From Candidatus Omnitrophota bacterium (GTDB lineage: Bacteria; Omnitrophota; Gorgyraeia; 1-14-0-20-64-10), in assembly GCA_016177405.1 (NCBI GenBank), contig JACOVG010000004.1, positions 18,674-82,673 on the forward strand: a stretch of 64,000 nucleotides of DNA. The letters run 5' to 3'. Position 1 is the first letter of the stretch; the number at the start of each line of letters is the position of its first letter. Of this stretch, positions 1-64,000 are shown piece by piece. A program made the translations under genes and the position numbers. The notes beneath the pieces were generated by a model. It worked only from the letters and a program-made list of their open reading frames with translations. It did no database searches and was not told where the DNA came from.

Positions 1-96
1 AGGTCCACCAGCTCGCGCGCCGTGGAGTCCTGGGGCAGTGAAAGGGTAAGCTCCGAGAGCCCCACGCGGTCCGCCAACTGGGCGAAAACGAGCACC

Positions 97-567
97 TTAA
101 CGGTCATGGTTGGCTGCAAAATCGGCAATTCGTTCAAGCTCCTTCGGAAGCAGCCCGGCCGGGTCCACGCCGACCAAGGCAAGACCTCGGCCAATCGTGA
201 GACGCCTTCCCTTCTTGGGCTCAAGCCGAATGGCCGGACGTCCCAATTCTTTCTTGAAACCCTCCACGAGAATCAGATCCACGCGCCCCTTCATGAGGGT
301 GACGGCCCGCGCCAAGGGGATCTCCTCGGAAGTCTGAAAGACCCAGGCCGCCTGCCTGGGCGAGATCACGGCCACCACCCCGGCGCCGGCCCGGGTGTGG
401 CGCCAGCTGTCCTTGCCGGGGTGATCCATCTCAAAACCGTGGTGCGCGTGCTTGACGGTGCCGACCCGCAGGCCTTTGGAACGCAAGCGGGGGATCAGCT
501 TCTCGATCAAGGTGGTCTTGCCGGAGCCGGAGGAGCCGGCCACGCGCACCACGCAAGGCTTAGCCAT
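97..567 (-). CDS. mobB: molybdopterin-guanine dinucleotide biosynthesis adapter protein MobB
   Basis: Walker A P-loop GSSGSGKTTL near the N-terminus and about 155 aa, typical of MobB. The ORF track start at 639 overlaps moeA by 80 nt. The internal ATG giving MAKPCVVRVAGSSGSGKTT (567) leaves a 4-nt gap after the moeA stop, so that start is preferred. Confidence 0.82.
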   Translation of the reverse strand: MAKPCVVRVAGSSGSGKTTLIEKLIPRLRSKGLRVGTVKHAHHGFEMDHPGKDSWRHTRAGAGVVAVISPRQAAWVFQTSEEIPLARAVTLMKGRVDLILVEGFKKELGRPAIRLEPKKGRRLTIGRGLALVGVDPAGLLPKELERIADFAANHDR

Positions 568-1771
568 TGAATAAAAGAACCTCCACGGTTTTTCCTGCCG
601 GAATGAAGGGGCAATCCTCCGGCGCCACCACAAAGGCATTGGCCTGGGCGAGGGCCTGCATCATGGCGGAGCCCTGCTTCTCGGTGGGGGCCGCTTCCAG
701 GAAGCCGTCGCTTCCGGCCGACACCCGGGCCGTCAGGAAATGTCTTCGGTCATCCTTCTTGTGAAGATCCTGGGTCAGGCGCGCCTTGGCGTATCTGGGC
801 TTCGCCCGCGGTTTTCCTTCCAGCCGGCGGATGAGCGGCTCAATAAAGATGAGGAAGCCCACCACGCACGAGATGGGGTTTCCGGGAAGCCCAAAGATCC
901 ACGTGGGGCCCAGGCGCCCGCACAAGAGGGGCTTGCCTGGCTTCATCGCCACCTGCCAGAAGAGGGTTTCCATTCCGAGCTCCCGCAAGACCTGTTTCAC
1001 ATGGTCATGGGAGCCCACCGAAACCCCGCCGGAAACCAGCAAGAGATCTCTTCCCAATCCCGTCCGAATTTGTTTGGTGATGGCGGCGGGATCGTCGGGG
1101 ACAACCCCCAAGTCATCGCAGGTACTGCCCCCTGCTCTAAGCAGGCTTTTCAGGGTAATCCGGTTGCTGTCGTAAATTTGTCCCGGCCTGAGGGGAGCGC
1201 CTGGGGCGGCCAGCTCGCTCCCTGTGGCCAAGAGACTCACCCTGGCGCGCCGATGGACCGGCACCTCCCGGATCCCCGCCGAGGCCAGAAGGGCCAGGCG
1301 CTGGGGGTTGAGCCTTAGGCCCGGCTCAAGGAGCACCTGGCCGCGGCGCACATCCTCTCCTTGACGGCGCACATGCCTGCCGGGGTCAACCGGCCCGCGG
1401 ATCTCCACCGCGCCGTCGCGCAGCCGCCCATCCTCCAGCATCAGGACCGAGTCGGCGCCCGGCGGAAGCGGCGCGCCGGTCATGATCTTGACCGCCGTCC
1501 CTGGGGCCACCGGTTTGTCTTGCCAGCCGCCCGCGGCCACCTCGCCCGCCACCGGCAGCTTCACCGGGCGCTCGGCCCTGGCCGTTTGGGTCTCGCCGGC
1601 ACGCAGGGCGTAGCCGTCCATCGCCGAGTTGTCAAAGGGAGGCAGGTCGATGGGCGCGGTGATGGGCTTGGCCAAGACAAAACCTTCCGCCGCCTCCAAG
1701 GGCAGAGGCTCGGCGGCCAGCGGTTCAATCCGCTCTTCGATCCTTCGCCAGGCCTCTTCCACGGAGATCAC
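560..1771 (-). CDS. moeA: molybdopterin molybdenumtransferase MoeA
   Basis: MoeA signature region PITAPIDLPPFDNSAMDGYALRAGE and gephyrin-like domains. The likely start is the GTG at 1771 (GVRVISVEEA), which overlaps the upstream TGA as GTGA. The 485-aa track ORF carries a low-complexity N-terminal extension that is probably not translated. Confidence 0.82.
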   Translation of the reverse strand: MISVEEAWRRIEERIEPLAAEPLPLEAAEGFVLAKPITAPIDLPPFDNSAMDGYALRAGETQTARAERPVKLPVAGEVAAGGWQDKPVAPGTAVKIMTGAPLPPGADSVLMLEDGRLRDGAVEIRGPVDPGRHVRRQGEDVRRGQVLLEPGLRLNPQRLALLASAGIREVPVHRRARVSLLATGSELAAPGAPLRPGQIYDSNRITLKSLLRAGGSTCDDLGVVPDDPAAITKQIRTGLGRDLLLVSGGVSVGSHDHVKQVLRELGMETLFWQVAMKPGKPLLCGRLGPTWIFGLPGNPISCVVGFLIFIEPLIRRLEGKPRAKPRYAKARLTQDLHKKDDRRHFLTARVSAGSDGFLEAAPTEKQGSAMMQALAQANAFVVAPEDCPFIPAGKTVEVLLFNG

Positions 1772-2502
1772 GCGAACACCGCCTTGATTGCCGCGACCGC
1801 TAAGACGACCGCCAGCAGCCGGCGCAGGGCCGCTCCTGAAAAGCGCCGCGCTCCCAGGCGGGAACCGAGAAGACCGCCCGCGCACGCCACAACCGTAAGC
1901 CCAAGCCATGGCCCAGCCAGAGACAGCCCCTGCGCCGAGCGCCCCATCAACCCAGCCACGGAGTTGACCAGGATGAAGAAGGCGGAGGTCGCGGAGGCCT
2001 GCTTGGGGCTGGCCCATTTCTTAAAGAGAAGCAGGGGAGACAAGAAGATCCCTCCGCCAATCCCAACCATCCCTGACAAGAACCCCACCCCGGCACCTGA
2101 AGGAAGCGCCACCGCGAGGGACGGCGCTGCCTGGGCCGTTGATTCCGGAAGTTTGATCCACAGCCGCCAGGCGGCCGCCGCAAGAACCCCGGCCAAAAGC
2201 CACTCGTAGGCCCCCGGCGATATCCGGAGCCATCCGCCCATCCAAGCGGCAGGAACCGAGGCCGCGGCAAACGGCCAGGTGAGCCGCAGGGAGAGATGGC
2301 CTGCCCTGGTGAAATGAAAGAGGGCGATCCCGGAGACAAGGCAGTTCAGCACCAGGGCGCTGGCCGCCATCGCGGCAGGGGGAAGCGACATCCAAGAAAG
2401 AACAGCCAGGTATCCGCTTGCCCCGCCGTGGCCCACCGCCGAATAGAGGAAGGCCACGAAAAAGATGCCGGGTAAAACCGCCCAGGGAAAACTACTGTCC
2501 AT
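1768..2502 (-). CDS. TauE/SafE (DUF81) family anion permease
   Basis: Polytopic membrane protein with two Gly-rich DUF81 repeats (AVGHGGASGY and GMVGIGGGIF). It sits inside the Moco cluster. Confidence 0.75.
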   Translation of the reverse strand: MDSSFPWAVLPGIFFVAFLYSAVGHGGASGYLAVLSWMSLPPAAMAASALVLNCLVSGIALFHFTRAGHLSLRLTWPFAAASVPAAWMGGWLRISPGAYEWLLAGVLAAAAWRLWIKLPESTAQAAPSLAVALPSGAGVGFLSGMVGIGGGIFLSPLLLFKKWASPKQASATSAFFILVNSVAGLMGRSAQGLSLAGPWLGLTVVACAGGLLGSRLGARRFSGAALRRLLAVVLAVAAIKAVFA

Positions 2503-3004
2503 CGTGGGATTTCCCTTCCACCATCTGGAGGGCGTGCGGCAAGAGGGGCAGGAGAACCTTCAGGCACTCCCGAACCCCTCGTGGAGAGCCGGGGAGATTG
2601 ACGATGAGCGTCTTTCCGCGCTGGCCGGCCGCGGCCCTGGAAAGCCAGGCCTTGGGGTTTCGCCTGGCCGTCTCCACCCGCATCGCCTCGGGCAGGCCGG
2701 GGATCGGCCGGTTCACCACCGCCCAAGTGGCTTCGGGGGTGACGTCCCGGGGCCCGAGGCCGGTGCCGCCGGTCGTCACCACCAGCGCCAGTTTCAGGCG
2801 GTCGGAAAAATCAATGAGGCACTTTTCAATCCTTCGGCGCTCATCGGGGATGAGGGCCGTTTGAGCAACGGCGAATCCCGCCTTCTCCAAAATCTTCTGG
2901 ATGAGCCCGGTGGCGGTATCGGCCCGTTTTCCCAGGGAGCGGCTGTCGCTGACCGTGACGATTCCCGCCACTAAACCGTCGGCGGGCAGGCCCGCTTGCC
3001 TCAT
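2492..3004 (-). CDS. mogA: molybdenum cofactor biosynthesis protein MogA/MoaB family
   Basis: MogA/MoaB fold motifs (LALVVTTGGTGLGPRDVTPEA). The ATG at 3004 overlaps the moaC stop as ATGA, giving 170 aa. The upstream part of the 251-aa track ORF is low-complexity Gly/Arg/Asp. Confidence 0.78.
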   Translation of the reverse strand: MRQAGLPADGLVAGIVTVSDSRSLGKRADTATGLIQKILEKAGFAVAQTALIPDERRRIEKCLIDFSDRLKLALVVTTGGTGLGPRDVTPEATWAVVNRPIPGLPEAMRVETARRNPKAWLSRAAAGQRGKTLIVNLPGSPRGVRECLKVLLPLLPHALQMVEGKSHDGQ

Positions 3005-3447
3005 CCGCGCCTCCAAGTTCCGCTCTTTCCGCCGGATTTGCTCGTAAGAAGCAACCGGCGGATCACGATGCCGCGCTCTAAGCCCTTCAGCATGTCGTAG
3101 ACCGTCAAGGCAGCCACCGCCGCGGCGGTCATCGCCTCCATCTCCGGCCCGGTGGGGGCCGTGGTGATGACCTCGGATTCGATCACCACCGCCCGCGAGG
3201 TAAGATTGCAGCGCACCTGAATTTGACTGACAGGAATCGGGTGGCACAGCGGGATAAGGTGGGCTGTCTGTTTGGCCGCCAGGATTCCGGCGGCCTGCGC
3301 CGCGGGGATCACCTCCCCCTTGGGAACCCTTCCGGCCCGCAGGGCTTTCAAGGTCGCGGGTTTCATGACGAGCTCACAGCGGGCCGCCGCCTTCCGGACG
3401 GTCGCCGGCTTGGCGCTCACATCGGCCATCCGAATCTGGCCGCGCAT
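3001..3447 (-). CDS. moaC: cyclic pyranopterin monophosphate synthase MoaC
   Basis: Conserved MoaC core (MADVSAKPATVRKAAA, LIPLCHPIP, TGPEMEAMTAAAVAALTVYDM) and about 148 aa. Confidence 0.9.
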   Translation of the reverse strand: MRGQIRMADVSAKPATVRKAAARCELVMKPATLKALRAGRVPKGEVIPAAQAAGILAAKQTAHLIPLCHPIPVSQIQVRCNLTSRAVVIESEVITTAPTGPEMEAMTAAAVAALTVYDMLKGLERGIVIRRLLLTSKSGGKSGTWRRG

Positions 3448-3450
3448 CCC

Positions 3451-4434
3451 CTACCCTCCCACTCCCGCCATGCACAGCCGCGCGGATCCGGTCTCGCGCC
3501 GAAACATCCCGTGCATTTCAGGTTTTGCCGCCACGGCCCGAAGGATTTGTTTGGCCAGCCGCGCCGCGTCGACCTTGGGCCGCAGCGCCTCTTTAAGATC
3601 AACGGCGGAATCGTCGTCCAGGCAGGGCCTCAACTGGCCGGAAGCGGTCAGCCGCAGGCGGTTGCATCCGGCGCAGAAGGCCTGGGTCACCGCGCCGATC
3701 ACCCCGACAGTCCCCTTCGCCCCGGCCCATCGAAACGTTCGGGCAGGGCCGCAGCCGGCCGCGGGCTCGGCCGGCTCAAGCGGTCCCAGGGCCGTCAGGC
3801 GCTCCAGGATCTCCCGGGAGCTGACCAGACGCTCTCGGGTGAAGTATTCACCGATGGGCATCAGCTCGATGAAGCGGACATGCAGGGGCCGCTCCCAGGC
3901 CAGGCGGGCCATGGGGACGATCTCATCGTCGTTTACCCCGCGCATGACCACGACGTTGATCTTGACCGGGGCAAGCCCCGCCTCCAAAGCGGCCTCGATT
4001 CCGGCTAAGACATCGTCGATCTTCCCGAAGCGGGTGACCGCGGCGAAGCGCTGGGGGTCCAGGGTGTCCAGGCTGACGTTGACCCGTTTTAATCCCGCGC
4101 GGGCCAACACGCCGGCCTGCCGCGCGAGGAGAACGCCGTTGGTGGTCAGGGCCAGGTCCCTCAAGCCGGGCACCTGGGCCAATCCGGCAACCAGATCGGT
4201 GAGCCCTGGCCGAAGAAGGGGCTCCCCTCCGGTCAAACGCACCCGGGTCAACCCCAGCTCGGCCCCCGCCCGGACCACCTCAAGGATCTCTTCAAAACGG
4301 AGGATCTCCTGGCGGGGCAGCCAGGAAACGGGTTCTCGCGGCAGGCAATAAACGCAGCGAAGGTTACAGCGGTCGGTGACCGAGATCCGAAGATACTCGA
4401 TCCGCCGGCCGAAGGAATCCAAAAGCGGCTTCAT
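3451..4434 (-). CDS. moaA: GTP 3',8-cyclase MoaA (radical SAM)
   Basis: Radical SAM CNLRCVYC motif; a C-terminal second cluster (CAGCNRLRL) and GG motif are consistent with MoaA. The ATG at 4434 (MKPLLD) is preceded by GGAAAGGAG 7 nt upstream. The track start at 4449 is a TTG. Confidence 0.9.
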   Translation of the reverse strand: MKPLLDSFGRRIEYLRISVTDRCNLRCVYCLPREPVSWLPRQEILRFEEILEVVRAGAELGLTRVRLTGGEPLLRPGLTDLVAGLAQVPGLRDLALTTNGVLLARQAGVLARAGLKRVNVSLDTLDPQRFAAVTRFGKIDDVLAGIEAALEAGLAPVKINVVVMRGVNDDEIVPMARLAWERPLHVRFIELMPIGEYFTRERLVSSREILERLTALGPLEPAEPAAGCGPARTFRWAGAKGTVGVIGAVTQAFCAGCNRLRLTASGQLRPCLDDDSAVDLKEALRPKVDAARLAKQILRAVAAKPEMHGMFRRETGSARLCMAGVGG

Positions 4435-4627
4435 TCTTCTCCTTTCCAAGCACGAGGAGGCCGAATCGTTTCCTCATCGGCCCGTCCGCCAACGATCTGT
4501 GGCGGAAGGGGCCCCTGCGCCGTGCCGGCCAAGACTTTTTTGGCGGGGTTAGGCCCAGAGGCTCGGAGATATCCTAACGATCAAGCCAAATGGTACGTCA
4601 AGCGAAAGGAAGAGACTATGACCCAGA
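4435..4627 (-). ncRNA. candidate molybdenum cofactor (Moco) riboswitch in the moaA leader
   Basis: A 190-nt structured leader sits between the ferredoxin gene stop and moaA. On the minus strand it contains CUCCGAGCC..CUGGGCC elements and an anti-RBS CCUCCU 15 nt upstream that can pair with the moaA RBS AAGGAG. This matches the usual context and expression platform of Moco RNA motifs, but no covariance model was run. Confidence 0.3.
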
Positions 4628-5620
4628 TCATATTATCCGGATGGCGGCGGGCTGGTTCACCGCCTCGCACGCCTTCACGCAAATCCCGCAGCCGTCGCAG
4701 GCCGAGGCAACGATGACCGGCCGGCGGCTATCCAGAAGGATTGCCTTTTCCCGCAGGGGACAACGCAGATGGCAAAGCTGACAATCCACCCCTGACCAGG
4801 CCAGGCAGCGCGCGACATCCAAGACCGCCAGCCGTTGACCGGTTTTGGGGCCGGCCGGATCTGAAAAAAGGCCTCTCACGCCGGCCGCCAGCTCCTGGGG
4901 TGCCCGCCGCAGAAAGGTCCGGCGGTCCATTCCCGCGCCTGATTTGTCCCGCGCAGTTTTCGCCAAGGCCAGAAGCTCTTCCTGGGTCCAATGCTCGCGT
5001 CCTGTGACCACCTCAGAGAGCCCGTTCAGCTTTCGGTGTCCGGCCTCGCCGGGCGCGGTGGGCCAGCCGCGCCGCTTCATTCGGGCAGCCATCCACAGGT
5101 CCCACAGCAGCCGGAACCTCTCCCGGATCAGCTCATCCTCCATGGGGCTTTCCCCGCCGATGGTTCGCCGGCGGTCATAGGCGAAGGCGGGGTCGAGCAT
5201 GTCGTCGGCGCGCATCAGCTCCTTCCTAAGGAAGGTCATAAGCCCCGGGCGGTCCAGGAAGCGTTCCGGCGGCAGCCCGACAAGAAGAAGCGCCGCGGAC
5301 CCTTTTGAAACGAAGAGCTCGCAGTCCTCGGCCTTGCGGCTCTCGGAGCTTCGCACCGATACCCGCCGGAGGCGCCCGTCAAGTCCGGGGAATTCCCGGA
5401 GGCGCCCCGTGAAGAGCTCTTCCAGACCCATCCCCCGGAAGGTTTGGGCCGCGAGATCCGTGAAGGCTTCTTCCCGGCCTTCTTTTCTCTCATAGATCAA
5501 ATCCCGCTTCTCATGAAAATCTTTGAGGGGCGCGGGGTTGCCCGAGGCCTCCTGATCCTTCAAGACCAGGAAAACGGCCTCCTCCATCAGCTCCGGATCC
5601 ATGTGGAGCTCCGGCATCAT
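4628..5620 (-). CDS. di-cluster [4Fe-4S] ferredoxin-domain protein with an N-terminal domain of unknown function
   Basis: The C-terminal 100 aa carry two Cys clusters (CLAWSGVDCQLCHLRCP and CDGCGICVKAC), preceded by an internal MDRRTFLRRAP twin-arginine-like motif. The N-terminal 230 aa are unrecognised. RBS AGGAGA lies 9 nt upstream of the ATG at 5620, which overlaps the TorD-like stop as ATGA. Confidence 0.6.
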   Translation of the reverse strand: MMPELHMDPELMEEAVFLVLKDQEASGNPAPLKDFHEKRDLIYERKEGREEAFTDLAAQTFRGMGLEELFTGRLREFPGLDGRLRRVSVRSSESRKAEDCELFVSKGSAALLLVGLPPERFLDRPGLMTFLRKELMRADDMLDPAFAYDRRRTIGGESPMEDELIRERFRLLWDLWMAARMKRRGWPTAPGEAGHRKLNGLSEVVTGREHWTQEELLALAKTARDKSGAGMDRRTFLRRAPQELAAGVRGLFSDPAGPKTGQRLAVLDVARCLAWSGVDCQLCHLRCPLREKAILLDSRRPVIVASACDGCGICVKACEAVNQPAAIRII

Positions 5621-6372
5621 CCCGATTTCTCCTGGTCATTTGAGCAGGCCGCGCAGCCGGGCGTTTCCTCCTGCGGGAGCCTTAACGGCAGATCGTGCGA
5701 CCCGGTGGACACTCCCATCCGCGCGCACTCCCCAACGAGCCACGCGAGGGTCAGGTTGGCTGTCAGCTCCAGAAGGCTTCCCTCCGCCGCCCGGGAGAGC
5801 CGCGAGGCAAAGGCGCTCCCCCAGCGGCCCAGATGATCGGCCAGGAACTGCCGGGCCGCTTCACGGCTAAGCTGGGCGCGCTCCTCTTGGCCCTCGTCCA
5901 AGGCCAGGGCCTCCTTATAAAGGAGAAAGGCCATGAACTCGCATTCGGCCGCGATGTGGTCGGCCCGCTCGTGGGAGAGCCTCGAGACCTGCAGACCGAA
6001 GGCCTGGTAGAAGGCGCAGATGTCCCCCAGCTCCTGCGGCTGGCGGTGGCTGTGGGGCTGGCCGTACTCCAGCTCATACGGAGGGGCCGCCGAATGGACC
6101 GAGTGCCCGAAAACCCTCTCGTGCTGGGCGGTCCACTCTTCGAGGGAAGCCGCCCGAAGCGCCTCGATCAGGCGGCGGGCGGCGCCGGCGAGGCCGGCCT
6201 GGAAAAACTCCGCCACCTCGGCCAGCTTTCGGGGTTCGTCTCCGGCAAGCCACCGGGCCGTTTCCTCGTCCGGGTGGCGCAGGAGGAGAGCCAGCGCCTG
6301 GTAAACGGCGCTCCTGGCCAACAGGATCGAAAGAGCTTCAGATGGAATTTTGGTGGCTGTTGGGGCGGACAT
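5617..6372 (-). CDS. TorD/NarJ/DmsD-family redox enzyme maturation chaperone
   Basis: TorD-like signature (ERVFGHS, YELEYG, FMAFLLYKEA). The ATG at 6372 has GGAGGAG 8 nt upstream. The track start at 6420 has no RBS. Confidence 0.75.
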   Translation of the reverse strand: MSAPTATKIPSEALSILLARSAVYQALALLLRHPDEETARWLAGDEPRKLAEVAEFFQAGLAGAARRLIEALRAASLEEWTAQHERVFGHSVHSAAPPYELEYGQPHSHRQPQELGDICAFYQAFGLQVSRLSHERADHIAAECEFMAFLLYKEALALDEGQEERAQLSREAARQFLADHLGRWGSAFASRLSRAAEGSLLELTANLTLAWLVGECARMGVSTGSHDLPLRLPQEETPGCAACSNDQEKSG

Positions 6373-7576
6373 GGAAGGGCTCCTCCACCTGGGTGCGGAC
6401 CAGCTCTTGGCCGCCTTCACCGTAGCCGATCACCGTGTCGTTGTAGAGGCTGAAGGGTTTTCCGTGAATGACCGTCTCATAAACCTTGGGACCCTCCTGG
6501 ATCTCGTAGCGGAAGATGATCCGGTTGGTCCTCCGGAAAAGCTGAAGCACTGCCAGAAGCTCCCGGCTGGGGGCGCGATAGCTTTCGATCGCGGCGTCCA
6601 CCCCGGGGCCGAACATCTGCTTCAAATAGCCGCGGGGCACCCAGCGCGGCGGGATGTAGTAGCCGTTGGGAGCAGTGCCAAACTGCGGGTACAGCGGCAG
6701 GGCGACCTTGGCCACCTTGACCAGGTAGTAGATTGGGTTGTAGCGGTCCTCGGCCCAGCCTCCATCCTGGTCAAGCCGGACCAGCCCCTGCAGGCGGATC
6801 TGCCCGATGCAGGAGGCCATGCAACGGGTCTCCATGGGCACCCCGCCCGTCTCCGGGTCCTTGCCCTCGACGCGGGGGTAGCAGGCAATGCACTTTTCGC
6901 TCACGCGGGTGCTGGCGCGGTACATCGCCTTCTTGTAGGGACAGGCCTCCACGCACTTGCGGTAGCCGCGGCAGCGCTCTTGGTCGATCAGGACGATGCC
7001 GTCCTCGGGCCGCTTGTAGATCGCCTGGCGCGGGCAGGCGGCCAGGCACCCGGGGTAGGTGCAGTGGTTGCACAGCCGGGCCAGATAAAAGAACCAGGTC
7101 TTGTGCTCCGGCAGTGAAACCCCTTCCTTGTGGAACTCCATCGGCTTGCCCGGTTCTCCCACCGGGGTATCCTCGTAAATATTGGGGAAACGCCACTCCT
7201 CATCGGTAGGCAGGTACCCCAAGACCCTCTGGGGCTGCGGCCCCACACGACGCTCGGCCGCCTCGAAGATCGTCTTGCCCTGGTAGACGCCATTTTCCCA
7301 GCGCTGGGTCTCGCCGCTGGCCTCCTCCAGCATCTTCAGGATCTTCACGTCCCAGAACTGGGGATAGCCGCCGTAGGGTTTGGTCTCGACGTTGTTCCAC
7401 CACATGTACTCCTGTCCCTTGGAAAAGGTCCAGGTGGACTTGCAGGCCATCGTGCAGGTCTGACAGCCGATGCAGCGGTTCAAATTGAAGACAAAGGCGA
7501 ACTGCCGCTTGGGGAAGGCCGCCTCGTAGGGGTACGACATCCGGCGGCCAAGCTGCCAGTTAAAGACCTTGGGCAT
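6338..7576 (-). CDS. nxrB: type II DMSO reductase family Fe-S beta subunit, NxrB/NarH-like
   Basis: Four ferredoxin-type Cys clusters (CIGCQTCTMAC, CNHCTYPGCLAACP, CRGYRKCVEACP, CIACYPR). The N-terminus MPKVFNWQLGRRMSYPYEAAFPKRQFAFVFNLNRC and the 412-aa length resemble periplasmic NxrB of Nitrospira, Nitrospina and anammox. AGGAGG lies 6 nt upstream of the ATG at 7576. Confidence 0.85.
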   Translation of the reverse strand: MPKVFNWQLGRRMSYPYEAAFPKRQFAFVFNLNRCIGCQTCTMACKSTWTFSKGQEYMWWNNVETKPYGGYPQFWDVKILKMLEEASGETQRWENGVYQGKTIFEAAERRVGPQPQRVLGYLPTDEEWRFPNIYEDTPVGEPGKPMEFHKEGVSLPEHKTWFFYLARLCNHCTYPGCLAACPRQAIYKRPEDGIVLIDQERCRGYRKCVEACPYKKAMYRASTRVSEKCIACYPRVEGKDPETGGVPMETRCMASCIGQIRLQGLVRLDQDGGWAEDRYNPIYYLVKVAKVALPLYPQFGTAPNGYYIPPRWVPRGYLKQMFGPGVDAAIESYRAPSRELLAVLQLFRRTNRIIFRYEIQEGPKVYETVIHGKPFSLYNDTVIGYGEGGQELVRTQVEEPFHVRPNSHQNSI

Positions 7577-7823
7577 GACAAACCTCCTGAATGACGGCAT
7601 CCACATACGCATCCCCCTTTTGCCTCCAGACCAGATGCGGCCCGCGGTAGAAGGGGTTCCTGAACATGGCGCGCAGCTTCTCCCGCGGCCAGCCGGAGCG
7701 CAGGAATTCCTCCGCGAAGGTGACGGCCATCTCCTTGAGGGAGGCCTCGTCCGGCGCCGGGAGCACGATGCCGGTCAGCTCCATCGGGTCGTCCGGCTCC
7801 GGTTCCTTCAGCGGGATGGCCAT
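7560..7823 (-). CDS. small hypothetical protein (87 aa) between alpha and beta subunit genes
   Basis: Its ATG overlaps the nxrA stop as TGATG with GGAGG 4 nt upstream, and its 3' end overlaps the nxrB start by 17 nt. It is acidic, has no TM segment and no recognised motif. Codon usage resembles its neighbours. Confidence 0.45.
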   Translation of the reverse strand: MAIPLKEPEPDDPMELTGIVLPAPDEASLKEMAVTFAEEFLRSGWPREKLRAMFRNPFYRGPHLVWRQKGDAYVDAVIQEVCHAQGL

Positions 7824-10800
7824 CACACCTCCAGGAATTTCCCCTCGAAGTACCGGCGCATGGTCTCATTTTCGTTGGAGGGGGTGTAGCCGGTCGCCGC
7901 CGGCTGCCAGATTCCCTGGCCGCCCAAACCGCCATCCTCGGCCTTGACGACCCGCACCAGGGTCTCCTTGGGAACGGTGTTCACCGCGTGGTTATCCGCC
8001 TCGCCGCCAAAGAGGAAGGACATGAAGACCTTCGCCTTGTGGAAGAGGGTGTCGGTCTGGTGCATCGGCATGTGCCAGTTGCGGGTCACCGACTGCTGGG
8101 AGCCGTAGCGGAAGTTGGCCTGGTAGCCGGTGTCGGCCGAGAGGGCGCGCCCATCCCTGCGCGTCTCGTGGGCCCGGACCGAGCGCTCGGTGGCGATGTA
8201 GGTGCCGTGCTTCATCATCACCACGTTGTACGGGTAGGCCGGGTTGTACCGGGCCCGCAGCATCAGCCGCGCCACCTTGTAGAAGGGGTCGCTGGGCTTG
8301 GCCCCGAGGTAGGGGCGGTCGGCCGGGTTGGCATCCACGTAGACGTAGTCGCCGTCGTTCAGCCCAAGGTCCTTGGCCGCTTCGGGGTTGATGTGGATCT
8401 GGTGCTCGCCCACGCCGGGGGCGCGCTTGTCCATCCGGTAAGGGTCGCCGAAGTTGGAATCCCAGATCTCGTGCCAGTCCACATTGCTCCAGAGGGAGTG
8501 CACCCGGTGCCGGCTCTTGGGGGTCAGGCAGTAGAACTTGAAGCCCTTCTCCCAAAGGAAGTTTTTGCTCTGCTTGACCTCGCCCCAGGGTTTCTTGACG
8601 TTGCGCACCGTCCGATCGTCCCAATGCTCGGCCGTCAGCGGGATCCCGTAGTCGCTGGGGCGGACGTAGGGGTTGCTGGAAACGATGACGTTGGGCAGGT
8701 AGGGGGTCGCCTCCGTCCCTTCCCGGTGGACAATGAAGTTTTCGCCGTACTCGATCGCCTCCGGCACATCCGAGTAGGCCGCGAGGCGTCCGCAGTCGGT
8801 GTAAAAGGGGAGGTCTTCATGGATTTGCTCCCAGAAGACCACCCGGGGGTACGTCCGAAAAAGCATCAGGGCCCCGCCGGGCGGGCCGTATCGGCCGGCC
8901 ATGATGTCGGAAAGCTTGTAGCCGCGGGTGGTGGTGCAGGCGTCCAGGAGGCGCTGGATGTAAACCTCGCGCTTGCCCTCCAGGGCAAAACGCCAGTAGT
9001 CCAGGATGCGGGCGTCCCCGGTGGTCTTGGCCAGGGCCTCGGCGATGCCGGCCAAAATCATCAGGTCGTCGCGGCTGTCAAAGATCGGCGGGATGCCCCC
9101 CTTCCAGATCTGGAGGAAGGGATTGGAGCAGGAGGCCGTCACCTCCAGCCCCTCGGACTCGAGCCAGCTGTTGGCCGGCAGGGCGATGTCCGAGTATTCG
9201 ATCGTGGCCGTCATCTGGATGTCCACCGAGAGGATCATCTCGACGTTGGGGTTGACGTTCTTGAGCATCTCGTAGGCCCACTTGGCGTTGTTGAGGAGGT
9301 TGACGTTGGTGAAGAGCATCGCCTTCGTGGGGGTGGGCATGTGGCTTTTTCCGGTGAAGACCTTGCGCCCGGCCTGGGGGGTCTCCACGATGAGCGGCTT
9401 GTCCCCGTGGTTCCAGTAGGCCGGCTCCTCATCCATGAAATGGGCGTGGGCGTGAATCTCCTTGCCGTCGACCGAGGGATCGAGGGTCGGATGGAAGGGG
9501 TCCTCGGCCACCCATCCCTTGAACCCGGGACCCGTCCAGGGAGAGCCCTGGAAGAGAGCCGCCTTGTAGTTTCCGGCCCAGGAGTAGCAGCCAGCCCCCG
9601 GCTTTCCGATGTTGCCGGTCAGCATGAGCGGCAGGTAGGCCGCCCGGTTGGCCTCGGTCGCGTGAAAGTAATGGTTGATTCCCTCCCCCTGGTGGATCGC
9701 CACCGGCTTGAGGGTGGCCATCTCCTTGGCCAGCTTCTCGATCTTTTCCTTGGGGGCCTGGGTGATCTCGGCCACGGAATCCAGGTCGTAATCCTTCAGA
9801 TGAATCTTGTAGAGGGTGAACAGGGTCATCACCTCGACGGTTTGGCCCTGGGTCGTCTTCACCTGGAAGGTCCCCTCCAGGGAGGGCTTCACCCCTCTTT
9901 GCGCCAGGCGCCGGCCCACCTCGTCGCGCGTGACGGCGGCCGGGGCGTTCGCCGCCTCGTCCCAGACCACAAAGTCTCCGAGCTTCTGGTACTGCGGTTC
10001 GGTCAGCCCCTGGATCTTGAAGCTGGCTCCCTCCTTGGAGAGCTGTCCCCGGTAGCCCGGGAAAATCTCATGGGCCCGAAGGCGCTTCAGGTTGTCGGTC
10101 CGGATGAGCAGGGGGAAATCGGTGTAGCCGGTCACAAACTCCCGGTCGTACCAGCCGTTGTCGATCAGGATCCGAGTGATCCCCAAAAAGAGGGCCGCGT
10201 CGGTCTGGGGGCGGATCGGGATCCAGTCGTCCGACTTGGAGGCCGGCGGGCTGTATTCGGGCGAGATCGTCACCACCCGCCCGCCCCGCTCCATGCACTC
10301 GATGAACCAGTGGGAGTCGGTCATCTTGTTCTCGCAGAGATTCTTGCCGTCCTGGATGATCAGCTTGGAGAAACGCAGGTCGTTGAAATCGCAGTCGGCG
10401 TTCTGCAGGCCGTGCACCCAGGGGTGGCCAGGCGCCTGGTCCCCATGCCAGGTGTAGTTGGACCAGGCCCTGCCGGCCAAGGAATCCTCCGGCTTGACCC
10501 CGCGCAGGTGAACGTCCAGCAGGGCCATGGTGTTGGCCAGCCGGTACATCCCGTACTTGCCGAAAACCCCCAGCAGGCCCATCCCGCCGCGGAACTTGAG
10601 CGTCCGGGTGCCGGCGCCCCGCATCGCCTCGATCATCTCCTCGGGATATCCCTGCGAGCGCAGGAGCTTTTTCCCCTCCTCGCCGGAGTAGCGCTTGGCG
10701 ATGGCCGCCAGGGCCCGGGCCACGTAGCCGTTCACCTCGTCCCAGGAGATTTTTTCAAAGCTGTCCAAACCCCGGGAGTCGAACTTGTATTTGGCCTTAT

Positions 10801-11263
10801 GGGCGGGGGTCAGCTCCGGGAAGCCATCGTCGGCCCACTGCCTCCAGCCCTTGCGGACGATGGGATGCTTCAACCGGTAGGGCCCGTACATCAGGCGGTG
10901 GAAGGTGAAGCCCTTGGCGCACTGGCGCGGGTTCCAGTTGGGGGTGGCGTGGTTGCCGTAAAGGTCGGCGTAGCTGGCGTAATCGTACTGGGAGCCCAGC
11001 CGCACCACGATGCCGTTGCGGACGTAGGCCAGAACCCGGCAGGCGTGCGTGTCGTTGGGCGAGCAGACCCATGAGAAGGTGCTGTCATACCGGTACTGAT
11101 CGCGGTAAAGCTTCTCCCAATCCCGCGAGGGGTAATGGGCCAGGGGATTCTCCACGTCGGCCACCGGCTCCAGGGCCCAGAGCTTGAGCTCCCGGGACGC
11201 CAGATAGGCGGCGGCTCCGGTCGCGCCGGCGAGCTTGATGAATTGACGGCGGGTAAGGATCAT
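7823..11263 (-). CDS. nxrA: molybdopterin oxidoreductase alpha subunit, NxrA/NarG-like (periplasmic, Tat-exported)
   Basis: 1146 aa from the ATG at 11263. It has a Tat leader (MILTRRQFIKLAGATGAAAYLASR) and an N-terminal Fe-S Cys/His cluster region (WVCSPNDTHACRV). MGD-binding domains extend throughout, and the length and blocks match periplasmic-type NXR alpha subunits. The upstream part of the 1172-aa track ORF is untranslated low-complexity sequence. Confidence 0.85.
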   Translation of the reverse strand: MILTRRQFIKLAGATGAAAYLASRELKLWALEPVADVENPLAHYPSRDWEKLYRDQYRYDSTFSWVCSPNDTHACRVLAYVRNGIVVRLGSQYDYASYADLYGNHATPNWNPRQCAKGFTFHRLMYGPYRLKHPIVRKGWRQWADDGFPELTPAHKAKYKFDSRGLDSFEKISWDEVNGYVARALAAIAKRYSGEEGKKLLRSQGYPEEMIEAMRGAGTRTLKFRGGMGLLGVFGKYGMYRLANTMALLDVHLRGVKPEDSLAGRAWSNYTWHGDQAPGHPWVHGLQNADCDFNDLRFSKLIIQDGKNLCENKMTDSHWFIECMERGGRVVTISPEYSPPASKSDDWIPIRPQTDAALFLGITRILIDNGWYDREFVTGYTDFPLLIRTDNLKRLRAHEIFPGYRGQLSKEGASFKIQGLTEPQYQKLGDFVVWDEAANAPAAVTRDEVGRRLAQRGVKPSLEGTFQVKTTQGQTVEVMTLFTLYKIHLKDYDLDSVAEITQAPKEKIEKLAKEMATLKPVAIHQGEGINHYFHATEANRAAYLPLMLTGNIGKPGAGCYSWAGNYKAALFQGSPWTGPGFKGWVAEDPFHPTLDPSVDGKEIHAHAHFMDEEPAYWNHGDKPLIVETPQAGRKVFTGKSHMPTPTKAMLFTNVNLLNNAKWAYEMLKNVNPNVEMILSVDIQMTATIEYSDIALPANSWLESEGLEVTASCSNPFLQIWKGGIPPIFDSRDDLMILAGIAEALAKTTGDARILDYWRFALEGKREVYIQRLLDACTTTRGYKLSDIMAGRYGPPGGALMLFRTYPRVVFWEQIHEDLPFYTDCGRLAAYSDVPEAIEYGENFIVHREGTEATPYLPNVIVSSNPYVRPSDYGIPLTAEHWDDRTVRNVKKPWGEVKQSKNFLWEKGFKFYCLTPKSRHRVHSLWSNVDWHEIWDSNFGDPYRMDKRAPGVGEHQIHINPEAAKDLGLNDGDYVYVDANPADRPYLGAKPSDPFYKVARLMLRARYNPAYPYNVVMMKHGTYIATERSVRAHETRRDGRALSADTGYQANFRYGSQQSVTRNWHMPMHQTDTLFHKAKVFMSFLFGGEADNHAVNTVPKETLVRVVKAEDGGLGGQGIWQPAATGYTPSNENETMRRYFEGKFLEV

Positions 11264-11267
11264 CTCT

Positions 11268-12653
11268 TCAGGGCTCCAGTTGAAGCTCGTTCCAGATCGA
11301 GACGTTCTTCTGCCCGTTGCGGTCCTGGTGGGCGCCGTCAAAGATGGCGAAGGCCGCCGAGGCCGTCGCGCCGGGCGCCAGGGGAAGATCCTCCTGGTTC
11401 CGGGAAATGGGCCTTAAGAAAACCAGCCGCCAGCGCCCATCCTGCCAAAGGCCGCGGGCCTGAACCTGCTGGAGCCGGGCCTCCCGCGAGGTGAGGGTGC
11501 CCGGACCCTTGGCGTTGGCCTCCTCGGCGGCCTGGGGCGTTTCCGGCAAGGCCTTCCAGTTCCAGATCCAGACAGGCGCCTGCCGATCTCCCATGCCGAA
11601 GAAGGGGGGGTCGGCTGCCGCCGACAGCTGGATCGCCGCTCCATCCGAAAAGGACTGCGGCGTCAGGGTGGAGTTGTCCCGGGCGGCGTCGCTCCACGTC
11701 AGGTGAAAGGCGAGCGCCTCGCCGTTGTGCAGGCAGCGCACCTCCACCGATTCGATCCGGTCGTCCCTCCACCACAAAGGGGTCAGGTTCACCGCCGCCG
11801 GCTTGATCCTCTTCCACGCGGGCGCCATCGGATCCAGGGGGATCTCCCCCTTCAGGCGGGAGGCCCGGATCGTCCGCCGCGCCAGGCGCGCCCTCTCCTC
11901 CGCCCCCGGCGGCGCCAGCGACTGCACGAAATGGACCAGATCCCAAACCTGCTCGTCCGTGTAGGCGCCGGCGTAACTGGGCATGGGAGAGCCGGGAAGG
12001 CCCGCGATGATCCGGCGGTAAAGATCGGCGCTTTGGGAAGACCCCTTGAAGATGCCGGCGGTGAGGTTGCGCGGGCGGATGGGGAAGCCCTGATTGTCCT
12101 GCATCACCTGCTGGCCGTCCCCTTTGCCTTGCAGGCCGTGGCAGGAGGCGCATCCCTGGGAAAAGAGGGCTCGGCCGCGGCCGGCGCTCTTGGCGTTCGA
12201 CGGGGTTTCCCGCGGCACGGGCACGATGGAGGCCGGGTCGGAGGGGGCCGGGGAGCCGGTGAGCTTGCGCACGTACCCCACGAGGGCCCAGCGCTCTTTC
12301 TCGGTCAGGGCCTCCCAGGAAGGCATCGCCGAACCGGGCATGCCGCGCGTGATGGCGAGGAACAAATCCTCGTCGGCCGCCTCCATGGTGCTGGTCGAGA
12401 CCAACCGAAATTCGTTTCGGGTGAAATCGCGCGGCTTGGGGTACAGAAGATAGGCCGCCGGGCCGTCCCCGGCGCCGGTCAACCCGTGGCAGAGGGCGCA
12501 CTGTTTCTCGTAGAGCTGTTGGCCTTCGGCTAAAAGCCCCGGCGCAGCTGCCGGCCGATCCTCTCCGGCCGCCGGCAGGGCCGCCGCGAGAATCATTCCA
12601 AGGAGCCCTAGGGTGAGTACCTTAGGAAGACTTGGTGGTGTCGCCGACATCAT
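11268..12653 (-). CDS. di-heme cytochrome c fused to an NxrC/EbdC-like gamma-subunit domain
   Basis: Signal peptide, then two CxxCH motifs (CALCHG, CASCHG) in the N-terminal 250 aa. The C-terminal 200 aa resemble heme-b gamma subunits of type II DMSO reductases (EB_dh-like, WxW, HNG region). The gene ends 4 nt before the nxrA start. Confidence 0.68.
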   Translation of the reverse strand: MMSATPPSLPKVLTLGLLGMILAAALPAAGEDRPAAAPGLLAEGQQLYEKQCALCHGLTGAGDGPAAYLLYPKPRDFTRNEFRLVSTSTMEAADEDLFLAITRGMPGSAMPSWEALTEKERWALVGYVRKLTGSPAPSDPASIVPVPRETPSNAKSAGRGRALFSQGCASCHGLQGKGDGQQVMQDNQGFPIRPRNLTAGIFKGSSQSADLYRRIIAGLPGSPMPSYAGAYTDEQVWDLVHFVQSLAPPGAEERARLARRTIRASRLKGEIPLDPMAPAWKRIKPAAVNLTPLWWRDDRIESVEVRCLHNGEALAFHLTWSDAARDNSTLTPQSFSDGAAIQLSAAADPPFFGMGDRQAPVWIWNWKALPETPQAAEEANAKGPGTLTSREARLQQVQARGLWQDGRWRLVFLRPISRNQEDLPLAPGATASAAFAIFDGAHQDRNGQKNVSIWNELQLEP

Positions 12654-12807
12654 CCTTGATTTGCTTGAGCCCCTTCTTGAATTCGGAAAAGGACTTTCCG
12701 ATCGAACGGGCGATCTCCGGCAGCCTCTTTGCCCCGAACAGAAGCAGCACGATGAACAGGATGAGCACCAGTTCCGGAATTCCGATGTTCTGAATGAACG
12801 CGAGCAT
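12622..12807 (-). CDS. tatA: twin-arginine translocase subunit TatA/E
   Basis: 61 aa with an N-terminal TM helix and the FGAKRLPEIARSIGKS motif, followed by an amphipathic helix. A strong RBS AAGGAGGTGA lies 7 nt upstream. Confidence 0.88.
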   Translation of the reverse strand: MLAFIQNIGIPELVLILFIVLLLFGAKRLPEIARSIGKSFSEFKKGLKQIKDDVGDTTKSS

Positions 12808-12936
12808 TTCTCATCACCTCCTTCAAATGGCCTTCAGATGCTTGGGGTATGCGTATTGTGCCCCGCCGGGTTTCTCTCGTTGTATGACGCAGATCATCTT
12901 TTCGTGGAAAGAAATATCTACAATTAAACCGATCCC
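12808..12936. promoter_or_regulatory. divergent promoter region between tatA-nxr operon and the Rrf2 regulator gene
   Basis: An AT-rich 129-bp island in a GC-rich genome. A near-consensus -10 hexamer TACAAT (12919-12924) lies 12 nt before the Rrf2 ATG, suggesting a short leader. An Rrf2 operator is expected here but was not identified with confidence. Confidence 0.35.
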
Positions 12937-13425
12937 ATGCTGCGCCTCCACTCCAAGGGCTGTGAATATGCCATCCGGGCGCTGATCCACCTGGTTCGGC
13001 GACAATCATCCCGGAAGCTGCCGGTTTCCTTTGGGAAGCTCTGCCATAAAACCAAGACGCCGGAACCCTCCACCCGGAAGGTGTTCCAGCGAATGGTGCG
13101 AAAGGGTCTGCTGACCGCCGTGCCGGGACGGGGGGGCGGCTACCGGCTGGGCCTGCCGCCGGATAAGATCAGCGTCTTGAGCATCATTCAAACCGTGGAC
13201 GGTCCCAAGGCATTGGGCGGCTGCGTTCTGGGCCTGCCTGCCTGCGGCGGCCGCCGCCCCTGCCCCCTGCACCCGACCTGGAAGAAGACCAAACAAGAAC
13301 TGACGCGGGAGTTAAGATCTCACACGCTTCTGGATTTGGCCAAAAGGAACGGAAGAGGAAGTTCTAAAGGCGGTATTCGGTGCGGACCATGGACGGATGC
13401 TGGAAGAGCCCCAGGCCCAAGGTGA
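12937..13425 (+). CDS. Rrf2 family transcriptional regulator with 3-Cys Fe-S ligand motif (NsrR/IscR-like)
   Basis: N-terminal wHTH (MLRLHSKGCEYAIRALIHLV). The Cys triad CVLGLPACGGRRPCPLH has the C-x6-C-x5-C spacing of cluster-binding Rrf2 proteins. The functional C-terminus is probably near residue 145; the ORF tail overlaps the convergent gene. Confidence 0.78.
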   Translation: MLRLHSKGCEYAIRALIHLVRRQSSRKLPVSFGKLCHKTKTPEPSTRKVFQRMVRKGLLTAVPGRGGGYRLGLPPDKISVLSIIQTVDGPKALGGCVLGLPACGGRRPCPLHPTWKKTKQELTRELRSHTLLDLAKRNGRGSSKGGIRCGPWTDAGRAPGPR

Positions 13426-14974
13426 GCGTGGTCCAGGCCGCCATCGGCACGGCCAGCCACCCCCTCACCCTCTGCGGCATCGGAATCGGGCCGAATTCCC
13501 GCCGGATGGCCGAAAGGAGCTCCCGGGCCCTCTGCCTGGCAACCCGCGTGGGGCCCATCCAGACCGCCGGGCCCAGGGCCGGAAAGCTCTCCAGGATGTC
13601 CCTCCGGTAGCGCTCGGCCACCTCCCTAAGCCGCGCGTTGGAGCTGTCCTTCAGCCGGTGGTAGCCGAGGCGCCACGTTTCGATGGCCCGGACAATGGAG
13701 GGGCCCAGGCGATGGAAGTCCTGGCGGAAGCAGTCCCGCTGGATCGCCTGGACCTGGGGCGCCGTCATCGTGGGGTGATCCACCACATTGTAGAATCCGG
13801 TGCAGCGGCGGAAGAAGGCATCCCGGTCCTTCACGAATTTTTTGCGCAGGCGCCCCTGGGCGGTGATCCTCTCGTAAAAGGGGGTGCCCGGAACCGGCCC
13901 GTAGATGAGGAACTGCGCCAGGGTGGGCTCGAGGGCGAGCAGCTGGTCCAGCTCCTCTTGGATGATCTGGGGCGTCTGGTAGTCGAACCCCACGATCATC
14001 GACGCCAGCACGATGATCCCGTGGGCGCGCAGATCGGCGATCAGCTCGTCGATGGGCCGGCCCTGCTGTTTGGCGAAGTTGGAGCGCCTTCCCTCGTAGC
14101 CCATCCAGACCCCGGAGATCCCCATCTCCAGAAGCTCGGTGAGCGAATATTGGGAGAGGGCCTTGACGCTCGAGAAGACGAACATCGGATAGTCCGCCTT
14201 CGCCTGCCGCACGCAGTCCAGAAACTCCGTCGAGCGCCGCTTGTTGAGGAGGAAATCCTCGTCCAGGACGGTGAATTTGATGGAGGGCTTCCGAGCCCGG
14301 TAGTCCCGCAGGACCTTGAAGATGTCCCTTCCCTCGGGCAGCAGCCGGACGTGCTTGCGCTTGAAGAAGTGGGAGGTGCAGCAGAAATCACAGCCGTTGG
14401 GGCAGCCCAGCCCCGCGAAGATCATTCCGTTGTCGCCGATCGAGGTTGAAAAAACCTTCAGCCCATTGACGATCAGGGGGTGGTCGTAGGGCATGGCCTT
14501 CTCCGGCTCCCCCATCAGCCGGCGCAGGAAGCCCACCCCCTCCTCCCGGCAGATGTAATCCCCGTAGGGCGCAAGCTCCTCGTCCGGAAGGATCGTCCCA
14601 TAGCCGCCCAGGATGATCTTGGATTGCGGCGAGTGCTTCCGGATCAGCTCCACCACCCGCTTCATCCGGTGAAAGACCGCCAGCAAAAAGGAGACGCCCA
14701 CGTGGGAATAGCCGCGCTTAAGCTCCCGGATCAGCTCCCGCTCGGTGGGGTACTGGAGGACGACGGTGGGTATCTCCAGGTTGTGCGCGATGTACTCGAG
14801 GGAGAAATGGACCTGGTACGAGCGGGGGCTGAAACAGCCCTGCGCCCGGGTGATCTGCTCGTGCGCGAGCTCGTAGCCGACCGAGATGCCGTCGCCGTAG
14901 CGCCGGCCCAGGGGCCGGCAGACGCTGGTCAGCAGAAGCCGCCGGGGTAGAACTCCGTTGGGATGGGAAATCAT
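13364..14974 (-). CDS. B12-binding radical SAM protein (class B rSAM), paralog 1
   Basis: An N-terminal cobalamin-binding Rossmann region (KIILGGYGTI) precedes a radical SAM CPNGCDFC motif. It is about 536 aa, and about 35% of residues look shared with the second copy at 28135-29880. Confidence 0.8.
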   Translation of the reverse strand: MISHPNGVLPRRLLLTSVCRPLGRRYGDGISVGYELAHEQITRAQGCFSPRSYQVHFSLEYIAHNLEIPTVVLQYPTERELIRELKRGYSHVGVSFLLAVFHRMKRVVELIRKHSPQSKIILGGYGTILPDEELAPYGDYICREEGVGFLRRLMGEPEKAMPYDHPLIVNGLKVFSTSIGDNGMIFAGLGCPNGCDFCCTSHFFKRKHVRLLPEGRDIFKVLRDYRARKPSIKFTVLDEDFLLNKRRSTEFLDCVRQAKADYPMFVFSSVKALSQYSLTELLEMGISGVWMGYEGRRSNFAKQQGRPIDELIADLRAHGIIVLASMIVGFDYQTPQIIQEELDQLLALEPTLAQFLIYGPVPGTPFYERITAQGRLRKKFVKDRDAFFRRCTGFYNVVDHPTMTAPQVQAIQRDCFRQDFHRLGPSIVRAIETWRLGYHRLKDSSNARLREVAERYRRDILESFPALGPAVWMGPTRVARQRARELLSAIRREFGPIPMPQRVRGWLAVPMAAWTTLTLGLGLFQHPSMVRTEYRL

Positions 14975-15050
14975 CGGGCTAGGTTATCATCCCCGCCGCC
15001 AGAATCTGTATGACGCCGGTCAGCTTTAAGAGCCGGCTTCAAAACCGGCT

Positions 15051-17153
15051 CTAAAAGGTCTGGCCGAGGAAGAGGTAGGCCGAGTCTTGGTCGTCCTCGG
15101 TGAAGCCGTAGGCCAGGTAGAGGGGGCCCAGGAAGGTGTCGAGCCCCAGGAAGGTGCTGCCGGCCCAGCGGAGAGAGTTCAGGTGGATCTGGCTTCGGTC
15201 GTTCCAGGTGTTGCCGGCCTCCAGGGAGCCGCCCAGATAGAGCGGTATCTCATAGGACGACACCCTGGGTTTGAAAAACTGGCGATAGTAGACGAGCCTT
15301 CCCAGCCCCACGTGCTGTCCGGAAAGCTGGCCCTGGTCCAGGCCCGAAAGAGACAAGAAGCCTCCCAGCGAGAAGCGGTCCTCGACCTGGGAGGCCTTAT
15401 TCAGCACCGAGCCGATTCTCGCGCTTAAGAGGAAGGTGTTGGGGCCGAAGCTCATCGCTTGAAACCACTGGGTGTTCAGGACGTCGTAGCTCGACTCGGC
15501 CCCCAGCTCTTCCCGGACCAGCCGGAATTCCACCTCTCCGGCCGTTCCGGAGCGGGGGAAGTGGGGGTTGTCGATCGTGTCCACGCTGAAGCGGGCGAGG
15601 TATCCCCCTTCCTCAAACCCGCCGCCCCCCAGCGTCCCGGAGGTGAACCGGGGCCGGAGGTCCCCATCCCCATGGCGGGCCCCCACGCGCAGTTCGCCCC
15701 AATTCTCAAGCTGGCGCCCCAGGTCCAAACCGGCGGTCGTGGCGGTGTCCCGAAACTCACTCACCCTGTTCCCTTGGCGAAAGACCTCGACATTCGCCTG
15801 GCCGTGCTCGGCCGAGGCCGAGGCGAAAAAGCGGCCCCCCGCGTCCAACGGCTGGTAAAACTCGGAGGAGATCCGCGGCTCATCCCCGATGGCCATCTCG
15901 TTGCGCCACTCGGCCCCCAGGCGGTTCACGAGGGTGGTGGTCTCGCGCGCGGCCAGGGCGTAGCTGGTGCCGCCGCTGAAATCATCCGCGAGGTTGAGCC
16001 CGAACCGGATGTAATGGGGGCCCCACGATTTTTCCTCGGCCTTGAAAACGAGCCCGTGGGTTCCGCCGGTTTTCTCCAGGTCAAACTCCACCTGCTCGAA
16101 GTAATCCAGGCCGTTCACCCGGGCGAGGTCTTCCTTTAGGGTCGAGACCTCCAGGGGCCTGCCCACGGGGGTTCGGATCTTGGAGCGGATCACGGCGGGG
16201 TCCAGGCGCGAGGGATTCACGATTCGGATCGAACCGATCACCGGCAGGGTATCGGGCCCGCCCCGTTTTACCGCCAGGTGCGACCGGTAATTCCCTTCGT
16301 TCAGGGAGAGGCGGGAGACCTCTTCCGACGAGCGCCGCGCCGCCGCCTCACCGCGGCGGACCGCTTCCACCGCGCGGTGGTAATCGCCGGGCATGATCCC
16401 CGCGAGCTCGGGGCGGATCACGACGTCGCCCGATTTCAGGGCGGCCATCTGAAGCTTGGTGTTCTGCACCGCCAGGATGTCCAGGGCCTGCTGGGAGATC
16501 TCGATGGCCGAGCGAAGCTCCTGCCGTTTCCGAAGGGGGGTGGGCAAGTCCACCACGATCAGGATCTCCGCCCCCATCGCCCGGGCGACATCCACCGGCG
16601 TGTTGTTGGCGATCCCTCCGTCCACCAGGAGGCGGCCGTCGAGCTCCACCGGCGGAAAAACCCCCGGGATGGACATGCTGGCCAGGATCGCGGCGGCCAG
16701 ATCGCCCCGGCCCAGGACCACCGTCTCGCCGGTTTCGATGTCGGCGGCCACCGCGCGGAAGGGGGTGGCCAGCTCGTCAAAATCCCTCACCTCGGCCCTG
16801 GAAACGGTCAGGGTCCTAAGCATGGCCCGGAGCTTCCTTCCCTGAATCAGCCCCTTGGGCAAAACCAAGCGGCCCTCCTTGATCCCGAGGGCGAAGCGGA
16901 TCAGGAAGTTGGCGTCGTCCTGCTTGCGCCGGTAAGGGAGATCCCGCCTGGGAGGACGGTCCTCAAAGAGATCCACCCAGTCGGCCTGGGTGAGCTGGGT
17001 TTCAATCTCCCGAGGGGAAAGGCCGGCGGCGTACAGGCCCCCCACCACCGCGCCCATGCTGGTGCCGGCGATGCAGTCGATCGGAACGCGAAGCTCCTCC
17101 AGCACCTTGAGCACCCCCACGTGGGCTGCCCCTTTGGCGCCGCCGCCGGCCAA
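15051..17153 (-). CDS. PlpD-like type Vd autotransporter: patatin-like phospholipase + POTRA + Omp85-type beta-barrel
   Basis: Patatin Gly-rich loop GGGAKGAAHVG, lipase serine GTSMG and DGG catalytic Asp motif. A C-terminal barrel ends in an aromatic residue (LGQTF). The track start at 17153 is a TTG. The same frame remains open upstream and encodes a signal peptide (FFRRVLFVLALSLLFSFLGAVPPEPARA) after a strong AAAGGAGG, but with no ATG/GTG/TTG. The true start is probably near 17279. Confidence 0.72.
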   Translation of the reverse strand: MAGGGAKGAAHVGVLKVLEELRVPIDCIAGTSMGAVVGGLYAAGLSPREIETQLTQADWVDLFEDRPPRRDLPYRRKQDDANFLIRFALGIKEGRLVLPKGLIQGRKLRAMLRTLTVSRAEVRDFDELATPFRAVAADIETGETVVLGRGDLAAAILASMSIPGVFPPVELDGRLLVDGGIANNTPVDVARAMGAEILIVVDLPTPLRKRQELRSAIEISQQALDILAVQNTKLQMAALKSGDVVIRPELAGIMPGDYHRAVEAVRRGEAAARRSSEEVSRLSLNEGNYRSHLAVKRGGPDTLPVIGSIRIVNPSRLDPAVIRSKIRTPVGRPLEVSTLKEDLARVNGLDYFEQVEFDLEKTGGTHGLVFKAEEKSWGPHYIRFGLNLADDFSGGTSYALAARETTTLVNRLGAEWRNEMAIGDEPRISSEFYQPLDAGGRFFASASAEHGQANVEVFRQGNRVSEFRDTATTAGLDLGRQLENWGELRVGARHGDGDLRPRFTSGTLGGGGFEEGGYLARFSVDTIDNPHFPRSGTAGEVEFRLVREELGAESSYDVLNTQWFQAMSFGPNTFLLSARIGSVLNKASQVEDRFSLGGFLSLSGLDQGQLSGQHVGLGRLVYYRQFFKPRVSSYEIPLYLGGSLEAGNTWNDRSQIHLNSLRWAGSTFLGLDTFLGPLYLAYGFTEDDQDSAYLFLGQTF

Positions 17154-17316
17154 GACCAGGCCTACCCTGGGACGGCCGAGGGGGGAATCGGCGGCCCGCG
17201 CCGGCTCCGGCGGGACCGCGCCTAAGAAAGAAAACAGGAGGGAAAGGGCGAGGACGAAAAGGACTCGGCGGAAAAAAATAGGGGCCTCCTTTTGAGGCCC
17301 CTATTATCTCACAGGA

Positions 17317-17856
17317 CTAAGAAACCTTGATCGTCTGTTGGCCGGGGCGCCAGCTCGCCGGGCAAAGCTCGCCGCTTTGCAGGGCATCCAGAACCCGAAG
17401 CACCTCCTCCGGGTTTCGCCCGATCCGCAAGTCGGTGGCCATCGCGAAGCGGATCACCCCCTGCGGGTCCACGATGAAGCAGGCCCGCTGGGCCACCCCT
17501 TCGTTGCGGTCGATCACCCCCAGGGCCGCCGACAGCTCTCTCTTCACGTCGGAGAGCATCGGATAGGGCAGTGTGGCGAGCTCCTCCTTCTGCTGTCTCC
17601 AGGCCAGATGGACAAACTCCGAATCGGTGCTCGCCCCCAGAAGCTGCGCGTTGCGCTTGGCAAACTCGCCGTGGAGCTTGCCGAAGCCGACGATCTCGGT
17701 GGGGCAGACGAAGGTGAAGTCCTTCGGCCAGAAAAAGAGCACCAGCCACTTCCCGGGATAAGAATCGTTGGCCGTCTCCCGGAAGGCCTCCTTCAGGTTG
17801 TTCGAAACAACCCCCTTCAGACGGAAGGGGGGGAACTTATCTCCGACACCCAGCAT
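17317..17856 (-). CDS. peroxiredoxin (AhpC/TSA family, 2-Cys)
   Basis: Peroxidatic Cys motif FTFVCPTEI and resolving Cys near the C-terminus (GELCPASW). RBS AAAAAGGAGA upstream. Confidence 0.88.
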   Translation of the reverse strand: MLGVGDKFPPFRLKGVVSNNLKEAFRETANDSYPGKWLVLFFWPKDFTFVCPTEIVGFGKLHGEFAKRNAQLLGASTDSEFVHLAWRQQKEELATLPYPMLSDVKRELSAALGVIDRNEGVAQRACFIVDPQGVIRFAMATDLRIGRNPEEVLRVLDALQSGELCPASWRPGQQTIKVS

Positions 17857-17938
17857 GGTTTGTCTCCTTTTTGTTTTTCCTGGTTCTACAGTACCCGACG
17901 GGGTATAATAAGTCCAATCGATTTTTCTTATACAACCG

Positions 17939-17953
17939 ATAGGATATATCTAT
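17939..17953. promoter_or_regulatory. candidate OxyR box (ATAG-N7-CTAT) in the prx/LysR divergent promoter
   Basis: ATAGgatatatCTAT matches the OxyR half-site consensus ATAGntnnnanCTAT. It sits 2 nt before the LysR-gene ATG in an AT-rich 98-bp divergent region. Confidence 0.4.
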
Positions 17954-17954
17954 C

Positions 17955-18851
17955 ATGGAACTTCAACCGCTTCGCTACGCCGTCCTCCTGGCCCAGGAGC
18001 TCCACTTCGGGAAGGCGGCCCAGCGGGCCAACGTCACCCAGCCGACCCTAAGCCAGGGGATCAAGAAGCTGGAGGGGGAGCTGGGGGCGGTTCTCTTTGA
18101 GCGCGCGAGGCGGGGGGTGCGTCTGACCGCCTCCGGCAAGCGTTTCCTTCCCAAGATCGTTCCCGTGCTGGACCGGCTTGCCGGCGCCGTGGACAGCCTC
18201 AAAGGGGAAGCCCGGGAGGCCTCCGGGCCCATCCGAGTGGGAGTCATTCCGACCCTCTGTCCCTATCTCATGCCGGGGGTGGTGATGGAGCTTAAGAAAT
18301 CGGCGCCCAAGATCTCTCTCGCCATCCACGAAGAGACCACCTCCGTCTTGGTCGATCACCTCAAGTCAGGCCAGCTGGACCTCGGGGTTCTGGCCCTGCC
18401 GATCGTCGAGCGGGGAGTTTCAACTCTTTCCATCTGCAAGGAGACGTTTTACCTGGCCGTTCCCAGGAGGCATCGTCTGGCTGGGAAAAAGCGCGTCACC
18501 CCGGAGGAGGTCGCGAGGGAGAGGGTCTTGATCCTGCAGGAGGGGCACTGCTTCAGAAGGCAGTCCCTGGCCTACTGCAAGCTGTCGGCCAGGGACCCCA
18601 GGGTCATCTTCCAGGGAAGCTCGTTGAGCTCGGTCCTGAATCTTACGGCCGCCGGCGAGGGGGTCACCTTCGCGCCCCGGATGGCGGCCGACCATCGCCT
18701 GTACCCTGGGATTCGATTCGTCCGCTTTGCCGACCCCGAGCCCGCGCGCGAGCTGGGGATCATCTGGCGCTCGACCTCCGCCTGGAGCCGCGCCCACGAG
18801 GCCGTGACCGACGCGGTGAAGAAGGTTTTAAGGGAAAGGGCGGCCGGCTAG
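17955..18851 (+). CDS. oxyR: LysR-family transcriptional regulator, OxyR-like
   Basis: N-terminal LysR HTH (LRYAVLLAQELHFGKAAQRANVTQPTLSQGIKKLE). A Cys pair EGHCFRRQSLAYC is spaced like the OxyR redox Cys199/Cys208. The gene is divergent from a peroxiredoxin gene. Confidence 0.75.
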   Translation: MELQPLRYAVLLAQELHFGKAAQRANVTQPTLSQGIKKLEGELGAVLFERARRGVRLTASGKRFLPKIVPVLDRLAGAVDSLKGEAREASGPIRVGVIPTLCPYLMPGVVMELKKSAPKISLAIHEETTSVLVDHLKSGQLDLGVLALPIVERGVSTLSICKETFYLAVPRRHRLAGKKRVTPEEVARERVLILQEGHCFRRQSLAYCKLSARDPRVIFQGSSLSSVLNLTAAGEGVTFAPRMAADHRLYPGIRFVRFADPEPARELGIIWRSTSAWSRAHEAVTDAVKKVLRERAAG

Positions 18852-20500
18852 GGCTTCTTGCGTTTCGCGAGAAAGAGAAGAAGAGCGGCGCCGGCCGCGA
18901 GAAGCCAAAGCCAGCCGAGGCCCCGGCCGGGCTCGGCCTTCCGGGCCGCCTTGACAAATTCCTCCTTGAGCGCCGCGGTCTCGCTCGTCAGGACGAGCTT
19001 GCCGCTGTTGGCCTGGGCGATCAGCTGAAGCTGTTTGCGGGTCGCCGGGTCGTTCTCCACCCCCAGGCCAATCAGCGTGAAGTCAATCCCCTCCATGGAA
19101 ACCTTGAAGTCCATCTTGGCAAGCAACAGCCCAACCCATTCGAAGCCGGTGTGCCCCTCGCCGAACTGCTGAACCTTGGTAAAGTAGGTGCCGGCGTCCA
19201 GCGAGATGTAGGAGGTCTGTTCCCATCTGTAAATGCTCTCGACCGGCTTGCCCTGCGCGTCAAGGAATTCCAGCGTGTAGGCGCCGGATGACGGCCCGGC
19301 GGGCGCCATGACAAATCGGCTAATGACCAAACTCGGCTCTTTGAGCTCGAACCGGAAGAAGTCGACATCCTCCTCCGGGATGAGTTGGAATTTCACCACG
19401 CTGTTCAACTCAATGGCCCTGGCCGTTTCCAGGGTGTCGTTCGGCTCGCTTGAGTCGGTCTCCGGCATGAGGGAGAGCGAGGCGTAGAGGGGCTTCACCG
19501 ATTCCTCGCCAAGCGCCTCGTAGCGGCTTTTGAGCCGAAGAAGGCCCGAGCCCTTGGGCACCCTTTGGACCCATCGGCCGGAGGTCAGGACCTTGCCCTC
19601 CTCGTCCAGCCACTCCGGGGTGAGGGCCAGATCCATCCCTGGGTGCGGCGAGACGGTGAGCCAGGCGTAGCCGGCCTCCGGGGCCTCGAACCGGAAGAGA
19701 TCCCGATCTCCTGCCGGCAGGATCCAGAAAGGAACCAGCTCGTCCCAGTCAACCTTCCGGGCGGCGGCGGGGGTGTCGTTGGGTTCCGAGGGATCCAGCT
19801 CCTCCATAAGGGAGAACTCCAGCGACACCGGCTGGCCGGACCAGCCGCTGAACTTGGAAAAGAGCTTGGCGTAATGGGCGCCGGCTGGAAGTTTTTCCGT
19901 GAGGGTTTCTCCCTCCGCGCTTTCCGGTTTTCCCGACGCGTTAAGGAGCTGGACCTTGGCGTAGAGATTGCTTGCGGGGCTCTTCAGCTTCACGCGCAAA
20001 TAGCCGGGTTTCTCAAGCTCAAAACGAAAAAGATCTTCGTCCCCCGGCGGGAGAAGCCAGGAGGTTATCGGCTCGCCGAGTTTGACCGGGCGGGCCTGGG
20101 AAATTTGGCCGTTCGGTTCGGAGGGATCCTCCTCCGGCACAAACTCTATCCAAAAGGTGAACGGCTTGTCCGAGGCGGCATTGAAGCGATCCAGCACCTT
20201 GACCTGATACCGGCCGGGCTGGGCCCGGAAAACCGGATTCTTTTGGATGTACTGAAGCTTGCTTTCCCCCTGCCAGAAGGCCGCCTCCGGATAAAGCGAG
20301 GTGGGAACCTTGTCAAAGCGGACCACGAGGTAGCCGGTCCGCTCCACCTCAACCGTCACCTCTTCCTGCTTGCCCTTCTGGTTGAGCAGGATCTCCCTTT
20401 TTTCCCCAAAGGCCGCCTGCGGCGGCTCGGCGATGGGCTGGGCGGAAGGCAAGGCCATCCAGGCCCAGGCCGCCAGCGCAAGCCACCTCATTGTTCTCAT
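18848..20500 (-). CDS. secreted protein with four tandem PPC (pre-peptidase C-terminal) domains and a C-terminal TM/basic anchor
   Basis: Signal peptide (MRWLALAAWAWMALPSA). Four repeats begin EPNG/EPND..A and end D.DLFRFE, the PPC signature. The C-terminus reads GLGWLWLLAAGAALLLFLAKRKKP. The ATG at 20500 overlaps the upstream stop as ATGA. Confidence 0.7.
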   Translation of the reverse strand: MRTMRWLALAAWAWMALPSAQPIAEPPQAAFGEKREILLNQKGKQEEVTVEVERTGYLVVRFDKVPTSLYPEAAFWQGESKLQYIQKNPVFRAQPGRYQVKVLDRFNAASDKPFTFWIEFVPEEDPSEPNGQISQARPVKLGEPITSWLLPPGDEDLFRFELEKPGYLRVKLKSPASNLYAKVQLLNASGKPESAEGETLTEKLPAGAHYAKLFSKFSGWSGQPVSLEFSLMEELDPSEPNDTPAAARKVDWDELVPFWILPAGDRDLFRFEAPEAGYAWLTVSPHPGMDLALTPEWLDEEGKVLTSGRWVQRVPKGSGLLRLKSRYEALGEESVKPLYASLSLMPETDSSEPNDTLETARAIELNSVVKFQLIPEEDVDFFRFELKEPSLVISRFVMAPAGPSSGAYTLEFLDAQGKPVESIYRWEQTSYISLDAGTYFTKVQQFGEGHTGFEWVGLLLAKMDFKVSMEGIDFTLIGLGVENDPATRKQLQLIAQANSGKLVLTSETAALKEEFVKAARKAEPGRGLGWLWLLAAGAALLLFLAKRKKP

Positions 20501-23205
20501 CGGGACTCCGTCATGAGGTTGCCCAGATCGGTCAAGGCGTCGCCTCTTCTCTTTCGCAGGGAACGCCTCCACGGGTCGGCCCGGCGCTTCAAGGCCAGGG
20601 CGGCCGCCGGATCGTCCCGGCTGCTGGCGCTTAATCTCTTCTCGGCAACCGGCTTGGCATCCAGGATCCAGCCGTACTCCTTGCCGGCGGGGTTCGGCAC
20701 CGCCTGCCAGCGCCGCTCGATGAGAACCACCTCGGCATCGCCCCCGCCCAAGGGTTTTTCCATGTAGCGGTTTTCCACGAGATCCCTTCCCTCCACCCGG
20801 TAGCCCCGCCAGAGGCCGGGGTCGGCCAAGAAGCGCTCTCCGCCGGCAGGGGCTGGGCCGCCGGGACCGGCAAAGGAAACCGGATCGAAAGAAGGGGGAG
20901 GAACCTTGCCCGCCTCGGAGCTGGAGATGTAGGTGAGCCCCGGATAATCGGCCAGGGACGCCGTCCCGCCGCCGCAGGTCTCGGCCCCGTCGCTTAGGCA
21001 GATCAGGGAGCGGTTTCGGCTGCCGGCGTGGGCAGCAAGATAGCGGCTGGCCTCTCCCAGGGCCTCCACAAGGGGTGTCCCCTGGGCCGCGGAAAGGCCG
21101 GAGATCGCAGACAGGGCAGCGCTCTTATCCTTGGTGAAGCCGACGGCAGGCACGGTGATGGAACCGCAGTCGGTGAAGTATCCGACCGCCACCTCGGCAT
21201 CCCTGGAGCCCGCCAGCGCCTTCACCGCGGCCGCGGCCGCGGCCTTGGCCTTCTCGAGCTTGCCCTCCTCCCCCATGCTGCCGGAGGAATCGATCAGGAT
21301 GAAGGTGGAGGAGCTGGCGGTTTCGCGGCCGGCAGGCGGCGGGGCCGGGAGAGGTTTGGGGGGCGCGGGCGGCTCGGGTTCTTCCTCCTTCTTCTCCTTC
21401 TTGACCTGGATGCGGTGACTCTGGTCGGCTCCGCCGCCGGGCGGCTCGTACCCGTCCCAGCTTAAACTCTCCTTGTTGAGCTTGGGGACCGTCTGCGGGT
21501 TGGAATCGAGCCCCAGCCGGTCCGGGGAAACCGCCGTCACGCTCACCGGCAGGGTAAAGACCTCCCCGGCCATCGAGTCGTCAACGGCGACGCGGTCCAC
21601 CCGGCCGATCACCTGCCTGCGTTCGTCGGTCGGCTCATTCAGGCGGGCCGCGGCCCCCCCCACCTGAAGCTGGGCCGCGCCGTCAATCTCCCTGGAGAAG
21701 ACCAGTCGAACCTGCAGAGGGCCGAACCCCGTTTCGTCCTTGCCAAGCTCGATGGTATTGGAGTCGAGGACCGAAAGGTTTCTCGCGCCGGCCCCGTCGT
21801 CCCACCGGGCATGGTAAAGGGTTCCTCCCCCATCCAGCCGGTCGATCTGAATCTCCCGCAAAAAAGGCGGCTCGGAGACGGCCGCGGCCACGGCAAGCTC
21901 GGTCACGTCGGTGTCCGGATTCGCCGCCACCAGGAGGACCCTGTTCGTCCGGTCGGTGTAGAAGCCGTATTGCTCGACGGTGTGCTCGGCGGCGAGCTCG
22001 CCGGCGGCGAAACGGATCTCATCCACGCCGACGACGTCCCTCATCGCGGCCCCGGTGAAGCTGATTACCCGGGCCGACAAGCTGTCCCGGGGAGTTTTCC
22101 TGCGCAGGACAAGGTGCAGGCGGGTCGAGGTGGCCTGGCCGCCCGGGGGGACAAACTCCACGTAGGCGGCCGAATAGGGCTCCAGGTTAAAGGAGGCGCT
22201 CCGAATGCTGTTGGCGCTCCATTCCTTGAAGTACCAGTCGCGGGTCCGCTCGCGGGGCGCCACCTCCTGCGCGATCTCACCGCCCCGCCGGAAGCTCCAA
22301 GGGGCCCGGCTCTTCAGGGCCACGGCCACGGAAAAGTTGGTGAAGTAGCGGTCGAAATCGGCCGTCTCCAGCACGCCCCGCAGGATCTGCATGCTCAACT
22401 TGCCGGCGTTGCCCGGCACCTCATCCCAGATCTCCCGGATTACCCCGGCTCCGTTCGGGTGGTGCTCGCTTAGATATTTAAAGTAGATCGCCCCGCCATA
22501 GGGCATGAGGCGAACCGCGGCGTCGCTGGGGTCGTACCGCTTGAGACTCGTGCCGTCGGACCAAAGGGGATACCAGGCGGGCATGTGCCTTAGGAAGGAG
22601 CCGATCTCCGGGGCGGCCGGCAGGCGCTCATCCTCGGACCAGGCCGCCGTGGCCTCCCACATCCACCGCAGGTCCGAGCTGTAGCGGGGGTCGTAAAAGT
22701 GCTGGAGGAAATGGAAAAACTCGTGGGTGCACATGCTTCTCACGAAATCGATGTTCCCGGGCTGGGCCAGGTCGTACCAGCGGATGTCGAAATAGGGGTT
22801 GACGTTCTTGACGGAGAGCCGGTAGAAGCCGGCGGCCCACTCCTCGCCCGGGCCCATCGAGGTTCTTAGATAAACCGCCACCCGGCTGTTGTCGGCCCAG
22901 GCGGGATGCCGCCACCCCTGCCCGTGGAAGAAATCCCAGGCCTCCTCCAGGGTGTCGCCCACCAGGATGGCGTAGGCGTTGGGGATGGTGTCCCTGTCGT
23001 AATAGAGGACGAAGTTCCGGGTCAGCCGCACCAGGTTGTAGACGCGGCCGTCCGGGCCCGTGAAGTTGATGACGGCTTGCTTGGCGGGCTCCTCTTGGGC
23101 GGCGAGGGGGACGGGAAAGAGCGACCCTGCCCAGAGGAGAAAAAGGGCCGCTGTGAAAAAGCGCCTACTCGGTCTTGTCGGGCTTGGCCTCAAGGCCTGT
23201 CTCAA
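20497..23205 (-). CDS. secreted HExxH zinc metalloprotease-like protein with C-terminal von Willebrand factor A domain
   Basis: Signal peptide, HEFFHFLQH zinc-binding motif, a Pro-rich linker (EPEPPAPPKPLPAPPPAG), and a vWA MIDAS motif (ILIDSSGSMG). About 900 aa. Confidence 0.68.
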   Translation of the reverse strand: MRQALRPSPTRPSRRFFTAALFLLWAGSLFPVPLAAQEEPAKQAVINFTGPDGRVYNLVRLTRNFVLYYDRDTIPNAYAILVGDTLEEAWDFFHGQGWRHPAWADNSRVAVYLRTSMGPGEEWAAGFYRLSVKNVNPYFDIRWYDLAQPGNIDFVRSMCTHEFFHFLQHFYDPRYSSDLRWMWEATAAWSEDERLPAAPEIGSFLRHMPAWYPLWSDGTSLKRYDPSDAAVRLMPYGGAIYFKYLSEHHPNGAGVIREIWDEVPGNAGKLSMQILRGVLETADFDRYFTNFSVAVALKSRAPWSFRRGGEIAQEVAPRERTRDWYFKEWSANSIRSASFNLEPYSAAYVEFVPPGGQATSTRLHLVLRRKTPRDSLSARVISFTGAAMRDVVGVDEIRFAAGELAAEHTVEQYGFYTDRTNRVLLVAANPDTDVTELAVAAAVSEPPFLREIQIDRLDGGGTLYHARWDDGAGARNLSVLDSNTIELGKDETGFGPLQVRLVFSREIDGAAQLQVGGAAARLNEPTDERRQVIGRVDRVAVDDSMAGEVFTLPVSVTAVSPDRLGLDSNPQTVPKLNKESLSWDGYEPPGGGADQSHRIQVKKEKKEEEPEPPAPPKPLPAPPPAGRETASSSTFILIDSSGSMGEEGKLEKAKAAAAAAVKALAGSRDAEVAVGYFTDCGSITVPAVGFTKDKSAALSAISGLSAAQGTPLVEALGEASRYLAAHAGSRNRSLICLSDGAETCGGGTASLADYPGLTYISSSEAGKVPPPSFDPVSFAGPGGPAPAGGERFLADPGLWRGYRVEGRDLVENRYMEKPLGGGDAEVVLIERRWQAVPNPAGKEYGWILDAKPVAEKRLSASSRDDPAAALALKRRADPWRRSLRKRRGDALTDLGNLMTESR

Positions 23206-24070
23206 CGCTCACCTCACGCAGCCCCACGTTCTTCAAGGAGATCTCCGTGAAGAAATCCACCCTGCCGTACTCTTCCTTGACCAGCCGCAGGTCCTCGGGC
23301 TTGACCTCCCCCTTGGGAACCGGCGCGAAAAGCTCCTGGGTGATGGAGGTGGCGTGCTTGAGCTTGGAGAGAACCTCTTCTCCCTCGGAGAGGACCACCG
23401 ACTTCTTGCCGGCAAAGGCCACCTCGATGCCGTCTTGACCGGTTTGCTCGGCGAGGGTCAAGCTCCCAGAGGGGATCAGGCGGATGCTGAAGGTCTTGGC
23501 CACCGAATCGTTCAGCCCCAGCTCCAGGCTCTCGGGCCGCTGGCTGTAGACCGGCAGCGCGAGCTGGGCAGGATACTGGCTGAAAACGTAGTAGTTGGCG
23601 AGACTCCCCTCCCGGCCCTTCCCCTCGTAGCGGATGGCGTGAATGAGAAAGAGCTTGGCCTCCTTGGCCAGATCCATGCCGGGCTTGTCCAGGAAGAGGC
23701 GAAACTCCTTCTCCTGGGTCCCGGCGGCGATCGAAGCGGCGACCTCTTCGGGCACCAGGATCCGGCTGCCGGCCATGCGAAAGGCGGGAGGCTGGGCCGG
23801 GGAATCGGAGATGAAGAGAAGCTCCTCGAAGCCGTCCCGGTTGACCTCGTTGAGCTCCAGGTAGAAGACCTTGTGGGCCTCCTCGGCAGGCGGGGCGGGT
23901 TCCTGGCTTACCGGCTCGGGAGGAGCCGGCTCCGCCACAGTCTGCGGCGGGGGCTCTTCTCGCGCGGCAGGCGGAGCCGATGGCCCGCGGGCGAGAAGCC
24001 AGCACCCGCCGAGGGCCGCCACCGCCACCGCTATCGCGATCTTCCAGCGAGACATGTGCACTAACCCCAT
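23165..24070 (-). CDS. hypothetical lipoprotein
   Basis: Signal peptide with lipobox (VAALGGC) and a Pro/Glu-rich linker. No recognised catalytic motif. Confidence 0.55.
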   Translation of the reverse strand: MGLVHMSRWKIAIAVAVAALGGCWLLARGPSAPPAAREEPPPQTVAEPAPPEPVSQEPAPPAEEAHKVFYLELNEVNRDGFEELLFISDSPAQPPAFRMAGSRILVPEEVAASIAAGTQEKEFRLFLDKPGMDLAKEAKLFLIHAIRYEGKGREGSLANYYVFSQYPAQLALPVYSQRPESLELGLNDSVAKTFSIRLIPSGSLTLAEQTGQDGIEVAFAGKKSVVLSEGEEVLSKLKHATSITQELFAPVPKGEVKPEDLRLVKEEYGRVDFFTEISLKNVGLREVSVETGLEAKPDKTE

Positions 24071-24109
24071 TCTATCAGATTTGCTCCGCGCGCCAAAGAA
24101 TCCAGGGGG

Positions 24110-24907
24110 TCAGAAGCTCCAGGTGAGGCCCGCGGTCGCGCGGAGATCCGGGCTCGCGTCGGTGAATCCGATCCCGATGCCGGCGTCCAGCGCCAGATGG
24201 GGCGAGAGATTGCAGATGAAGCCCGCGAGTCCCTCCAAAAGATCGTCGGAGGCCGCGGGATCGGAGTTGGTCTGGCCGATCAGCTCGGCCTCAAGGACCC
24301 ATCGCCGGTTGAGGGCATACTCGCCGGCCAGGCTGTAAGAGATGCTGTTGTCCTTGTCCGCCCCTTTGGGCTCTCCTGTCCAGGTGTAGCCGAGGTTCCC
24401 ATGGAGCGTGGCCTTTCCAAGCCTTTTGGAGCCGGAGAGGTAGAGACTGTAATCCCGCTCGCCGGTCCCCAGTCCCTTATCCTCGTTGCCGGAGGCGCTC
24501 TTCACCGACGCCGCCAGCGACAGGGCCGGATGGAGGGGGCCCTCCGGAAGAAATCCCCACTCCGGATAGAGAATAATGTCGCCGGGGCCGTCAACGTCCT
24601 GCTCGACAACCGGGTCCAGGAAGGTGTAGGGGGTCTCGACGCTTAACTCGAAACCCATCGGCAGTCCCACCCCGATGTCCAGGTTGAGGCTGGCCTGGCG
24701 GTCGCCGGTGTCCTGCTTGGTGTAGACCGCCCCGGCCGCCAGCGCGAAGGTTCCTTCCTCTAAGGTGTAGCCGTCCTCGGTGGAAAGGGGGCGGTTGGCG
24801 ACAAAGGCCTGGGCGGGATCCGGCAGGATCGCCGAAAGAAGGGCCGCGGCAGCCAGGAGGCGTTTCTTGAGGGGACAACTCATCGGCAGTTGATATAATA
24901 CCTTCAA
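24110..24907 (-). CDS. outer-membrane beta-barrel protein (MetA-pathway/transporter-like OMP family)
   Basis: Signal peptide, alternating amphipathic beta-strand pattern, and a C-terminal aromatic residue (LTWSF). Confidence 0.62.
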   Translation of the reverse strand: MKVLYQLPMSCPLKKRLLAAAALLSAILPDPAQAFVANRPLSTEDGYTLEEGTFALAAGAVYTKQDTGDRQASLNLDIGVGLPMGFELSVETPYTFLDPVVEQDVDGPGDIILYPEWGFLPEGPLHPALSLAASVKSASGNEDKGLGTGERDYSLYLSGSKRLGKATLHGNLGYTWTGEPKGADKDNSISYSLAGEYALNRRWVLEAELIGQTNSDPAASDDLLEGLAGFICNLSPHLALDAGIGIGFTDASPDLRATAGLTWSF

Positions 24908-24924
24908 ATCGAAAGGAGGCCAAC

Positions 24925-25032
24925 ATGGGCTGTGGAACCAGGAGCTGCGGATCGATGAAGAAGTCCTCTTGTTCGTCGGGGAAATCCAGGAAGGCGAAGC
25001 CTAAGAAGAGCGGCAAATCCCGCCGGAAGTAA
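24925..25032 (+). CDS. candidate small Cys/Lys-rich protein (35 aa)
   Basis: ATG preceded by AAAGGAGG at 6-nt spacing, read directly from the sequence. The product is MGCGTRSCGSMKKSSCSSGKSRKAKPKKSGKSRRK. It is below the size cut of the ORF track. Confidence 0.3.
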   Translation: MGCGTRSCGSMKKSSCSSGKSRKAKPKKSGKSRRK

Positions 25033-25038
25033 TTTAGC

Positions 25039-26293
25039 TTATCTTCGGCGCCACCTTTCCCTTCCGTGGCGCGGGGGGGCTCCGTGGCGCCCGGCAGAGC
25101 CGTGGGAAACAGCTCCGCGGTGCCGCTCTTCCTGGCCCCGCCGGTAGTTGAAGTGGGGCAGGGTCACCCGCGGCAGGGTCCGGTGGAGCGTCTGTTCGAT
25201 GTCGGCCACCAGCGGCTCCTCGATTTTGTCCATCAGGGTGAAGGCATCTCCCGTGGCCTCGGCCCGGGCGGTCCGGCCGATCCGGTGGATGTAGTCGTCG
25301 GGGCTGGCGGGCACATCAAAATTGATCACGTGGCTGATCTCCTCCACGTCGATGCCCCGCGCCGCGATGTCGGTGGCCACCATCACCTGCGTGTCGCCGT
25401 AGCGGAACCGGTCCAGCGCCTCCAGCCGCTGGCCCTGGCTGCGGTCCCCGTGCAGGACCGAAACCCGCAGGCCCCGCCTGGCCAGGTCGTGCGAGAGCCG
25501 CTCGGCGGACCGTTTGGTCCGGGCAAAAACCAGCACCGAGGTCATCTCCGCCCCCCGCAGGAGCTCCACCAGGAGATCCGTCTTCAGGTGGCGCGCCACC
25601 GGGTAGACGGCGTGCCGGATGCCGACGGCCGGCGACGAGCGCTGGCCGACCTGCACGGTGACCGGATGGCGGAGAAACTGATTCGCCAGCTTCAAGATCT
25701 CCGGCGGCATGGTGGCGGAGAACATCAGGCTCTGCCTCTTGGTGGGCAGCAGGTGGAGGATCTTCCCGATGTCCGGCAGGAAGCCCATGTCCAGCATCCG
25801 GTCGGCCTCGTCGAGCACCAGCACCTGCAGGTCCACGAAATCGATCCGCCCGGAGTAGATGTGGTCCAAGAGCCTCCCCGGTGTGGCCGAAATGATGTCC
25901 ACCCCCTTCTCCAGGGCCGAGATCTGCGGATTCATCGGGACCCCGCCGAAGATCGCCGCCCCTTTCAAATGAACGTAGCGGGAGAGGGCCTTCAGGTGGT
26001 CCATGGATTGAAGCGCCAGCTCCCGGGTCGGGGCGATGATCAGGGCCCGCGGGTGCTTGCCGCTTTTGCCGGCAAGCAGCTGGTGAAGGATGGGCAGCAC
26101 GAAGGCGGCGGTCTTTCCCGTTCCGGTCTGGGCGCAGCCGATCAGATCCCGGCCCTCCAGAATCAGGGGAATGGCCTGCGCCTGGATCGGGGTGGGATGG
26201 AGAAATCCGAGATCGTGGATTCCCTTCAAGAGGTTGGGGTGAAGATTCAGCGCCTCGAACCGGGTCTTCCCTTCCTCCGCTTCCATAGGGGTA

Positions 26294-26304
<11 letters not shown>
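25039..26304 (-). CDS. DEAD-box ATP-dependent RNA helicase
   Basis: Q-motif, AQTGTGKTAAF (motif I), DEAD, SAT and HRIGRTARA (motif VI). Confidence 0.92.
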
Positions 26305-28120
<1,816 letters not shown>

Positions 28121-28134
28121 GGAGAGCGCCGGCT

Positions 28135-29880
28135 TCACACCCAGCCGATGCGGGCGGCCTCCGGCGGCTTTTCCGGGAAGAGGGCAAGCATCGGATCGTT
28201 CATCTCGTAAAAGGAGGGGGGCTCGCAGGTCCACCCCTCTTTCAGGCGCTGGTCCTCCTGGCGCAGCTTGGCCAGGACGAATCGCCCGGCCAGGGGGGCG
28301 GCCAGCTTGGCCTTCCAGCCGATCTCCCGCTGGATCTCGTTCAAAAGAGCCGTGAGCTTCCGACAGAGCTCCGGCCGGCTCTTCCGGTACCAGCTCGCGG
28401 CCGCCCAGAGCATCGCGGGAAAGGTCACCTTCAGCTCTCTCGCCTCCCAGGCGAACCGGGCGCGGATTCTTTTGTCCGGATGGTTCTTGTACTTCCGCCG
28501 ACCTTTGAGGAGGGTGCGCGCGATCCGCAGGATGCTCGGGCCGTTGGTCTGAAAATCGCGCTCAAAGGCCTCGATGAGAAATTGGGTCTCCTCCCCCTTT
28601 TGAAGGTGGGGGTGCTTGTAATTGAACGTAAACTGCCCGTGGATGTCCGCGTCGTCGTACTCGCCCGGTTTGAGCAGCGCCCCCTTGGCCAGAAGCTCCG
28701 CGTGAAGGGGGGTGCCCGGGATGGGGGTGTAGAGCATGAACTGATGGAAATCGGTCTCGTGGCTTATGGAGTACTCGATGGCCTCCCGGAGGTTTTCCGA
28801 GGTGTGCTCCTCCAGCCCGATGATGCTCGAGCCCAGGACGCGGATGCCGTTGGCCTGGAGCTTCTGAATGAGGGAAAGGGTGTCTACCCCCTTCAGCTTC
28901 ACGTACTGGCTGCTCTTGCCCTCCAGCCCCATCCACACCCACGAAATCCCCAGCCCCACCAACTGCTCGATGGTGTAGGACTGCAGAACCCTCGCCGAGC
29001 TGAAGACGTACAGGGACCAGGATTTGCCGTGCTCCTCCATCAGCGCCAAGAGCCGCAGGGCCCGCTGGCGGTGCAGGAGGAAGTTCTCATCCATGACAAA
29101 GAAGGAGCGCACCTCCATCTGGGTTTCAAGCCCCTCCATGATGCGGAACAGCTCGTCTCCCGTTTCGTAAAAGTTGACGAATTTGCCCTTGCCCCCGAAC
29201 ATCGCGGAGGTCGCGCAGAAGTTGCACCCCATGGGACAGCCGACGGACGGGATCAGCGTGGCGGCCACCTCGCCCTTCTTCTTTCTCACCTCCAGGCCCA
29301 TCGCCCGGGTCTTGACCGCGGAAAGGATCAGGGCGTGCCGGATGGGCCGGTCCACCTGCTCTCCCAAGAAGCGGCGGAACCAACGGACCCCCTCTCCCCG
29401 GATGATGTGGTCCGCGTCTATCCGTTTTTCCAGCCCCGGGGCGTTGGCGATGTGCCCCCCCACAACGATCGCCGCCTGGGGCAGATGCTCCCGGATGAGG
29501 CGGCACATCTTCTGAACCTTGCCGATGTTGGGCATGATCGCGCTGATCCCCACGACGTCGTAGGGATGCTCGCGGATCTCCTGGATGAAACGGTCCAGCG
29601 TTGGGAAGTCCAGCAGGGCGCAGGGGGCGTTGACGTTGGCCTGGATCATCATCAGCCCCCAGGAGCGGTGAAACATCCGCAGGGAAAACGGCCCCTGCGT
29701 GCGCGTGACCTGGTTGTGGTAAAGCTCCATCGGGTTGATGGAGCGGCTGCCGTACTCGTCGTCCCGCGCGTAAGGCCCGAAGACGCTGGAAAGCAGGACC
29801 CTGGCCCTCCCTCCCAGGGGATGGACCGCCTCTTCCTCTTTTTTTTCCGCTTCCGCTATCGTGCCGACGCCGTCATTCAT
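28135..29880 (-). CDS. B12-binding radical SAM protein (class B rSAM), paralog 2
   Basis: Cobalamin-binding N-domain (AIVVGGHIA) and CPMGCNFC radical SAM motif. Blocks are shared with the paralog at 13364-14974 (for example [28 protein letters not shown] versus SSVKALSQYSLTELLEMGISGVWMGYEG). The ATG at 29880 has GGAGAG upstream; the track start is a TTG. Confidence 0.8.
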
Positions 29881-29966
29881 GCCGCTCTCCAAGTGGACCT
29901 TAAAAAGAGCGCAGGCCCAAGAGCGCTCCTGGGCCTGCGCCAAACAACCGGTAAGGGTTTACGACC

Positions 29967-30182
29967 TCACGCGGCAACCGGGGAAAGCCGCTTCACGTTG
30001 GAAGCCTGCTCGCCCTTGGGACCCGTGGTGATCTCGAACTCCACGGATTCCCCGTCGCGGAGCGTCTTGAAACCGTCCGCCTGGACCGCCGAGAAGTGGA
30101 CGAAGACGTCCTTTCCATTCTCCGGGGTGATGAATCCGTACCCCTTCTGGTCGCTGAACCACTTGACTGTACCTTTAACCAT
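29967..30182 (-). CDS. cspA: cold-shock protein CspA family
   Basis: RNP1/RNP2 motifs ([21 protein letters not shown]), about 71 aa, and a long structured 5' UTR typical of csp genes. Confidence 0.9.
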
Positions 30183-30397
30183 TCTATGTTTGGATAACCT
30201 TCCTTTCTTCTGCGGCACTCAATGAAGGAGACCATACAAACAGAAACGACTGCCGCTTAAGTAAGAGCTGGCAGTCGCCGAATTTCTCTGTTCTCTGAAA
30301 TCCCTACACAGCCGTTTCACACTTACTTAACTACAAGGGCGTATTCTACCCCTCCCCGTCGGAGAAGTCAAGGGAATAGTTCCCCTTCCGCCCAAGT

Positions 30398-30625
30398 TCA
30401 CGGGTGGGGAAGAATCTCCACCAGCTTCTGCCGGCTCTTTGCGCCGCGGACAATCGCCACCAATCGCCTGGGCAGGCCAAAATGCTCCGCCAGCGCCTCG
30501 ATGACGGCCGCGTTGGCCCGCCCCTCGTCCGCCGGCTCGGTGACCTTGACCCGCAGGCTTCCGTCCGGGGCCTCCTCGACGGCCCTTTGCCGGGCCCGCG
30601 GGATCACCCTTACCTGGATCCGCAT
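30398..30625 (-). CDS. DUF167/YggU-family protein
   Basis: The MRIQVRVIPRA...DGSLRVKVTEP...GRANAAVIEALAE pattern of UPF0235 proteins, about 75 aa. Confidence 0.65.
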   Translation of the reverse strand: MRIQVRVIPRARQRAVEEAPDGSLRVKVTEPADEGRANAAVIEALAEHFGLPRRLVAIVRGAKSRQKLVEILPHP

Positions 30626-30855
30626 GCCAGAAGCGCTTTTTTCTCGGGGCGCCATCCTTTGATCTCGGCCTCCCGCTTGAGCGCGGACGTCCGGCCGGGA
30701 TGGGGTTCCTGGAAGAGGAGCTTAACGGGCCGCTTGGCGCGCGTGCAGGCGCCGCCCTTGCCGGCGTTGTGCTCCTTAAGGCGCCGGTTCACGTCGGTGG
30801 TCACGCCGGTGTAGAGAGAGCCGTCGCGGCAGCGCAGAATATAAACGAACCACAT
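30610..30855 (-). CDS. GIY-YIG nuclease superfamily protein (UPF0213/YhbQ-like)
   Basis: GIY-YIG core VYILRCRDGSLYTGVTTDVNRRLKEHN and about 81 aa. Confidence 0.72.
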   Translation of the reverse strand: MWFVYILRCRDGSLYTGVTTDVNRRLKEHNAGKGGACTRAKRPVKLLFQEPHPGRTSALKREAEIKGWRPEKKALLACGSR

Positions 30856-30934
30856 AGTAGTGGGAGGCGTTACTGGCCGTGCCATGCTGATCCAACCTGC
30901 CTGGCACCCACAGTAACGCCTCCTATTTTGGGAT

Positions 30935-31117
30935 GTACCGTGCACTAGAAACTTGGAGGTCCTGCAACACTCCTGGCCGTCGTGTTACAGGATTTTTCTT
31001 GTACCGTGCACCTAAAGGTGCACTAAAAACATAGAGGTCCTGCAACACTCCTGATCGTCGTGTTACAGGATTTTTCTTGAACCGTGCGCTATTCGCGCAC
31101 TAAAAACATAGAGGTAA
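30935..31117. repeat. tandem 66-79 bp repeats (2.5 copies), each carrying a terminator-like hairpin and GTGCAC palindromes
   Basis: Units start at 30935, 31001 and 31080. Each contains tcctgcaacac-N11-gtgttacagga followed by TTTTTCTT, an 11-bp stem with one mismatch, plus a gtgcac-N5-gtgcac hairpin. They lie immediately 3' of tRNA-Gln. Confidence 0.6.
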
Positions 31118-31188
31118 CTGCCCCGCTAGGACTCGAACCTAGACAAGCAGATCCAGAATCTGCTGTGCTACCATTACACCACAGGGCA
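31118..31188 (-). tRNA. tRNA-Gln (anticodon CUG)
   Basis: Manual fold. Acceptor stem UGCCCUG/CGGGGCA, anticodon stem GCAGA/UCUGC with loop UUCUGGA, T-arm CUAGG-UUCGAGU-CCUAG, and discriminator G. CCA is not encoded. Confidence 0.78.
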
Positions 31189-31288
31189 GTTTCATCTAAG
31201 TTTCTAGTGCACGATAGTGCACAGTACAAGAAGAATCCCGCATAGCGGGATACATCATTATAAGGGATAATGCGGGGGGGCGCCTAGA

Positions 31289-32062
31289 TTGAACTATTTC
31301 CTCGTGGGGGTGGCCGCGGCGGCCGCGGCGGGGCTCACGCTGGCCTCGGGCTTCGGGCTGGCGACCCTCCTGATGCCGGTGCTGGCCCTCTTTTTTCCGG
31401 TGTCGGAGGCGATCGCCCTAACAGCGGTGGTTCACCTCCTCAACAATCTCTTCAAGCTTCTCCTCCTGGGCCGGCATACCCGCTATCCGATCGTCCTTAA
31501 GTTTGGGATACCGGCTTTGGCCAGCGCGGTCCTCGGGGCTTGGGCCCTGGTGGAGCTGTCCAAGATTCCCTCCTTAGCGGTTTACCACTTCCTGGGAATG
31601 GAACGGGTGATCTCGCCAGTCAAGTGCGTGATCGCGCTGCTGATGGCCGGGTTTGGCCTGCTGGAGATCCTGCCCCGATGGCAGGCCTTTTCCTTTCAAC
31701 CGAAGTACCTCCCCCTGGGAGGAGTTTTGTCCGGTTTCTTCGGGGGGCTCTCCGGGCACCAGGGGGCCTTTCGGAGCGCCTTCCTGGCGAAGTGCGGCTT
31801 GACGACGGAGGGCTTCCTGGGGACGGGTGTGGCGATCGCCATCCTGATTGACTTGGCCCGGATTCCGGTTTACCTGGGGCACCTGGGCACCTTTGATGGA
31901 GGCCAAAGCGGTCCGATTCTGGTTTTGGCTACGGTGTCGGCCTTTGCCGGAAGCTGGATCGGTTTTCGTCTGGCCAGGAGACTCACGATCCAGACGGTTC
32001 AGAGGGGGGTGGCCTTTTTTCTCTTTCTGATCGCGGCCGCGCTGGCCAGCGGGTTGATCTAA
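31289..32062 (+). CDS. TauE/SafE (DUF81) family anion permease, second copy
   Basis: Polytopic membrane protein with a Gly-rich DUF81 repeat (GFFGGLSGHQGAF). It starts at a TTG. Confidence 0.75.
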   Translation: MNYFLVGVAAAAAAGLTLASGFGLATLLMPVLALFFPVSEAIALTAVVHLLNNLFKLLLLGRHTRYPIVLKFGIPALASAVLGAWALVELSKIPSLAVYHFLGMERVISPVKCVIALLMAGFGLLEILPRWQAFSFQPKYLPLGGVLSGFFGGLSGHQGAFRSAFLAKCGLTTEGFLGTGVAIAILIDLARIPVYLGHLGTFDGGQSGPILVLATVSAFAGSWIGFRLARRLTIQTVQRGVAFFLFLIAAALASGLI

Positions 32063-33354
32063 GCGGCGAGGGAGCCGGCGGCGAGGCGGAGGCGGCGAAG
32101 GGCGCGGTCGCGGCCGGCCACCGCCAGGACGTGAAAGAGGGAAGGCCCCACCGAGCGGCCGGTGACCGCCACCCGGGCCGGGTGGATGAGCTCGGCGGCC
32201 TTCGCCTTAAGCTCATCGGCCAGCCCTCGGCAGGCCGACTCGATGGCGGCGGCGTCCCAGGCGGGGAGCTTCTCCAGCCGGTCGGCAAAGGCGGTCAGGC
32301 GCTGGGCTGTTCCCGGGAGTTTTAAGCGGAGGCGGACCGCTTCCTCATCGTAAGGGACTTCATCGGTGAAGAGGCCTTGGGCTTGGCGGCAGAGATCTTC
32401 CACCGTCTCGGCCCGATCCTTGTAAAGCTGAACCACCTCCGCCATCCAGACAGGGTCCAGACTCTCTTTCCACCAGCCGCGCTCCTTCAGCGCCTGCTGA
32501 ACCAGAGGCAGCAGGGTCTCGAGGGAGGCGGCCTTCAGGTACTGGCTGTTCATCCAGGAGAATTTCTTCAGGTCGAAGATGGCGCCGGTCTTTCCCACCT
32601 TGGCCAGGTCGAAGGTCTTGATCAGCTCGTCGAGGGAGAGGATCTCCCGGTCATCCCCAGGCGACCAGCCCAGGAGGGCCAGGAAATTGACCACCGCCTC
32701 CGGAAGATAGCCGAGCTTCTGGTAGTCGTTCAGGTTCGTCGCGCCGTGGCGCTTGGAAAGCCGCGAGCGGTCGGTTCCGAGAATCAAGGGGATGTGGGCG
32801 AACTTCGGGGGCGTGAGCTTGAGCGCCCGGTAAAGAAGAAGCTGTTTGGGGCTGTTGGAGATGTGGTCGTCGCCCCGGATCACATGGGTGATCTTGAAGT
32901 CGGAGTCGTCCACGACACAGGCGAAGTTGTAGGTCGGCATGCCGTCGGATTTGATCAGGACCTGATCCTTGATCTCCAGGGTGTTCACCTCGATCGCGCC
33001 GTGGACCAGATCCTCCAGGCGGATCACCTCGCCCGGGGTCACCTTGAAGAGGATCGCCTGCCCCTCCGGGTAGGCGGCTCCTTCCGAAAGGAGCTTTTCG
33101 GCGAGCGTCCGGTAGCGCTCCAAGCGCTTGCTTTGAAACTCCACCTCGCCGTCCCAGGCAAGCCCCAGCCATTTGAGCGAGGCGAGAATCTCATCCAAAA
33201 ACTCCGGTTTGGAGCGGACGGCGTCGGTGTCCTCGATCCTTAGGAGGAATTCCCCCTTCTCGTGGCGGGCGAAGAGCCAGTTGAACAAGGCCGTGCGGGC
33301 CGAACCCACATGGAGAAAGCCGGTGGGGCTGGGGGCGAACCGGGCGCGGATCAT
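32059..33354 (-). CDS. gltX: glutamate--tRNA ligase
   Basis: Class I HIGH (PSPTGFLHVGSARTALFNW) and KMSKS-type (LSKRHG) motifs. 431 aa. Confidence 0.9.
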   Translation of the reverse strand: MIRARFAPSPTGFLHVGSARTALFNWLFARHEKGEFLLRIEDTDAVRSKPEFLDEILASLKWLGLAWDGEVEFQSKRLERYRTLAEKLLSEGAAYPEGQAILFKVTPGEVIRLEDLVHGAIEVNTLEIKDQVLIKSDGMPTYNFACVVDDSDFKITHVIRGDDHISNSPKQLLLYRALKLTPPKFAHIPLILGTDRSRLSKRHGATNLNDYQKLGYLPEAVVNFLALLGWSPGDDREILSLDELIKTFDLAKVGKTGAIFDLKKFSWMNSQYLKAASLETLLPLVQQALKERGWWKESLDPVWMAEVVQLYKDRAETVEDLCRQAQGLFTDEVPYDEEAVRLRLKLPGTAQRLTAFADRLEKLPAWDAAAIESACRGLADELKAKAAELIHPARVAVTGRSVGPSLFHVLAVAGRDRALRRLRLAAGSLAA

Positions 33355-33357
33355 CGG

Positions 33358-33648
33358 CTATTCATCGCCCTCCACCTTGTAGTCGCCGGAGTTGGCCTCC
33401 CGAAGGCGCTCGCGCACCTCGTCGAAGAGGCGGGTCTCCAGCTTGCCGCCGGAGGACTTCACCAGCACCTCCACCTTTTTGGCGGCCGCCTCCAGGGATT
33501 TGGCACATTCCTTCACCAGGGCCACCCCTTCCTCAAACTGCTTGAGCCTTGTCTCCAGCGGCAGATCGGAGCCCTGCATCTCTTCCACAATCGCCTCCAA
33601 ACGCTCCAGGGAATGCTCGAAAGAACCCTTTGCCGATTTCGTGGCCAT
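33358..33648 (-). CDS. xseB: exodeoxyribonuclease VII small subunit
   Basis: About 96 aa and a helical XseB signature (FEHSLERLEAIVEEMQGSDLPLE). Confidence 0.88.
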   Translation of the reverse strand: MATKSAKGSFEHSLERLEAIVEEMQGSDLPLETRLKQFEEGVALVKECAKSLEAAAKKVEVLVKSSGGKLETRLFDEVRERLREANSGDYKVEGDE

Positions 33649-33650
33649 GG

Positions 33651-34979
33651 TTATCTCCCTTTCTCCACGCGGCTGGTTAGTTCCCCGCGAAGAAGCTTTG
33701 TTTTGATGAGGTCTCCGGGGCTTACCGCTTGGGCCGATTTCAGGATCCGGCCCTTGGCGTCAAAGGTGATCGAATAGCCCCGCGCGAGGACCGCCAGGGG
33801 GCTTAGGGCGTTCAGGCGGCCGGCCAGCCCCAGAAAGCGGGAGGTCAGCTGTTCCAGCCCGCGGGCCATTCCGCTCTCCAGGGAATGATGGAGGCGGGTC
33901 AGCCGCTCCGCCTGATGGAGAATGACCGCCTGGGGCGAATAGGACAGCAGTTGGCTTTGCAGAATCCGGATCCGGTGGGCGGCGGTCAGCAGGGGCTCTT
34001 GAAGGCTCTCAATTAGGGAATCCCTTGAATCCTCCAGGCCCTCCGTAAGCTCGCCCAGCCACTCTTCCAGTTCGGTGAAAGCCTTGTCGTCCAGGACCGC
34101 CGTAAGCCGGTCCAGGCAATCCTTGCGCCGGGCCAAGACCATCTCCGCCGCGTGGGTGGGGGTGGGGGCGCGCAGGTCCGCGGCCAAATCCGAGATCGTC
34201 ACATCCTTCTCGTGGCCGACCGCCGAGATCACCGGAATCCGGGAAGCCGCGACGGCGCGGGCCACCACCTCCTCGTTGAAGGCCCAGAGGTCCTCCAGCG
34301 AGCCCCCGCCCCGGCCCACGATGACGAGGTCCAGCCCCTCGAAGGCATTGAGCTCCCGGATCCCCTGGGCGACCGCCTCGGCCGCGCCATCCCCCTGCAC
34401 CCGGACCGGCCTCAAGTAAACCTGAACCCTGCCGCGAAGGAGCTTGAGCATATCCTCTATGGCGGCCCCGGTGGGGGAGGTGACGATCCCGACCCGTTCC
34501 GGAAAGGCCGGCAGGGGGCGCTTGCGCTCGTCGGCAAAGAGCCCCTCCTTCTGGAGCCGTTCCTTAAGCTGCTCAAAGGCAAGCTGAAGCGCCCCGATCC
34601 CTTTGGGCTCGAGGTGCTCCACGTAAAGCTGGCAGTCGCCGCGGGGTGGATAGAGGCTGATCTTGCCCAGACACACGACCTTGAGCCCGTGCTCCAGGTT
34701 GAAGCGGAGTCTCTCGCGGGCGGGCCGCCACATCACGCACTTGATCAGGGCGTCGGAATCCTTCAGGGAAAAGTAGAGGTGCCCCTTGGTGGAGATGGTC
34801 GGCTGGGAGATCTCCCCCTCCACCCAGACCGCCTGGAAGCTTTCCTCCAGGAGGGTCTGGATTTTCCGGGTGAGCTCCGAGACGGTCAGGATCTTGCGCT
34901 CGTCCGGGGGAGGAATCTCCTCCGGGGCAAGCTCCGGATTGGCGAAGGAATCTTTCAGCAGGTAGCGCCGGGTGGGCAC
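33651..34979 (-). CDS. xseA: exodeoxyribonuclease VII large subunit
   Basis: N-terminal OB fold (LTVSELTRKIQTLLEESFQAVWVEGEISQP) and catalytic domain. A GTG at 34979 lies 4 nt after the ymdB stop, whereas the track ATG at 35051 would overlap ymdB by 68 nt. Confidence 0.82.
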   Translation of the reverse strand: MPTRRYLLKDSFANPELAPEEIPPPDERKILTVSELTRKIQTLLEESFQAVWVEGEISQPTISTKGHLYFSLKDSDALIKCVMWRPARERLRFNLEHGLKVVCLGKISLYPPRGDCQLYVEHLEPKGIGALQLAFEQLKERLQKEGLFADERKRPLPAFPERVGIVTSPTGAAIEDMLKLLRGRVQVYLRPVRVQGDGAAEAVAQGIRELNAFEGLDLVIVGRGGGSLEDLWAFNEEVVARAVAASRIPVISAVGHEKDVTISDLAADLRAPTPTHAAEMVLARRKDCLDRLTAVLDDKAFTELEEWLGELTEGLEDSRDSLIESLQEPLLTAAHRIRILQSQLLSYSPQAVILHQAERLTRLHHSLESGMARGLEQLTSRFLGLAGRLNALSPLAVLARGYSITFDAKGRILKSAQAVSPGDLIKTKLLRGELTSRVEKGR

Positions 34980-34983
34980 GCGA

Positions 34984-35772
34984 TCAGCTCCCGAAGGACT
35001 CCTGGACTCTTTCGATGGAGAGGGCGCGGCCGGTCGCGGGGTCCACCTCAACCACCGCCCCGCAGAGCTTGACGTTGCCGTCGGCCACGTCGAAGCGGCT
35101 GGGCATGCCGGTCAGGAACTTCTCCATCACCGGCTCCACCTTGCGGCCGATCACCGAGTCGTAAGGGCCGGTCATTCCCAGATCGGTGAGGTAGGCCGTC
35201 CCCTTGGGGAGGATCCTCTCGTCGGCCGTCTGGATGTGGGTGTGGGTGCCCACGACGGCGCTCACCTTGCCGTCCAGGAACCAGCCCATCACCACCTTCT
35301 CGGAGGTGGCCTCGCCGTGCATGTCCACGATCACAATCGGAGTGGTTTTCCGGAGCTCCTCGGCCAGGCGCTCTCCGGCCCGGAAGGGGTCGTCCAGGGC
35401 GTCCACCCCCATGAAGACCCGGCCCAGGAGGTTGATCACCCCGACCTTCACCTTGTTCTTGGCCTCGTAGAGGTACGATCCGAAACCCGGCGTCCTTTTG
35501 GGGTAGTTGGCCGGCTTCAGGAGCCGGGGCTCGGCATCCATGAAGGGGCCGATCTCCCGATAACGCCAGATGTGCTGGCCGCTGGTCATCATGTCCACGG
35601 TGGCCAGCAGTTCCTGGGCGGTCTTGGGGGTGACACCGGCGCCGCCGGCGATGTTCTCGCAGTTGGCGATGGTGAAATCTATCTTGTGGCGGACCTTCAG
35701 AATCGGGACCAGGGCCTTCACCGCGTCCCGTCCCGGCGCCCCCACCACATCCCCGACGATTAGGATCTTCAT
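34984..35772 (-). CDS. ymdB: YmdB-like metallophosphoesterase (TIGR00282 family)
   Basis: MKILIVGDVVG and GNHE-type metal ligands; about 262 aa. Confidence 0.85.
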   Translation of the reverse strand: MKILIVGDVVGAPGRDAVKALVPILKVRHKIDFTIANCENIAGGAGVTPKTAQELLATVDMMTSGQHIWRYREIGPFMDAEPRLLKPANYPKRTPGFGSYLYEAKNKVKVGVINLLGRVFMGVDALDDPFRAGERLAEELRKTTPIVIVDMHGEATSEKVVMGWFLDGKVSAVVGTHTHIQTADERILPKGTAYLTDLGMTGPYDSVIGRKVEPVMEKFLTGMPSRFDVADGNVKLCGAVVEVDPATGRALSIERVQESFGS

Positions 35773-35776
35773 TTTA

Positions 35777-36364
35777 TTATGAGTCCGCGATCACCTTGGA
35801 AACCGGCTGATCGTGCGGCTCCCATGGAAGCTCCTTGAGAAGCTGGAACCGGAAGGCCAGCCCCACCCGCGGCACCCGGCGCGGCACCTTCGCCAAGAAG
35901 CGGTCAAAATAACCTCCGCCCCGGCCCAGGCGCCGGAGCTCCCGGTCAAAGGCCAGCCCCGGAACAACGACAAGATCTATCGCCGCCATTGGAACCCGCC
36001 GGCCAACCGCCGGCTCCGGGATTCCAAATGCCCCGCGGTGGTTAAGCTCCTCAAGGCCGCGGATCTCCACGGGGATAATCCCCTTGCGGGAGCTTCGCGT
36101 CACCGGCACCGCCACCCTTTTCCCGTCGGCCAGGGCCTGGGCCAGAACCGGCCGGGTCTCCACTTCTCCGTCGAAGGCGGCGTAGCACAGCAGGAAACGG
36201 GCCTTTCGGTAGAGGGCAAGGCGCCGCAGTTTACCGGCAATCTTCCTGCTTTTGGCAAGGCGCGCGCTTTCCGGCTGTTGACGAAGTTTCTGAAGAAGGC
36301 GTTCCCGAAGGATTTTCTTGGCCACGACGGGCCCAGGATAGCACAGCCCGACGGAAAAATCCAC
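35777..36364 (-). CDS. 5-formyltetrahydrofolate cyclo-ligase
   Basis: MTHFS motifs (GRGGGYFDRFL) and about 195 aa. Confidence 0.82.
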   Translation of the reverse strand: MDFSVGLCYPGPVVAKKILRERLLQKLRQQPESARLAKSRKIAGKLRRLALYRKARFLLCYAAFDGEVETRPVLAQALADGKRVAVPVTRSSRKGIIPVEIRGLEELNHRGAFGIPEPAVGRRVPMAAIDLVVVPGLAFDRELRRLGRGGGYFDRFLAKVPRRVPRVGLAFRFQLLKELPWEPHDQPVSKVIADS

Positions 36365-36385
36365 GCGGGGAACGGGCGCGGTTCC

Positions 36386-36414
36386 TTGACAAAGGCCGCG
36401 CCTTTCGATAAACT
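36386..36414 (+). promoter_or_regulatory. candidate sigma70 promoter (TTGACA-17-TAAACT)
   Basis: -35 TTGACA (36386-36391), 17-bp spacer, -10 TAAACT (36409-36414), then AAAAAGGAGGG and a GTG start at 36448. Confidence 0.35.
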
Positions 36415-36447
36415 CCCCTCATCCCCATCACAAAAAGGAGGGTGGCT

Positions 36448-36891
36448 GTGAAAAAAAGCCTTTTAAGACTCGAGGCCGCGTTGTTGCTTTCGAGTCTTTT
36501 TTTCTGTCCGCTGGGGGGCCTACCCGCTCACGCCGAGGAAGAGGAGCTCCCGCCTCAGGAACCGGTTGTTGCCACCGAGGATGAGGTCTTAAAGGAGCAA
36601 ATCGCCCAGGTCCACCAGGGCCTTTTGGAAATCCACCAGGCGATGGCGAAGCGCCGAAGAACCCTCATGGCCGAAACCAACGAAGTCAGAAAGGCCAACC
36701 TCTACGCCGAGATCGACGGCCTTCGGAAAGAGTACAACCTGCTTCAAGACCTCCTTTTTGAGCTGGTGGATGAGGCCACCGCCACCGAATGGACCAAGAT
36801 TGACGAAGCGCTCAAAAGGGTCCGGCGCTTCGAACGCTACCAGGAGCGAGCCTATCAAAAAGAGGAGAATCTCCGTGAACGCCAGCAGTAG
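36448..36891 (+). CDS. secreted coiled-coil protein, unknown function
   Basis: Signal peptide followed by a heptad-rich charged region. GTG at 36448 is 7 nt after AAGGAGG; the track start at 36442 is too close to the RBS. Confidence 0.5.
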   Translation: MKKSLLRLEAALLLSSLFFCPLGGLPAHAEEEELPPQEPVVATEDEVLKEQIAQVHQGLLEIHQAMAKRRRTLMAETNEVRKANLYAEIDGLRKEYNLLQDLLFELVDEATATEWTKIDEALKRVRRFERYQERAYQKEENLRERQQ

Positions 36892-37915
36892 AGGCAGGGG
36901 ATGGCTTGCCGCCTGGCTGGCGGCCGGCCTGCTGGGCTCCCAGGTTCCGGCCTTCGCCCAGGAGACGGCCCCCTCCACCGCGGAGGTGGTTGTCGCCATC
37001 AAGCGGAGGGCCCAGCAGATCCTGGAGGAGCGCCGGCGGGCCAAGCGCCTGCGCGTCTCGTGGGACATCTCCCAGCTTGTGGGCTACGAGTCCAACCCGG
37101 CCAACGGCCCGGACCACATCGGAGATACCTACTTTGAGCAGAGCGTTTACGGGACCTTTTCCAAGAAGCTCGCCCCCACCATCACCTGGCAGGGGATTTA
37201 CTCCGGTTCCTACGACAACTACGTGGAATACGGCGACGGCGACTACATGTCGCATACCCTCACCCCCGTCAAGCTCCTCTGGCAGCCGGGCCGGATGTGG
37301 CGGGTAGACACCGGAGCGGATTTCAACATCACCTATTACCCTCGGTCGAAGGGCTCCAACTACCGGGACCTCAAGCCCTTCGTCGGGGTGCGGCAAAATC
37401 TCTGGGGAACATGGTTCCAGACGGCCCGGTACGAGTGGTTCATCCGGGATTACATCTCGAAGCAAGCCCGGGACGGAAACAGCGCCGAGACCCTCTCCAA
37501 CCGGGTGGACACCCGGCACCGCCTCCGGTATGAGCTTGGGACCACCTGGCAGGAGGCCCTCCTGAAGGTCAAGCAGGAGTGGTACTCCCACGACTCCAAC
37601 GACGCCCGCAACGACTTCTACGACGCCCAGGACTACAAGGTGACCGCCTCGGTGAACCGGAACCTCACCGAGAAGTTCTCGGCCAACGCCAGCTATTCCT
37701 TCGAGCGCAAAAACTACGAGCACCGGCCGGTCACCGGGATCACCGCCGAGGCCCGCTACGACGACACCCAGACCTGGACGGTCGCCGGAACTTACGATTT
37801 CAACAACACCTGGAGCTTCGCGCCGAGCTTCAGCTACAAGTTCCTCGATTCCAACGAGCCGACCGGCGAGTACGTGGACACCACGATCACCGGCACGTTG
37901 TCCGCTCGGTTTTAA
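36875..37915 (+). CDS. outer-membrane beta-barrel protein (porin-like)
   Basis: GTG start with AGAGGAG upstream. It has a signal peptide (LAAWLAAGLLGSQVPAFAQE), beta-strand alternation, aromatic-rich girdle residues and a terminal Phe (SARF). Confidence 0.62.
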   Translation: MNASSRGRGWLAAWLAAGLLGSQVPAFAQETAPSTAEVVVAIKRRAQQILEERRRAKRLRVSWDISQLVGYESNPANGPDHIGDTYFEQSVYGTFSKKLAPTITWQGIYSGSYDNYVEYGDGDYMSHTLTPVKLLWQPGRMWRVDTGADFNITYYPRSKGSNYRDLKPFVGVRQNLWGTWFQTARYEWFIRDYISKQARDGNSAETLSNRVDTRHRLRYELGTTWQEALLKVKQEWYSHDSNDARNDFYDAQDYKVTASVNRNLTEKFSANASYSFERKNYEHRPVTGITAEARYDDTQTWTVAGTYDFNNTWSFAPSFSYKFLDSNEPTGEYVDTTITGTLSARF

Positions 37916-37940
37916 AACAGGAAACCCCGCCTCCAACCTA

Positions 37941-37974
37941 AAGGGCGCCAGGTTTAAACCTGGCGCCCTTTTTG
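37941..37974. terminator. bidirectional Rho-independent terminator
   Basis: Perfect 12-bp stem aagggcgccagg/cctggcgccctt with loop tttaaa, flanked by A-run and T-run. It lies between convergent genes ending at 37915 (+) and 37994 (-). Confidence 0.72.
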
Positions 37975-37993
37975 GCTTCTGACTTCTTATCGG

Positions 37994-39112
37994 CTAGTGG
38001 GGTGTCGCGTGGGCGTGATCCGCGATGCCGTCTGCGTTCACATCGTAATGAAACTCGTCCATCAGCCCATCGTTGTTGTGGTCGTGGCTAACGACGAGCA
38101 CCTCGGTCTGATTTTGCTGGTTGACCTGCTGCGTGTTGTCGTAGTTCTGGTTCTCTATGGTGTAAGCCTCTTTGTAGACGGCCTCGGTCGTGGTGCCCGC
38201 TATCTCGCGGTACTGGGTCTCCATCTGGGTACCCATCTCGCGCATCTGGGTTTCCATGGCCGCTCTCTGCTCCGGCGTCATCGCCTCCAGAACCTCCTTG
38301 GGCGGCCCCATCATCTCTCTGGAGCCGGCGCTCATCACCTCCCGCGGATTGATCCCGGCAGCCATCATCTTCTCCATCATCTCCCGGGGCGGTCCGGCAA
38401 ATCCTTCCGTCGCGGTGCGCGCCATCGCCTCTTGGAAGGAGCTCTCAAAATGGGCCGAGATGGCCGCGCGCACGGTGTCCACCTGCTGCGTGGGATCGAT
38501 CACCCTGCCCACAAAGCGGATCTCTGGGTTATCTCCCCCTACCCTCACGTCTGACCCGACCCTTCCGGCAAACACCTCCCGCAGGTTCTTGTCCCCCAGG
38601 TAGCCGCTGGCCTCGGCCATGGCCGCCTTGCAGGTTTCAAAATACTTGGAGACATCCTCCACGGTCCCGCCGGCCTTGAGCGTTTCCTTGGCCTTGGCCA
38701 AGGCATCCCGCATCTGGATCTCCACCCTGCCGGCCACCTCCGCCGGCACGCCGCTCTTGGTCAAGGCCTCGACGGTGCCTCGGGTGACTGCCTCGGGATT
38801 CTCCAGGGCCTTCTTGGTGGTTTCCGTGGTGTCGTGAATCACCGCGGCCGTTTTCTCCACAATCTGGAGCTCGGCCCTTGCCTCCGGAGAAGCGCTTTCT
38901 TGCTCTGTGACCGCCGCTTCAATCTTGGGAACCACCTCATTCAAGGCGATCTCGCGGACTTCCGGCTCAAGGGTAGGATCGTTGGCGATGATCTCTCTGC
39001 AGCTGTGGATCACCTCCACCTCCAACTGCGCCAGGGCGCTGGGCATCCCCGGGCTAAAGAAGGCGAGCCCCAGGATCAGTGCCCAGGCAAAGCCCTTCAT
39101 CATACTCTCCAT
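37994..39112 (-). CDS. secreted protein of unknown function with His-rich C-terminus
   Basis: Signal peptide (MKGFAWALILGLAFFSPGMPSALAQ), a largely alpha-helical acidic body with Met-rich segments (MMEKMMAAG, MMGPPKE), and a C-terminal HDHNNDG..HYDVNADGIADHAHATPH. Confidence 0.55.
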   Translation of the reverse strand: MESMMKGFAWALILGLAFFSPGMPSALAQLEVEVIHSCREIIANDPTLEPEVREIALNEVVPKIEAAVTEQESASPEARAELQIVEKTAAVIHDTTETTKKALENPEAVTRGTVEALTKSGVPAEVAGRVEIQMRDALAKAKETLKAGGTVEDVSKYFETCKAAMAEASGYLGDKNLREVFAGRVGSDVRVGGDNPEIRFVGRVIDPTQQVDTVRAAISAHFESSFQEAMARTATEGFAGPPREMMEKMMAAGINPREVMSAGSREMMGPPKEVLEAMTPEQRAAMETQMREMGTQMETQYREIAGTTTEAVYKEAYTIENQNYDNTQQVNQQNQTEVLVVSHDHNNDGLMDEFHYDVNADGIADHAHATPH

Positions 39113-39153
39113 CTCATTTCCTCCTTGCTTAGCTTATAAAAATTAAACCTTTG

Positions 39154-40125
39154 TTACCGCGACTCGGTGTAAGCGCCTCCTGCTGGCCGCTCATACGACT
39201 CGCGCTCCATTGTAGGACGCTCCATCGTGGGCTGCTCCCGCTCCATCGTGGGGCGCTCAACGGCCTCGCGCTGGGGCGCTTCTCGCTCCATGGTGGGGCG
39301 CTCTACCGCCTCGCGCTGGGGCGCTTCTCGCTCCATGGTGGGGCGCTCTACCTCGCGGGTTGGAGTTTCCCTAGACTGGGTTTCCCGCTCCATGGCAGGG
39401 CGTTCGGCTTGCTCACGGCCACCGCGCTCGGCTTGCTCACGGCCACCGCGCTCGGCTTGCTCACGGCCACCGCGCTCGGCTTGCTCACGGCCGGCTCTTT
39501 CGGCCGTCTCGCGGCCACCGCGCTCAGCTTGCTCACGGCCAGCTCTTTCGGCCGTCTCACGGCCGGCTTGCTCGCGGCCACTGCGTTCGGCATGCTCACG
39601 GCCGGCTTGCTCGCGGCTGGTCCTTTCGGCCGTCTCGCGACCTGCTTGATCAGAAGCACCGCCTCGGGTCTCTAAACCTTGGGCCCGCTCCATTCCTGGA
39701 ACACCCCGCTCGGAGAGTTCCTTGAGGCGAGCGTCGTCCCGTCCCCCGGCAGGAAGATCCTTTGGATTAAAGCCCTGTCCTCTTTCCGTTGAGCCGGTGC
39801 CCAGGGGACCTTCCGTACCTGCTGTCCGGCCACCAAGATCTGGAGCCCCGAGGCTCTCCGACCCTTGGACAACGGGTCCGGGAAGAGTGCCTCCAGCCCG
39901 TTCGGGCCCCTCGAAACCCCCGGTCGGCGTCGGCCGCTCGACCCCCGTGGCCGCCAGACCGGCAACCTCCCTGGCCTCCGCTTCGGTGAGGCCCTCTTCC
40001 GCCTGAAGCTCCTGAATCACCTTCTCGTAATCGGTATCTGCCTCCGCGGCCAGAGCCTGGCCGGTTACAAGAAAGGTTAGGCCCAAAAGGAAAATTCCTG
40101 TCGCTGTCATGGAATGAGCACGCAT
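39154..40125 (-). CDS. secreted low-complexity tandem-repeat protein
   Basis: Signal peptide, then Gly/Pro/Thr-rich region, then about 11 copies of an 8-aa unit (REQAERGG/RETAERAG) and 3 copies of a 14-aa unit (ERPTMEREAPQREAV). RBS AAGGAGGG upstream. Confidence 0.6.
   Translation of the reverse strand: MRAHSMTATGIFLLGLTFLVTGQALAAEADTDYEKVIQELQAEEGLTEAEAREVAGLAATGVERPTPTGGFEGPERAGGTLPGPVVQGSESLGAPDLGGRTAGTEGPLGTGSTERGQGFNPKDLPAGGRDDARLKELSERGVPGMERAQGLETRGGASDQAGRETAERTSREQAGREHAERSGREQAGRETAERAGREQAERGGRETAERAGREQAERGGREQAERGGREQAERGGREQAERPAMERETQSRETPTREVERPTMEREAPQREAVERPTMEREAPQREAVERPTMEREQPTMERPTMERESYERPAGGAYTESR
39230..39660. repeat. intragenic tandem DNA repeats (42-bp x3 then 24-bp x about 11)
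   Basis: The 24-bp unit gcttgctcacggccaccgcgctcg and its variants are repeated head to tail. The 42-bp unit repeats at 39245-39370. Both are coding, within the gene at 39154-40125. Confidence 0.7.
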
Positions 40126-40441
40126 TTCCGTTCCCTCCTTAGGTAGTTTTATAATGCAAACGACCTTGCCCCCTTAAAAAGGGAGCAAGGTCGCCTCTAG
40201 CTCGTAACCTTCCAACCCTGGCAACTGGCTGCCCTCTTCTATGGGGCCCTGTAGCTTTGCCCCCCAAGATTTGCTTCGCAAATCTATCTCGGGGGGTCCA
40301 CCACCTTGGGGCGGCGGACGTCCCTACCTTTCGGTAGGTTTGCCTTTAAACAGGGAAACGTGACCTATTTAGTTTTTCTAATGCAAGCTTACCTGATCTT
40401 TTGGCAAAAAGGCAAGGGTTGGAAGGAGAAAATTTTCAGCT
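40126..40441 (-). other. 315-nt structured intergenic region (possible terminator/leader or small RNA)
   Basis: On the minus strand it contains a GNRA-capped hairpin CCUACC-GAAA-GGUAGG and a long hairpin CCCCCC..AGAUUUGC-GAA-GCAAAUCU..GGGGGG. A 12-bp hairpin GACCUUGCUCCC-UUUUUAA-GGGGGCAAGGUC lies about 50 nt upstream of the 40125 start codon. Confidence 0.3.
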
Positions 40442-40873
40442 TTAAATGTGGAAGGTGAAGCGGTGGTTGGGGCTGGCGGCGTTTTCCTTGACCTGGGAGG
40501 CCAGGGCGCCCAGGGTGGTGGCCTTCAGGGTGGAGTCCACCGCCCGCTCCACCTGTTTCCAGACGGACGCGGTGGGATCCTTGGTCGAAACGGCTGAAGC
40601 CGCGTAAGCCAATCCCTTGGGCTCCAAGCACTTAAAGACAGCGCTCACAGAGAGCTGGTCGGCCGGCAGTTTAAGGCGGTAGCCGCCCCGGGGGCCTCGC
40701 TCCGCTTCCACGATACCTTCACGCCGCAGGCGGTTAAAGAGCTGTTCCAGGTAGCGGACCGGCAGGGATTGCCGCTTGGCCACGGCGGACAGCGTCACCG
40801 GACCGGCTCCCTGGTGAAGAGTCAGATCCACCAGCGCGCGCAGGGCGTAAGAGACGCGGGAAGGGGGTTTCAT
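40442..40873 (-). CDS. Rrf2 family transcriptional regulator, CymR-like (no Fe-S Cys triad)
   Basis: Rrf2 wHTH (SRVSYALRALVDLTL...VTLSAVAKRQSLPVRYLEQLFNRLRREGIV) with a single Cys. It is translationally coupled to cysK, as in CymR-CysK systems. Confidence 0.72.
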   Translation of the reverse strand: MKPPSRVSYALRALVDLTLHQGAGPVTLSAVAKRQSLPVRYLEQLFNRLRREGIVEAERGPRGGYRLKLPADQLSVSAVFKCLEPKGLAYAASAVSTKDPTASVWKQVERAVDSTLKATTLGALASQVKENAASPNHRFTFHI

Positions 40874-41808
40874 CAGAACTCCTCGAAATACGGGTCCAGA
40901 CTCAAGTACCGCTCGCCGGTATCCGGCAGGATCACCACCACCGTCTTGCCCGACCCCAGGCGTTTGGCCACCGTGAGGGCCGCCCAGACCGCGGCTCCGG
41001 CCGAGATCCCGGCCAAGATCCCTTCCTCCTTGGCAAGCCGCCTGGCCATGGCGTAAGCGTCGTTGTCGGCCACCGGAATGATCTCATCCAGGAGGGCCCT
41101 GTCCAGGACCTCCGGGATGAAGCCGGCCCCGATCCCCTGGATCTGATGCGGTCCGGCCGGGCGGCCCGAGAGGACCGCCGAGGCGGCCGGCTCCACGGCG
41201 ATCACCTTCATCTGGGGGAATCGCTTCTTCAGGACATCCCCGTTGCCGGTGATGGTGCCGCCGGTGCCTACTCCGGCCACAAAGGCGTCGAGGGTCCCTT
41301 CCACCGCTTTCAGGATCTCCTGCGAGGTTGTCTGGCGATGGATTCTGGGGTTGGCCGGATTGGCAAACTGGTGGGGCATAAAGGCGCCGGGGCTTTTGGC
41401 CGCCAGCTCCTTGGCCTTGTTCACCGCCCCGGCCATCCCTTGATCCACCGGGGTCACCACCACCTCCGCGCCGAATCGCTCCAGAAGGGAGATTCTTTCC
41501 ATGCTCATCCCTTCGGGCAGGGTGAGGATCAGCTTGTAGCCCTTGACCGCGCAGACCATGGCCAGACCAATGCCGGTGTTGCCGCTCGTGGGCTCGATGA
41601 TGGTCCCGCCTGGTTTCAAGAGCCCGCGCACTTCGGCATCCTCCACCATGGACAGGGCGATTCGATCCTTCACAGAGCCGCCCGGGTTAAAGGCCTCGAG
41701 TTTGGCCAGGACCCTGGCCGAGGGGGCGGTGACGATCTTGGTCAGCTCCACCATGGGAGTATCCCCGATCAGCTCCAGGATGGATTGGGCCACACCTCGT
41801 TTCGCCAT
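40873..41808 (-). CDS. cysK: cysteine synthase (O-acetylserine sulfhydrylase)
   Basis: PLP-lysine region and GTGGT loop (VGTGGTITG), plus the TSGNTGI motif. 311 aa. Confidence 0.9.
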   Translation of the reverse strand: MAKRGVAQSILELIGDTPMVELTKIVTAPSARVLAKLEAFNPGGSVKDRIALSMVEDAEVRGLLKPGGTIIEPTSGNTGIGLAMVCAVKGYKLILTLPEGMSMERISLLERFGAEVVVTPVDQGMAGAVNKAKELAAKSPGAFMPHQFANPANPRIHRQTTSQEILKAVEGTLDAFVAGVGTGGTITGNGDVLKKRFPQMKVIAVEPAASAVLSGRPAGPHQIQGIGAGFIPEVLDRALLDEIIPVADNDAYAMARRLAKEEGILAGISAGAAVWAALTVAKRLGSGKTVVVILPDTGERYLSLDPYFEEF

Positions 41809-43089
41809 TTAAAGCTCCGAAATCGTTTCTTGGTGAGCCTTCAAGGTTGTTTCGATCTCCCTCTTGCCGTGCGCCGTCGATAGAAACCACGCCTCAAACG
41901 GGGAGGGAGGCAGATAAACCCCTTGGGAGAGCATCCCTCTGAAGTAGCGGGCGTAGCGCCGGGGATCGGCCCTTCTGGCGTCGGCCGCGGAGCAAACAGA
42001 TCCCGATTTGAAAAAGAGGGTCACCAGCGACCCGGCCTGGTTGACCACGACCGGAACGCCGGCCTGGGAGCTGACGGCCCGAAGCCCCTGGGCGAGCTCG
42101 CGCCCCGCGTCGTTCAACCGCCCATACCTTTTGGGTTGGCGCAGGACGCGCAAGGTCGCCAGCCCCGCCGCCATGGCGATGGGATGCCCGGCCAGCGTCC
42201 CGGCCTGATAGACCTTCCCCCGCGGGGCGACAAGCCTCATCAGCCTGGCGGGCCCCCCATAAGCCCCGATGGCGAAACCGCCGCCGATCACCTTGCCCAG
42301 GGTCGTCAAATCGGGCCGAACCCCAAAGAGACCCTGGGCCCCGGAGTAACCCACCCGGAATCCGGTGATCACCTCATCAAAGATAAGCAGGATCCCGTGC
42401 TTGGCGGTCAGGGCCCTCAAGCCCTTGAGGAATCCGGGCGCCGGAGGAATCACCCCCGCGTTGGCCATCACCGGTTCCACGATCACGCAGGCCAGGGTTT
42501 TTCCATGCCGGCGGATCGTCCGCTCGACCCCCTCAAGGTCATTGAAGGAAGCGGTGAGCGTATCCTCCGTCACCCGCCGCGGAACTCCGGGCGAGGCCGG
42601 AATCCCCAGGGTCGCCATCCCGGAACCGGCCCGGGCAAGCAGGGCATCGGCATGACCGTGGTAGCCGCCGTCGAACTTGAGGATCTTGCTCCGGCCCGTC
42701 GCGGCCCGGGCCAGGCGGATGGCGCTCATCACCGCCTCGGTCCCCGAGGAGACAAACCGGATCTGCTCGATGGCCGGCATCGCCCGGGAAATCTCCCGCG
42801 CCAAGGCCGTCTCTCCGGGGGTTGGCGTCCCGAAGGTGATCCCCCGCTTCAGACCCTTCTGGACCGCCCTTAAAACAGCCGGGTGGCGGTGGCCCAGGAT
42901 GAGGGCGCCCCAGGAGCCGACATAATCCAGGAGCTTGCGCCCCTCCACATCCCAGAGGCAGGGCCCGGCCCCCCGGTCCACAAAGAAAGGCCCCGCGCCG
43001 ACCGACTTAAAGGAACGGACCGGCGAGTTGACCCCGCCGACCAGGTAGCGTTTGGCCTGCCGCCAACAAGAGGCGTTGGTTGATTTCAC
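41809..43089 (-). CDS. hemL: glutamate-1-semialdehyde 2,1-aminomutase
   Basis: Class III aminotransferase and HemL N-terminus (AKRYLVGGVNSPVRSF). GTG at 43089 is 1 nt after the upstream stop, giving 427 aa. The 488-aa track ORF N-terminus is low complexity. Confidence 0.88.
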   Translation of the reverse strand: MKSTNASCWRQAKRYLVGGVNSPVRSFKSVGAGPFFVDRGAGPCLWDVEGRKLLDYVGSWGALILGHRHPAVLRAVQKGLKRGITFGTPTPGETALAREISRAMPAIEQIRFVSSGTEAVMSAIRLARAATGRSKILKFDGGYHGHADALLARAGSGMATLGIPASPGVPRRVTEDTLTASFNDLEGVERTIRRHGKTLACVIVEPVMANAGVIPPAPGFLKGLRALTAKHGILLIFDEVITGFRVGYSGAQGLFGVRPDLTTLGKVIGGGFAIGAYGGPARLMRLVAPRGKVYQAGTLAGHPIAMAAGLATLRVLRQPKRYGRLNDAGRELAQGLRAVSSQAGVPVVVNQAGSLVTLFFKSGSVCSAADARRADPRRYARYFRGMLSQGVYLPPSPFEAWFLSTAHGKREIETTLKAHQETISEL

Positions 43090-43090
43090 G

Positions 43091-44866
<1,776 letters not shown>

Positions 44867-44867
44867 G

Positions 44868-45866
44868 TCAAATCACCCCCTTTTCCTTGATCCACCGGGC
44901 AATTTCCTTGGCGTAGTAGGTAATGATGAGATCGGCTCCCGAGCGCCGGATCGAGGTTAACGACTCCATAACCAGACGTTTCTCCTGAACCCATCCCCTC
45001 TGGGCCGCCGCCTTGATGAGGGCGTACTCGCCGCTCACCTGATAGGCGGCGGTGGGCCAGTGGAATTCCTCTTTCACCTTTTGAATCACATCCAGATAGC
45101 CCATCGCCGGCTTCACCATCACGAGATCGGCCCCTTCCTGAATGTCGAGGGCCACCTCCCGCAGGGCCTCCTTCAGGTTGGGCGGATCCATCTGGTAGCC
45201 GCGCCGGTCGCCGAACCTCGGGGCCGACTCCACCGCTTCCCGAAAAGGGCCGTACAGGGCGGAGGCGTACTTGGCCGAGTAGCTCATGATCGGCACCTGG
45301 GCGAAACCCGCGCCATCCAGCGCCTTTCGGATCGCCGCCACTTGGCCGTCCATCATCGCCGAGGGGGCCACGAGATCCGCCCCGGCCCTGGCCTGCGAGA
45401 GGGCGATCTTGGCCAGGAGGGCAAGGGTCGCGTCGTTGTCCACGCCGGCACCCTTCACCACCCCGCAGTGGCCGTGCGAGGTGTACTCGCAAAGGCACAC
45501 ATCGGTCATCACAACCAGCCCCGGGGCCGCCTTCTTGATCCGGCCGACGGCCCTTTGGACGATCCCATCCCGCGCGAAGGCGCCGCTTCCCTTGGAATCC
45601 TTGGCGGGTGGGATCCCAAAAAGGAGCGCCGCCCCCACCCCCAGCCCGGCAAGCGCCTTGGCCTCGCCGGCTATCTCCTCCAGCGAAAACCGGAAAACCC
45701 CCGGCATCGAGGCAATCGCTGTTTTCCGCCGGATCTTGGCGTCCACAAAAAGGGGCGCCACCAGTTTCCCGGGGTCGAGCCGGGTCTCGGCCACGAGCGC
45801 CCTGAACCTCGGAGAGCCCCTTAGGCGCCTGGGCCGGTATGCCGGAAATTTCGCCGGGGTCCTCAC
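44868..45866 (-). CDS. hemB: porphobilinogen synthase (ALA dehydratase)
   Basis: Active-site lysine regions and a (beta/alpha)8 pattern. 332 aa. Confidence 0.9.
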   Translation of the reverse strand: MRTPAKFPAYRPRRLRGSPRFRALVAETRLDPGKLVAPLFVDAKIRRKTAIASMPGVFRFSLEEIAGEAKALAGLGVGAALLFGIPPAKDSKGSGAFARDGIVQRAVGRIKKAAPGLVVMTDVCLCEYTSHGHCGVVKGAGVDNDATLALLAKIALSQARAGADLVAPSAMMDGQVAAIRKALDGAGFAQVPIMSYSAKYASALYGPFREAVESAPRFGDRRGYQMDPPNLKEALREVALDIQEGADLVMVKPAMGYLDVIQKVKEEFHWPTAAYQVSGEYALIKAAAQRGWVQEKRLVMESLTSIRRSGADLIITYYAKEIARWIKEKGVI

Positions 45867-47359
45867 GCGAGAGCCTCCACAACCGCTCCCGTCAGACCTT
45901 CGATCGTCCAGGATCCCTTGGGCAGATGAAAGCGTCCGATTCCCGCTTCCTTGAGGGCCTTGCCGGTGGCCGGGCCGATCGCCGCAACGGCCGTGCCGTT
46001 TAAGCCGCGCCGCAATGGAACGCGGGCCTTCCGCAGGGCCTGCACAAAGCCGCTCACCGTCGAGGCCGAGGTGAAGGTGAGGCAGTCGATCCGCGTGAGG
46101 GCCTGGCGGGTCTTGCCAGGCGGCGGGGAGGCGGCCCGAGTTTCGTACATCACCACCTCGTCCAGCCGAGCTCCCTGTTTGCGGAGCCCGCGGGCCAGCT
46201 CATCCCGTACCCCCAGGTTGGAGCGCGGAATCAGAATCCTCTTGCCCGCGAGGTTCATCCGGCCAAAAACCCGCCGCAATCCAGCGGTCGAGAAATCATC
46301 AGGAATCAAATCCACCCGAAGCCCTGCCTCCCGGGCCGAACGGGCGGTGCGCGGGCCGATGGCGCAGAGCTTGGCCTTGCCGGAGAGCTTCGCCAAGCGG
46401 GTCAGTGCCTCCACGCCGTGGTGGCTGGTGAAGATAATCCAATCGTAACCCGGCAATTCTCGAAGAAGCCTCTCACGCTCGGCCCTGGAAAATTTTCGGG
46501 CCCGGACCACCACCGTCGGCAAGGCCACGCATTCGGCCCCCAGATCGTGAAGCCGGCTTATAAACTCCCTCTGGTCCACCAGGGGCCGGGTCACCAGAAC
46601 CCTCTTACCCTGCAGGGGTTTCGCGCCAATCCTCCTCGCCTGCCGGACCACCTCCCCAATCACCGCCACTACCGGCGGCCCAAAATCAGGGCGCTTCCCA
46701 AGATCTCTCGCCGCCCCTCCCAAGGTGGTCACCAGGGTCTCCTGTTTCGCGGTCGTGGCCCAGCGGATCAAGGCAGCCGGCGTGGCGGCCGGGCGGCCCC
46801 CCTTCATCAGGCGGCGGGCGATCTCCGGGAGATTTTTTCTTCCCATCAGGATCACGATCGTGTCAACCGCCTTGGCCAGCGCCTCCCAGCGCGCCGCCGA
46901 TTTTTTTCCGGCAGCCCCCTGGCCTGTCACCACCGCCACAGAGGAAGAGAACCTCCGGTCGGTCAGCGGAATTCCGGCCGCGGCCGCCGCGGCCCAGGCC
47001 GAGCTCACCCCCGGGACAACCTCGCAGGGAATTCCCGCCTGGGAGAGAGCCTCAAGTTCCTCGGAGATCCGCCCAAAGAGGGTGGGGTCGCCTCCCTTCA
47101 AGCGGACGACCCTCCGGTGGCGGCGTCCCGCCTCCACCAAGATCCGGTTGATCGCGCTTTGGCTCTTGCCTTCCTCGTCCGATCCCTTGCCGGCGTAAAT
47201 CCTCCGGCATCCCTTCTTCGTCAGTCTCAAAAGCTCCGCCGCCGCCAGCCGGTCGTAGATGACGCAGTCGGCCTGGGCCAGAAGCCCGGCACCGCGCCGG
47301 GTGATCAGCCCCGGATCGCCCGGCCCGGCCCCGACGAGATAAACGGTTCCTGGGCTCAT
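45863..47359 (-). CDS. bifunctional uroporphyrinogen-III C-methyltransferase / uroporphyrinogen-III synthase (CobA-HemD fusion)
   Basis: N-terminal SUMT (VYLVGAGPGDPGLITRRG, SAM-binding) and C-terminal HemD-like domain. The ATG at 47359 overlaps the hemC stop as ATGA. The track ORF extension is Gly-rich low complexity. Confidence 0.85.
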   Translation of the reverse strand: MSPGTVYLVGAGPGDPGLITRRGAGLLAQADCVIYDRLAAAELLRLTKKGCRRIYAGKGSDEEGKSQSAINRILVEAGRRHRRVVRLKGGDPTLFGRISEELEALSQAGIPCEVVPGVSSAWAAAAAAGIPLTDRRFSSSVAVVTGQGAAGKKSAARWEALAKAVDTIVILMGRKNLPEIARRLMKGGRPAATPAALIRWATTAKQETLVTTLGGAARDLGKRPDFGPPVVAVIGEVVRQARRIGAKPLQGKRVLVTRPLVDQREFISRLHDLGAECVALPTVVVRARKFSRAERERLLRELPGYDWIIFTSHHGVEALTRLAKLSGKAKLCAIGPRTARSAREAGLRVDLIPDDFSTAGLRRVFGRMNLAGKRILIPRSNLGVRDELARGLRKQGARLDEVVMYETRAASPPPGKTRQALTRIDCLTFTSASTVSGFVQALRKARVPLRRGLNGTAVAAIGPATGKALKEAGIGRFHLPKGSWTIEGLTGAVVEALA

Positions 47360-48300
47360 GCCGCCCCCTTCTGGGCCCACAGCCCAAACAGCAGTCGGTC
47401 GGCCCCCGCCGCCCGCAGATGGCTGGCCAGCTCTTTTCCAAGCCGCTCGGCTTCTTGCTTTGATCCGGCAATCTCTTTTCGAATGGCCTTGAGCCCGTCC
47501 GGGGAAAGGACGATGCCGGTCATCGAGAGATTCCCGTCCCGGACCCGGGCCAACCCCCCCACCGGAACCGAGCAACCGCCCCCCAGCGCCTCCAAAAAGG
47601 CCCGCTCGGCTTTTACCTCCCAATGGGAATCCGGATCGTCCAACACCTTAATAAGCTCTCCAATCTCTTTGCGCTCTTCATGGATCTCCACCCCCAAGGC
47701 CCCCTGCCCAGGGCACGGGAGCATGAAGGAGGGGTCCAGATATTCGCTCACCCGGTGGGCCAAGCCCAGCCGGATCAATCCGCAGGCGGCCAGGATCAGG
47801 GCGCCGTATTCACCGCTGTCGAGCTTTCTTAAGCGCGTGTCCACGTTGCCCCGAATCGCCGCGGCATTTAAATCCCGCCGGGCCCTCTTCAGCTGGGCCT
47901 GCCTCCTTAAGGAGCTGGCTCCCACCGCCGCCCCCTGGGGAAGGTTTTTCAGGGTCATCCCATCGCCGGCCACCAGCGCGTCGCGCGGGTCTTCCCTTTT
48001 TAAGACCGCCGCAATGGCAAGCCCCCGCGGCAGGCCGGCCTGCAGATCCTTGACCGAGTGGACCGCCAGGTCAATCTTTCCTAAAAGCAGAGCCTCTTCG
48101 ATCTCCTTGACGAAGAGCCCTTTAAGCGGCACAGTCCCCCTTGCCTCGCTCCCTCCAGCCGTGAAATCATCCCCGGTCGTTTTGATTACGACCAGCTCGC
48201 AGCGCAGGCCGGGTTGGGCCTTTTCCAGCGCCCCCCTGACCAGATGGGCCTGGGCCAGGGCGAGCTTGGAGCCGCGCGTGCCGATCGTAAGAGAAGTCAA
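47356..48300 (-). CDS. hemC: hydroxymethylbilane synthase (porphobilinogen deaminase)
   Basis: The LTIGTRGSKLALAQA N-terminus and dipyrromethane cofactor Cys region. 314 aa. Confidence 0.9.
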   Translation of the reverse strand: MTSLTIGTRGSKLALAQAHLVRGALEKAQPGLRCELVVIKTTGDDFTAGGSEARGTVPLKGLFVKEIEEALLLGKIDLAVHSVKDLQAGLPRGLAIAAVLKREDPRDALVAGDGMTLKNLPQGAAVGASSLRRQAQLKRARRDLNAAAIRGNVDTRLRKLDSGEYGALILAACGLIRLGLAHRVSEYLDPSFMLPCPGQGALGVEIHEERKEIGELIKVLDDPDSHWEVKAERAFLEALGGGCSVPVGGLARVRDGNLSMTGIVLSPDGLKAIRKEIAGSKQEAERLGKELASHLRAAGADRLLFGLWAQKGAA

Positions 48301-48716
48301 CCCTGTACCTCCTCCAGCGGTTCTTCCTGGACGTGGCCGTCGTTAATCTTGAAGGCCCGCGCCTGGGGCCGCCCCTTTTCCTTCAGGGTCACCAGCACGT
48401 AATGGCCGCCGAAAAAATCCTGCACGGCGGTGGCCCGCTCGACGTCCCGCGGGGAGGGGTACGCCTCGGTCGCCACGTGCGAGTGGTAGACCGCCAGATG
48501 AGACATCCCCTCGCGCCGAATCTCCTTCTGCGCCGAGAGCTGTTCACCCGGGTTCATCTCATACCAGGTGGGGCTGGCGGCGTCGTTGGTGATGGGATAA
48601 ACCGCCGAGGCGAACTCCCCCTGGCCGGCCAGATACCCGCAGGCCTCGTTCGGATACTCCCGCCGGCAATGTTCCACCATTTTCTCCATCGCAGCGGCCG
48701 CCACTTTAAGCATCAC
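48297..48716 (-). CDS. Mov34/MPN/JAMM-family metalloprotein (Mec+-like)
   Basis: JAMM motif HSHVATEAYPSPRD (HxHx7Sx2D) plus upstream E (EACGYLAG). 139 aa. Confidence 0.75.
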   Translation of the reverse strand: MMLKVAAAAMEKMVEHCRREYPNEACGYLAGQGEFASAVYPITNDAASPTWYEMNPGEQLSAQKEIRREGMSHLAVYHSHVATEAYPSPRDVERATAVQDFFGGHYVLVTLKEKGRPQARAFKINDGHVQEEPLEEVQG

Positions 48717-49465
48717 GCGCTGCCCCAGCGGGCCCGCACCTGGCTGCCGATCAACCGGTTGAACACCAGCCCATCCACCACCATGCCGATCCCCGCGATG
48801 ATCACCATGTAGGCCAAGAGCTCCTCGACCCGGCGCTGTTTGGCCGCCTCGCTGATGAGCTGTCCCATCCCCCGGATCGAGCCGATCAGGAGCTCCCCGG
48901 CCATCAGCGCCCTCCAGCCAAAGGCCCAGGCCAGGCGCAGGCCGTCTATGATCCTAGGAATCGCCGCGGGCACAATCACGTGCCAGAAGATCTTGGTGCC
49001 GCTGGCCCCCATGGTCCTGGCCGCTCGCAGGATAAGCGGCGGAACATCCCGCACCCCGAAGCTGGTGTTGACCACCACGATGCCGGTCGCTCCCAGCAGG
49101 ATCGTGAAGATGACCGCCCCTTCGTTCAGGCCAAACAGAAGCACCGCCAGGGGAACCCATGCCGCCCCCGGCATCGCGTTGAGCGCGGAAACCAGTGTTC
49201 CCAAGAGGTCGTCGAGCCATCGAAAACGGCCCAGGAGCAGGCCTGAGCCAATCCCCACCAGGCACACGGCCAGATACCCCATCGCCATCCGCTTTAAAGA
49301 GCCCGCCAGCGCGATCAGAAAGGAAGGATCGGCGAAGTCCCTCGCCGCCAGCTTCAGGATTCCAACGAAAGAGGGCACGCCGGCAAAAATCCAAGAGGCC
49401 AGCTCCCAGAGGGCCAGCAGAAAAAGCCAGGGCGCCAGGGCGCGCCAAATCCGTTTTTTCTTCAC
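48713..49465 (-). CDS. ABC transporter permease (NitT/TauT family)
   Basis: Six TM helices with an EAA-like loop. GTG at 49465 overlaps the ATPase stop as GTGA, giving 250 aa. The 336-aa track ORF has a non-membrane low-complexity extension. Confidence 0.8.
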   Translation of the reverse strand: MKKKRIWRALAPWLFLLALWELASWIFAGVPSFVGILKLAARDFADPSFLIALAGSLKRMAMGYLAVCLVGIGSGLLLGRFRWLDDLLGTLVSALNAMPGAAWVPLAVLLFGLNEGAVIFTILLGATGIVVVNTSFGVRDVPPLILRAARTMGASGTKIFWHVIVPAAIPRIIDGLRLAWAFGWRALMAGELLIGSIRGMGQLISEAAKQRRVEELLAYMVIIAGIGMVVDGLVFNRLIGSQVRARWGSA

Positions 49466-50259
49466 TCCATCCTCTCCACCAGGTAATCGAGGTCTTCGTC
49501 CTTCACCACCTTGGCGATCTCCTCCTTCAGGCCCAGCAGGATTCTCTGCTGAATCACAATGAGGTGCGGATCCGATTCCCTCCGCGGCCGGGGCAAATGG
49601 ATCTGAAAACCGCCCTTGATCCTGCCGGGGCGAGCCGACATCTCCAGCACCTTGTCCCCCAAAACCGTCGCCTCCCGCACGTTGTGGGTCACAAAGAAAA
49701 TCGTCTTGTGGGTTGTCTGCCAAATCTCCAGGAGCTCTTCGTGCAGAAGGCGCCGGGTCTGGGCGTCGAGCGCCCCGAAGGGCTCATCCATGAGGAGGAT
49801 CTTGGGGTCCATCGCCAGGGCTCGGGCGATCGCCACCCTTTGCTTCATCCCGCCGGAGAGCTGGTGGGGATAGGCGTCGGCGAAGCGGCTTAGGTGAACC
49901 ATCTTGAGATACTGGGCCGATTTCTGCCGGCGCTGCGCCTCGCCAATCCCCAGCATCTTCAGGCCGAACTCCACGTTGCGCCGCACGGTCAGCCACGGAA
50001 AAAGGGCCGGTTCCTGGAAAACGACCACCCGGTCCCTTCCCGGGCCGGTGACCGGCGAGCCGTCAATCAACAGCCTGCCCGAGGTGGGACGCTCCAGCCC
50101 GGCGATCAGGTGGATCAGGGTGGACTTGCCGCAGCCGGAGGGCCCCACCAGGCAGACGAACTCCCCCTTCTCGATCGTGAAGTTCAGCTCCTCCAGGACC
50201 GCGATCGAGCCGCCGTTGCCGGGAAAACTCTTGGAGACCTTCTCAAGGACGACCTGCAT
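49462..50259 (-). CDS. ABC transporter ATP-binding protein (NitT/TauT family)
   Basis: Walker A GPSGCGKST, signature LSGGMKQR, Walker B LLMDEP, and H-loop. Confidence 0.88.
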   Translation of the reverse strand: MQVVLEKVSKSFPGNGGSIAVLEELNFTIEKGEFVCLVGPSGCGKSTLIHLIAGLERPTSGRLLIDGSPVTGPGRDRVVVFQEPALFPWLTVRRNVEFGLKMLGIGEAQRRQKSAQYLKMVHLSRFADAYPHQLSGGMKQRVAIARALAMDPKILLMDEPFGALDAQTRRLLHEELLEIWQTTHKTIFFVTHNVREATVLGDKVLEMSARPGRIKGGFQIHLPRPRRESDPHLIVIQQRILLGLKEEIAKVVKDEDLDYLVERME

Positions 50260-51406
50260 ACGCCTCCCTCAAGACTCCGGCGATCTCCGGCCGGGTGAAT
50301 TCCGGCGGAGGGGCCTTGCCCTCGGAGAGCATCTGCCGGACCGCCGTTCCGCTTAAAGAAACCCGCTCGGTGGCCACATGGGGGCAGGTCTTGACGGTGG
50401 CCATTCCCTGGCAGACCCTGCAGAAGAAGGCGTTGTCGAAGCAAAGGGGTATCACCCGAAGCTCCTCCGGGCCGAAGCGCTCGAAGATCCGCTGGGCGTC
50501 AAACGGGCCGTAGAACTTGCCCACCCCGGCGTGATCGCGGCCCACGATAAAGTGGGAGCAGCCGTAATTCTGCCGGATGATCGCGTGGAAGACCGCCTCC
50601 CGGGGGCCGGCGTACCGCATCGAGGCCGGGTTGACCACCAGCAGAACCCGGTCGCCCGGGAGATACCCCTCCATCAGCGCCTGGTAGCAGCGCATCCGAA
50701 GCTCCGGCGGCAGGTCGTCCCCCTTGGTCTTGCCCACCAGGGGATGAATCATCAGCCCGTCCGAAAGCTCCAGGGCGCAGCGCAGAAGATACTCGTGCGC
50801 CCGGTGAATCGGGTTGCGGGTCTGGAAGCCCACCACCCGCCGCCAGCCCCTCTTGCGGAACTCCTGCCGGGTCTGGGCGGGGCTCAAGCGGTTCTCCGAG
50901 AAATCGTCGTGCTCCGGCAGGTTCAGCACCGAAACCCTCCCGCCCAGATAGAGGCTGCCCTGACCCATCACCTTGGCCACCCCGGGGTGCGAGCCGTCGG
51001 TCGTCCCGTAAACCAGCTTGGACTCCACCAGCTTGTTGTAAGGAAAAAGCTCCGGGGCGTGGAGGATGGCGACCGTTTGACCGCTCTCGGTGACCAGGGA
51101 AAAATCCAGGCCCTCCCGCCACCGGTCCGCCTCCTCCTCGTTGACCGACAGGGTGACTGGGATGGGCCAGACTGTCCCGTCGGCCAGCCGCAGTCTATCC
51201 ACCACCGAGTCGTAGTCGGCCTGCCCCATGAAGCCCGAAAGGGGCGAGACCGCTCCGATCGCCATCATCTCCACGTCGGAGACCTCCCACTCATCCAGGA
51301 CAATCCTGGGGAGGTTCTTCGCCTTGTGTAGCAGGGAATCCCTTTCGTGCCCCTGGACGAGGCACTCCACCAGCCGCCCTCCGTGCGGAGCGATGAGCTC
51401 GGCCAC
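50243..51406 (-). CDS. sat: sulfate adenylyltransferase (ATP sulfurylase)
   Basis: QTRNPIHRAHE and GRDHAG motifs, and the homo-oligomeric Sat fold length of 387 aa. Confidence 0.9.
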   Translation of the reverse strand: MAELIAPHGGRLVECLVQGHERDSLLHKAKNLPRIVLDEWEVSDVEMMAIGAVSPLSGFMGQADYDSVVDRLRLADGTVWPIPVTLSVNEEEADRWREGLDFSLVTESGQTVAILHAPELFPYNKLVESKLVYGTTDGSHPGVAKVMGQGSLYLGGRVSVLNLPEHDDFSENRLSPAQTRQEFRKRGWRRVVGFQTRNPIHRAHEYLLRCALELSDGLMIHPLVGKTKGDDLPPELRMRCYQALMEGYLPGDRVLLVVNPASMRYAGPREAVFHAIIRQNYGCSHFIVGRDHAGVGKFYGPFDAQRIFERFGPEELRVIPLCFDNAFFCRVCQGMATVKTCPHVATERVSLSGTAVRQMLSEGKAPPPEFTRPEIAGVLREAYAGRP

Positions 51407-51835
51407 TTACTCCTTCCCTTCCAGGTGCCCGGCCAGCGCGGCCGAGGTCTTGGAGCCGATCACGCCGTCGGGCGTCAGGCCGTTGGCCCGCTGAAAGGCC
51501 TTGACCGCCTGCTTGGTCTTGGGGCCCAGCTTTCCGTCAACGGACCCCTCGTAGAAACCGGCGGCTTTGAGCGCCATCTGAACCTGCCGCGGAGAGAGGG
51601 CCTCTTTCCTGGCCGGCTTCGCTGGGGCCTGCGCCTTCTGGTCTGCCTGCGCGACCGTCAACTGCGCCTCAATCTCCGCCAGTTTCTGGTCCAGCTCCCC
51701 CACCCTCGTTTCCAGGGCAGCCACCTGTTGGTTTAACGCCTCGTTTTGCTTGGAGCGGCTGCCGGTCATCGTGGCGCATCCGGAAACCAGCAGGGCCGTA
51801 AGGGCGGCACCGCTTGCAAGTTGAATTCGTTTCAT
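51407..51835 (-). CDS. lipoprotein with C-terminal peptidoglycan-binding domain
   Basis: The ATG at 51835 has AAGGAG upstream. It has a lipobox LLVSGC, a coiled-coil middle, and a PG_binding_1-like C-terminus (VKAFQRANGLTPDGVIG). Confidence 0.62.
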   Translation of the reverse strand: MKRIQLASGAALTALLVSGCATMTGSRSKQNEALNQQVAALETRVGELDQKLAEIEAQLTVAQADQKAQAPAKPARKEALSPRQVQMALKAAGFYEGSVDGKLGPKTKQAVKAFQRANGLTPDGVIGSKTSAALAGHLEGKE

Positions 51836-51861
51836 CGCTCGACTCCTTGGCTTAAGTTGGA

Positions 51862-52593
51862 TTAATGTTTCGGTTTGACGTGGAGCCCGCATTCCTTCTG
51901 TTCCGGAAGCTCCCACCACCAGCGGCCGGCCCGGATGTCCTCGCCGGGCTTCACCGCCCGGGTGCAGGGGGCGCAGCCGATCGAAGGAAAGTTCTGATCG
52001 TGGAGCTTGTTGTAGGGGATCTGGTTCTTCTTGATGGTGTCCCAAACCTGCTGGGTCGTCCAATCGGCGATCGGGTTCACCTTCACCATGTTCTGATGGG
52101 CGGTGTCCACCTCCACCTTGGGCAGCCCCCCGCGGGTCACCGCCTGCTCCCGCCTTAGTCCCGTGATCCAGGCGTCCAACTCGGCCAGCGCTCTGGTGAG
52201 CGGCTCCACCTTCCGGATGCCGCAGCACTCCTTGCGGTTGGCGATCGATTCCCGGAAGGAGTAAAAGCCCTTTTCCCGCTCCAGCTTCTCGACCGCCGCC
52301 TTGTCCGGGAAGTAGCTCTTGATCGAAACGCCGTACTTTTCCCGGATCCGGTCCATCACCTCGTAGGTCTCCTCGTGAAGGCGCCCGGTGTCCAGGGTGA
52401 AGATCGTGATCTTGGGGTTCACCTTCACCAGAAGATCGATCACCACCACGTCCTCGGCCCCGAAGCTGGAGGCAAACCCCAGCTTAGGATGAAAATTCTC
52501 CGCCGCCCACCTTAAGACCGCGGCGGCATCCTTGGTTTCCAATTCCTTGGCCGCTTCAGCCACGCTGGCTTTGTCCCAACCTAAAGTTGTCAT
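51862..52593 (-). CDS. cysH: adenylylsulfate (APS) reductase, thioredoxin-dependent, Fe-S type (CysH)
   Basis: PAPS-reductase fold with the Cys pairs of plant/bacterial APS reductases (ECCGIRK; SIGCAPCT) and C-terminal KECGLH. Confidence 0.85.
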   Translation of the reverse strand: MTTLGWDKASVAEAAKELETKDAAAVLRWAAENFHPKLGFASSFGAEDVVVIDLLVKVNPKITIFTLDTGRLHEETYEVMDRIREKYGVSIKSYFPDKAAVEKLEREKGFYSFRESIANRKECCGIRKVEPLTRALAELDAWITGLRREQAVTRGGLPKVEVDTAHQNMVKVNPIADWTTQQVWDTIKKNQIPYNKLHDQNFPSIGCAPCTRAVKPGEDIRAGRWWWELPEQKECGLHVKPKH

Positions 52594-52624
52594 TTCCTGT
52601 TGAAATCCTCCTTGGATTTGAATA

Positions 52625-52649
52625 ATTCTTGACTATTTTAGTCAAGAAT
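52625..52649. promoter_or_regulatory. perfect 10-bp inverted repeat ATTCTTGACT-N5-AGTCAAGAAT upstream of cysH
   Basis: An AT-rich palindrome in the 103-bp gap between the rarA stop and the cysH start, 30 nt upstream of the cysH RBS AAGGAGG. It is a candidate operator or weak terminator. Confidence 0.4.
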
Positions 52650-52696
52650 ACTGGATAAATTTTACATATTCCCTCTAACCTCTGTCAACACAAATT

Positions 52697-54034
52697 TCAC
52701 TGGCGGAGTTTGTCCAGCCGTTCTTTAATCTGCTGTTCGAAGCCTTGGGTCGTGGGTTCGTAGTAGCGGCGCTTCTTGGGCAGGTAATCCTGCTGGACGT
52801 GGCCGCCGGGAAAATTGTGGGCGTATTGGTACCCCTCGCCGTGGCCCAGGCGCTTGGCGCCGGGGTAGTTGGCGTCCTTCAAATGGGTGGGAACCTCCAG
52901 GGTGGTTCCCTTTTCGACATCCGCGGCGGCCTTCACGAGGGCCATGTAGGCGGCGTTCGACTTGGGGGCGCAGGCGACATAGATGGTCGCCTGGGCCAAG
53001 GGGATCCGGCACTCCGGCAGACCCACAAACTCCACCGCCTGCTGGGCCGCCGTGGCCACCACGAGGGCCTGCGGGTCAGCGTTGCCGACATCCTCGGCCG
53101 CGCAGATCATGAGGCGCCTCGCGATGAAGCGGGGGTCCTCGCCGGCGTAGAGCATCTTGGCCAGCCAATAGATGGCCGCGTCCGGGTCGGTACCGCGCAT
53201 CGACTTGATAAAGGCTGAAATCGTGTCGTAGTGGGCATCCTCATCCCGGTCGTAGACGACCGCCTTTTTCTGGACCGCCTCCTCGGCCACTGCCCGCGTG
53301 ATGACGACGGTTCCATCCTTGGCCGGCGGGGTGGACAGGGCCGCCAACTCCAGGCCGTTTATGGCCCGCCGGGCGTCCCCGTCGGAAATTTCGGCGAAAA
53401 AATCCAGGGCTTCATCGGCAAGCTTGAGCTTCATCTTGCCAAGGCCGCGCTCGGCGTCCGAGGCGGCCCGCTTCAAAAGGGTCTTTAAATCCTCCTTGGA
53501 GAGGGGCTTGAATTCCGCCACGAGCGACCTGGAAAGAAGGGGCGAGACGAGGGAAAAGAAGGGGTTGTGGGTCGTGGCCCCGATTAAGATCACCGTGCCG
53601 TCTTCCACCTCCGGCATCAGGACGTCCTGCTGGGCCTTGTTGAACCGGTGGATCTCGTCGATGAAAAGGACTGTCCGCCGGCCCTGGCTCAAGCGCAGCT
53701 TGGCCGCCTCGATCGCCCGGCGCAGATCCTCCACGCCGGCGGCCACGGCGTTGATCCGCTCCACGTGGGCTTGTGTCTTCGCGGCCGCCAGGTGCCCAAA
53801 GGCGCTCTTGCCGCAGCCCGGCGGCCCATACAGGATGACGCTCGTCAGGCGGTCGGCCTCGAGGGCGCGGGTCAACAGCTTGCCGGGGCCCACCAGGTGC
53901 GGCTGGCCCACAAACTCGGAAAGCTCCCTCGGCCGCATCCGGGCCGCCAGCGGGGCGGCGGAGGGAGGGTCTTTTTCGCGGCCGGCCCAGAAGAGGTCCC
54001 CGGTGGCGGGGGCCCGGGTTGATTTTCGCTTCAA
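52697..54034 (-). CDS. rarA: replication-associated recombination protein A (AAA+ ATPase)
   Basis: Walker A GPPGCGKS, Walker B LFIDEIHRFNKAQQD, and the MgsA C-terminal domain. Confidence 0.9.
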   Translation of the reverse strand: MKRKSTRAPATGDLFWAGREKDPPSAAPLAARMRPRELSEFVGQPHLVGPGKLLTRALEADRLTSVILYGPPGCGKSAFGHLAAAKTQAHVERINAVAAGVEDLRRAIEAAKLRLSQGRRTVLFIDEIHRFNKAQQDVLMPEVEDGTVILIGATTHNPFFSLVSPLLSRSLVAEFKPLSKEDLKTLLKRAASDAERGLGKMKLKLADEALDFFAEISDGDARRAINGLELAALSTPPAKDGTVVITRAVAEEAVQKKAVVYDRDEDAHYDTISAFIKSMRGTDPDAAIYWLAKMLYAGEDPRFIARRLMICAAEDVGNADPQALVVATAAQQAVEFVGLPECRIPLAQATIYVACAPKSNAAYMALVKAAADVEKGTTLEVPTHLKDANYPGAKRLGHGEGYQYAHNFPGGHVQQDYLPKKRRYYEPTTQGFEQQIKERLDKLRQ

Positions 54035-54395
54035 GAGGCTTCCTCAAAAATTAAAGGGCCGGATCCCTTTACCTTAAACCCAACTCCAGCTTGTCCACTT
54101 CACAAGCCAGGGATCCGGCCCCGCTGAAAACCCCGCGAATGCCGTGTGGCGAGCGCATTCGTGAACCGTGAGTTCACTACCTTGGGAACTTGATCGGGGG
54201 TTTCTTGCTTCCCTGATTCGCCAACGAACTCTCGCGAGCCGGGCCTGCGTTCCACCGCCGAATTCAAGCTCCCTGTGATTCTGGTGTTGGTTCAGAATCG
54301 TCTCTGGCCAAACACGCGCACCGCAGGGACATTTTCCTTATACCTCCGCGCCATCGCGATGGCAAGGAAAAAAGGAGGGGTGCGAAATTCACCTG

Positions 54396-55211
54396 CTAGG
54401 CTCTAAAGTGAGCCGCAAGAAAAACAGCAAGAAGAACTACGCCGAAGGCGCAGACCACCGCGGCGCCGGTTGGGAGATCCCAAAAATAGGAGGCCGCAAT
54501 CCCCAGGATGCTGGTCAGCGCCCCGATGGCCCAGCCGATGGCGAGCCGCTGGGCGATGGATCTGCCCAGTAGAACCCCGCAGACCGCCGGGACGATGAGG
54601 TAGCTGAAAACCAGAAGCACCCCGGCCATCTCCACCGAGCTCGTCACCACGAACCCAAAGGTCGCGTAGAAGAAGAGGTCCCACAGACGAACCGGCATCC
54701 CCCGGGCGAAGGCCTCCTGGGGTTTTTGCGAGATGAACAAGAGGGGCCGCCTGGCCAGCCAGTGGAGCGCTCCGATGGCGCCGTAAATGGCGGCCACCTT
54801 GCCCACCTCGGACCAGCGGGCCAGCAGGAGGTGGCCCACCAGCAGAGACTTCAGCTCCTCGCCTCCTTCCGCGGCGCGGTTTAAAACAAGAATCGCCGCC
54901 GCCGCGGCGACCGCGTAAACGACCCCGATGATCGCCTCATGAGGAACCTTTTCCTCCCGGAATCGTGTGAGCGAAAAAATCACGGCCCCCAGGAAGGTGA
55001 AGCCTAAGGCGAACAGGTAATTCGCGCTGTGGTGGAGCCCGAACCCGAAAAGGAACCCCACGGTGGACCCGAGCGCCGCGATCTGGGCGAGGGCCAGGTC
55101 GACAAAGATCACCTGCCGCTCAATGACGTGCAGCCCCAGGTAAGCGTGGATGCCGGTCAACACCAGGCAGGCGGCAAAGGGGGCCGCCATCAGATGGAAA
55201 AATTCCGTCAT
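54396..55211 (-). CDS. znuB: metal ABC transporter permease (ABC-3, ZnuB/MntB-like)
   Basis: ABC-3 family TM pattern and N-terminus. 271 aa. Confidence 0.85.
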   Translation of the reverse strand: MTEFFHLMAAPFAACLVLTGIHAYLGLHVIERQVIFVDLALAQIAALGSTVGFLFGFGLHHSANYLFALGFTFLGAVIFSLTRFREEKVPHEAIIGVVYAVAAAAAILVLNRAAEGGEELKSLLVGHLLLARWSEVGKVAAIYGAIGALHWLARRPLLFISQKPQEAFARGMPVRLWDLFFYATFGFVVTSSVEMAGVLLVFSYLIVPAVCGVLLGRSIAQRLAIGWAIGALTSILGIAASYFWDLPTGAAVVCAFGVVLLAVFLAAHFRA

Positions 55212-56131
55212 GGAGATGCCTTAAAGCCCTCGACCAGTTGATTCACATTATAGTCCATCCAGGAAAAATAATCGGAGGCCTCCGGCAATTCTCTCACGTT
55301 CTGGCAAAGCGTCACCACCTTCGCCCCGGTCCGTTCGGCCAGCGCCTCCGAGGCGGCCCGGGAGAAATAGGTTGACTGAACGATAACCCGGATGCCGCGG
55401 GTTTTCATGTATTCCTCCAGGAAGCCCAGGTGTTTGGGCCCAGGAGGAATTCCGGGCTTGGGCTCCAGAAACTGCTCGATCCTGATCCCGAGAAATTCCG
55501 CCAGGTACGGCCATTCGTTGTGATAGGCCACCGTCTCTTTCCCTCGAATGGCCGCGGAGATCTTCCTCCAGCCGGCGAGCCGCTGGTCGAGCCGCTGAAG
55601 AAACTCGGCCAATCTTTTCTGATAAGCCGACGCGTGGGCGGGATCGATGTCGGAGAGCTTCTTAGCGATCGCTTTCGCCATGATCTTGGCGTTCTCCGGC
55701 TCCAGCCAGTAATGGGGGTTTCCATAAATGTGGATGTCCCCCATGAGACGAGACAGGGGCCGGTCCGGCACCTCCAGCAACGGAATGCCGATGGACAGAT
55801 CCAGCTCCCCTTCTTGGCCCGGGAAGACCCTCGCGTTACCGGCAGCATCCAAGAGCGGGCCTTTCCAGACCTCCAGATCGAGGCCCGCGTGGACCAGCAA
55901 ATCCGCCTTCTTCACCTTGAGCACATCGCTGGGCCTGGGCTCAATGAAGTGCGGGTTGAAGCGGGGCGGGGCCACCGAGGTCACCTCCACCTCCTCCGCG
56001 CCGATCTGCTTGACCAGGTCGGCAAAGGTGGACAGCGTGGTCACCACGCGCAGGGGCGCAGCGCCCCAAACGAACGGCGTCGGTTCCTGCGCCGCGATCA
56101 GGACTAAAAGACCAGCGAGTATTTTTCTCAT
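55208..56131 (-). CDS. znuA: metal-binding periplasmic solute-binding protein (TroA/ZnuA family)
   Basis: Cluster A-I SBP fold with His/Asp metal ligands. The ATG at 56131 gives a signal peptide MRKILAGLLVLIAAQ. The track ORF N-terminal extension is not supported. Confidence 0.8.
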   Translation of the reverse strand: MRKILAGLLVLIAAQEPTPFVWGAAPLRVVTTLSTFADLVKQIGAEEVEVTSVAPPRFNPHFIEPRPSDVLKVKKADLLVHAGLDLEVWKGPLLDAAGNARVFPGQEGELDLSIGIPLLEVPDRPLSRLMGDIHIYGNPHYWLEPENAKIMAKAIAKKLSDIDPAHASAYQKRLAEFLQRLDQRLAGWRKISAAIRGKETVAYHNEWPYLAEFLGIRIEQFLEPKPGIPPGPKHLGFLEEYMKTRGIRVIVQSTYFSRAASEALAERTGAKVVTLCQNVRELPEASDYFSWMDYNVNQLVEGFKASP

Positions 56132-56138
56132 GGCGGGC

Positions 56139-57452
56139 TCACTGAAGCTGGTGCTTGTGGGTGCCGATGGCGAAGGTCCCCTGGAGGAAAACGGCGTCAT
56201 CCTCCTTGGAGCTTGCACGCTCCTCGTGCCGGTACTGGAGCCGCCACCGGGCCCATTCGCTCTGATAAAAGGTCACAAAGGCGCTCAACCCCTGATCGGC
56301 ATGCCGGCTGGCGGCCGTATCGATGAGCCGCGCATGATCGGCCCTCAAACCGGCCCCCCAGCGGGGAGCGAATTTGTAGTCGGCCAGAAGGTACGCCCCC
56401 CAGGGGTGGCGGTCGAATTGGGTCGTTGCCCCGGTGGTGGAGTCTATGCCGAAGGCCTCGTCCCGGTGCTGGAGGTAAAACTCCCCTTGGAGTTTGAGCT
56501 TCGTGCTGGGGGAGAGATGGTTCAGGTAGGTGGCGTCCAGCCCCAGCACGTTCACCTCAAAGGCGGCGTCGGCGTCACTGGAACCCACCAAGTGAGAGAT
56601 CCCCAGCTCAAGATTCGAGGCCTCGGTGAGATCCTTGAAGGCCTTGAGGTGGCTGTAAAGGGTGGGCCGGCGCCTGGTGGATCCGAAGGTGGCGGCCCCC
56701 TCGCCGATGCCCCCTTCCAAAACACCCACGGTCGGCTCCAGGACCGTCCCCCCGGGCCCCTCCAGAATGCCGGTCAGATCCGCGCCGCTTCGGAAATAAC
56801 CTTCGGCGCCGAAGTAGCGTCGGATGACGATCGGCTCATCCACGGTGGAGAGCTGGTCCCGGTGGATCCCCGCCGTCTTGCCGATCTTGGGAAAGAAGCG
56901 TCCGAAGCGTCCCTTCAAATCCCACGGCAAGTTCCAGTACGTGAGGTAGGCTTCCTCAATGTCGGCCGCCTCGGAGTCGGAGAAGGCGAAGGTGGCGTCA
57001 AACCGGGAGTAGGGGTCCACATAGCCCCCCACGATCAGCTCCACCTCGCGGGCGGAGAACCGGTCGTTGCCATCGCCGTCGGCCCCGTCCTGCGAGGAGG
57101 TGGCCACGAGGTCGCCCAGCAAGCCGATCTCCGGAAGAACCGAGCCGATCACCCCCGGCAAGGAACTCCCTTTGGCTGGAGCCGGCGGCGCAGGCATGGG
57201 GCCCGATGGAGCGGCCGGCGTGGCCGCCGGCTGTTTGATTTGGCGCTCCAATTCATCGATCCGCGCCTGCTGTTTTTGAATCAACTCATTCTGATTCTCA
57301 AGGGATTGCCGCATCTCCCCCAGTGTCTTGCGCATTTCCTTCAGCTCCTCTGCCACCTCTGAACTTGAATCCGCCCGGGCGCAGGGTAAAAGGGCTGCAG
57401 ACAGTAAACCCGCGAGCAGGGCGCTCGCGCCAATGAAGACAACATGCCGCAT
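56139..57452 (-). CDS. outer-membrane porin-like protein with N-terminal coiled coil
   Basis: Signal peptide, a 60-aa coiled coil, a Pro/Ala linker, then a beta-barrel-like region. It is the first large gene of the znuAB operon. Confidence 0.55.
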   Translation of the reverse strand: MRHVVFIGASALLAGLLSAALLPCARADSSSEVAEELKEMRKTLGEMRQSLENQNELIQKQQARIDELERQIKQPAATPAAPSGPMPAPPAPAKGSSLPGVIGSVLPEIGLLGDLVATSSQDGADGDGNDRFSAREVELIVGGYVDPYSRFDATFAFSDSEAADIEEAYLTYWNLPWDLKGRFGRFFPKIGKTAGIHRDQLSTVDEPIVIRRYFGAEGYFRSGADLTGILEGPGGTVLEPTVGVLEGGIGEGAATFGSTRRRPTLYSHLKAFKDLTEASNLELGISHLVGSSDADAAFEVNVLGLDATYLNHLSPSTKLKLQGEFYLQHRDEAFGIDSTTGATTQFDRHPWGAYLLADYKFAPRWGAGLRADHARLIDTAASRHADQGLSAFVTFYQSEWARWRLQYRHEERASSKEDDAVFLQGTFAIGTHKHQLQ

Positions 57453-57515
57453 GGAATCCTCCTTGTGAAATGAAGCGCTGAATTTCTCGAAATGCCCGGC
57501 AGGAAGAATTACGTT

Positions 57516-57818
57516 CTAGGCAGGAGGGGCGCGGCTGTCGAAAAGGGACGCGGCGTCTTGCGAAACCAGGAGCGGGATTTTCCTAACGGAGGATCCCTCA
57601 AGAAGCTGAAGCGGAACCGGCGCCAAAATCTCCGGCGCGACGGAGGGGAAAGCCGATTGGGCCCGGCAGGCCCAGCAGTCGTGCGGCGCCGAGCCGGACC
57701 CCGCCAGGTGGGAGTGGGGCAGCGCCGAGGCAATTCCCAGCAGGAGAAAGGCGCCCAGCGAAACGATCAGGAGGGTTTTGAGAAAAGGCAACCGGCGCAT
57801 GACCAGAATCGTCGGCAT
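57516..57818 (-). CDS. small membrane protein with HSH..H..CWAC motif
   Basis: One TM helix followed by His/Cys-rich HSHLAGSGSAPHDCWACR. It lies upstream of the porin-znuAB genes. Coordinates are from the ORF track; my own base count places the ATG 1 nt lower. Confidence 0.4.
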   Translation of the reverse strand: MPTILVMRRLPFLKTLLIVSLGAFLLLGIASALPHSHLAGSGSAPHDCWACRAQSAFPSVAPEILAPVPLQLLEGSSVRKIPLLVSQDAASLFDSRAPPA

Positions 57819-57824
57819 CGTGGG

Positions 57825-59864
57825 TTACCTTAAGGTTGCTCCAAATCGCGCCTTCAAGGTTTCCACAATCTTCAGGTGGCTGGCGGCGACCTCGGAGTCT
57901 GTCAGGGTCCGGTCGCCGGCCGAGTAGCTCAATCTGAAGCAGAAGGATTTCTGGCCCGGAGGAACCTGGGGCCCCCGGTAAAGATCGATCAGGGCAAGCT
58001 CCTTAAGAAGCGGGTCGCCCGCCTTCAGAATGGTCTCCCGCGCCGCCCCGTGGGGGGTTTCCTCCGGCACGACGATCGCCAAATCCTGAACCACCGGAGG
58101 AACCTTGGGCAAAGGCCGGATCTGAAGCGGGGAATCGGACCTCTCCGCGATCGGCTCCAGGTCCATCTGGGCAAAGGCCACGGGCAGATGGGTGGGGATC
58201 TCAAAGGCGTTCAAAAGCCCTTCCTCGACCATTCCGCAAACCCCCAGAAGCTCCTTCCCTAAATAGAAGCGCAGAACCGGCCCTTTCAGGCCCTCGGCGC
58301 CCTGGCCCTCCTCTTCCCTCACTGCTCCTAGGTCCATCCGGTCCGCCAGAAACTGAACCGCCCCCTTCACCGCGAGAAATCCCTCGGGGGTCCCCGCCGC
58401 CAGAAGGGACAAGGCCCTGCGCTCCAGAGGGGCAGTGGAAGAGAAGACCTTTCCGGTTTCGAAGAACTGGAGGCGCTCGGCGCTTTTTCGAAGGAGATTG
58501 ACGGCGGCGGATCTCAAGGCGCCGATCATCAGCTGGGGCCTCAAATGGGTGAACTCGGCGCTCAAAGGATTCTGAAGCCTGGGAGCCGCCCGCCCGGACT
58601 CCGGGAAGCGGGAAAGGATCTCTTCGCTCACCAGGCTGTACGTCACAATCTCCTGAAAGCCGGCCTCCGTGAGCAGGAGCTTGAGAAGTTTTTCCCGCTC
58701 CATCCAGGGATCCTCCGCCGGTTTTAAGCTCCGCCCCAGGGCTTGGCGTGAAACGGCAGGCAGGGTGGCCGGACAGCGTTCGTAGCCCCAGAGCCTGGCC
58801 AGCTCCTCGTGAAGATCCTCCGGGATCGCGAGGTCTCTTCTCCAGGAAGGGGGGGACACTGTCCAGCGCTTCACGTTTCCAGTCACCGAACAGCCGATCT
58901 TCTCCAGGAGGCGCCTCTGCTGGGCCGGGTAGATCAGCATCCCCAAGGTCCGCTGGGCCCGCTGGGGATAAAGGGTGATCCGACGCCTGCTTGGTTTCTC
59001 TTGGACGACGTCCACCGGCGGATAATCCAGGCGCCCGCCGGAAAGCTCCTGAATCAACCGGGCGGCGCGCAGGGCCGCGGTCCAAACCATCTGAAAATCC
59101 ACCCCCCGTTCAAACCGATAGGAGCTGTCGGTGGCGAGATGCAGGTTCCGGGAGGCGCGGCGGACGCGGGCCGGATCGAACCAGGCCGATTCCAAAAGGA
59201 CCCGCCGGGTTTGGGGACCCACCTCGGTTTCCCGGCCCCCCATGACGCCGGCCAAGGCCACGGGGCGCTCTTCGTCTGCGATCACCAGAAGCTCCGGGGA
59301 GAGTTCCCGGGTCTGGCCGTCGATCGTCAGGAGCTTTTCGCCGGTCCTGGAGCGCCGCACGCGAAGGGTTTGGCCTTTCAGCGCGTCCAGGTCAAAGGCG
59401 TGCAGCGGCTGGCCCAGCTCGAAGAGAACAAGGTTGGTGGCGTCCACCACGTTGTTGACCGGCCGAAGGCCCATCGCGGCCAGGCGTTCGGCGATGGGGG
59501 GAGGGCTGGGCTTCACCGTCACCCCCTCGATCACAATGCCGACATACCGGCGGCAGTCCCGGTCCTCCAGGTGAATCGCTATGGGGGCGGGCTTGCCGGA
59601 TGAGCTCCACGGGGCGCACCGGCGCGTCAGCCACCTGGGACTGCGGAACCGGCGGCCCAGGATGGCGGCCGTCTCACGGGCCAATCCCAGGTAGCTCAAG
59701 AGATCCGGCCGGTTGGGAGTGACCTCCATCTCCAAGAGCCAATCGCTTCCTGCCCGCGCGAGGCCCGTCACCTCGGTGCCGGCCATGGTCAGCCGCTCAC
59801 CCAGCGCCGCCGGCGGGATGGAAAGCTCCACGAACTCCTTAAGCCACGACAGGAGGATTTTCAT
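57825..59864 (-). CDS. pheT: phenylalanine--tRNA ligase beta subunit
   Basis: B3/B4, B5 and FDX-ACB-like domains. The ATG at 59864 overlaps the pheS stop as ATGA (MKILLSWLKEFVEL). The track extension is low complexity. Confidence 0.88.
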   Translation of the reverse strand: MKILLSWLKEFVELSIPPAALGERLTMAGTEVTGLARAGSDWLLEMEVTPNRPDLLSYLGLARETAAILGRRFRSPRWLTRRCAPWSSSGKPAPIAIHLEDRDCRRYVGIVIEGVTVKPSPPPIAERLAAMGLRPVNNVVDATNLVLFELGQPLHAFDLDALKGQTLRVRRSRTGEKLLTIDGQTRELSPELLVIADEERPVALAGVMGGRETEVGPQTRRVLLESAWFDPARVRRASRNLHLATDSSYRFERGVDFQMVWTAALRAARLIQELSGGRLDYPPVDVVQEKPSRRRITLYPQRAQRTLGMLIYPAQQRRLLEKIGCSVTGNVKRWTVSPPSWRRDLAIPEDLHEELARLWGYERCPATLPAVSRQALGRSLKPAEDPWMEREKLLKLLLTEAGFQEIVTYSLVSEEILSRFPESGRAAPRLQNPLSAEFTHLRPQLMIGALRSAAVNLLRKSAERLQFFETGKVFSSTAPLERRALSLLAAGTPEGFLAVKGAVQFLADRMDLGAVREEEGQGAEGLKGPVLRFYLGKELLGVCGMVEEGLLNAFEIPTHLPVAFAQMDLEPIAERSDSPLQIRPLPKVPPVVQDLAIVVPEETPHGAARETILKAGDPLLKELALIDLYRGPQVPPGQKSFCFRLSYSAGDRTLTDSEVAASHLKIVETLKARFGATLR

Positions 59865-60898
59865 GGGAATTGCTGGAGAAACCGGATGTCGTTCTCGTAA
59901 AAGAGCCGGATGTCGTTGATGCCGTATTTCAGCATGGCGATCCTCTCCACCCCCATTCCGAAGGCGAAGCCGACGGTCCCCGCCGGAAAACCCACCGCCT
60001 TGAAAACGGCCGGATGCACCATCCCGCAGCCCAAGATCTCCAGCCACCCCTTCTGGCCGCAGACGCTGCAGCCGCGAGACTGGCAGAGGCTGCAGGCCAG
60101 ATCCCCCTCGGCCGAGGGCTCGGTAAAGGGAAAGTAGTGCGGCCGGAAACGAAGCCTCGCCTGGCCTCCGAACATCTGCTTGGCCCAAGCCAGGAGGGTC
60201 CCTTTAAGGTCCCCGAAGGTGATCCCTGGTCCCACGGCCAAACCCTCCACCTGGTGAAATTGAAAGCAGTGCGAGGCGTCCACCGCGTCCCGGCGGAAAA
60301 CCCGGCCCGGCACCACGATCTTGAAGGGAGGCCCCTGGGCTTTCATGAAGCGGATCTGCACCGGCGAGGTGTGGGAGCGCAGCAACAGCTTAGGGAGCGA
60401 TTGAAGATAGAAAGTGTCGAAGCTCTCCCGGGAGGGGTGGTCCGCGGGGATGTTCAGCGCCTCGAAGTTGTTCTCCTCGGTTTCAATCTCGGGCCCTTCC
60501 ACGGCGGAGAATCCCAGCCCCCGGAAGATTGCCGTGATCCGGTCGGTCGTCTGGGTCAGCGGATGAAGCCTTCCCGCGGGGGGGCAAAAACCCGGCAGGG
60601 TCAGGTCCAGGTGGGGTCCCCTCGAGGCGCCGGGCCGCTGGGTGAGCCTTTCGTCAAAAAGCTGTGTCAGCTCCTTCTTGACGGCGTTGAGCCGCTGACC
60701 CAGTGCGGAGCGTTCCTTAGGGTTCCACTGCGGCTCGGAGAGCCTCGAGAAATATTCGTTGAGCCGGCCCCGGCGCCCCAGCGCCTGAAGGCGCAGGGCC
60801 TCGGCCGCTTGAGGGTCGGGGCTGCCGGAGAGCTTCTCGCGGACCTCGCCGAGCAGGCCCTCCAGCCCCCGCAGGAGTTCTTCCATGGAGGCCGCCAT
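59861..60898 (-). CDS. pheS: phenylalanine--tRNA ligase alpha subunit
   Basis: Class II motifs 2 and 3 (FRPHYFPFTEPSAE; GFAFGMGVERIAML). Confidence 0.92.
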   Translation of the reverse strand: MAASMEELLRGLEGLLGEVREKLSGSPDPQAAEALRLQALGRRGRLNEYFSRLSEPQWNPKERSALGQRLNAVKKELTQLFDERLTQRPGASRGPHLDLTLPGFCPPAGRLHPLTQTTDRITAIFRGLGFSAVEGPEIETEENNFEALNIPADHPSRESFDTFYLQSLPKLLLRSHTSPVQIRFMKAQGPPFKIVVPGRVFRRDAVDASHCFQFHQVEGLAVGPGITFGDLKGTLLAWAKQMFGGQARLRFRPHYFPFTEPSAEGDLACSLCQSRGCSVCGQKGWLEILGCGMVHPAVFKAVGFPAGTVGFAFGMGVERIAMLKYGINDIRLFYENDIRFLQQFP

Positions 60899-60909
60899 CT
60901 TGGCTTAGG

Positions 60910-61281
60910 TCAGGCGGCTTGCGGCTGGCCTAGGGCGCTCTTCGCGGTCTGGGCAAGCTGCCGGAAGGCAGCTTCATCGTGAACCGCCAGATCGGCCAGG
61001 ATCTTTCGATCCAGGGCTATCTTCGCGGCCTTTAGTCCCGCCATCAATTGGTTGTAGCCCAGGCCCTGGGTTTGGGCCGCGGCATGGATCCGGGTGATCC
61101 ACAGCCGCCGGAAGTCTCCCTTGCGGGCCTTCCGGTCCCGGGTGGCGAAGGCCATCGCCCGGTTGACCGTCTCCTTGGCGCGGCGAAAGAGCTTGGAGCG
61201 CTTGCCCCAGTAGCCCTTCGCTTTTCGGACCATTCGACGGTGGCGTTTTTGACTTGAAACGGCGTGCTTGACGCGTGCCAT
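60910..61281 (-). CDS. rplT: 50S ribosomal protein L20
   Basis: [16 protein letters not shown]... signature. Confidence 0.95.
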
Positions 61282-61291
61282 GGGCTCCTCC

Positions 61292-61489
61292 TTAACCGTA
61301 AGGCAAAAGGCGCTTTATTTTTTCCTCATCGGAAGGGCTCACCAGATCCGGACGCTTCAGACGCCGCATCCTCTTGGGAGCCCTGCCGGAAAGCAGGTGG
61401 CTGCGAAAGGCATGGGCCCTTCGGATCTTGCCCTTGCCGGTGAATCGAAAGCGCTTGGCCGTGGCCTTGCGCGTTTTCATTTTAGGCAT
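61292..61489 (-). CDS. rpmI: 50S ribosomal protein L35
   Basis: [22 protein letters not shown]... signature. Confidence 0.95.
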
Positions 61490-61502
61490 CGGATAACTCC
61501 TG

Positions 61503-61997
61503 TCATTTGGGGGCCAGCGTCATGAAGATGAACCGCCCCTCCTGCAGCGGCGGCCGCTCCACCTGGGCCACCGGCGAGACGTCCGCTTGGAGCCGATCCA
61601 TGAGGCGCCTCCCGAATTCCTGGTGCGCCATCTCGCGGCCCCGGAACATCAGTGTCACCTTCACCTTGTCCCCCCGCGTCAAGAACTTGAGGAGATTTTT
61701 GAGCTTGGTCTGGTAGTCGTGATCGTCGATCTGCGGCCTGAACCGAAGCTCCTTGAGCTGGCTGTGGTGCTGGCGGTGCTGGTTCTCCCGCTCCTGTTTT
61801 TCCTTCTCATAACGGTACTTGGCGTAATCCATCACCCGGCAGACCGGCGGCCTGGCCTGCGGGGCCACCTCCACCAGATCCAGCCCCGCCTCTTTCGCCA
61901 TCTTGATGGCTGCCTCAATGGCGACCACCCCGAGTGTTTCCCCTTTTTCTCCCACCAACCGAACCTCACGCATGCGAATCTGTTCGTTCACCCTCAA
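61503..61997 (-). CDS. infC: translation initiation factor IF-3
   Basis: INEQIRMREVRLVGEKGE... and the C-domain. Confidence 0.9.
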   Translation of the reverse strand: MRVNEQIRMREVRLVGEKGETLGVVAIEAAIKMAKEAGLDLVEVAPQARPPVCRVMDYAKYRYEKEKQERENQHRQHHSQLKELRFRPQIDDHDYQTKLKNLLKFLTRGDKVKVTLMFRGREMAHQEFGRRLMDRLQADVSPVAQVERPPLQEGRFIFMTLAPK

Positions 61998-62027
61998 TTC
62001 ATCCTTTTGGATGTCGCGTCTCCTCCT

Positions 62028-63746
62028 TTATTTTTTGTCGTGAACCTCCTGCCGAATCCTCTTCACAAACTCGGCCAGCGGCATCGCCCCGAGATCTCCA
62101 CCGGCTCGGGAGCGGACCGCGACCGTGCCGGCCGCCACCTCCCTTTTTCCGACCACCAGCATGTAGGGCACCTTGGCCAGCTGGGCGTCCCGGATGCGGG
62201 CCTGAAGGGTTTCCCTGCGGTCGTCGGTCTCAGCCCGAAGGCCCTCCCGGACCAGCGCCTGGGCCGTCTCGCGAGCGTAGGGCTCCTGATCCTGGGTGAT
62301 GGGGATCGCGGTCACCTGAACCGGAGCCAGCCACGCGGGGAAGGCCCCGCCGTACTGCTCGATCAACGTGCCCATGAAGCGCTCCAGCGATCCGAAGACC
62401 GCCCGGTGGATCATCACCGGGGCCGTCCGCTGTCCGTCCGACTCGGCATAGGTCAAACCGAACCGCTTGGGAAGCACGAAGTCGAGCTGAACCGTGGCGC
62501 ACTGCCAGAAGCGGCCCAGCGTGTCTTTCACATGCACGTCGATCTTGGGGCCGTAGAAGGCCCCGGCGCCGGCGGCCAGCTCGAAGGGAACGTTCCAACG
62601 CTTCAGGGCCGACGTCAGGATCGCCTCGGCCCGGTCCCACTGTTCGGTGTCGCCCAGGAACTCCGGCGGCCGGGTGCTCATCTCCACCTTGTATTCCGGG
62701 AATCCGAAATCCCGCATCGCCTCCTGGATGAACCGCAGAACGCCGCCGATCTCCTCCTCCAGCTGCGCGCTCCGGCAGAAGATGTGGGAATCGTCCTGCG
62801 TGAAGCCGCGCACCCGCAGCAGGCCGTGCAGGACGCCGGATTTTTCGTTCCGGTAAACCGTGCCCAGCTCAAAGAATCTTAAAGGGAGCTCCCGGTAGCT
62901 GCGCAGGACCGATTGATAGATCAGGATGTGCCCCGGGCAGTTCATCGGCTTTAAGCCCCACTCCTGTTCCTCCACCTTGAACAGATACATGTTGGGCTTG
63001 TAATAGTCGTAGTGGCCCGAGCGGACCCAGATGTCGCTTTTTAGGACGTGCGGGGTCACCACCGGCACGTAGCCGCGGGCCGCGTGCTGACGGCGGGCGT
63101 AATCCTCGATGATCCCCCGCAGCACCGCCCCCCGGGGAGGATAAAACACCATCCCGGCCCCCGCCTCCTCCAGCATCGTGAAAAGCCCCAGCGCCTGTCC
63201 CAGCTTCCGGTGGTCCCGGAGCTTGGCCTCCTCCCGGATCTTGAGAAATTCCTTGAGCTCCTCCTGGCTCTCGAAGGCGGTGCCGTAGAGGCGGGTCAGC
63301 TGGGGATTTTTCTCGCTGCCGCGCCAATAGGCCCCGGCCAGGGAAAGGAGCTTGAAGGCCCGGATTTCTCCGGTCGCCTTCAGGTGGGGCCCCTCGCACA
63401 GATCCACAAACTCCCCGTCGGTGTAAAGGGAAACCTTGGGATCCGGGATCCCCTCGATCAGCTCCACCTTGAAGGGCTCCCCGCGTGAGGCAAAGAAGGC
63501 GGCCGCTTTTTCTTTGGTCAGCTCGGAGCGCTCAAAGGGGAGATTCGCCTGCACGATCTTGGCCATCTCGGCCTCGATGGCCGCCAGATCCTCCTCGGCA
63601 AGCGGCCGCTCGGTCTCCACATCGTAGTAAAAGCCCTCCTCGATCGGAGGCCCGATGGCGAGCTTCGTCGTCGGCCACAGGCGCTTCACCGCCTGGGCCG
63701 TCACGTGCGCGGCCGAATGCCGCAGTCTATGCAGCTCGTCGTTCAT
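62028..63746 (-). CDS. thrS: threonine--tRNA ligase (lacking N-terminal TGS domain)
   Basis: Editing-domain HxxxH (RHSAAHV), class II motifs and anticodon-binding domain. At 572 aa it starts where the N2 domain begins, and tRNA-Val 14 nt upstream precludes a longer N-terminus. Confidence 0.88.
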   Translation of the reverse strand: MNDELHRLRHSAAHVTAQAVKRLWPTTKLAIGPPIEEGFYYDVETERPLAEEDLAAIEAEMAKIVQANLPFERSELTKEKAAAFFASRGEPFKVELIEGIPDPKVSLYTDGEFVDLCEGPHLKATGEIRAFKLLSLAGAYWRGSEKNPQLTRLYGTAFESQEELKEFLKIREEAKLRDHRKLGQALGLFTMLEEAGAGMVFYPPRGAVLRGIIEDYARRQHAARGYVPVVTPHVLKSDIWVRSGHYDYYKPNMYLFKVEEQEWGLKPMNCPGHILIYQSVLRSYRELPLRFFELGTVYRNEKSGVLHGLLRVRGFTQDDSHIFCRSAQLEEEIGGVLRFIQEAMRDFGFPEYKVEMSTRPPEFLGDTEQWDRAEAILTSALKRWNVPFELAAGAGAFYGPKIDVHVKDTLGRFWQCATVQLDFVLPKRFGLTYAESDGQRTAPVMIHRAVFGSLERFMGTLIEQYGGAFPAWLAPVQVTAIPITQDQEPYARETAQALVREGLRAETDDRRETLQARIRDAQLAKVPYMLVVGKREVAAGTVAVRSRAGGDLGAMPLAEFVKRIRQEVHDKK

Positions 63747-63759
63747 CGCTCAAATGAGA

Positions 63760-63836
63760 TGGTGGGCCCAAGAGGACTCGAACCTCTGACCTCTTCCATG
63801 TCAAGGAAGCGCTCTAACCAACTGAGCTATGAGCCC
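63760..63836 (-). tRNA. tRNA-Val (anticodon GAC)
   Basis: Manual fold. It begins GGGCUCAUAGCUCAGUUGGUUAGAGC, with anticodon loop UUGACAU, T-arm AGAGG-UUCGAGU-CCUCU and an encoded CCA. Confidence 0.8.
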
Positions 63837-63847
63837 CTCTGTATTCG

Positions 63848-63931
63848 TGCCGGGGGCGGGAGTCGAACCCGCACGGCCTTGCGGCCACAGGATTTTAAGT
63901 CCCGCGCGGATGCCAGTTTCGCCACCCCGGC
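63848..63931 (-). tRNA. tRNA-Leu (anticodon UAA)
   Basis: Manual fold. It begins GCCGGGGUGGCG, with anticodon loop CUUAAAA, a long variable arm GGCCGCAAGGCCGUGC and a T-arm GGGUUCGACUCCCG. Confidence 0.75.
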
Positions 63932-63949
63932 GATGAAAAGAAAAACCTA

Positions 63950-64000
63950 AGGCGCGGGTCGGAATCGAACCGACGAATAACGGTTTTGCAGACCGTTGCC
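63950..64000 (-). tRNA. tRNA-Cys (anticodon GCA), 5' part beyond window end
   Basis: The 3' two-thirds are visible: anticodon arm ACGGU-CUGCAAA-ACCGU, T-arm GUCGG-UUCGAUU-CCGAC, discriminator U. Confidence 0.6.

What the first reader, a model, noticed from the sequence alone, without database searches (positions are those of the whole stretch)
4628..12936. Complete Tat-exported NXR-like (type II DMSO reductase family) molybdoenzyme operon with unusual accessory gene set
An 8-kb, tightly coupled minus-strand operon reads tatA, a di-heme cytochrome c fused to an NxrC-like domain, a 1146-aa Tat-signal alpha subunit, an 87-aa unknown ORF, a 412-aa four-cluster beta subunit, a TorD-like chaperone, and a ferredoxin-domain protein. 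The alpha length and the beta N-terminus (MPKVFNWQLGRR...FAFVFNLNRCIGCQTC) look like periplasmic nitrite oxidoreductases of Nitrospira, Nitrospina and anammox rather than cytoplasmic NarGH or the shorter Pcr/Ebd/Ser/Ddh enzymes. Whether this enzyme oxidises nitrite, reduces nitrate, or acts on another oxyanion cannot be read from the sequence. The combination of tatA as first gene, a gamma-cytochrome fusion, an intercalated small ORF and a ferredoxin fusion is not the textbook arrangement I know for any of these clades.
Basis: partly seen in the sequence, partly recalled or inferred. Interest (0 to 1): 0.8.

Follow-up and report, generated by a model that had tools for sequence, protein, structure and literature searches.

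The report
Omnitrophota periplasmic nitrite/nitrate oxidoreductase operon
This is a real, complete operon for a periplasmic nitrite/nitrate oxidoreductase of the anammox/Nitrospina type in an uncultured groundwater Omnitrophota bacterium. Its "odd" helper genes are the standard kit that travels with this enzyme in at least 80, and probably hundreds, of uncultured species.

Summary
A tightly coupled minus-strand operon at 4628-12807 encodes seven products:
- TatA
- a Sec-exported di-haem cytochrome c fused to an NxrC haem-b domain
- a 1146-aa Tat-signal NxrA
- an 87-aa protein
- a four-cluster NxrB
- a TorD-like chaperone
- a 330-aa protein ending in a 2x[4Fe-4S] ferredoxin

NxrA aligns end to end with the solved, bidirectional Kuenenia NXR-A (1806 bits, about 63% identity). 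PcrA scores 193 bits, EbdA 152 and NarG 115. All Mo, FS0, Fe-S and haem-b ligands are kept.

The contig is an NCBI "Candidatus Omnitrophica" MAG.

The accessory set is not unusual. The order cyt c::NxrC, A, small ORF, B, TorD, "X" recurs in essentially all of the 80 best related genomes, from more than 15 phyla.

X is the homologue of the unnamed protein in the anammox nxr cluster. Its fold is zincin-like. In this window X has lost both His of the HExxH motif and the Zn ribbon, and is fused to a NapF-like ferredoxin.

The small ORF is a conserved three-helix protein. It is absent from both anammox nxr loci examined.

A Moco riboswitch and the genes moaA, moaC, moaB, moeA and mobB follow the operon.

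The physiological direction remains undecidable from sequence. I lean towards facultative nitrate reduction.

The parts
12937..13425 (+). Divergently transcribed Rrf2-family regulator. It has a C-x6-C-x5-C motif (CVLGLPACGGRRPC), as in Fe-S-binding NsrR/IscR-type sensors.
   Evidence: PF02082 at 1.6e-27; TIGR00738 at 83 bits, above its cut-off. An Rrf2 gene lies within 3.5 kb upstream of nxrA in 18 of the 80 related loci, and in L085 and L086. The Cys motif is read directly from the sequence. That it regulates this operon is inferred.
12622..12807 (-). tatA/E, the first gene of the operon (61 aa)
   Evidence: PF02416 at 4.6e-19; NF011430 at 73 bits and TIGR01411 at 66.6 bits, both above cut-off. 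GGAGG lies upstream. tatA comes first only in the close relatives L001, L003, L004, L009 and L070. It lies downstream in seven other loci of the Omnitrophota-dominated NxrA clade.
11268..12653 (-). Gamma subunit (461 aa): an N-terminal hydrophobic leader that I read as a Sec-type signal or anchor, then a di-haem cytochrome c (CxxCH at 52 and 168), then an NxrC/EB_dh haem-b domain (axial ligands Met354 and Lys449).
   Evidence: Cytochrom_C at 3.2e-27 and EB_dh at 1.2e-18. The N-terminal half matches 6h5l_B (149 bits), the second chain of a Kuenenia HAO-like enzyme structure. The C-terminal half matches KsNXR-C 7b04_C, with Met155 and Lys305 aligned to conserved M and K. The fusion is found upstream of A in 64 of 66 related loci.
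7823..11263 (-). NxrA catalytic subunit (1146 aa) with Tat leader MILTRRQFIK. Residues: Asp275 (Mo ligand), Asn70 (substrate), and Cys67/Asp71/Cys75/Cys115, which I read as the FS0 ligands.
   Evidence: 1806 bits, residues 1-1146 against 1-1146, to Kuenenia NXR-A 7b04_B. C67, N70, C75 and D275 are invariant in 86 NXR-clade sequences, and D71 is kept in 85 of 86. Residue roles for Cys67, Asn70, Asp71 and Asp275 come from PMC8387239. Cys115 is my own assignment: the three Cys in the first 130 residues are 67, 75 and 115, and its conservation was not checked. A 100%-identical protein, P0001, is an NCBI 'Candidatus Omnitrophica' MAG protein.
7560..7823 (-). Conserved 87-aa protein of unknown function. 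No N-terminal hydrophobic or twin-arginine leader is visible, so it is probably cytoplasmic. It has an acidic, Pro-rich disordered N-terminus (PEPDDP) and a three-helix body. It is translationally coupled to both nxrA and nxrB.
   Evidence: No Pfam or NCBIfam hit. Found directly after A in 76 of 76 related loci with room for it, and in a Nitrospinota MAG and in L085 (E about 1e-29). Absent from the anammox loci. AF2 gives pLDDT 84. No fold match in the PDB.
6338..7576 (-). NxrB electron-transfer subunit (412 aa). Its 15 Cys fall in 4+4+3+4 groups, which I read as three [4Fe-4S] clusters and one [3Fe-4S].
   Evidence: 619 bits to KsNXR-B 7b04_A over residues 3-412, against 208 (PcrB), 206 (EbdB) and 183 (NarH). 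Cys pattern.
5617..6372 (-). TorD/NarJ-family chaperone (NxrD-like). The start is uncertain: ATG at 6372 or GTG at 6420.
   Evidence: PF02613 at 2.6e-20; TIGR03482 at 79 bits, below its cut-off. Present after B in 58 of 58 loci. 39-42% identical to the PF02613 genes at the corresponding position of L083 and L085. A PF02613 gene also follows NxrB in the anammox loci.
4628..5620 (-). 'X-Fer' (330 aa). The N-terminal domain (1 to about 190) is zincin-like and belongs to the NXR-associated family found in anammox nxr clusters. Here it lacks both His of HExxH (the motif reads RKELMR) and lacks the C-terminal 4-Cys ribbon. It is fused to a NapF/NapG-like 2x[4Fe-4S] ferredoxin that is preceded by an RRTFLRR motif.
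4423..4580 (-). Molybdenum-cofactor (Moco) riboswitch between the nxr operon and moaA
   Evidence: Rfam RF01055, 64.6 bits against a gathering score of 36, E = 3e-13, full model 1-135.
97..4434 (-). Moco / bis-MGD biosynthesis genes on the same strand: moaA (3451-4434), moaC (3001-3447), a moaB/mog-like gene (2492-3001), moeA (560-2017) and mobB (97-639).
   Evidence: moaA TIGR02666 at 378 bits. MoaC, MoCF_biosynth and MobB hits. MoeA_N, MoCF and MoeA_C hits. The moaA start at 4434 is my reading of the first Met of the 4449 ORF, not a tested start.

Best explanation
The locus encodes a self-contained periplasmic nitrite/nitrate oxidoreductase of the NXR family that Kuenenia NXR represents.

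Assembly (inferred by analogy with other Tat-exported molybdoenzymes):
- NxrA receives bis-MGD molybdenum cofactor and FS0 in the cytoplasm, helped by the TorD-like chaperone. The zincin-like X protein, its fused NapF-like ferredoxin and the 87-aa protein may also take part.
- NxrA then carries NxrB across the membrane through Tat. The operon supplies its own TatA for this.
- The gamma subunit is exported separately, by Sec, so that its two c-type haems can be attached.

Electron path (shown by conserved ligands and homology to the solved structure): Mo - FS0 (3 Cys/1 Asp) - FS1 to FS4 in NxrB - haem b (Met/Lys) - two fused haems c - the periplasmic or membrane cytochrome c pool.

Direction: the chemistry is NO2- + H2O <-> NO3- + 2H+ + 2e-, and the homologous Kuenenia enzyme runs both ways. 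In this probably anaerobic or microaerophilic groundwater Omnitrophota bacterium, I think the enzyme most likely works mainly as a cytochrome-c-fed periplasmic nitrate reductase. Nitrite oxidation would be possible when a high-potential acceptor is available. This direction is an inference, not a result.

Regulation and supply (inferred): expression is probably controlled by the divergent Fe-S Rrf2 regulator. Cofactor supply is probably controlled by the Moco riboswitch ahead of moaA.
For: Family and cofactors:
- NxrA scores 1806 bits, full length, against KsNXR-A. The next best are 193 (PcrA), 152 (EbdA) and 115 (NarG).
- NxrB scores 619 bits against KsNXR-B.
- The NxrC domain matches KsNXR-C with the Met and Lys haem ligands aligned.
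- C67, N70, C75 and D275 are invariant in 86 sequences, and D71 is kept in 85 of 86. Their roles are given in PMC8387239. The same paper shows that the purified Kuenenia enzyme both oxidises nitrite and reduces nitrate.
- Tat motif and TatA.

Cassette conservation: cyt c::NxrC 64 of 66, small ORF 76 of 76, B 63 of 63, TorD 58 of 58, X 53 of 54.

Accessory proteins:
- X is homologous to the unnamed protein of the anammox nxr cluster. I equate that protein with kustd1701 from the gene order C-B-D-X-A. In Kuenenia, kustd1701 is transcribed but was not detected as protein (PMC6423088), which fits a maturation factor better than a subunit.

Direction, all weak:
- An Omnitrophota relative with the same cassette encodes the anaerobic ribonucleotide reductase NrdD 9 kb downstream of nxrA.
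- No oxidase gene was found among the roughly 45 window ORFs that were scanned.
- Nitrospira NXR reduces nitrate with H2 or formate as donor (PMC12342949).

Moco riboswitch and moa, moe and mob genes.
Against: - No experiment or expression data exist for this organism.
- The direction cannot be derived from sequence. According to the literature, the clade also contains the known periplasmic-NXR nitrite oxidisers.
- Authors studying related Planctomycetota genes favoured nitrite oxidation, because oxidase genes co-occur with them (PMC10732223).
- The window covers only 64 kb of the genome, so the absence of oxidase genes here says little.
- The roles assigned to X, the ferredoxin and the small protein are guesses from position, fold and analogy.
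- In this window X lacks the metal-binding His residues, so no catalytic role can be assumed for it.
- NCBIfam's type II DMSO-reductase models all score below their cut-offs, so no curated family model claims these proteins.
Confidence: 0.85

Rival explanations
1. The organism is a cryptic nitrite oxidiser, lithotrophic or mixotrophic. NXR would run forwards, and the fused di-haem cytochrome c would pass electrons to a high-affinity terminal oxidase, as proposed for the alternative NxrC proteins of Nitrospina.
For: By the literature, the clade holds all known periplasmic-NXR nitrite oxidisers, and KsNXR oxidises nitrite (PMC8387239). Lucker et al. proposed that haem-c-bearing alternative NxrC proteins shuttle nitrite-derived electrons (PMC3578206). 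Related Planctomycetota MAGs with this enzyme mostly carry oxygen reductases, and their authors hypothesised nitrite oxidation (PMC10732223). nxr transcripts are abundant in dysoxic groundwater, although those were attributed to other taxa (PMC9562985).
Against: The cassette occurs in at least 80, and probably several hundred, species-level genomes from more than 15 phyla (Acidobacteriota, Binatia, Planctomycetota, Gemmatimonadota and others). None of these is a known nitrifier. No oxidase or CO2 fixation gene is seen in the window. An Omnitrophota relative has an anaerobic ribonucleotide reductase nearby. None of this excludes the idea.
Confidence: 0.3
2. The enzyme acts on a different substrate, for example chlorate, perchlorate, selenate, a hydrocarbon or a sulfur compound, as other type II DMSO-reductase family members do.
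For: The best NCBIfam hits are the generic type II DMSO-reductase alpha, beta, gamma and chaperone models. The gamma domain is the ethylbenzene-dehydrogenase type.
Against: All of those models score far below their cut-offs (342 against 985 bits for alpha). The alpha subunit is about 63% identical over its full length to a biochemically proven NXR, and matches PcrA and EbdA only partially at 152-193 bits. The Mo-ligand Asp, the substrate Asn and the unusual 3 Cys/1 Asp FS0 site are identical to those of KsNXR.
Confidence: 0.04
3. The locus is decaying or non-functional in this organism, because its X protein has lost the HExxH histidines and the Zn ribbon.
For: The window's X reads RKELMR where 55 of 79 and 59 of 79 relatives have His, and it has no CPLC...CxQC ribbon.
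Against: All seven ORFs are intact, tightly coupled and show coding-type GC3 of 0.76-0.89. Catalytic and cofactor ligands of A, B and gamma are intact. The same His-less, ferredoxin-fused X occurs in a second sequence that is 83% identical. About 45% of family members also lack a full HExxH motif, so this is a lineage variant and not a lesion.
Confidence: 0.03

Closest known systems
Kuenenia stuttgartiensis NXR-ABC (PDB 7B04; the kustd1700, kustd1703 and kustd1704 gene cluster)
   Same: NxrA has the same length and aligns end to end (about 63% identity). It keeps the Tat leader, Asp275, Asn70 and the 3 Cys/1 Asp FS0 site. NxrB matches at 619 bits. NxrC has the EB_dh fold with Met/Lys haem-b ligation. 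A TorD-like chaperone and the X-family protein are also encoded in the anammox nxr loci examined.
   Different: The gene order is cC-A-s-B-D-X here and C-B-D-X-A in anammox. Gamma here carries an extra di-haem cytochrome c domain. The 87-aa protein is absent from both anammox loci examined. No CarboxypepD_reg-like (kustd1699-type) gene lies between X and moaA here. NXR-T was not searched for. Anammox-specific tubule formation is not expected.
Nitrospina gracilis NXR and its 'alternative NxrC' proteins (Lucker et al. 2013, PMC3578206)
   Same: A periplasmic Tat-exported NxrA with a hitch-hiking NxrB. Gamma-like proteins that combine 1-3 haem-c sites with the haem-b domain. A Nitrospinota MAG (L083) carries X, A, the small ORF, B, TorD and the cyt c::NxrC fusion together.
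   Different: In N. gracilis the operon is described as nxrABC with a plain NxrC, and the haem-c forms are encoded elsewhere. Here the fusion is the only gamma and is the gene just before nxrA. I could not retrieve N. gracilis or Nitrospira sequences to place them in my tree.
Periplasmic type II DMSO-reductase family reductases that are fed by soluble cytochromes c (SerABC with cytochrome c4, ClrABC, PcrABCD)
   Same: A soluble alpha-beta-gamma architecture with a haem-b gamma subunit and a TorD-like chaperone. Electron exchange is with c-type cytochromes and not with a quinol-oxidising membrane subunit (background as summarised in PMC3578206).
   Different: The alpha subunits match only partially (PcrA at 193 bits). 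The curated family cut-offs are not met. Here the cytochrome c is covalently fused to gamma.
Nap accessory proteins NapF and NapG (Fe-S ferredoxins) and NapD (a small cytoplasmic chaperone that binds the Tat signal)
   Same: The C-terminal part of X matches NapG and NapF models weakly and carries an RR-x-F-L-R motif plus 8 Cys. The small ORF resembles NapD only in size, in its probable cytoplasmic location and in its position beside the catalytic gene. The NapD comparison rests on my own knowledge.
   Different: Scores are far below the cut-offs (32.6 against 269 bits for NapG). The small ORF is predicted to be all-helical and has no detectable fold match. No sequence or structural similarity to NapD was found.

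Membership tests
Periplasmic NXR (Nitrospira/Nitrospina/anammox-type nitrite oxidoreductase) | Full-length catalytic subunit much closer to a proven NXR-A than to NarG, PcrA, EbdA or other Mo-bisMGD enzymes | tested here: met
   1806 bits over residues 1-1146 against 7b04_B. The next best are 193, 152 and 115 bits. Identity is 63% to Kuenenia and 65% to another anammox NxrA. A type II paralogue in L025 is 45% identical.
Periplasmic NXR (Nitrospira/Nitrospina/anammox-type nitrite oxidoreductase) | N-terminal twin-arginine signal on NxrA, for periplasmic orientation | tested here: met
   MILTRRQFIKLAGATGAAAYLA. TIGR01409 scores 20.3 bits, above its cut-off of 16.7; PF10518 scores 20.4 bits, below its cut-off of 22.7. 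RR is conserved in 80 of the 86 aligned sequences; the other six have a gap or substitution at this position.
Periplasmic NXR (Nitrospira/Nitrospina/anammox-type nitrite oxidoreductase) | Mo-coordinating Asp, substrate Asn, and FS0 with 3 Cys/1 Asp ligation, as in KsNXR-A | tested here: met
   Asp275, Asn70, Cys67, Asp71 and Cys75 are present. Reference residues come from PMC8387239. The third Cys, Cys115, is my own assignment.
Periplasmic NXR (Nitrospira/Nitrospina/anammox-type nitrite oxidoreductase) | NxrB with three [4Fe-4S] clusters and one [3Fe-4S], and no signal peptide of its own | tested here: met
   619 bits to 7b04_A. 15 Cys in 4+4+3+4 groups. The protein starts MPKVFNWQLGRR, with no leader.
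Periplasmic NXR (Nitrospira/Nitrospina/anammox-type nitrite oxidoreductase) | Gamma subunit of the EB_dh type with Met/Lys-ligated haem b | tested here: met
   PF09459 at 68.5 bits against a cut-off of 33.3. Met354 and Lys449 align with KsNXR-C Met155 and Lys305. The gamma subunit also carries a di-haem cytochrome c domain.
Periplasmic NXR (Nitrospira/Nitrospina/anammox-type nitrite oxidoreductase) | Catalyses nitrite oxidation in vivo, which is the property that names the family | not testable with these tools
   No activity or expression data exist. The direction is undetermined.
Type II DMSO reductase subfamily as modelled by NCBIfam (Ebd/Ser/Clr/Ddh/Pcr; TIGR03479, 03478, 03477 and 03482) | Scores at or above the curated cut-offs of the alpha, beta, gamma and chaperone models | tested here: not met
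   Alpha 342 against 985, beta 260 against 481, gamma 125 against 170, chaperone 79 against 152 bits. These proteins are related to that curated subfamily but lie outside it.
Membrane-bound respiratory nitrate reductase NarGHI | Cytoplasmic NarG without a functional Tat export signal, a membrane di-haem-b NarI, and narG/narH equivalog scores | tested here: not met
   A Tat leader is present. No NarI-like gene is in the operon. narG scores 148 against 1084 bits and narH 189 against 524 bits.
Zincin-like (HExxH) metallohydrolases, for the X N-domain | A zincin fold together with an intact HExxH metal site | tested here: inconclusive

The most novel reading that the evidence does not exclude
The six-gene cassette (cyt c::NxrC, NxrA, small protein, NxrB, TorD, X) may be a horizontally mobile, plug-in nitrite-oxidation module. 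Its hard-wired cytochrome c exit would let many non-nitrifier phyla, including Omnitrophota, oxidise nitrite to nitrate facultatively. If so, biological nitrate production would be far more widely distributed taxonomically than the recognised nitrite oxidisers. On this reading, the 87-aa protein and the zincin-like X are previously unrecognised, essential NXR maturation factors or subunits.
Probability: 0.2. Interest if true: 0.8.

Novelty: new member of a known kind. Interest (0 to 1): 0.4.

Why it matters
NXR produces virtually all nitrate in nature, according to the Kuenenia structure paper (PMC8387239). To my knowledge it has never been produced heterologously, and its maturation factors are unknown.

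This locus is useful for three reasons.
- It is a compact, apparently self-sufficient version of the system. It contains TatA, the gamma subunit with its own cytochrome c exit, two chaperone-like proteins, a ferredoxin, a regulator, a Moco riboswitch and the Moco genes. That makes it a reasonable template for expression work.
- The same cassette sits in many phyla that nobody counts as nitrifiers. Gene-based nitrogen-cycle surveys score these genes inconsistently, as nxrA or as narG.
- Two uncharacterised protein families are tightly linked to NXR: the 87-aa helical protein and the zincin-like X. They are concrete candidates for missing assembly factors.

None of this overturns current understanding. 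Enzymes of this clade in uncultured phyla, Omnitrophota included, have already been reported or annotated.

Tried and rejected
- **Alpha phylogeny against curated NxrA, NarG, PcrA, ClrA, SerA, EbdA and DdhA sets.** I could not do it as proposed, because reference sequences cannot be fetched by name. I used three substitutes: PDB chain scores, NCBIfam equivalog scores, and an NJ tree of 87 sequences rooted on a 45%-identical paralogue from L025. The tree contains no cultured Nitrospira or Nitrospina sequence.
- **Searching with Kuenenia NxrA residues 1-959, rebuilt from the alignment.** It returned anammox and other environmental sequences, but no protein named Nitrospira.
- **Small ORF.** No Pfam or NCBIfam hit. 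Foldseek against the PDB gave nothing better than E = 5.6. The NapD-like idea therefore has no support.
- **X family.** A profile search against PDB sequences gave no hit even at E = 10, and there is no Pfam family. The afdb50 fold library was unavailable.
- **Rrf2 operator.** I looked for an inverted repeat in 12790-12950. None was found at seed 6. By eye there is only an imperfect 8-of-12 palindrome, which I do not claim.
- **Promoter scan.** It found nothing.
- **The window's own contig.** A look-up through P0001 found nothing on record.
- **X-ferredoxin fusion as an assembly artefact.** Rejected, because P0271 has the same fusion.
- **Thermogutta terrifontis 'Nar' as a cultured analogue.** The paper describes a G-H-I-TorD order next to a bc1 complex, so it is not clearly the same cassette. 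I cite it only through PMC10732223.

Full report
**1. Observation**

The minus strand between 4628 and 12807 carries seven closely packed ORFs.

| Gene | Coordinates | Size | Key evidence |
|---|---|---|---|
| tatA | 12622-12807 | 61 aa | PF02416 at 4.6e-19; two NCBIfam TatA models above cut-off |
| gamma | 11268-12653 | 461 aa | starts inside the end of tatA |
| alpha | 7823-11263 | 1146 aa | starts at the ATG 4 nt after the gamma stop, giving the Tat motif MILTRRQFIK |
| small ORF | 7560-7823 | 87 aa | its ATG shares the A of the alpha TGA |
| beta | 6338-7576 | 412 aa | starts at an ATG with a GGAGG 7 nt upstream, 17 nt before the small ORF ends |
| TorD-like | 5617-6372 or 6420 | 251 or 267 aa | PF02613 at 2.6e-20 |
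| X | 4628-5620 | 330 aa | start overlaps the TorD-like stop by 4 nt |

GC3 of these ORFs is 0.76-0.89, as for other genes of the window. No minus-strand terminator-like site interrupts them. The only correction is that 12808-12936 is intergenic.

**2. What the enzyme is**

- Alpha aligns over residues 1-1146 with the solved Kuenenia stuttgartiensis NXR-A (7b04_B, 1806 bits). The next best chains are PcrA at 193 bits, EbdA at 152 and NarG at 115, and these are only partial matches.
- Beta scores 619 bits against KsNXR-B, compared with 208, 206 and 183 bits for PcrB, EbdB and NarH.
- The C-terminal 200 residues of gamma match KsNXR-C and EbdC.

The structure paper names the functional residues: Asp275 on Mo, Asn70 facing the substrate, FS0 bound by three Cys and Asp71 with Cys67 in the position where Nar and Ebd have His, and haem b bound by Met155 and Lys305 (PMC8387239). 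All are present here:
- D275, N70, C67, D71 and C75 in alpha. C67, N70, C75 and D275 are invariant in 86 aligned clade members, and D71 is kept in 85 of 86. I take Cys115 as the third FS0 Cys because it is the only other Cys in the first 130 residues.
- Met354 and Lys449 in gamma.

Beta has 15 Cys in the 4+4+3+4 pattern, which I read as three [4Fe-4S] clusters and one [3Fe-4S].

NCBIfam's type II DMSO-reductase models are the best family hits, but all score far below their cut-offs. The narG, narH and ebd equivalogs score lower still. The enzyme therefore belongs to the periplasmic NXR clade and not to Nar, Pcr, Ebd or Ser.

**3. Whose it is**

An identical NxrA (P0001) and an identical small protein (P0219, locus tag HYS41_00860) are NCBI entries from a 'Candidatus Omnitrophica bacterium' MAG, on an 82.8-kb contig.

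In an NJ tree the window falls inside a clade made almost entirely of Omnitrophota or PVC MAGs (76-84% identity). Sequences from other phyla share 70-75%. Anammox sequences, a Nitrospinota MAG and L085 branch deeper, at 63-68%. A type II paralogue from L025 shares 45%.

**4. The accessory set is the rule, not the exception**

Of these, 591 encode a relative at tblastn E <= 1e-3. The best 80 come from Omnitrophota, Methylomirabilota, Binatia, Acidobacteriota, Planctomycetota, Gemmatimonadota, Latescibacterota, Eisenibacteria, Marinimicrobia, Verrucomicrobia, Hydrogenedentota, Sumerlaeota and others.

Mapping the window's proteins onto those loci gave the following counts, for loci with enough flanking sequence:

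| Element | Loci with it |
|---|---|
| di-haem cyt c upstream of A | 64 of 66 |
| NxrC domain upstream of A | 67 of 70 |
| small ORF after A | 76 of 76 |
| B | 63 of 63 |
| TorD | 58 of 58 |
| X N-domain | 53 of 54 |
| ferredoxin module after X | 10 of 54 (mostly loci of the Omnitrophota-dominated clade) |
| Rrf2 gene within 3.5 kb upstream | 18 loci |

- tatA comes first in 5 close relatives and lies downstream in 7 others.
- A 2-Mb Omnitrophota contig shows the extended set: Rrf2, cC, A, s, B, D, X, Fer, CMD, CarboxypepD_reg, TatA, MoaA.
- Two further loci, a Nitrospinota MAG (L083) and L085, carry a permuted order: X-A-s-B-D-cC.
- Anammox loci read C-B-D-X-A, with a plain NxrC and no small ORF.

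Lucker et al. had already described Nitrospina 'alternative NxrC' proteins that combine haem-c sites with the haem-b domain. They also described a conserved NXR-associated set that includes a TorD-like chaperone, a di-haem cytochrome c and a 'putative zinc finger' protein (PMC3578206). That last protein is very probably X.

**5. The two unknown proteins**

*X*
- The X family has 1005 representative clusters at E <= 1e-3. It has no Pfam family and no PDB sequence match.
- With an 87-sequence alignment, AlphaFold2 predicts the N-domain with pLDDT above 90 for residues 1-150 and 85-88 for 151-190.
- The family motif is LRHELxHIxDMLDPxFxY, followed in most members by a C-terminal CPLCxFP...CxQC ribbon. 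Glu134 (97%) and Asp140 (100%) are almost fixed. The two His are present in only about 70-75% of members, and the full HExxHxxD motif in 43 of 79.
- In the window the motif reads RKELMR and the ribbon is missing. Instead the ORF runs on into a domain with RRTFLRR and eight Cys (C-x7-C-x2-C-x3-CP and C-x2-C-x2-C-x3-C). This domain resembles NapG and NapF weakly.
- A second sequence, 83% identical, has exactly the same architecture, so this is a lineage variant and not an error.
- In Kuenenia, kustd1701 (which I equate with X from the gene order) is transcribed with the cluster but was not detected in the proteome (PMC6423088).

*Small protein*
- It has 52 detectable homologues, all labelled hypothetical.
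- Its invariant residues are E38, P57, G61, P62, W66 and G70.
- The model has pLDDT 84, with a disordered acidic N-terminus and three helices. No fold match was found.

The functions of both proteins are unknown. Their positions, the translational coupling, and the absence of any visible N-terminal hydrophobic or twin-arginine leader on either protein suggest cytoplasmic maturation or proofreading roles. A small hitch-hiking subunit cannot be excluded for the 87-aa protein.

**6. Locus boundaries**

- Rfam finds a full-length Moco riboswitch at 4423-4580, on the minus strand, between X and moaA.
- Behind it lie moaA, moaC, a moaB/mog-like gene, moeA and mobB.
- Upstream, the divergent Rrf2 gene carries the three-Cys motif typical of Fe-S-binding sensors such as NsrR and IscR. 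The sequence is read directly; the comparison rests on my own knowledge.

The functional island therefore spans about 97-13425.

**7. How it works, and in which direction**

*Shown:* a complete cofactor chain runs from Mo to haem b and is homologous to a solved, bidirectional enzyme. The alpha subunit has a Tat leader. The gamma subunit has two CxxCH motifs behind an N-terminal hydrophobic leader that I read as a Sec-type signal.

*Inferred:*
- A and B are exported together by Tat, and gamma separately by Sec.
- The two c haems connect haem b to the cytochrome c pool.
- The enzyme has no quinol-oxidising membrane subunit, so energy conservation would depend on bc1 or ACIII (for nitrate reduction) or on a terminal oxidase (for nitrite oxidation).

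*Direction:* not decidable from sequence. I lean towards nitrate reduction (about 0.55 against 0.3), for these reasons:
- The cassette sits in many non-nitrifier phyla.
- An Omnitrophota relative has the anaerobic ribonucleotide reductase NrdD 9 kb downstream of nxrA.
- Nothing respiratory lies in the window.
- Nitrospira NXR itself reduces nitrate when donors are present (PMC12342949).

Authors working on related Planctomycetota genes leaned the other way (PMC10732223).

**8. Novelty**

NXR-clade genes in Omnitrophota and other uncultured phyla have been annotated or discussed before:
- An NCBI protein name reads 'nitrate oxidoreductase subunit alpha [Omnitrophica WOR_2...]'.
- See also PMC5552932, PMC9562985 and PMC10732223.

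The locus is therefore a new member of a known kind. This analysis adds three things:
- The supposedly odd accessory genes form a very widely conserved cassette.
- X is a zincin-like protein shared with anammox nxr clusters.
- The small ORF is a cassette-specific family.

In the few papers I searched and read, I found no description of these three points. That is a limited check, not a literature review.

Noticed in passing
window 4423-4580 (-): A full-length Moco (molybdenum cofactor) riboswitch, RF01055 at 64.6 bits, lies in the gap between the last nxr gene and moaA. It overlaps the annotated TTG start of moaA, so the real start is probably the ATG at 4434.
   Followed up: partly
window 97-4434 (-): A run of Moco / bis-MGD biosynthesis genes (moaA, moaC, a moaB/mog-like gene, moeA and mobB) lies directly downstream on the same strand. 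With the nxr operon it forms a 13-kb molybdoenzyme island.
   Followed up: yes
window 54126-54332 (-): 6S RNA (SsrS) gene, Rfam RF00013 at 69.3 bits.
   Followed up: no
window 43091-52593 (-): A group of assimilatory sulfate-reduction and sirohaem genes: a NIR_SIR sulfite/nitrite reductase (43091-44866), ALAD, a CysG-like methylase fused to HemD, an ABC ATPase, ATP sulfurylase and PAPS reductase. A second Rrf2 regulator (40442-40873) and a cysteine-synthase-like PALP enzyme (40873-41808) are close by. The NIR_SIR enzyme could in principle also assimilate nitrite.
   Followed up: partly
window 13364-14974 (-) and 28135-29943 (-): Two B12-binding radical SAM proteins of unclear function. A homologue of the first (61% identity) lies downstream of the nxr cassette in L006, and weaker pieces occur in L005, L037 and L050.
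   Followed up: no
L025 15138-19409: A Methylomirabilota contig carries a second, divergent type II alpha (44% identity to the window's NxrA) and beta (60%) directly after the complete NXR cassette. That is two different NXR-like enzymes in tandem.
   Followed up: no
L081 12158-12886; L082 2809-3537; L084 3099-3719; L086 17439-18146: A CarboxypepD_reg-like protein, by position the kustd1699-type gene, sits beside nxr in the anammox loci (after nxrA in L081 and L082, before nxrC in L084) and in an Omnitrophota locus. It is absent from the window's operon.
   Followed up: no
L017, L041, L044, L047, L048, L056, L062, L067, L070 (between A, small ORF and B): In several related loci, 0.4-1.4 kb of extra sequence separates nxrA, the small ORF and nxrB. 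This suggests insertions or additional small genes there.
   Followed up: no

Follow-up and report, generated by a model that had tools for sequence, protein, structure and literature searches.

One polypeptide uniting a di-haem cytochrome c and a haem-b domain of the NxrC/EbdC type, encoded beside an nxrA-type gene in an Omnitrophota genome

A single gene in the 64-kb stretch of Omnitrophota DNA analysed here (the window) encodes one protein in which a di-haem cytochrome c precedes a haem-b domain of the NxrC/EbdC type. The predicted haem ligands are conserved, the gene belongs to an operon in which it adjoins an nxrA-type gene, and the same fused gene stands beside nxrA across phyla. We consider it probable that the product, referred to below as gamma, is the gamma subunit of a molybdoenzyme of the NXR type found in Nitrospira, Nitrospina and anammox bacteria, which is periplasmic and exported by Tat. 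Within this enzyme it most likely forms a three-haem wire between the iron-sulfur chain of NXR and partners in the periplasm or the membrane.

The fused gene and its modules

The gene runs on the minus strand from an ATG at 12653 to the end of a TGA at 11268, with 461 codons and no internal stop; the first-pass annotation had given no strand. Its features are the following.

11268..12653, minus strand: fused gamma subunit gene, 461 aa (open frame, Pfam, NCBIfam, PDB matches, AF2 model)
12564..12653, minus strand: predicted Sec signal peptide or N-terminal anchor, residues 1-30 (hydropathy)
12270..12533, minus strand: cytochrome c domain 1, residues 41-128 (Pfam)
11916..12179, minus strand: cytochrome c domain 2, residues 159-246 (Pfam and alignment to 6h5l_B)
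11307..11822, minus strand: EB_dh haem-b domain, residues 278-449 (Pfam EB_dh)

The public annotation, in which the already deposited protein is described only as a 'c-type cytochrome', begins at M20 and gives 442 aa, while with the 461-aa start used here the gene shares 32 nt with the 3' end of tatA. A start at M20 would strip most of the predicted signal peptide, MMSATPPSLPKVLTLGLLGMILAAALPAAG followed by ED, which is present only with the 461-aa start. This peptide has K11 in its n-region, a best 15-residue Kyte-Doolittle score of 2.5 and the residues A-A-G immediately before E31, and hydropathy likewise reveals an N-terminal hydrophobic stretch in 75 of 82 homologues.

It is possible, if the less likely outcome, that this segment remains uncleaved as a signal anchor, with gamma also tethering the enzyme to the cytoplasmic membrane. 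The hydrophobic stretch is about 18 residues long (residues 12-29), a lipobox-like motif in 7 of the 82 homologues suggests lipid anchoring in some members, and in the membrane-associated Nitrospina enzyme the predicted signal peptide of NxrC overlaps a predicted transmembrane helix (PMC3578206). Against this, cleavage between A-A-G and E would fit the -3/-1 rule for signal peptidase I, a reading based on hydropathy and motif. Such an anchor would be compatible with the role proposed here for gamma, not opposed to it.

The signal peptide and two CxxCH motifs that the first-pass annotation had placed in the N-terminal 250 aa or so were both recovered, the former as a prediction, the motifs falling one in each Pfam cytochrome c domain. 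Motif 1 is CALCH (residues 52-56, nt 12486-12500; C52, C55 and H56), with M110 as the predicted distal ligand of domain 1, aligned with a Met of the Kuenenia protein Kustc0457; motif 2 is CASCH (residues 168-172, nt 12138-12152; C168, C171 and H172), with M224 as the predicted distal ligand of domain 2. All of these cysteines, histidines and methionines are invariant among 87 sequences. The Pfam families Cytochrom_C (E 3e-27) and Cytochrome_CBB3 (E 3e-24) each match in two stretches, the latter at residues 41-128 and 159-246, and the ccoP model TIGR00782 also matches gamma (E 4e-14).

For the C-terminal part, kinship with the gamma subunits of type II DMSO reductases had been proposed together with an HMM check of EB_dh membership, and this assignment held. 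Pfam EB_dh (PF09459) matches residues 278-449 with E 1.2e-18 and 68.5 bits, above its cut-off of 33.3, while the NCBIfam model for the haem-b subunit of type II DMSO reductases, TIGR03477, matches residues 268-458 with E 2e-36 at a score of 125 bits, which is below the stricter curated subfamily threshold of 170. The proposed search for Met/Lys ligands of haem b was equally productive: the predicted axial ligands M354 (nt 11592-11594) and K449 (nt 11307-11309) align with Met155 and Lys305 of Kuenenia NxrC (7b04_C), which have been named as the haem ligands of that protein (PMC8387239), and both are invariant across the 87 homologues. The AF2 model depicts gamma as one compact protein (pLDDT 86, pTM 0.84) in which the linker between the modules (residues 246-278), conserved in the alignment, is structured, and the C-terminal module superposes on both EbdC (TM 0.79, normalised to target) and Kuenenia NxrC.

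Gamma shares its EB_dh beta-sandwich haem-b domain with Kuenenia stuttgartiensis NXR-C (Kustd1704, 7B04 chain C) and with EbdC (2IVF chain C), and each of the three is encoded in company with the alpha, beta and delta genes of a type II DMSO reductase. The two comparisons gave E-values of 4e-23 and 6e-12 by phmmer and of 3e-16 and 2e-16 by Foldseek, respectively. In contrast to NXR-C and EbdC, which are single-domain proteins of 214-322 aa with no c-type haem, gamma adds about 250 N-terminal residues and two c haems, and it does not conform to the description of the EbdC/NxrC/SerC/DdhC/ClrC gamma family as single-domain proteins with haem b as sole cofactor. Missing from gamma, too, is a loop of about 60 aa found in Kuenenia NxrC (residues ~173-226); most fused homologues have this loop, which measures about 62 aa in the alignment.

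The closest counterpart of the N-terminal module is Kustc0457, the di-haem cytochrome c subunit of the HAO-like complex Kustc0458/7 (6H5L chain B), a proposed Kuenenia nitrite reductase. Residues 41-249 of gamma match residues 8-221 of 6H5L chain B with E 1.6e-42, the structural alignment gives TM 0.86, rmsd 1.9 A and 36% identity, and the two CxxCH motifs and two distal Met residues are common to the two proteins. However, Kustc0457 and the 120 best of its relatives occur as stand-alone proteins, 170-370 aa in length, whereas in gamma the module is covalently joined to the haem-b domain.

Operon context and comparison with alt_NxrC

The gene is the second of an operon ordered tatA-gamma-nxrA-orf88-nxrB-nxrD-FeS-moaA-moaC-moaB-moeA-mobB, the molybdenum cofactor block of which spans 97..4449 (minus strand).

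12937..13425, plus strand: Rrf2-family regulator, divergent, upstream of the operon (Pfam Rrf2, E 2e-27)
12622..12807, minus strand: tatA, 61 aa, first operon gene (Pfam TatA_B_E, E 5e-19; the precomputed contig annotation agrees)
7823..11263, minus strand: nxrA-type molybdopterin alpha subunit, 1146 aa, with Tat signal (TAT_signal and Molybdopterin domains)
7560..7826, minus strand: conserved small ORF between nxrA and nxrB (orf88), 88 aa (tblastn)
6338..7612, minus strand: nxrB-type iron-sulfur beta subunit, start codon uncertain (TIGR03478, E 3e-77; Fer4_11)
5617..6420, minus strand: nxrD, TorD/NarJ-type chaperone (Nitrate_red_del, E 3e-20; TIGR03482, E 5e-22)
4628..5620, minus strand: conserved 330-aa protein with a C-terminal 4Fe-4S motif (weak Fer4 and NapG/NapF-like matches)
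3451-4449, minus strand: moaA (Pfam)
3001-3447, minus strand: moaC (Pfam)
2492-3247, minus strand: moaB/mog (Pfam)
560-2017, minus strand: moeA (Pfam)
97-639, minus strand: mobB (Pfam)

The alpha gene begins 4 nt past the gamma stop, and its product aligns over residues 1-1146 with residues 1-1146 of Kuenenia NXR-A (7b04_B) at 1806 bits. The GTG start of orf88 overlaps the nxrA stop codon (GTGA); the ORF matched no Pfam family, and tblastn locates it at the equivalent position in most related loci with 29-80% identity. The 330-aa Fe-S protein, which has no signal sequence, is found downstream of nxrD in most related loci, and it contains the sole other CxxCH of the window. Gamma is the only EB_dh protein and the only c-type cytochrome within the 64 kb: family HMMs run against all six-frame ORFs of the window detected no second gamma subunit or cytochrome. 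Nor did Pfam find an oxidase in the larger ORFs of the window, of which most, though not all, were scanned.

The first-pass annotation had supposed that cytochromes c and NxrC candidates are encoded by separate genes in known NXR loci, a premise that was mistaken or at least incomplete, as the alt_NxrC proteins of Nitrospina and Nitrospira combine both. Nitrospina gracilis alt_NxrC2-4 have one to three cytochrome c sites together with a haem-b domain (Lucker et al. 2013, PMC3578206), and alt_nxrC_2 of Nitrospira moscoviensis is listed as a di-haem cytochrome c paralogue of NxrC (Mundinger et al. 2019, PMC6606698). By their published descriptions, on which our comparison is based rather than on sequence, these proteins resemble gamma in holding c-haem sites and a haem-b domain in one polypeptide with a signal peptide. 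From gamma, alt_NxrC_2 (NITMOv2_3640) differs in its greater size (66.8 kDa), in a transmembrane helix at its C-terminus and in the position of its gene, away from nxrAB and beside two cytochromes c and a bd-like oxidase.

These paralogues raise the alternative that gamma is an accessory carrier or docking protein, with the true gamma subunit of the NxrABC core encoded elsewhere in the genome. In nitrite oxidisers, alt_NxrC proteins coexist with stand-alone NxrC and are deemed non-core by the authors who described them (PMC3578206, PMC6606698), and in Nitrospira, transcription of the di-haem alt_NxrC_2 is about 4-fold below that of its stand-alone counterpart NxrC_2 (PMC6606698); a protein with c haems and haem b therefore need not be a core gamma subunit, and the uniqueness of gamma noted above refers to 64 kb of the genome. 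We nevertheless regard this alternative as quite unlikely, since gamma is encoded inside the operon by the only EB_dh gene of the window, directly upstream of nxrA, in an arrangement shared by about 70 loci of several phyla, and retains the Met/Lys ligands and an NxrC-like sequence. Furthermore, neither gamma nor any of 87 homologues has the C-terminal helix of alt_NxrC_2 by a hydropathy heuristic, in which no 19-residue segment after the first CxxCH reaches a Kyte-Doolittle score of 1.6.

Distribution of the fused architecture

Although the first-pass annotation had taken the architecture to be unusual, it proved to be common. The di-haem c plus EB_dh organisation recurs in every one of the 120 best database homologues, exactly two CxxCH motifs occur in each of the 87 aligned homologues, and a relative is encoded in 213 species-representative genomes, mainly of Omnitrophota and Phycisphaerae. 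Close relatives of NxrC consisting of EB_dh alone were also considered, and all six short matches inspected turned out to be N-terminally truncated fragments of fused proteins.

Of the related loci, 74 include an alpha gene and are in that sense informative; in 68 of these the fused gene lies directly upstream of an nxrA-like gene. The gap between gamma and alpha is at most 300 nt in 45 of the 74 and 470-660 nt in a further 23, the longer distance being attributed to an unaligned C-terminal part of gamma; the exceptions are one locus with an intervening Fe-S gene, one with a 4.4-kb gap and four ordered alpha-beta-delta-gamma. The order gamma-alpha-orf88-beta-delta, on the minus strand here, is conserved in related loci.

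This distribution, along with the conserved interdomain linker, is difficult to reconcile with an artefactual fusion of two genes, and a frameshift, a missed stop codon (both of which the first-pass annotation had asked to be looked for) or a chimeric assembly can be dismissed because the frame is continuous and the identical protein occurs on 6 contigs, the two inspected closely being from different sequencing runs.

In hundreds of uncultured bacteria, which make up a large NXR-like clade, the fused form is probably the usual gamma subunit, encoded within the operon, and the protein described here is a typical member of a little-studied family that adds no new principle for this window. Within the library searched, we found no work connecting Phycisphaerae, nitrite oxidoreductase and NxrC, and the gamma subunit is nowhere mentioned in the papers on Omnitrophica/Omnitrophota that we read.

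Proposed electron path and significance

In the path that we propose, the enzyme would be exported by Tat, with gamma exported separately through Sec, the route by which c-type cytochromes must be exported. Gamma would contain three haems: a haem b held by Met354 and Lys449 in a beta-sandwich of the NxrC/EbdC type, and two c-type haems with His/Met ligation (H56/M110 and H172/M224) in a di-haem N-terminal module of the Kustc0457/CcoP-like family. Electrons would pass from the Mo-bisMGD and FS0 of NxrA through FS1-FS4 of NxrB to haem b, on to one haem c and then the other, and finally to an external partner, which might be a soluble cytochrome, an oxidase or a quinol-oxidising complex; in nitrate reduction the same path would run in reverse. 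We infer the assembly of gamma with NxrAB, a spacing of the haems within electron-transfer distance, the nature of the partner and the direction of the electrons from the domains and their context, and it is plausible on the model that the fusion hard-wires the electron path.

The Kuenenia structure paper concluded that NXR electrons must pass from NxrC to an unidentified partner (PMC8387239), and the NxrC-cytochrome fusion family offers a testable hint as to the type of cytochrome that partners NxrC. As to physiology, Speth et al. 2016 (PMC4821891) interpreted the enzyme of an Omnitrophica (OP3) genome as a nitrate reductase, and the enzyme described here may serve in either direction, nitrite oxidation or nitrate reduction. 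Through this family, many genomes of Omnitrophota and Phycisphaerae can be recognised as encoding an NXR-type module that is complete and self-contained, which matters for assigning nitrite oxidation as opposed to nitrate reduction in groundwater and anammox reactors, and the fused gamma subunits offer a simpler three-subunit system for biochemistry.

A more far-reaching interpretation would treat the fusion as a Rosetta stone, indicating that di-haem cytochromes c of the Kustc0457/CcoP-like kind are the natural redox partners of NxrC and dock on its haem-b cleft where the two are separate proteins, including in anammox bacteria, and/or that the fusion marks a widespread clade of self-wired periplasmic NXR enzymes, potentially capable of nitrite oxidation, across Omnitrophota, Phycisphaerae and further uncultured phyla. 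We hold this to be unlikely, if worth stating. A search with Kustc0457, using a query sequence reconstructed from its alignment to gamma, returned 4757 matches, the 120 best of which were all stand-alone di-haem cytochromes. Because these relatives stand alone and their neighbourhoods vary, the N-terminal module is one of a broad family of adaptors and its specific link to Kustc0457 is weak; the genes encountered beside them include an HAO-like multihaem protein with COX1, a cbb3 COX1 with FixO, and unrelated genes.

Reading frame, domains and predicted haem ligands of the fused gamma subunit

The candidate gamma subunit of the nitrite/nitrate oxidoreductase (NXR) occupies exactly one open reading frame on the minus strand (11268-12653), running from the ATG at 12653 to a TGA whose last base is 11268; a check for frameshifts and stops read all 461 codons without interruption, and within the stop-to-stop frame there is no further in-frame start upstream. 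It carries two haem-c motifs:

residues 52-56 (-): CALCH, haem-c motif 1
residues 168-172 (-): CASCH, haem-c motif 2

In the public annotation the protein (P0001, "c-type cytochrome [Candidatus Omnitrophica bacterium]") is present on six contigs, the two examined in detail being from two different sequencing runs, and starts at M20 (442 aa), which leaves only ~10 residues ahead of the mature part and removes most of the signal peptide (12596-12653). From the longer start the N-terminus reads MMSATPPSLPKVLTLGLLGMILAAALPAAG followed, across the predicted cleavage site, by EDRP; the n-region has one lysine, about 18 residues form the hydrophobic core (the best 15-mer reaches 2.5 on the Kyte-Doolittle scale), and positions -3 and -1 are occupied by small residues. 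This start overlaps the end of tatA by 32 nt. Given that c-type cytochromes must be exported, and that a hydrophobic stretch at the N-terminus recurs in 75 of 82 homologues, we prefer the 461-aa start, and translation probably begins at ATG 12653, restoring the predicted signal peptide. The same segment might instead be an uncleaved membrane anchor, which we consider rather unlikely and which would be compatible with the three-haem path proposed below.

Two cytochrome c domains were identified at residues 41-128 and 159-246 (Pfam Cytochrom_C, E 3e-27; Cytochrome_CBB3, E 3e-24), followed by an EB_dh domain at residues 278-449 (Pfam E 1.2e-18, 68.5 bits, where the gathering score is 33.3); residues 268-458 also match TIGR03477, the NCBIfam haem-b subunit of type II DMSO reductases, at E 2e-36, under the curated cut-off. 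A sequence search of the PDB divides the protein cleanly into two modules, residues 41-249 matching the whole chain of Kuenenia Kustc0457 (6h5l_B, E 1.6e-42) and residues 300-460 matching Kuenenia NXR-C (7b04_C, E 4e-23) and EbdC (2ivf_C, E 6e-12). In an AlphaFold2 model built from an 87-sequence alignment (mean pLDDT 86, pTM 0.84) the two modules are predicted to pack with confidence. With Foldseek the N-terminal module superposed on Kustc0457 (TM 0.86, rmsd 1.9 Å, 36% identity), and the C-terminal module on EbdC (TM 0.79 normalised to target) and on NXR-C. The Pfam, PDB and Foldseek matches thus bear out the first-pass annotation in its structural reading, a di-haem cytochrome c joined to a haem-b gamma domain.

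The haem b of NXR-C is ligated by Met155 and Lys305, as in EbdC (Chicano et al., PMC8387239), and, counted through the PDB-search alignment, these residues fall on M354 (FFGMGDRQ) and K449 (RNGQKNVS), neither of which varies across the 12 homologues of one alignment or the 87 of another. C52, C55, H56, C168, C171 and H172 are likewise invariant, as are the presumed distal methionines M110 and M224, which align with Met positions of Kustc0457.

The EB_dh domain of the window protein is without a loop of ~62 residues, between W366-K367 and A376-E377 (residues 367-376; 11526-11555, minus strand), that nearly every fused homologue retains and whose counterpart in Kuenenia NXR-C is residues ~173-226; EbdC likewise lacks it. 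In the closest relative (P0002) the loop is of intermediate length, and in the EB_dh domain search some nine further cluster representatives gave one unbroken alignment, which suggests that they too lack it. The absence of the loop is a recurrent variant rather than an error.

The nxr operon and the distribution of the fusion

The fused gene lies within an operon preceded by a divergent regulator:

12937-13425 (+): Rrf2-family regulator, upstream of the tatA-nxr operon
12622-12807 (-): tatA, first gene of the operon, directly before the fused gamma
7823-11263 (-): nxrA, start 4 nt past the gamma stop; Tat signal
7560-7826 (-): small ORF, 88 aa, between nxrA and nxrB; GTG start overlaps the nxrA stop (GTGA)
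6338-7612 (-): nxrB
5617-6420 (-): TorD/NarJ-type chaperone
4628-5620 (-): conserved 330-aa protein, C-terminal 4Fe-4S motif, weak NapG/NapF-like matches
within 97-4449 (-): moaA, moaC, moaB/mog, moeA and mobB, molybdenum cofactor genes ending the operon

The alignment of the alpha subunit with Kuenenia NXR-A runs from residue 1 to 1146 (1806 bits), and this full-length match places the enzyme in the periplasmic NXR group of Nitrospira, Nitrospina and anammox bacteria. With its own tatA and a full molybdenum-cofactor set flanking the NXR genes, the operon forms a self-contained module; two related loci (L003/L004) are arranged similarly, with a TauE-family exporter gene at the end.

Synteny was counted by tblastn of the operon proteins against related loci, 74 of which hold the alpha gene (median identity to the window alpha, 72%). 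The fused gene lies at most 300 nt upstream of alpha in 45 of these; a further 23 show an apparent gap of 470-660 nt, which we attribute to the C-terminal part of gamma remaining unaligned. An Fe-S gene intervenes in one locus, the gap is 4.4 kb in another, and four have the order alpha-orf88-beta-delta-gamma. It is quite improbable that the protein is an accessory carrier and not the core gamma subunit, since its operon position is conserved and no second EB_dh gene occurs within the 64 kb window. The window also holds no other c-type cytochrome.

The fusion is widespread. All 120 best matches to gamma in a search of 5.8 billion proteins contain these three Pfam families, mostly at lengths of 510-570 aa, and the few named ones are mostly from Omnitrophota. 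A scan of one genome per species found relatives in 213, the best 80 of which belong to Omnitrophota and Planctomycetota (the latter mostly Phycisphaerae), with single MAGs labelled Verrucomicrobia, Gemmatimonadota, Thermoanaerobaculia, Nitrospirae and Desulfobacterales. These counts run against the rarity implied by the first-pass annotation. A hidden frameshift or stop and a C-terminus foreign to EB_dh are both ruled out, so the fusion stands, and the chance that it is an artefact is negligible.

When the EB_dh domain alone was searched against 1.84 billion cluster representatives, 95 of the best 150 matches were at least 430 aa long. Six short matches were inspected as possible unfused relatives, and each of them starts within the second cytochrome domain, so that we read all six as fragments of fusions truncated at the N-terminus; this EB_dh branch therefore consists predominantly of fused proteins. 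The same branch includes a protein with two tandem EB_dh domains and an anchor at its N-terminus (P0282), a protein with additional N-terminal multihaem motifs before the di-haem/EB_dh unit (P0270), and one with a histidine-kinase-like N-terminus (P0297), perhaps the product of two genes merged in gene calling. In a Nitrospirae MAG (RBG_16_64_22, L039 2809-9461) a di-haem-c/EB_dh gamma follows a perchlorate reductase- or EbdA-like alpha (363 bits to 5e7o_A, only 137 bits to NxrA), so the fused gamma is not restricted to NXR and serves other type II DMSO-reductase enzymes too.

The proposal that cytochromes c and NxrC are separate genes in known NXR loci is right for Nitrospina, as regards its operon-linked NxrC, and for Nitrospira, as regards its stand-alone NxrC candidates. 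It is also right for the NxrC kustd1704 of Kuenenia, whose nxr cluster has the cytochromes kustd1705 and kustd1707-1711 as separate genes. It fails in general, contradicted by alt_NxrC2-4 of Nitrospina gracilis, in which 1-3 cytochrome c sites accompany the haem-b domain (Lucker et al. 2013, PMC3578206), and by alt_nxrC_2 of N. moscoviensis (PMC6606698); reports of the fused architecture in nitrite oxidisers go back to 2013. alt_nxrC_2 is a highly transcribed 66.8 kDa di-haem cytochrome c with a signal peptide and one transmembrane helix, clustered with two cytochromes c and a bd-like oxidase (Mundinger et al. 2019, PMC6606698). The window family differs from that description in having no C-terminal helix by hydropathy (0 of 87) and in lying inside the nxr operon. 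We found no paper in the open-access library searched describing the fused gamma of the Omnitrophota/Phycisphaerae clade as such. Apart from its shortened loop, the window protein is typical of the family it belongs to, which is large and already catalogued.

A proposed three-haem electron path

The best-supported reading is that gamma would extend the NXR wire to three haems, Mo to FS0, FS1-4, haem b (Met/Lys), haem c, haem c and a partner, with both c haems His/Met ligated. The sequence data establish which domains are present, that the ligands and the gene order are conserved, and that the gene belongs to the nxr operon; we infer assembly with NxrAB, and likewise the haem spacing, the partner and the direction of electron flow. 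Stand-alone relatives of the N-terminal module are encoded beside HAO-like multihaem proteins and also beside haem-copper or cbb3-type oxidase genes, and NCBIfam sees a CcoP-like pattern in the module, which accordingly looks like a cytochrome for docking and relay in general, serving high-potential partners in the periplasm. It seems improbable that the fusion shows which class of protein is the physiological partner of NxrC and that it marks a self-wired NXR clade of wide distribution.

The enzyme of an Omnitrophica (OP3) genome was interpreted as a hydrogen-driven nitrate reductase (Speth et al. 2016, PMC4821891). Nothing within the 64 kb favours nitrate reduction over nitrite oxidation, or the reverse.

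Other genes of the operon and window

The 88-aa ORF has no Pfam family, but most related loci have a counterpart in the same place (29-80% identity); in Kuenenia, too, nxrA and nxrB are separated by two small unknown ORFs, kustd1701 and kustd1702. The 330-aa Fe-S protein, which is without a signal sequence, is kept 3' of the chaperone gene in most related NXR-like operons, and in L003/L004 it takes the form of two genes (306 and 121 aa); a role in maturation is possible. The Rrf2 family includes the NO sensor NsrR, and a gamma homologue with an Rrf2 domain within one predicted protein (P0020) suggests that the Rrf2-gamma adjacency recurs elsewhere.

The remainder of the window holds housekeeping and sulfate-assimilation genes, and its uniform G+C (~64%) does not suggest a foreign island:

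13364-14974 (-): B12-binding radical SAM protein, just upstream of the Rrf2 regulator and nxr operon
28135-29943 (-): second B12-binding radical SAM protein
40873-51406 (-): sulfate-assimilation-type cluster, comprising the next four entries
40873-41808 (-): PLP-dependent enzyme
43091-44866 (-): NIR_SIR sulfite/nitrite reductase
45863-47623 (-): fused siroheme synthase/HemD
50243-51406 (-): ATP sulfurylase

In principle, assimilatory nitrite reduction could be the role of the NIR_SIR enzyme.

Follow-up and report, generated by a model that had tools for sequence, protein, structure and literature searches.

A vWA domain apparently divided between two adjacent exported proteins in an uncultured Omnitrophota bacterium

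Four closely packed genes on the minus strand, here called A, B, C and D, occupy positions 18848-24907 of the window (the whole stretch of 64,000 nucleotides that was analysed) from an uncultured Omnitrophota bacterium. The original prediction read them as a single secreted module, in which an outer-membrane protein, a lipoprotein, an HExxH protein with a vWA domain and a separate protein of four PPC domains formed a split protease or adhesin system with its own envelope components. The question raised by this locus is whether the four genes belong to one system and, if C and D are parts of a whole, what has been divided between them.

Organization and conservation of the locus

The four open reading frames were found on the minus strand as predicted, including the ATGA overlap that joins the stop of C to the start of D:

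24110-24907, minus strand: gene A, outer-membrane beta-barrel of the MetA/Phenol_MetA_deg family (Pfam PF13557)
23165-24070, minus strand: gene B, 301 aa, N-terminally membrane-anchored partner of the HExxH module
20497-23205, minus strand: gene C, 902 aa, fusion protein with HExxH, poly-Pro and vWA regions
18848-20500, minus strand: gene D, 550 aa, four PPC-like beta-sandwiches

The overlap between B and C is up to 41 nt long, and 39 nt separate A from B. One possible reading of this arrangement is that all four genes form a dedicated system, with A and B exporting or displaying a split protease or adhesin (C plus D) at the cell surface. It is favoured by the tight packing on one strand, by a promoter-like -35/-10 at 24923-24895, upstream of A, and by a terminator-like site 3' of the helicase gene that lies upstream of A. 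Moreover, A is a genuine member of an outer-membrane barrel family, matching PF13557 (Phenol_MetA_deg) over profile positions 1-242 of 242 (Pfam, 6.5e-16, 59.5 bits against a cutoff of 22) and ending in ...TWSF; no relative of it was found in the PDB. The protein has 265 aa from a TTG start and 257 aa from the ATG at 24883, which is likely the true start. In the distant locus L010, a different, weakly Slam-like barrel is located two genes upstream of the split-vWA pair described below, which would also suit a dedicated barrel, but A and the L010 barrel were unrelated on comparison. Furthermore, none of the 19 related loci contained a homologue of A; of these loci, L001, L003, L015, L004, L005, L007 and L008 have enough upstream sequence to show one. 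A is probably a merely neighbouring porin-type barrel, possibly co-transcribed with the module though not conserved with it.

The four genes had been expected to form a single co-conserved unit, adjacent in related genomes as well; synteny instead gave two separate pairs. The first is B with the HExxH protein, which were paired in all six loci in which they occurred. A B homologue lies directly 5' of every HExxH homologue (L001, L002, L003, L014 and L015), often overlapping it, and those HExxH homologues have no vWA domain and no adjoining D or Dc (the C-terminal segment of D, see below). B thus travels only with the HExxH module and not with the vWA/PPC pair, which also argues against one four-gene system. 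The second pair was found in nine distinct loci without exception: a protein whose C-terminal end is a truncated vWA domain (vWA-N), and which usually has no HExxH domain, is followed by a D-like protein. Each locus has a single vWA-N and a single Dc, which are direct neighbours in the same order throughout. These loci span Omnitrophota and more distant metagenomic lineages, and a D-like protein is present in a MAG of Phycisphaeraceae. Both partners carry their own signal peptides. The junctions vary from overlaps of 4 nt or 1 nt to gaps of 35-62 nt; the 4-nt overlap, seen in 5/9 loci, suggests translational coupling. Stand-alone vWA-N proteins of 307 and 316 aa in L004 and L005 are homologous to residues 627-886 of C, and the fused form of C, again followed by D, occurs in L006, a contig that begins inside C and thus covers no upstream genes. 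B, C and D all occur together only in the window. C is therefore a fusion joining two independent two-gene pairs.

These junctions also bear on the idea that the split is an artefact, i.e., that a frameshift, an assembly error or pseudogene formation broke a single vWA-PPC gene. An uncharacterised metagenomic protein, P0113, does show that a vWA domain and PPC repeats can exist in one chain. However, the two-gene form was found in nine independent loci with identities as low as about 25-30% and with differing junctions, D has a signal peptide of its own in all nine, and simply breaking a chain with the P0113 order would not yield vWA-N followed by a PPC array and Dc. This explanation is effectively refuted.

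The HExxH protein C and its partner B

C, for which NCBI has an identical (100%) MAG protein from Candidatus Omnitrophica, consists of a signal peptide, a gluzincin-type HExxH domain, beta-sandwich middle domains, a poly-Pro linker (residues 602-628) and, followed by an accessory tail, the N-terminal two-thirds of a vWA domain:

22153-22986, minus strand: HExxH domain of C, residues 74-351, with HEFFH-x18-E at 22654-22725
21394-22203, minus strand: middle beta-sandwich domains of C, residues ~335-604, AlphaFold2 pLDDT about 80-89
20935-21312, minus strand: vWA N-part of C, residues 632-757, beta1 to alpha4 with a complete MIDAS
20500-20934, minus strand: accessory tail of C, residues 758-902, predicted beta-meander plus helix, low AlphaFold2 confidence

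The description of C as a protein of about 900 aa combining an HExxH motif, a poly-Pro linker and a vWA domain was borne out in each part. HEFFH occupies residues 161-165, its second His is followed by a Glu at a distance of exactly 18 residues, and HEFFH-x18-E is invariant in 8/8 HExxH homologues. Based on this invariance, the third zinc ligand is predicted to be Glu, as in gluzincins, and a Met-turn, the lack of which had been raised as an argument against a protease, is not expected in this type. At the motif level C thus agrees with the gluzincin pattern of HExxH and a Glu ~18-25 residues downstream. An assignment to the metzincins was rejected, as the motif HEFFHFLQHFYD does not have Gly or His at the required positions of HExxHxxGxxH; the His at +4 of the C motif is not conserved either, being replaced by Ser in P0005 and Gln in P0008.

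Among known families, NCBIfam model NF045524 (MXAN_6640_HExxH) is matched by C with E 1.4e-22 and by the HExxH domain of all eight homologues (best 1e-27). Membership was rejected since the score of 80.8 bits (81.9 for the excised domain) is below the curated cutoff of 140; C is related only, and can be described as a divergent sister group with a partner protein, B, of its own. The MXAN_6640 family is itself uncharacterised and was not mentioned in the literature searched, and no solved structural relative of the HExxH domain of C was found. Judging from its motif, C is a putative zinc protease.

B had been regarded as a lipoprotein. In the window its N-terminus does carry a hydrophobic segment with the lipobox LGGC, in which the Cys is residue 23, and a lipobox is also present in the homologues of L001 and L015. 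However, the Cys is missing in 2/5 B homologues (L002 and L003), and the conserved feature would therefore be an N-terminal membrane anchor, not necessarily lipidation. The conserved domain of B, as delimited by the homologue alignment, is about 230 aa long and has no relatives in Pfam, NCBIfam or PDB. Export of the proteins, as originally predicted, is supported by these results; evidence for A or B as dedicated envelope or secretion components is absent.

Residues ~440-600 of C are common to the coiled-coil-headed vWA-N partners of distant loci, with PPxL..vY.A.W and LD..P.T...W..YEP...H as motifs found again in L007_901, L008_809, L010_747, L016_676 and L018_828. The accessory tail of C is present in L004, L005, L006 and L007 and missing in L008, L010, L016 and L018.

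The PPC-like protein D

D begins with a signal peptide, continues with four PPC-like beta-sandwiches and the C-terminal part of a vWA domain (Dc), and ends in a transmembrane helix with a KRKKP tail:

19112-20413, minus strand: four PPC-like domains of D, residues ~30-122, 140-233, 250-346 and 360-463
18926-19096, minus strand: Dc segment of D, residues 469-525, beta-alpha-beta-alpha
18851-18922, minus strand: C-terminal transmembrane helix and basic tail of D, residues 527-550, AlphaFold2 helix 529-547

Against PF04151 (PPC), D scored below the Pfam cutoff (E 0.0014, 19.9 bits against 25.9). The assignment to PPC is based on the EPNG/EPND-type motif that opens repeats 2-4 (repeat 1 is without it), on precomputed PF04151 annotations of the D homologues P0013 and P0014, and on the AlphaFold2 model (pLDDT 75.9), whose four beta-sandwich domains match 5iku, the tandem collagen-binding domains of ColG (Foldseek, E 1.1e-9, 18% identity). 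The prediction of four PPC domains in a separate protein with a signal peptide was therefore upheld, with a sub-threshold Pfam score. The supposition that such a separate array is unusual was not, as a search with the D profile yields 5443 cluster representatives at E <= 1e-3. D is not the C-terminal tail of a peptidase, and since PPC arrays on their own are common, position is no strict criterion.

The beta-alpha-beta-alpha segment just before the C-terminal membrane helix is conserved in every D-like protein. In the AlphaFold2 model of D it comprises a strand (475-479), a helix (485-497), a second strand (501-505) and a second helix (508-521), and the first of these strands, DFTLIGL, is hydrophobic throughout, as would be expected of a central strand buried in a fold. 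The helix and basic tail that follow are likewise kept in all D-like proteins. Sortase, exosortase or rhombosortase signals (PEP-CTERM, GlyGly-CTERM) gave no NCBIfam match on D at E <= 0.1, and before the C-terminal helix of D-like proteins only a Trp is conserved, with no motif. From the helix and its basic tail we infer that the helix would act as a stop-transfer anchor in the inner membrane. Such anchoring would not fit surface display of C and D by A and B; taken together with the synteny, a dedicated four-gene system appears quite improbable.

A vWA domain divided between C and D

C matches VWA_2 (PF13519) above the cutoff (Pfam, 2.7e-10, 41.3 bits against 27), and VWA (PF00092) with 26.9 bits (cutoff 23.8) over profile positions 4-117 of 174 only. 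All MIDAS residues lie in this part, namely DSSGS at 639-643, the Thr of GTPL and the Asp of SDG, and they are invariant in all vWA N-parts (six in one alignment, all nine pairs in a second). The complete six-stranded fold is not found in one chain: beta5, alpha5, beta6 and alpha6 are missing from C, and the region corresponding to beta5-alpha6 is in D. The partner proteins of distant loci are also truncated, ending 3 (L010), 24 (L008), 27 (L018) and 33 (L016) residues after the 'DG' of beta4, i.e., at about PF00092 profile positions 115-133. The vWA region of C has a pLDDT below 40 in the AlphaFold2 model. This is probably caused by a misaligned input alignment, and the model is neutral on complementation.

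Profile comparisons identify Dc as the missing part. With Dc alone, a search of all PDB (E <= 10) retrieved one chain, the VWFA domain-containing protein 9e5c_4s (E 7.4e-4). The profile of a C+D chimera spans solved vWA domains end to end (4fx5_A residues 81-255, E 1.7e-10; 8s05_A; 5a8j_A; the integrin alpha-M I domain), and its PDB hits include the CLCA1 vWA 6pyo_A. The Pfam VWA match extended from 4-114 to 4-162 of 174 in chimeras of the window and L004 (+4.4 bits) and reached 3-168 of 174 in the L008 chimera (+6.8 bits), and was not extended in the L016 and L018 chimeras; the score gains, at 4-7 bits, are modest. P0113 has a complete, unsplit vWA domain (residues 90-272) within a PPC-repeat protein, and its alignment with the chimera is a single BLASTP HSP that crosses the C/D junction (32% identity, E 2e-13; hhalign probability 97%). 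All nine vWA-N/D pairs are colinear with P0113. By homology, Dc is the beta5-alpha5-beta6-alpha6 part that the vWA domain of C does not have. The view of C and D as a split system thus holds in that the two belong together and something is divided, although the divided part is the vWA domain and not a protease with its PPC tail.

Alternatively, C and D could be linked in function only, with the vWA domain of C being self-sufficient, minimal or degenerate, and Dc being an autonomous alpha/beta module, e.g., a dimerisation or juxtamembrane element; adjacency would then reflect the co-function of a protease and a binding stalk. In line with this, VWA_2 is a model of 107 positions that is matched in full by the N-part, and the L016 and L018 chimeras showed no improvement. 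Moreover, Dc-like modules occur alone after the signal peptide of PPC proteins without a visible vWA-N (P0174, P0167, P0125 and others), and P0113 has an additional copy N-terminal to its complete vWA domain, so that Dc may be able to exist autonomously. However, a self-sufficient N-part would expose the hydrophobic beta4 (LICLSDG or LIVLTDG) as an edge strand, one partner stops three residues after this strand, and a two-stranded beta-alpha-beta-alpha unit would correspond to no known stable fold alone. The colinearity of Dc, across the junction, with the C-terminal part of an unsplit vWA domain of the same subfamily and the strict one-to-one pairing in 9/9 loci also count against this view. 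We consider a purely functional link without a shared fold rather unlikely.

The reading preferred here is that the vWA fold is completed between the two chains and thereby tethers the gluzincin-type head to the membrane-anchored PPC stalk, for which homology and synteny suggest a probability somewhat above one half (about 0.55).

Proposed assembly

According to this reading, the locus would combine two modules. The first would pair membrane-anchored B with a secreted HExxH protein of the gluzincin type, a relative of the MXAN_6640 family, B being an accessory specific to the HExxH head (a candidate anchor, chaperone or inhibitor). The second would be the split vWA domain, with beta1-alpha4 and all MIDAS residues in the upstream protein, and with the PPC stalk, beta5-alpha5-beta6-alpha6 and the membrane helix, in this order, in the downstream protein D. 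After Sec export, D would be held in the inner membrane by its stop-transfer helix, and the N-part of C would fold onto the C-part of D, giving a single vWA domain from two chains next to the membrane. Completion of the domain would link a variable head to the PPC stalk non-covalently and make a working MIDAS ligand-binding site. In this bacterium the head would be the zinc-protease-like domain, and in distant relatives it would be a long coiled coil. A substrate or target could then be bound by the PPC array and the MIDAS site and cleaved by the HExxH head.

A broader version of this proposal is tentative, and we would put it a little short of even odds: a naturally split, integrin-I-like vWA domain serving as a plug-and-socket membrane anchor in a so far unrecognised family. 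The socket would be the membrane-anchored PPC stalk ending in beta5-alpha5-beta6-alpha6, and the plug the conserved middle domain with vWA beta1-alpha4, carrying interchangeable heads. If this is true, the ligand-binding site at the MIDAS would arise only once the complex has assembled, the orphan Dc modules of other PPC proteins would serve as additional sockets whose partners are encoded at other loci, and two-component surface or periplasmic complexes would have gone unrecognised in Omnitrophota and at least one lineage of Planctomycetota (Phycisphaeraceae).

Comparison with known systems

No description of a split vWA domain was found in the literature searched. Canonical vWA and integrin I domains (PF00092, PF13519; 4fx5, 8s05, 5a8j, integrin alpha-M) share the MIDAS pattern DxSxS...T...D and the order of elements with C plus D. 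In C/D, however, the fold is interrupted after alpha4 and its two parts belong to polypeptides that are exported separately; the C-part is preceded by a four-domain PPC array and followed by a membrane helix. P0113-type vWA-PPC proteins are of the same vWA subfamily, with the SDGxETCGG motif and PPC repeats, but in P0113 the vWA domain is complete and N-terminal to the repeats, there is no C-terminal membrane helix, and the extra orphan Dc is N-terminal.

The collagenases ColG and ColH (M9 gluzincins) resemble C/D in combining an HExxH...E catalytic head with tandem PPC-fold domains, the s3a-s3b pair of 5iku being matched by D, although no sequence relation was detected between C and the ColG/ColH catalytic domains. 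ColG is one secreted chain, whereas in this locus head and PPC array belong to different proteins, D is predicted to be membrane-anchored and a vWA domain is interposed. CLCA-type self-cleaving metalloproteases are secreted proteins with an HExxH domain followed by a vWA domain with a MIDAS. Their likeness to C, a zincin head followed by a vWA domain, is architectural only; the zincin family is different, the vWA domain is complete and there is no PPC partner.

In donor-strand complementation of chaperone-usher pili, a strand or strands of another polypeptide complete a beta-sheet domain and give a stable non-covalent link. The proposed completion of a fold between C and D would be analogous, except that an Ig-like fold receives one strand in the pili, while in C/D a Rossmann-like vWA domain would receive a unit of two strands and two helices.

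A conserved, probably split vWA domain

The locus at 18848-24907 brings to light a vWA domain, conserved and apparently undescribed, that is probably split between two genes. The original prediction had read its four minus-strand genes as one secreted protease or adhesin system, itself split and provided with its own envelope components. The observation behind this reading is real, and the tight packing of the four ORFs in the window was confirmed by their coordinates and the ATGA junction. The interpretation is supported in part. The four genes as a unit are not borne out; synteny points to a neighbouring barrel gene and two modules joined by fusion, and what is split is probably the vWA domain.

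24110-24907, minus strand: gene A, outer-membrane barrel of the Phenol_MetA_deg family (PF13557, 6.5e-16, full-length)
23165-24070, minus strand: gene B, hydrophobic N-terminal segment with LGGC, Pro-rich linker and a conserved domain of ~230 aa
20497-23205, minus strand: gene C, 902 aa, with signal peptide, HExxH domain, beta-rich middle domains, poly-Pro linker (602-628) and vWA match
18848-20500, minus strand: gene D, 550 aa, PPC-like; its ATG overlaps the TGA of C (ATGA)

In the databases C is annotated as 'VWA domain-containing protein' (a 100% identical NCBI MAG protein, Candidatus Omnitrophica) and D as 'hypothetical protein HYS41_00905'. The sequence GGAG stands a few bases upstream of the start of D.

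The G+C content is ~64% across the window with no compositional break at the locus, and the genes around it are chromosomal genes of ordinary kind (LysR, AhpC, patatin-like lipase, B12 radical-SAM enzymes, DEAD-box helicase, TypA, molybdopterin oxidoreductase, GltX and XseA). The LysR-type regulator gene (17955-18851, plus strand) converges on D, the stop codons overlapping by 4 nt (18848-18851). Of the B12-binding radical-SAM proteins, one of 536 aa (13364-14974, minus) and one of 602 aa (28135-29943, minus) lie on either side of the region. The 700-aa protein at 15051-17153 (minus) has an N-terminal patatin-like phospholipase domain (2.4e-36) followed by ~500 unannotated residues, and the 1172-aa molybdopterin oxidoreductase (7823-11341, minus) adjoins a 4Fe-4S dicluster protein at 6338-7612 (minus).

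Two gene pairs and one fusion

No homologue of A was found in any related locus, including those with several kb of upstream sequence, and A had no match in the PDB. A promoter-like site at 24923-24895, from a weak consensus scan, suggests that the true start of A is the ATG at 24883; a terminator-like hairpin after the helicase gene upstream of A comes from similarly weak scan evidence. One related locus, L010, has a TPR and beta-barrel protein (1282-2598) with a weak SlipAM (Slam-like) match, together with an alpha/beta hydrolase, just upstream of its split-vWA pair; kinship of A with this barrel was rejected, as BLASTP found none.

The first pair consists of B and the HExxH protein. Homologues of C are rare, only eight being found among 5.8 billion clusters. 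A B homologue (41-56% identity) lies directly before the HExxH homologue, frequently overlapping it, in five related loci, so that with the window the pairing holds in 6/6 loci. The HExxH proteins of these five loci have 705-779 aa and no vWA:

L001: 8287-10626
L002: 933-3128 and 3125-5317, two tandem paralogues
L003: 2974-5217
L014
L015: 1267-3465

Past the shared middle domain they carry a Cys-bearing C-terminal domain of ~110 aa with two invariant Cys (LNGLWR...RC..GW...SED..L.GRF..IDE.C), for which no database match was found. No D-like gene or Dc element, the segment of D described below, was found beside these pairs. A conserved multi-pass membrane protein of ~320 aa, absent from the window, follows the HExxH gene in L002 (5333-6292) and L015 (3465-4436). 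The conserved domain of B has no relative in Pfam, NCBIfam or the PDB, where the profile search returned noise only. The lipobox Cys of B (noted for the region of about residues 30-65) varies within the family, L002 and L003 having a plain N-terminal membrane helix, so the anchor would seem to alternate between lipidation and a signal anchor.

The second pair consists of a truncated-vWA protein and a D-like protein. In L004 and L005 the gene before the full-length D homologue encodes a secreted vWA protein that stands alone (307 and 316 aa) and is homologous to residues 627-886 of C. L006 again has the fused form of C, with a D of three repeats. The distant D-like proteins P0016, P0018, P0019, P0023 and P0024 each stand directly behind a secreted protein of ~680-900 aa, in which a coiled-coil N-terminus and the middle-domain motifs of C precede a vWA match at the end; four of these partners are complete (747-901 aa), and that of L016 is truncated to 676 aa by the end of its contig. 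When all loci were scanned in six frames with HMMs, exactly one vWA-N (the MIDAS-bearing beta1 to alpha4 part of the domain) and one Dc were found per locus, always adjacent and in the same order, in 9 distinct loci, the two genes overlapping by 4 nt in five, overlapping by 1 nt in one and separated by 35-62 nt in three. The HExxH and vWA-N modules occur as separate pairs in other loci, and C is thus a fusion of the HExxH protein of the first pair with the vWA protein of the second.

In L004 and L005 a conserved multi-pass membrane protein of 167 aa lies upstream of the pair (3769-4272 and 752-1255), and a convergent gene downstream encodes a secreted protein of 487 aa (6883-8346 and 3892-5358, both minus); for neither protein did Pfam give a match or the window a homologue. 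Profile scans of contigs (D alignment against genome contigs, HExxH alignment against metagenome contigs) returned only the known loci and two irrelevant PPC matches.

Two probable halves of a vWA domain

The Pfam VWA profile matches C at positions 4-117 of 174 only. The MIDAS residues all lie inside this N-terminal part and are invariant. Four partner proteins end 3 (L010, ...VLVILTDGEDT), 24, 27 and 33 residues past the 'DG' of beta4, so near to it that there is no room for beta5 or beta6. In the window, L004, L005, L006 and L007, vWA-N is followed by about 160 more residues; this accessory tail is predicted, at low confidence, as a beta-meander and a helix, not a beta-alpha-beta unit. The split point, as judged from the alignments, is between alpha4 and beta5. 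For full-length C, AlphaFold2 gave a poor model (pLDDT 56.5, < 40 in the vWA region), probably because the different C-terminal domain of the homologue rows was misaligned to the vWA, and Foldseek of this model against the PDB gave generic beta-sandwich matches only. A homologue search with residues 600-902 of C gave one irrelevant match, poly-Pro low-complexity words probably crowding the candidates.

A conserved segment of ~55 residues, Dc, links the last PPC-like domain of every D-like protein to its C-terminal membrane helix; its sequence in the window is GIDFTLIGLGVENDPATRKQLQLIAQANSGKLVLTSETAALKEEF. The model of D by AlphaFold2 (pLDDT 75.9) shows it as a strand (475-479), a helix (485-497), a strand (501-505) and a helix (508-521), then the TM helix (529-547). 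A PEP-CTERM-type sorting signal at the tail of D was rejected, there being neither motif nor model match. Searched alone against all PDB sequences (E <= 10), the Dc profile had one chain as its sole match, named 'VWFA domain-containing protein' (E 7.4e-4). A profile of N-part and Dc joined together could be aligned from end to end with vWA domains of known structure (4fx5_A, 81-255, at 1.7e-10; 8s05_A; 5a8j_A; the integrin alpha-M I domain). In chimeras of N-part and Dc the Pfam VWA coverage grew from ~4-114 to 4-162 / 4-164 of 174 (window, +4.4 bits; L004, +4.1 bits) and reached 3-168 in L008 (+6.8 bits), and VWA_CoxE was extended in L010; the match was not extended in L016 and L018. The PPC-repeat protein P0113 has an unsplit vWA of the same subfamily, with the SDGxETCGG motif in common. 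A single BLASTP alignment ran through the artificial C/D junction against it (query 2-180 to 90-272, 32% identity, E 2e-13), hhalign gave 97% probability over positions 3-162, and the alignment was colinear in 9/9 pairs. The hhalign match of Dc to P0034 was too weak to use. A frameshift artefact as the cause of the split was rejected, since the same two-gene form occurs in nine independent loci.

On these alignments and the synteny it is somewhat better than an even chance, at about 55%, that the vWA fold is completed between the C and D chains, with Dc as the missing beta5-alpha5-beta6-alpha6. As the chief alternative, Dc could be an autonomous module and the truncated vWA could stand by itself. 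This is kept alive by the unexpected Dc-like modules of other PPC proteins, which lie directly after the signal peptide in nine proteins without a C-terminal membrane helix (P0174, P0167, P0125, P0096, P0131, P0142, P0164, P0079 and P0162), and by the extra Dc copy ahead of the complete vWA in P0113, which likewise lacks that helix; we consider it rather unlikely.

If the fold is completed between chains, C and D would be exported through their own signal peptides, and a stop-transfer helix would hold D in the inner membrane with its basic tail in the cytoplasm. The vWA-N, which could not bury the hydrophobic beta4 without beta5 and beta6, would fold onto Dc, so that one vWA domain would be assembled beside the membrane and couple the head to the PPC stalk. 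The frequent 4-nt overlaps would favour equimolar synthesis. As the head varies between an HExxH domain and a coiled coil, the vWA/Dc pair would rather be an attachment device than a part of catalysis.

Few adhesion and metal-dependent binding modules are as well studied as the vWA and integrin I domains, which, to our knowledge, are treated as autonomous single-chain folds. Donor-strand complementation in pili is an established case of a fold completed between chains and shares its principle with the completion proposed here. No split, truncated or incomplete vWA was reported in the literature searched, subscription journals being outside its coverage. If true, a conserved natural two-polypeptide vWA would mean that this fold can be assembled on a principle new for it, and protein engineers could draw on a naturally split pair. 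In annotation, an adjacent 'VWA domain-containing protein' and 'hypothetical protein' could be two halves of one domain. In the uncultured Omnitrophota, to which attachment to other cells is often ascribed, the pair would be a candidate membrane-tethered complex that joins a binding stalk and a MIDAS site to a protease-like head.

The HExxH domain of C

The zincin motif of C is HEFFH (161-165), with Glu184 exactly 18 residues past the second His, which is the gluzincin spacing of clan MA(E). HEFFH, Glu184 and D192/E193 are invariant in 8/8 homologues. The original prediction would have fallen as to a protease if a third zinc ligand were lacking; Glu184 is in place and invariant across the homologues, and thus the objection does not apply. 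The zinc site looks catalytically competent from these residues. The metzincin reading was rejected: HExxHxxGxxH is absent, and the homologues do not conserve the His at +4. All 8 sequences matched NCBIfam NF045524, 'MXAN_6640 family putative metalloprotease' (best 1e-27), C itself with 80.8 bits, far under the 140-bit cutoff. The HExxH domain profile had no PDB match and no meaningful Pfam match, and no paper on the MXAN_6640 family was found in the literature searched.

Taken singly, the parts are of known kinds: a gluzincin-like HExxH domain, a vWA domain, a PPC/collagen-binding fold and a MetA-type barrel. As whole proteins, the nearest analogues are the ColG-type collagenases, whose single chain unites a gluzincin head with PPC binding domains, and the CLCA-type HExxH-vWA proteases. 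Neither is split or membrane-anchored like C/D, and their catalytic domains showed no sequence relation to that of C. Nothing relevant on the combination of PPC, vWA and metalloprotease appeared in the literature searched, and vWA and PPC are both unmentioned in an Omnitrophota survey (PMC10066038).

The repeats of D and D-like proteins

The PPC call on D was sub-threshold by sequence. Repeats 2-4 open with an EPND-type motif, and single repeats gave no PPC match in Pfam, a result made uninformative by cut points inside that motif. The D homologues P0013 and P0014 are annotated with PF04151, and the best specific structural match of the D model was the tandem collagen-binding domains of ColG (5iku). 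A stand-alone PPC array had been taken as surprising; this is unwarranted, such arrays being common: 5443 representatives matched the D profile at E <= 1e-3, and many of the proteins run to thousands of residues. The D architecture (Dc, then TM helix and basic tail) recurs in at least 13 further 50%-identity clusters within the best 150 representatives, one of them from a Phycisphaeraceae MAG. The two-chain vWA, if true, would explain this sizeable set of 'hypothetical' PPC-repeat proteins ending in a membrane helix.
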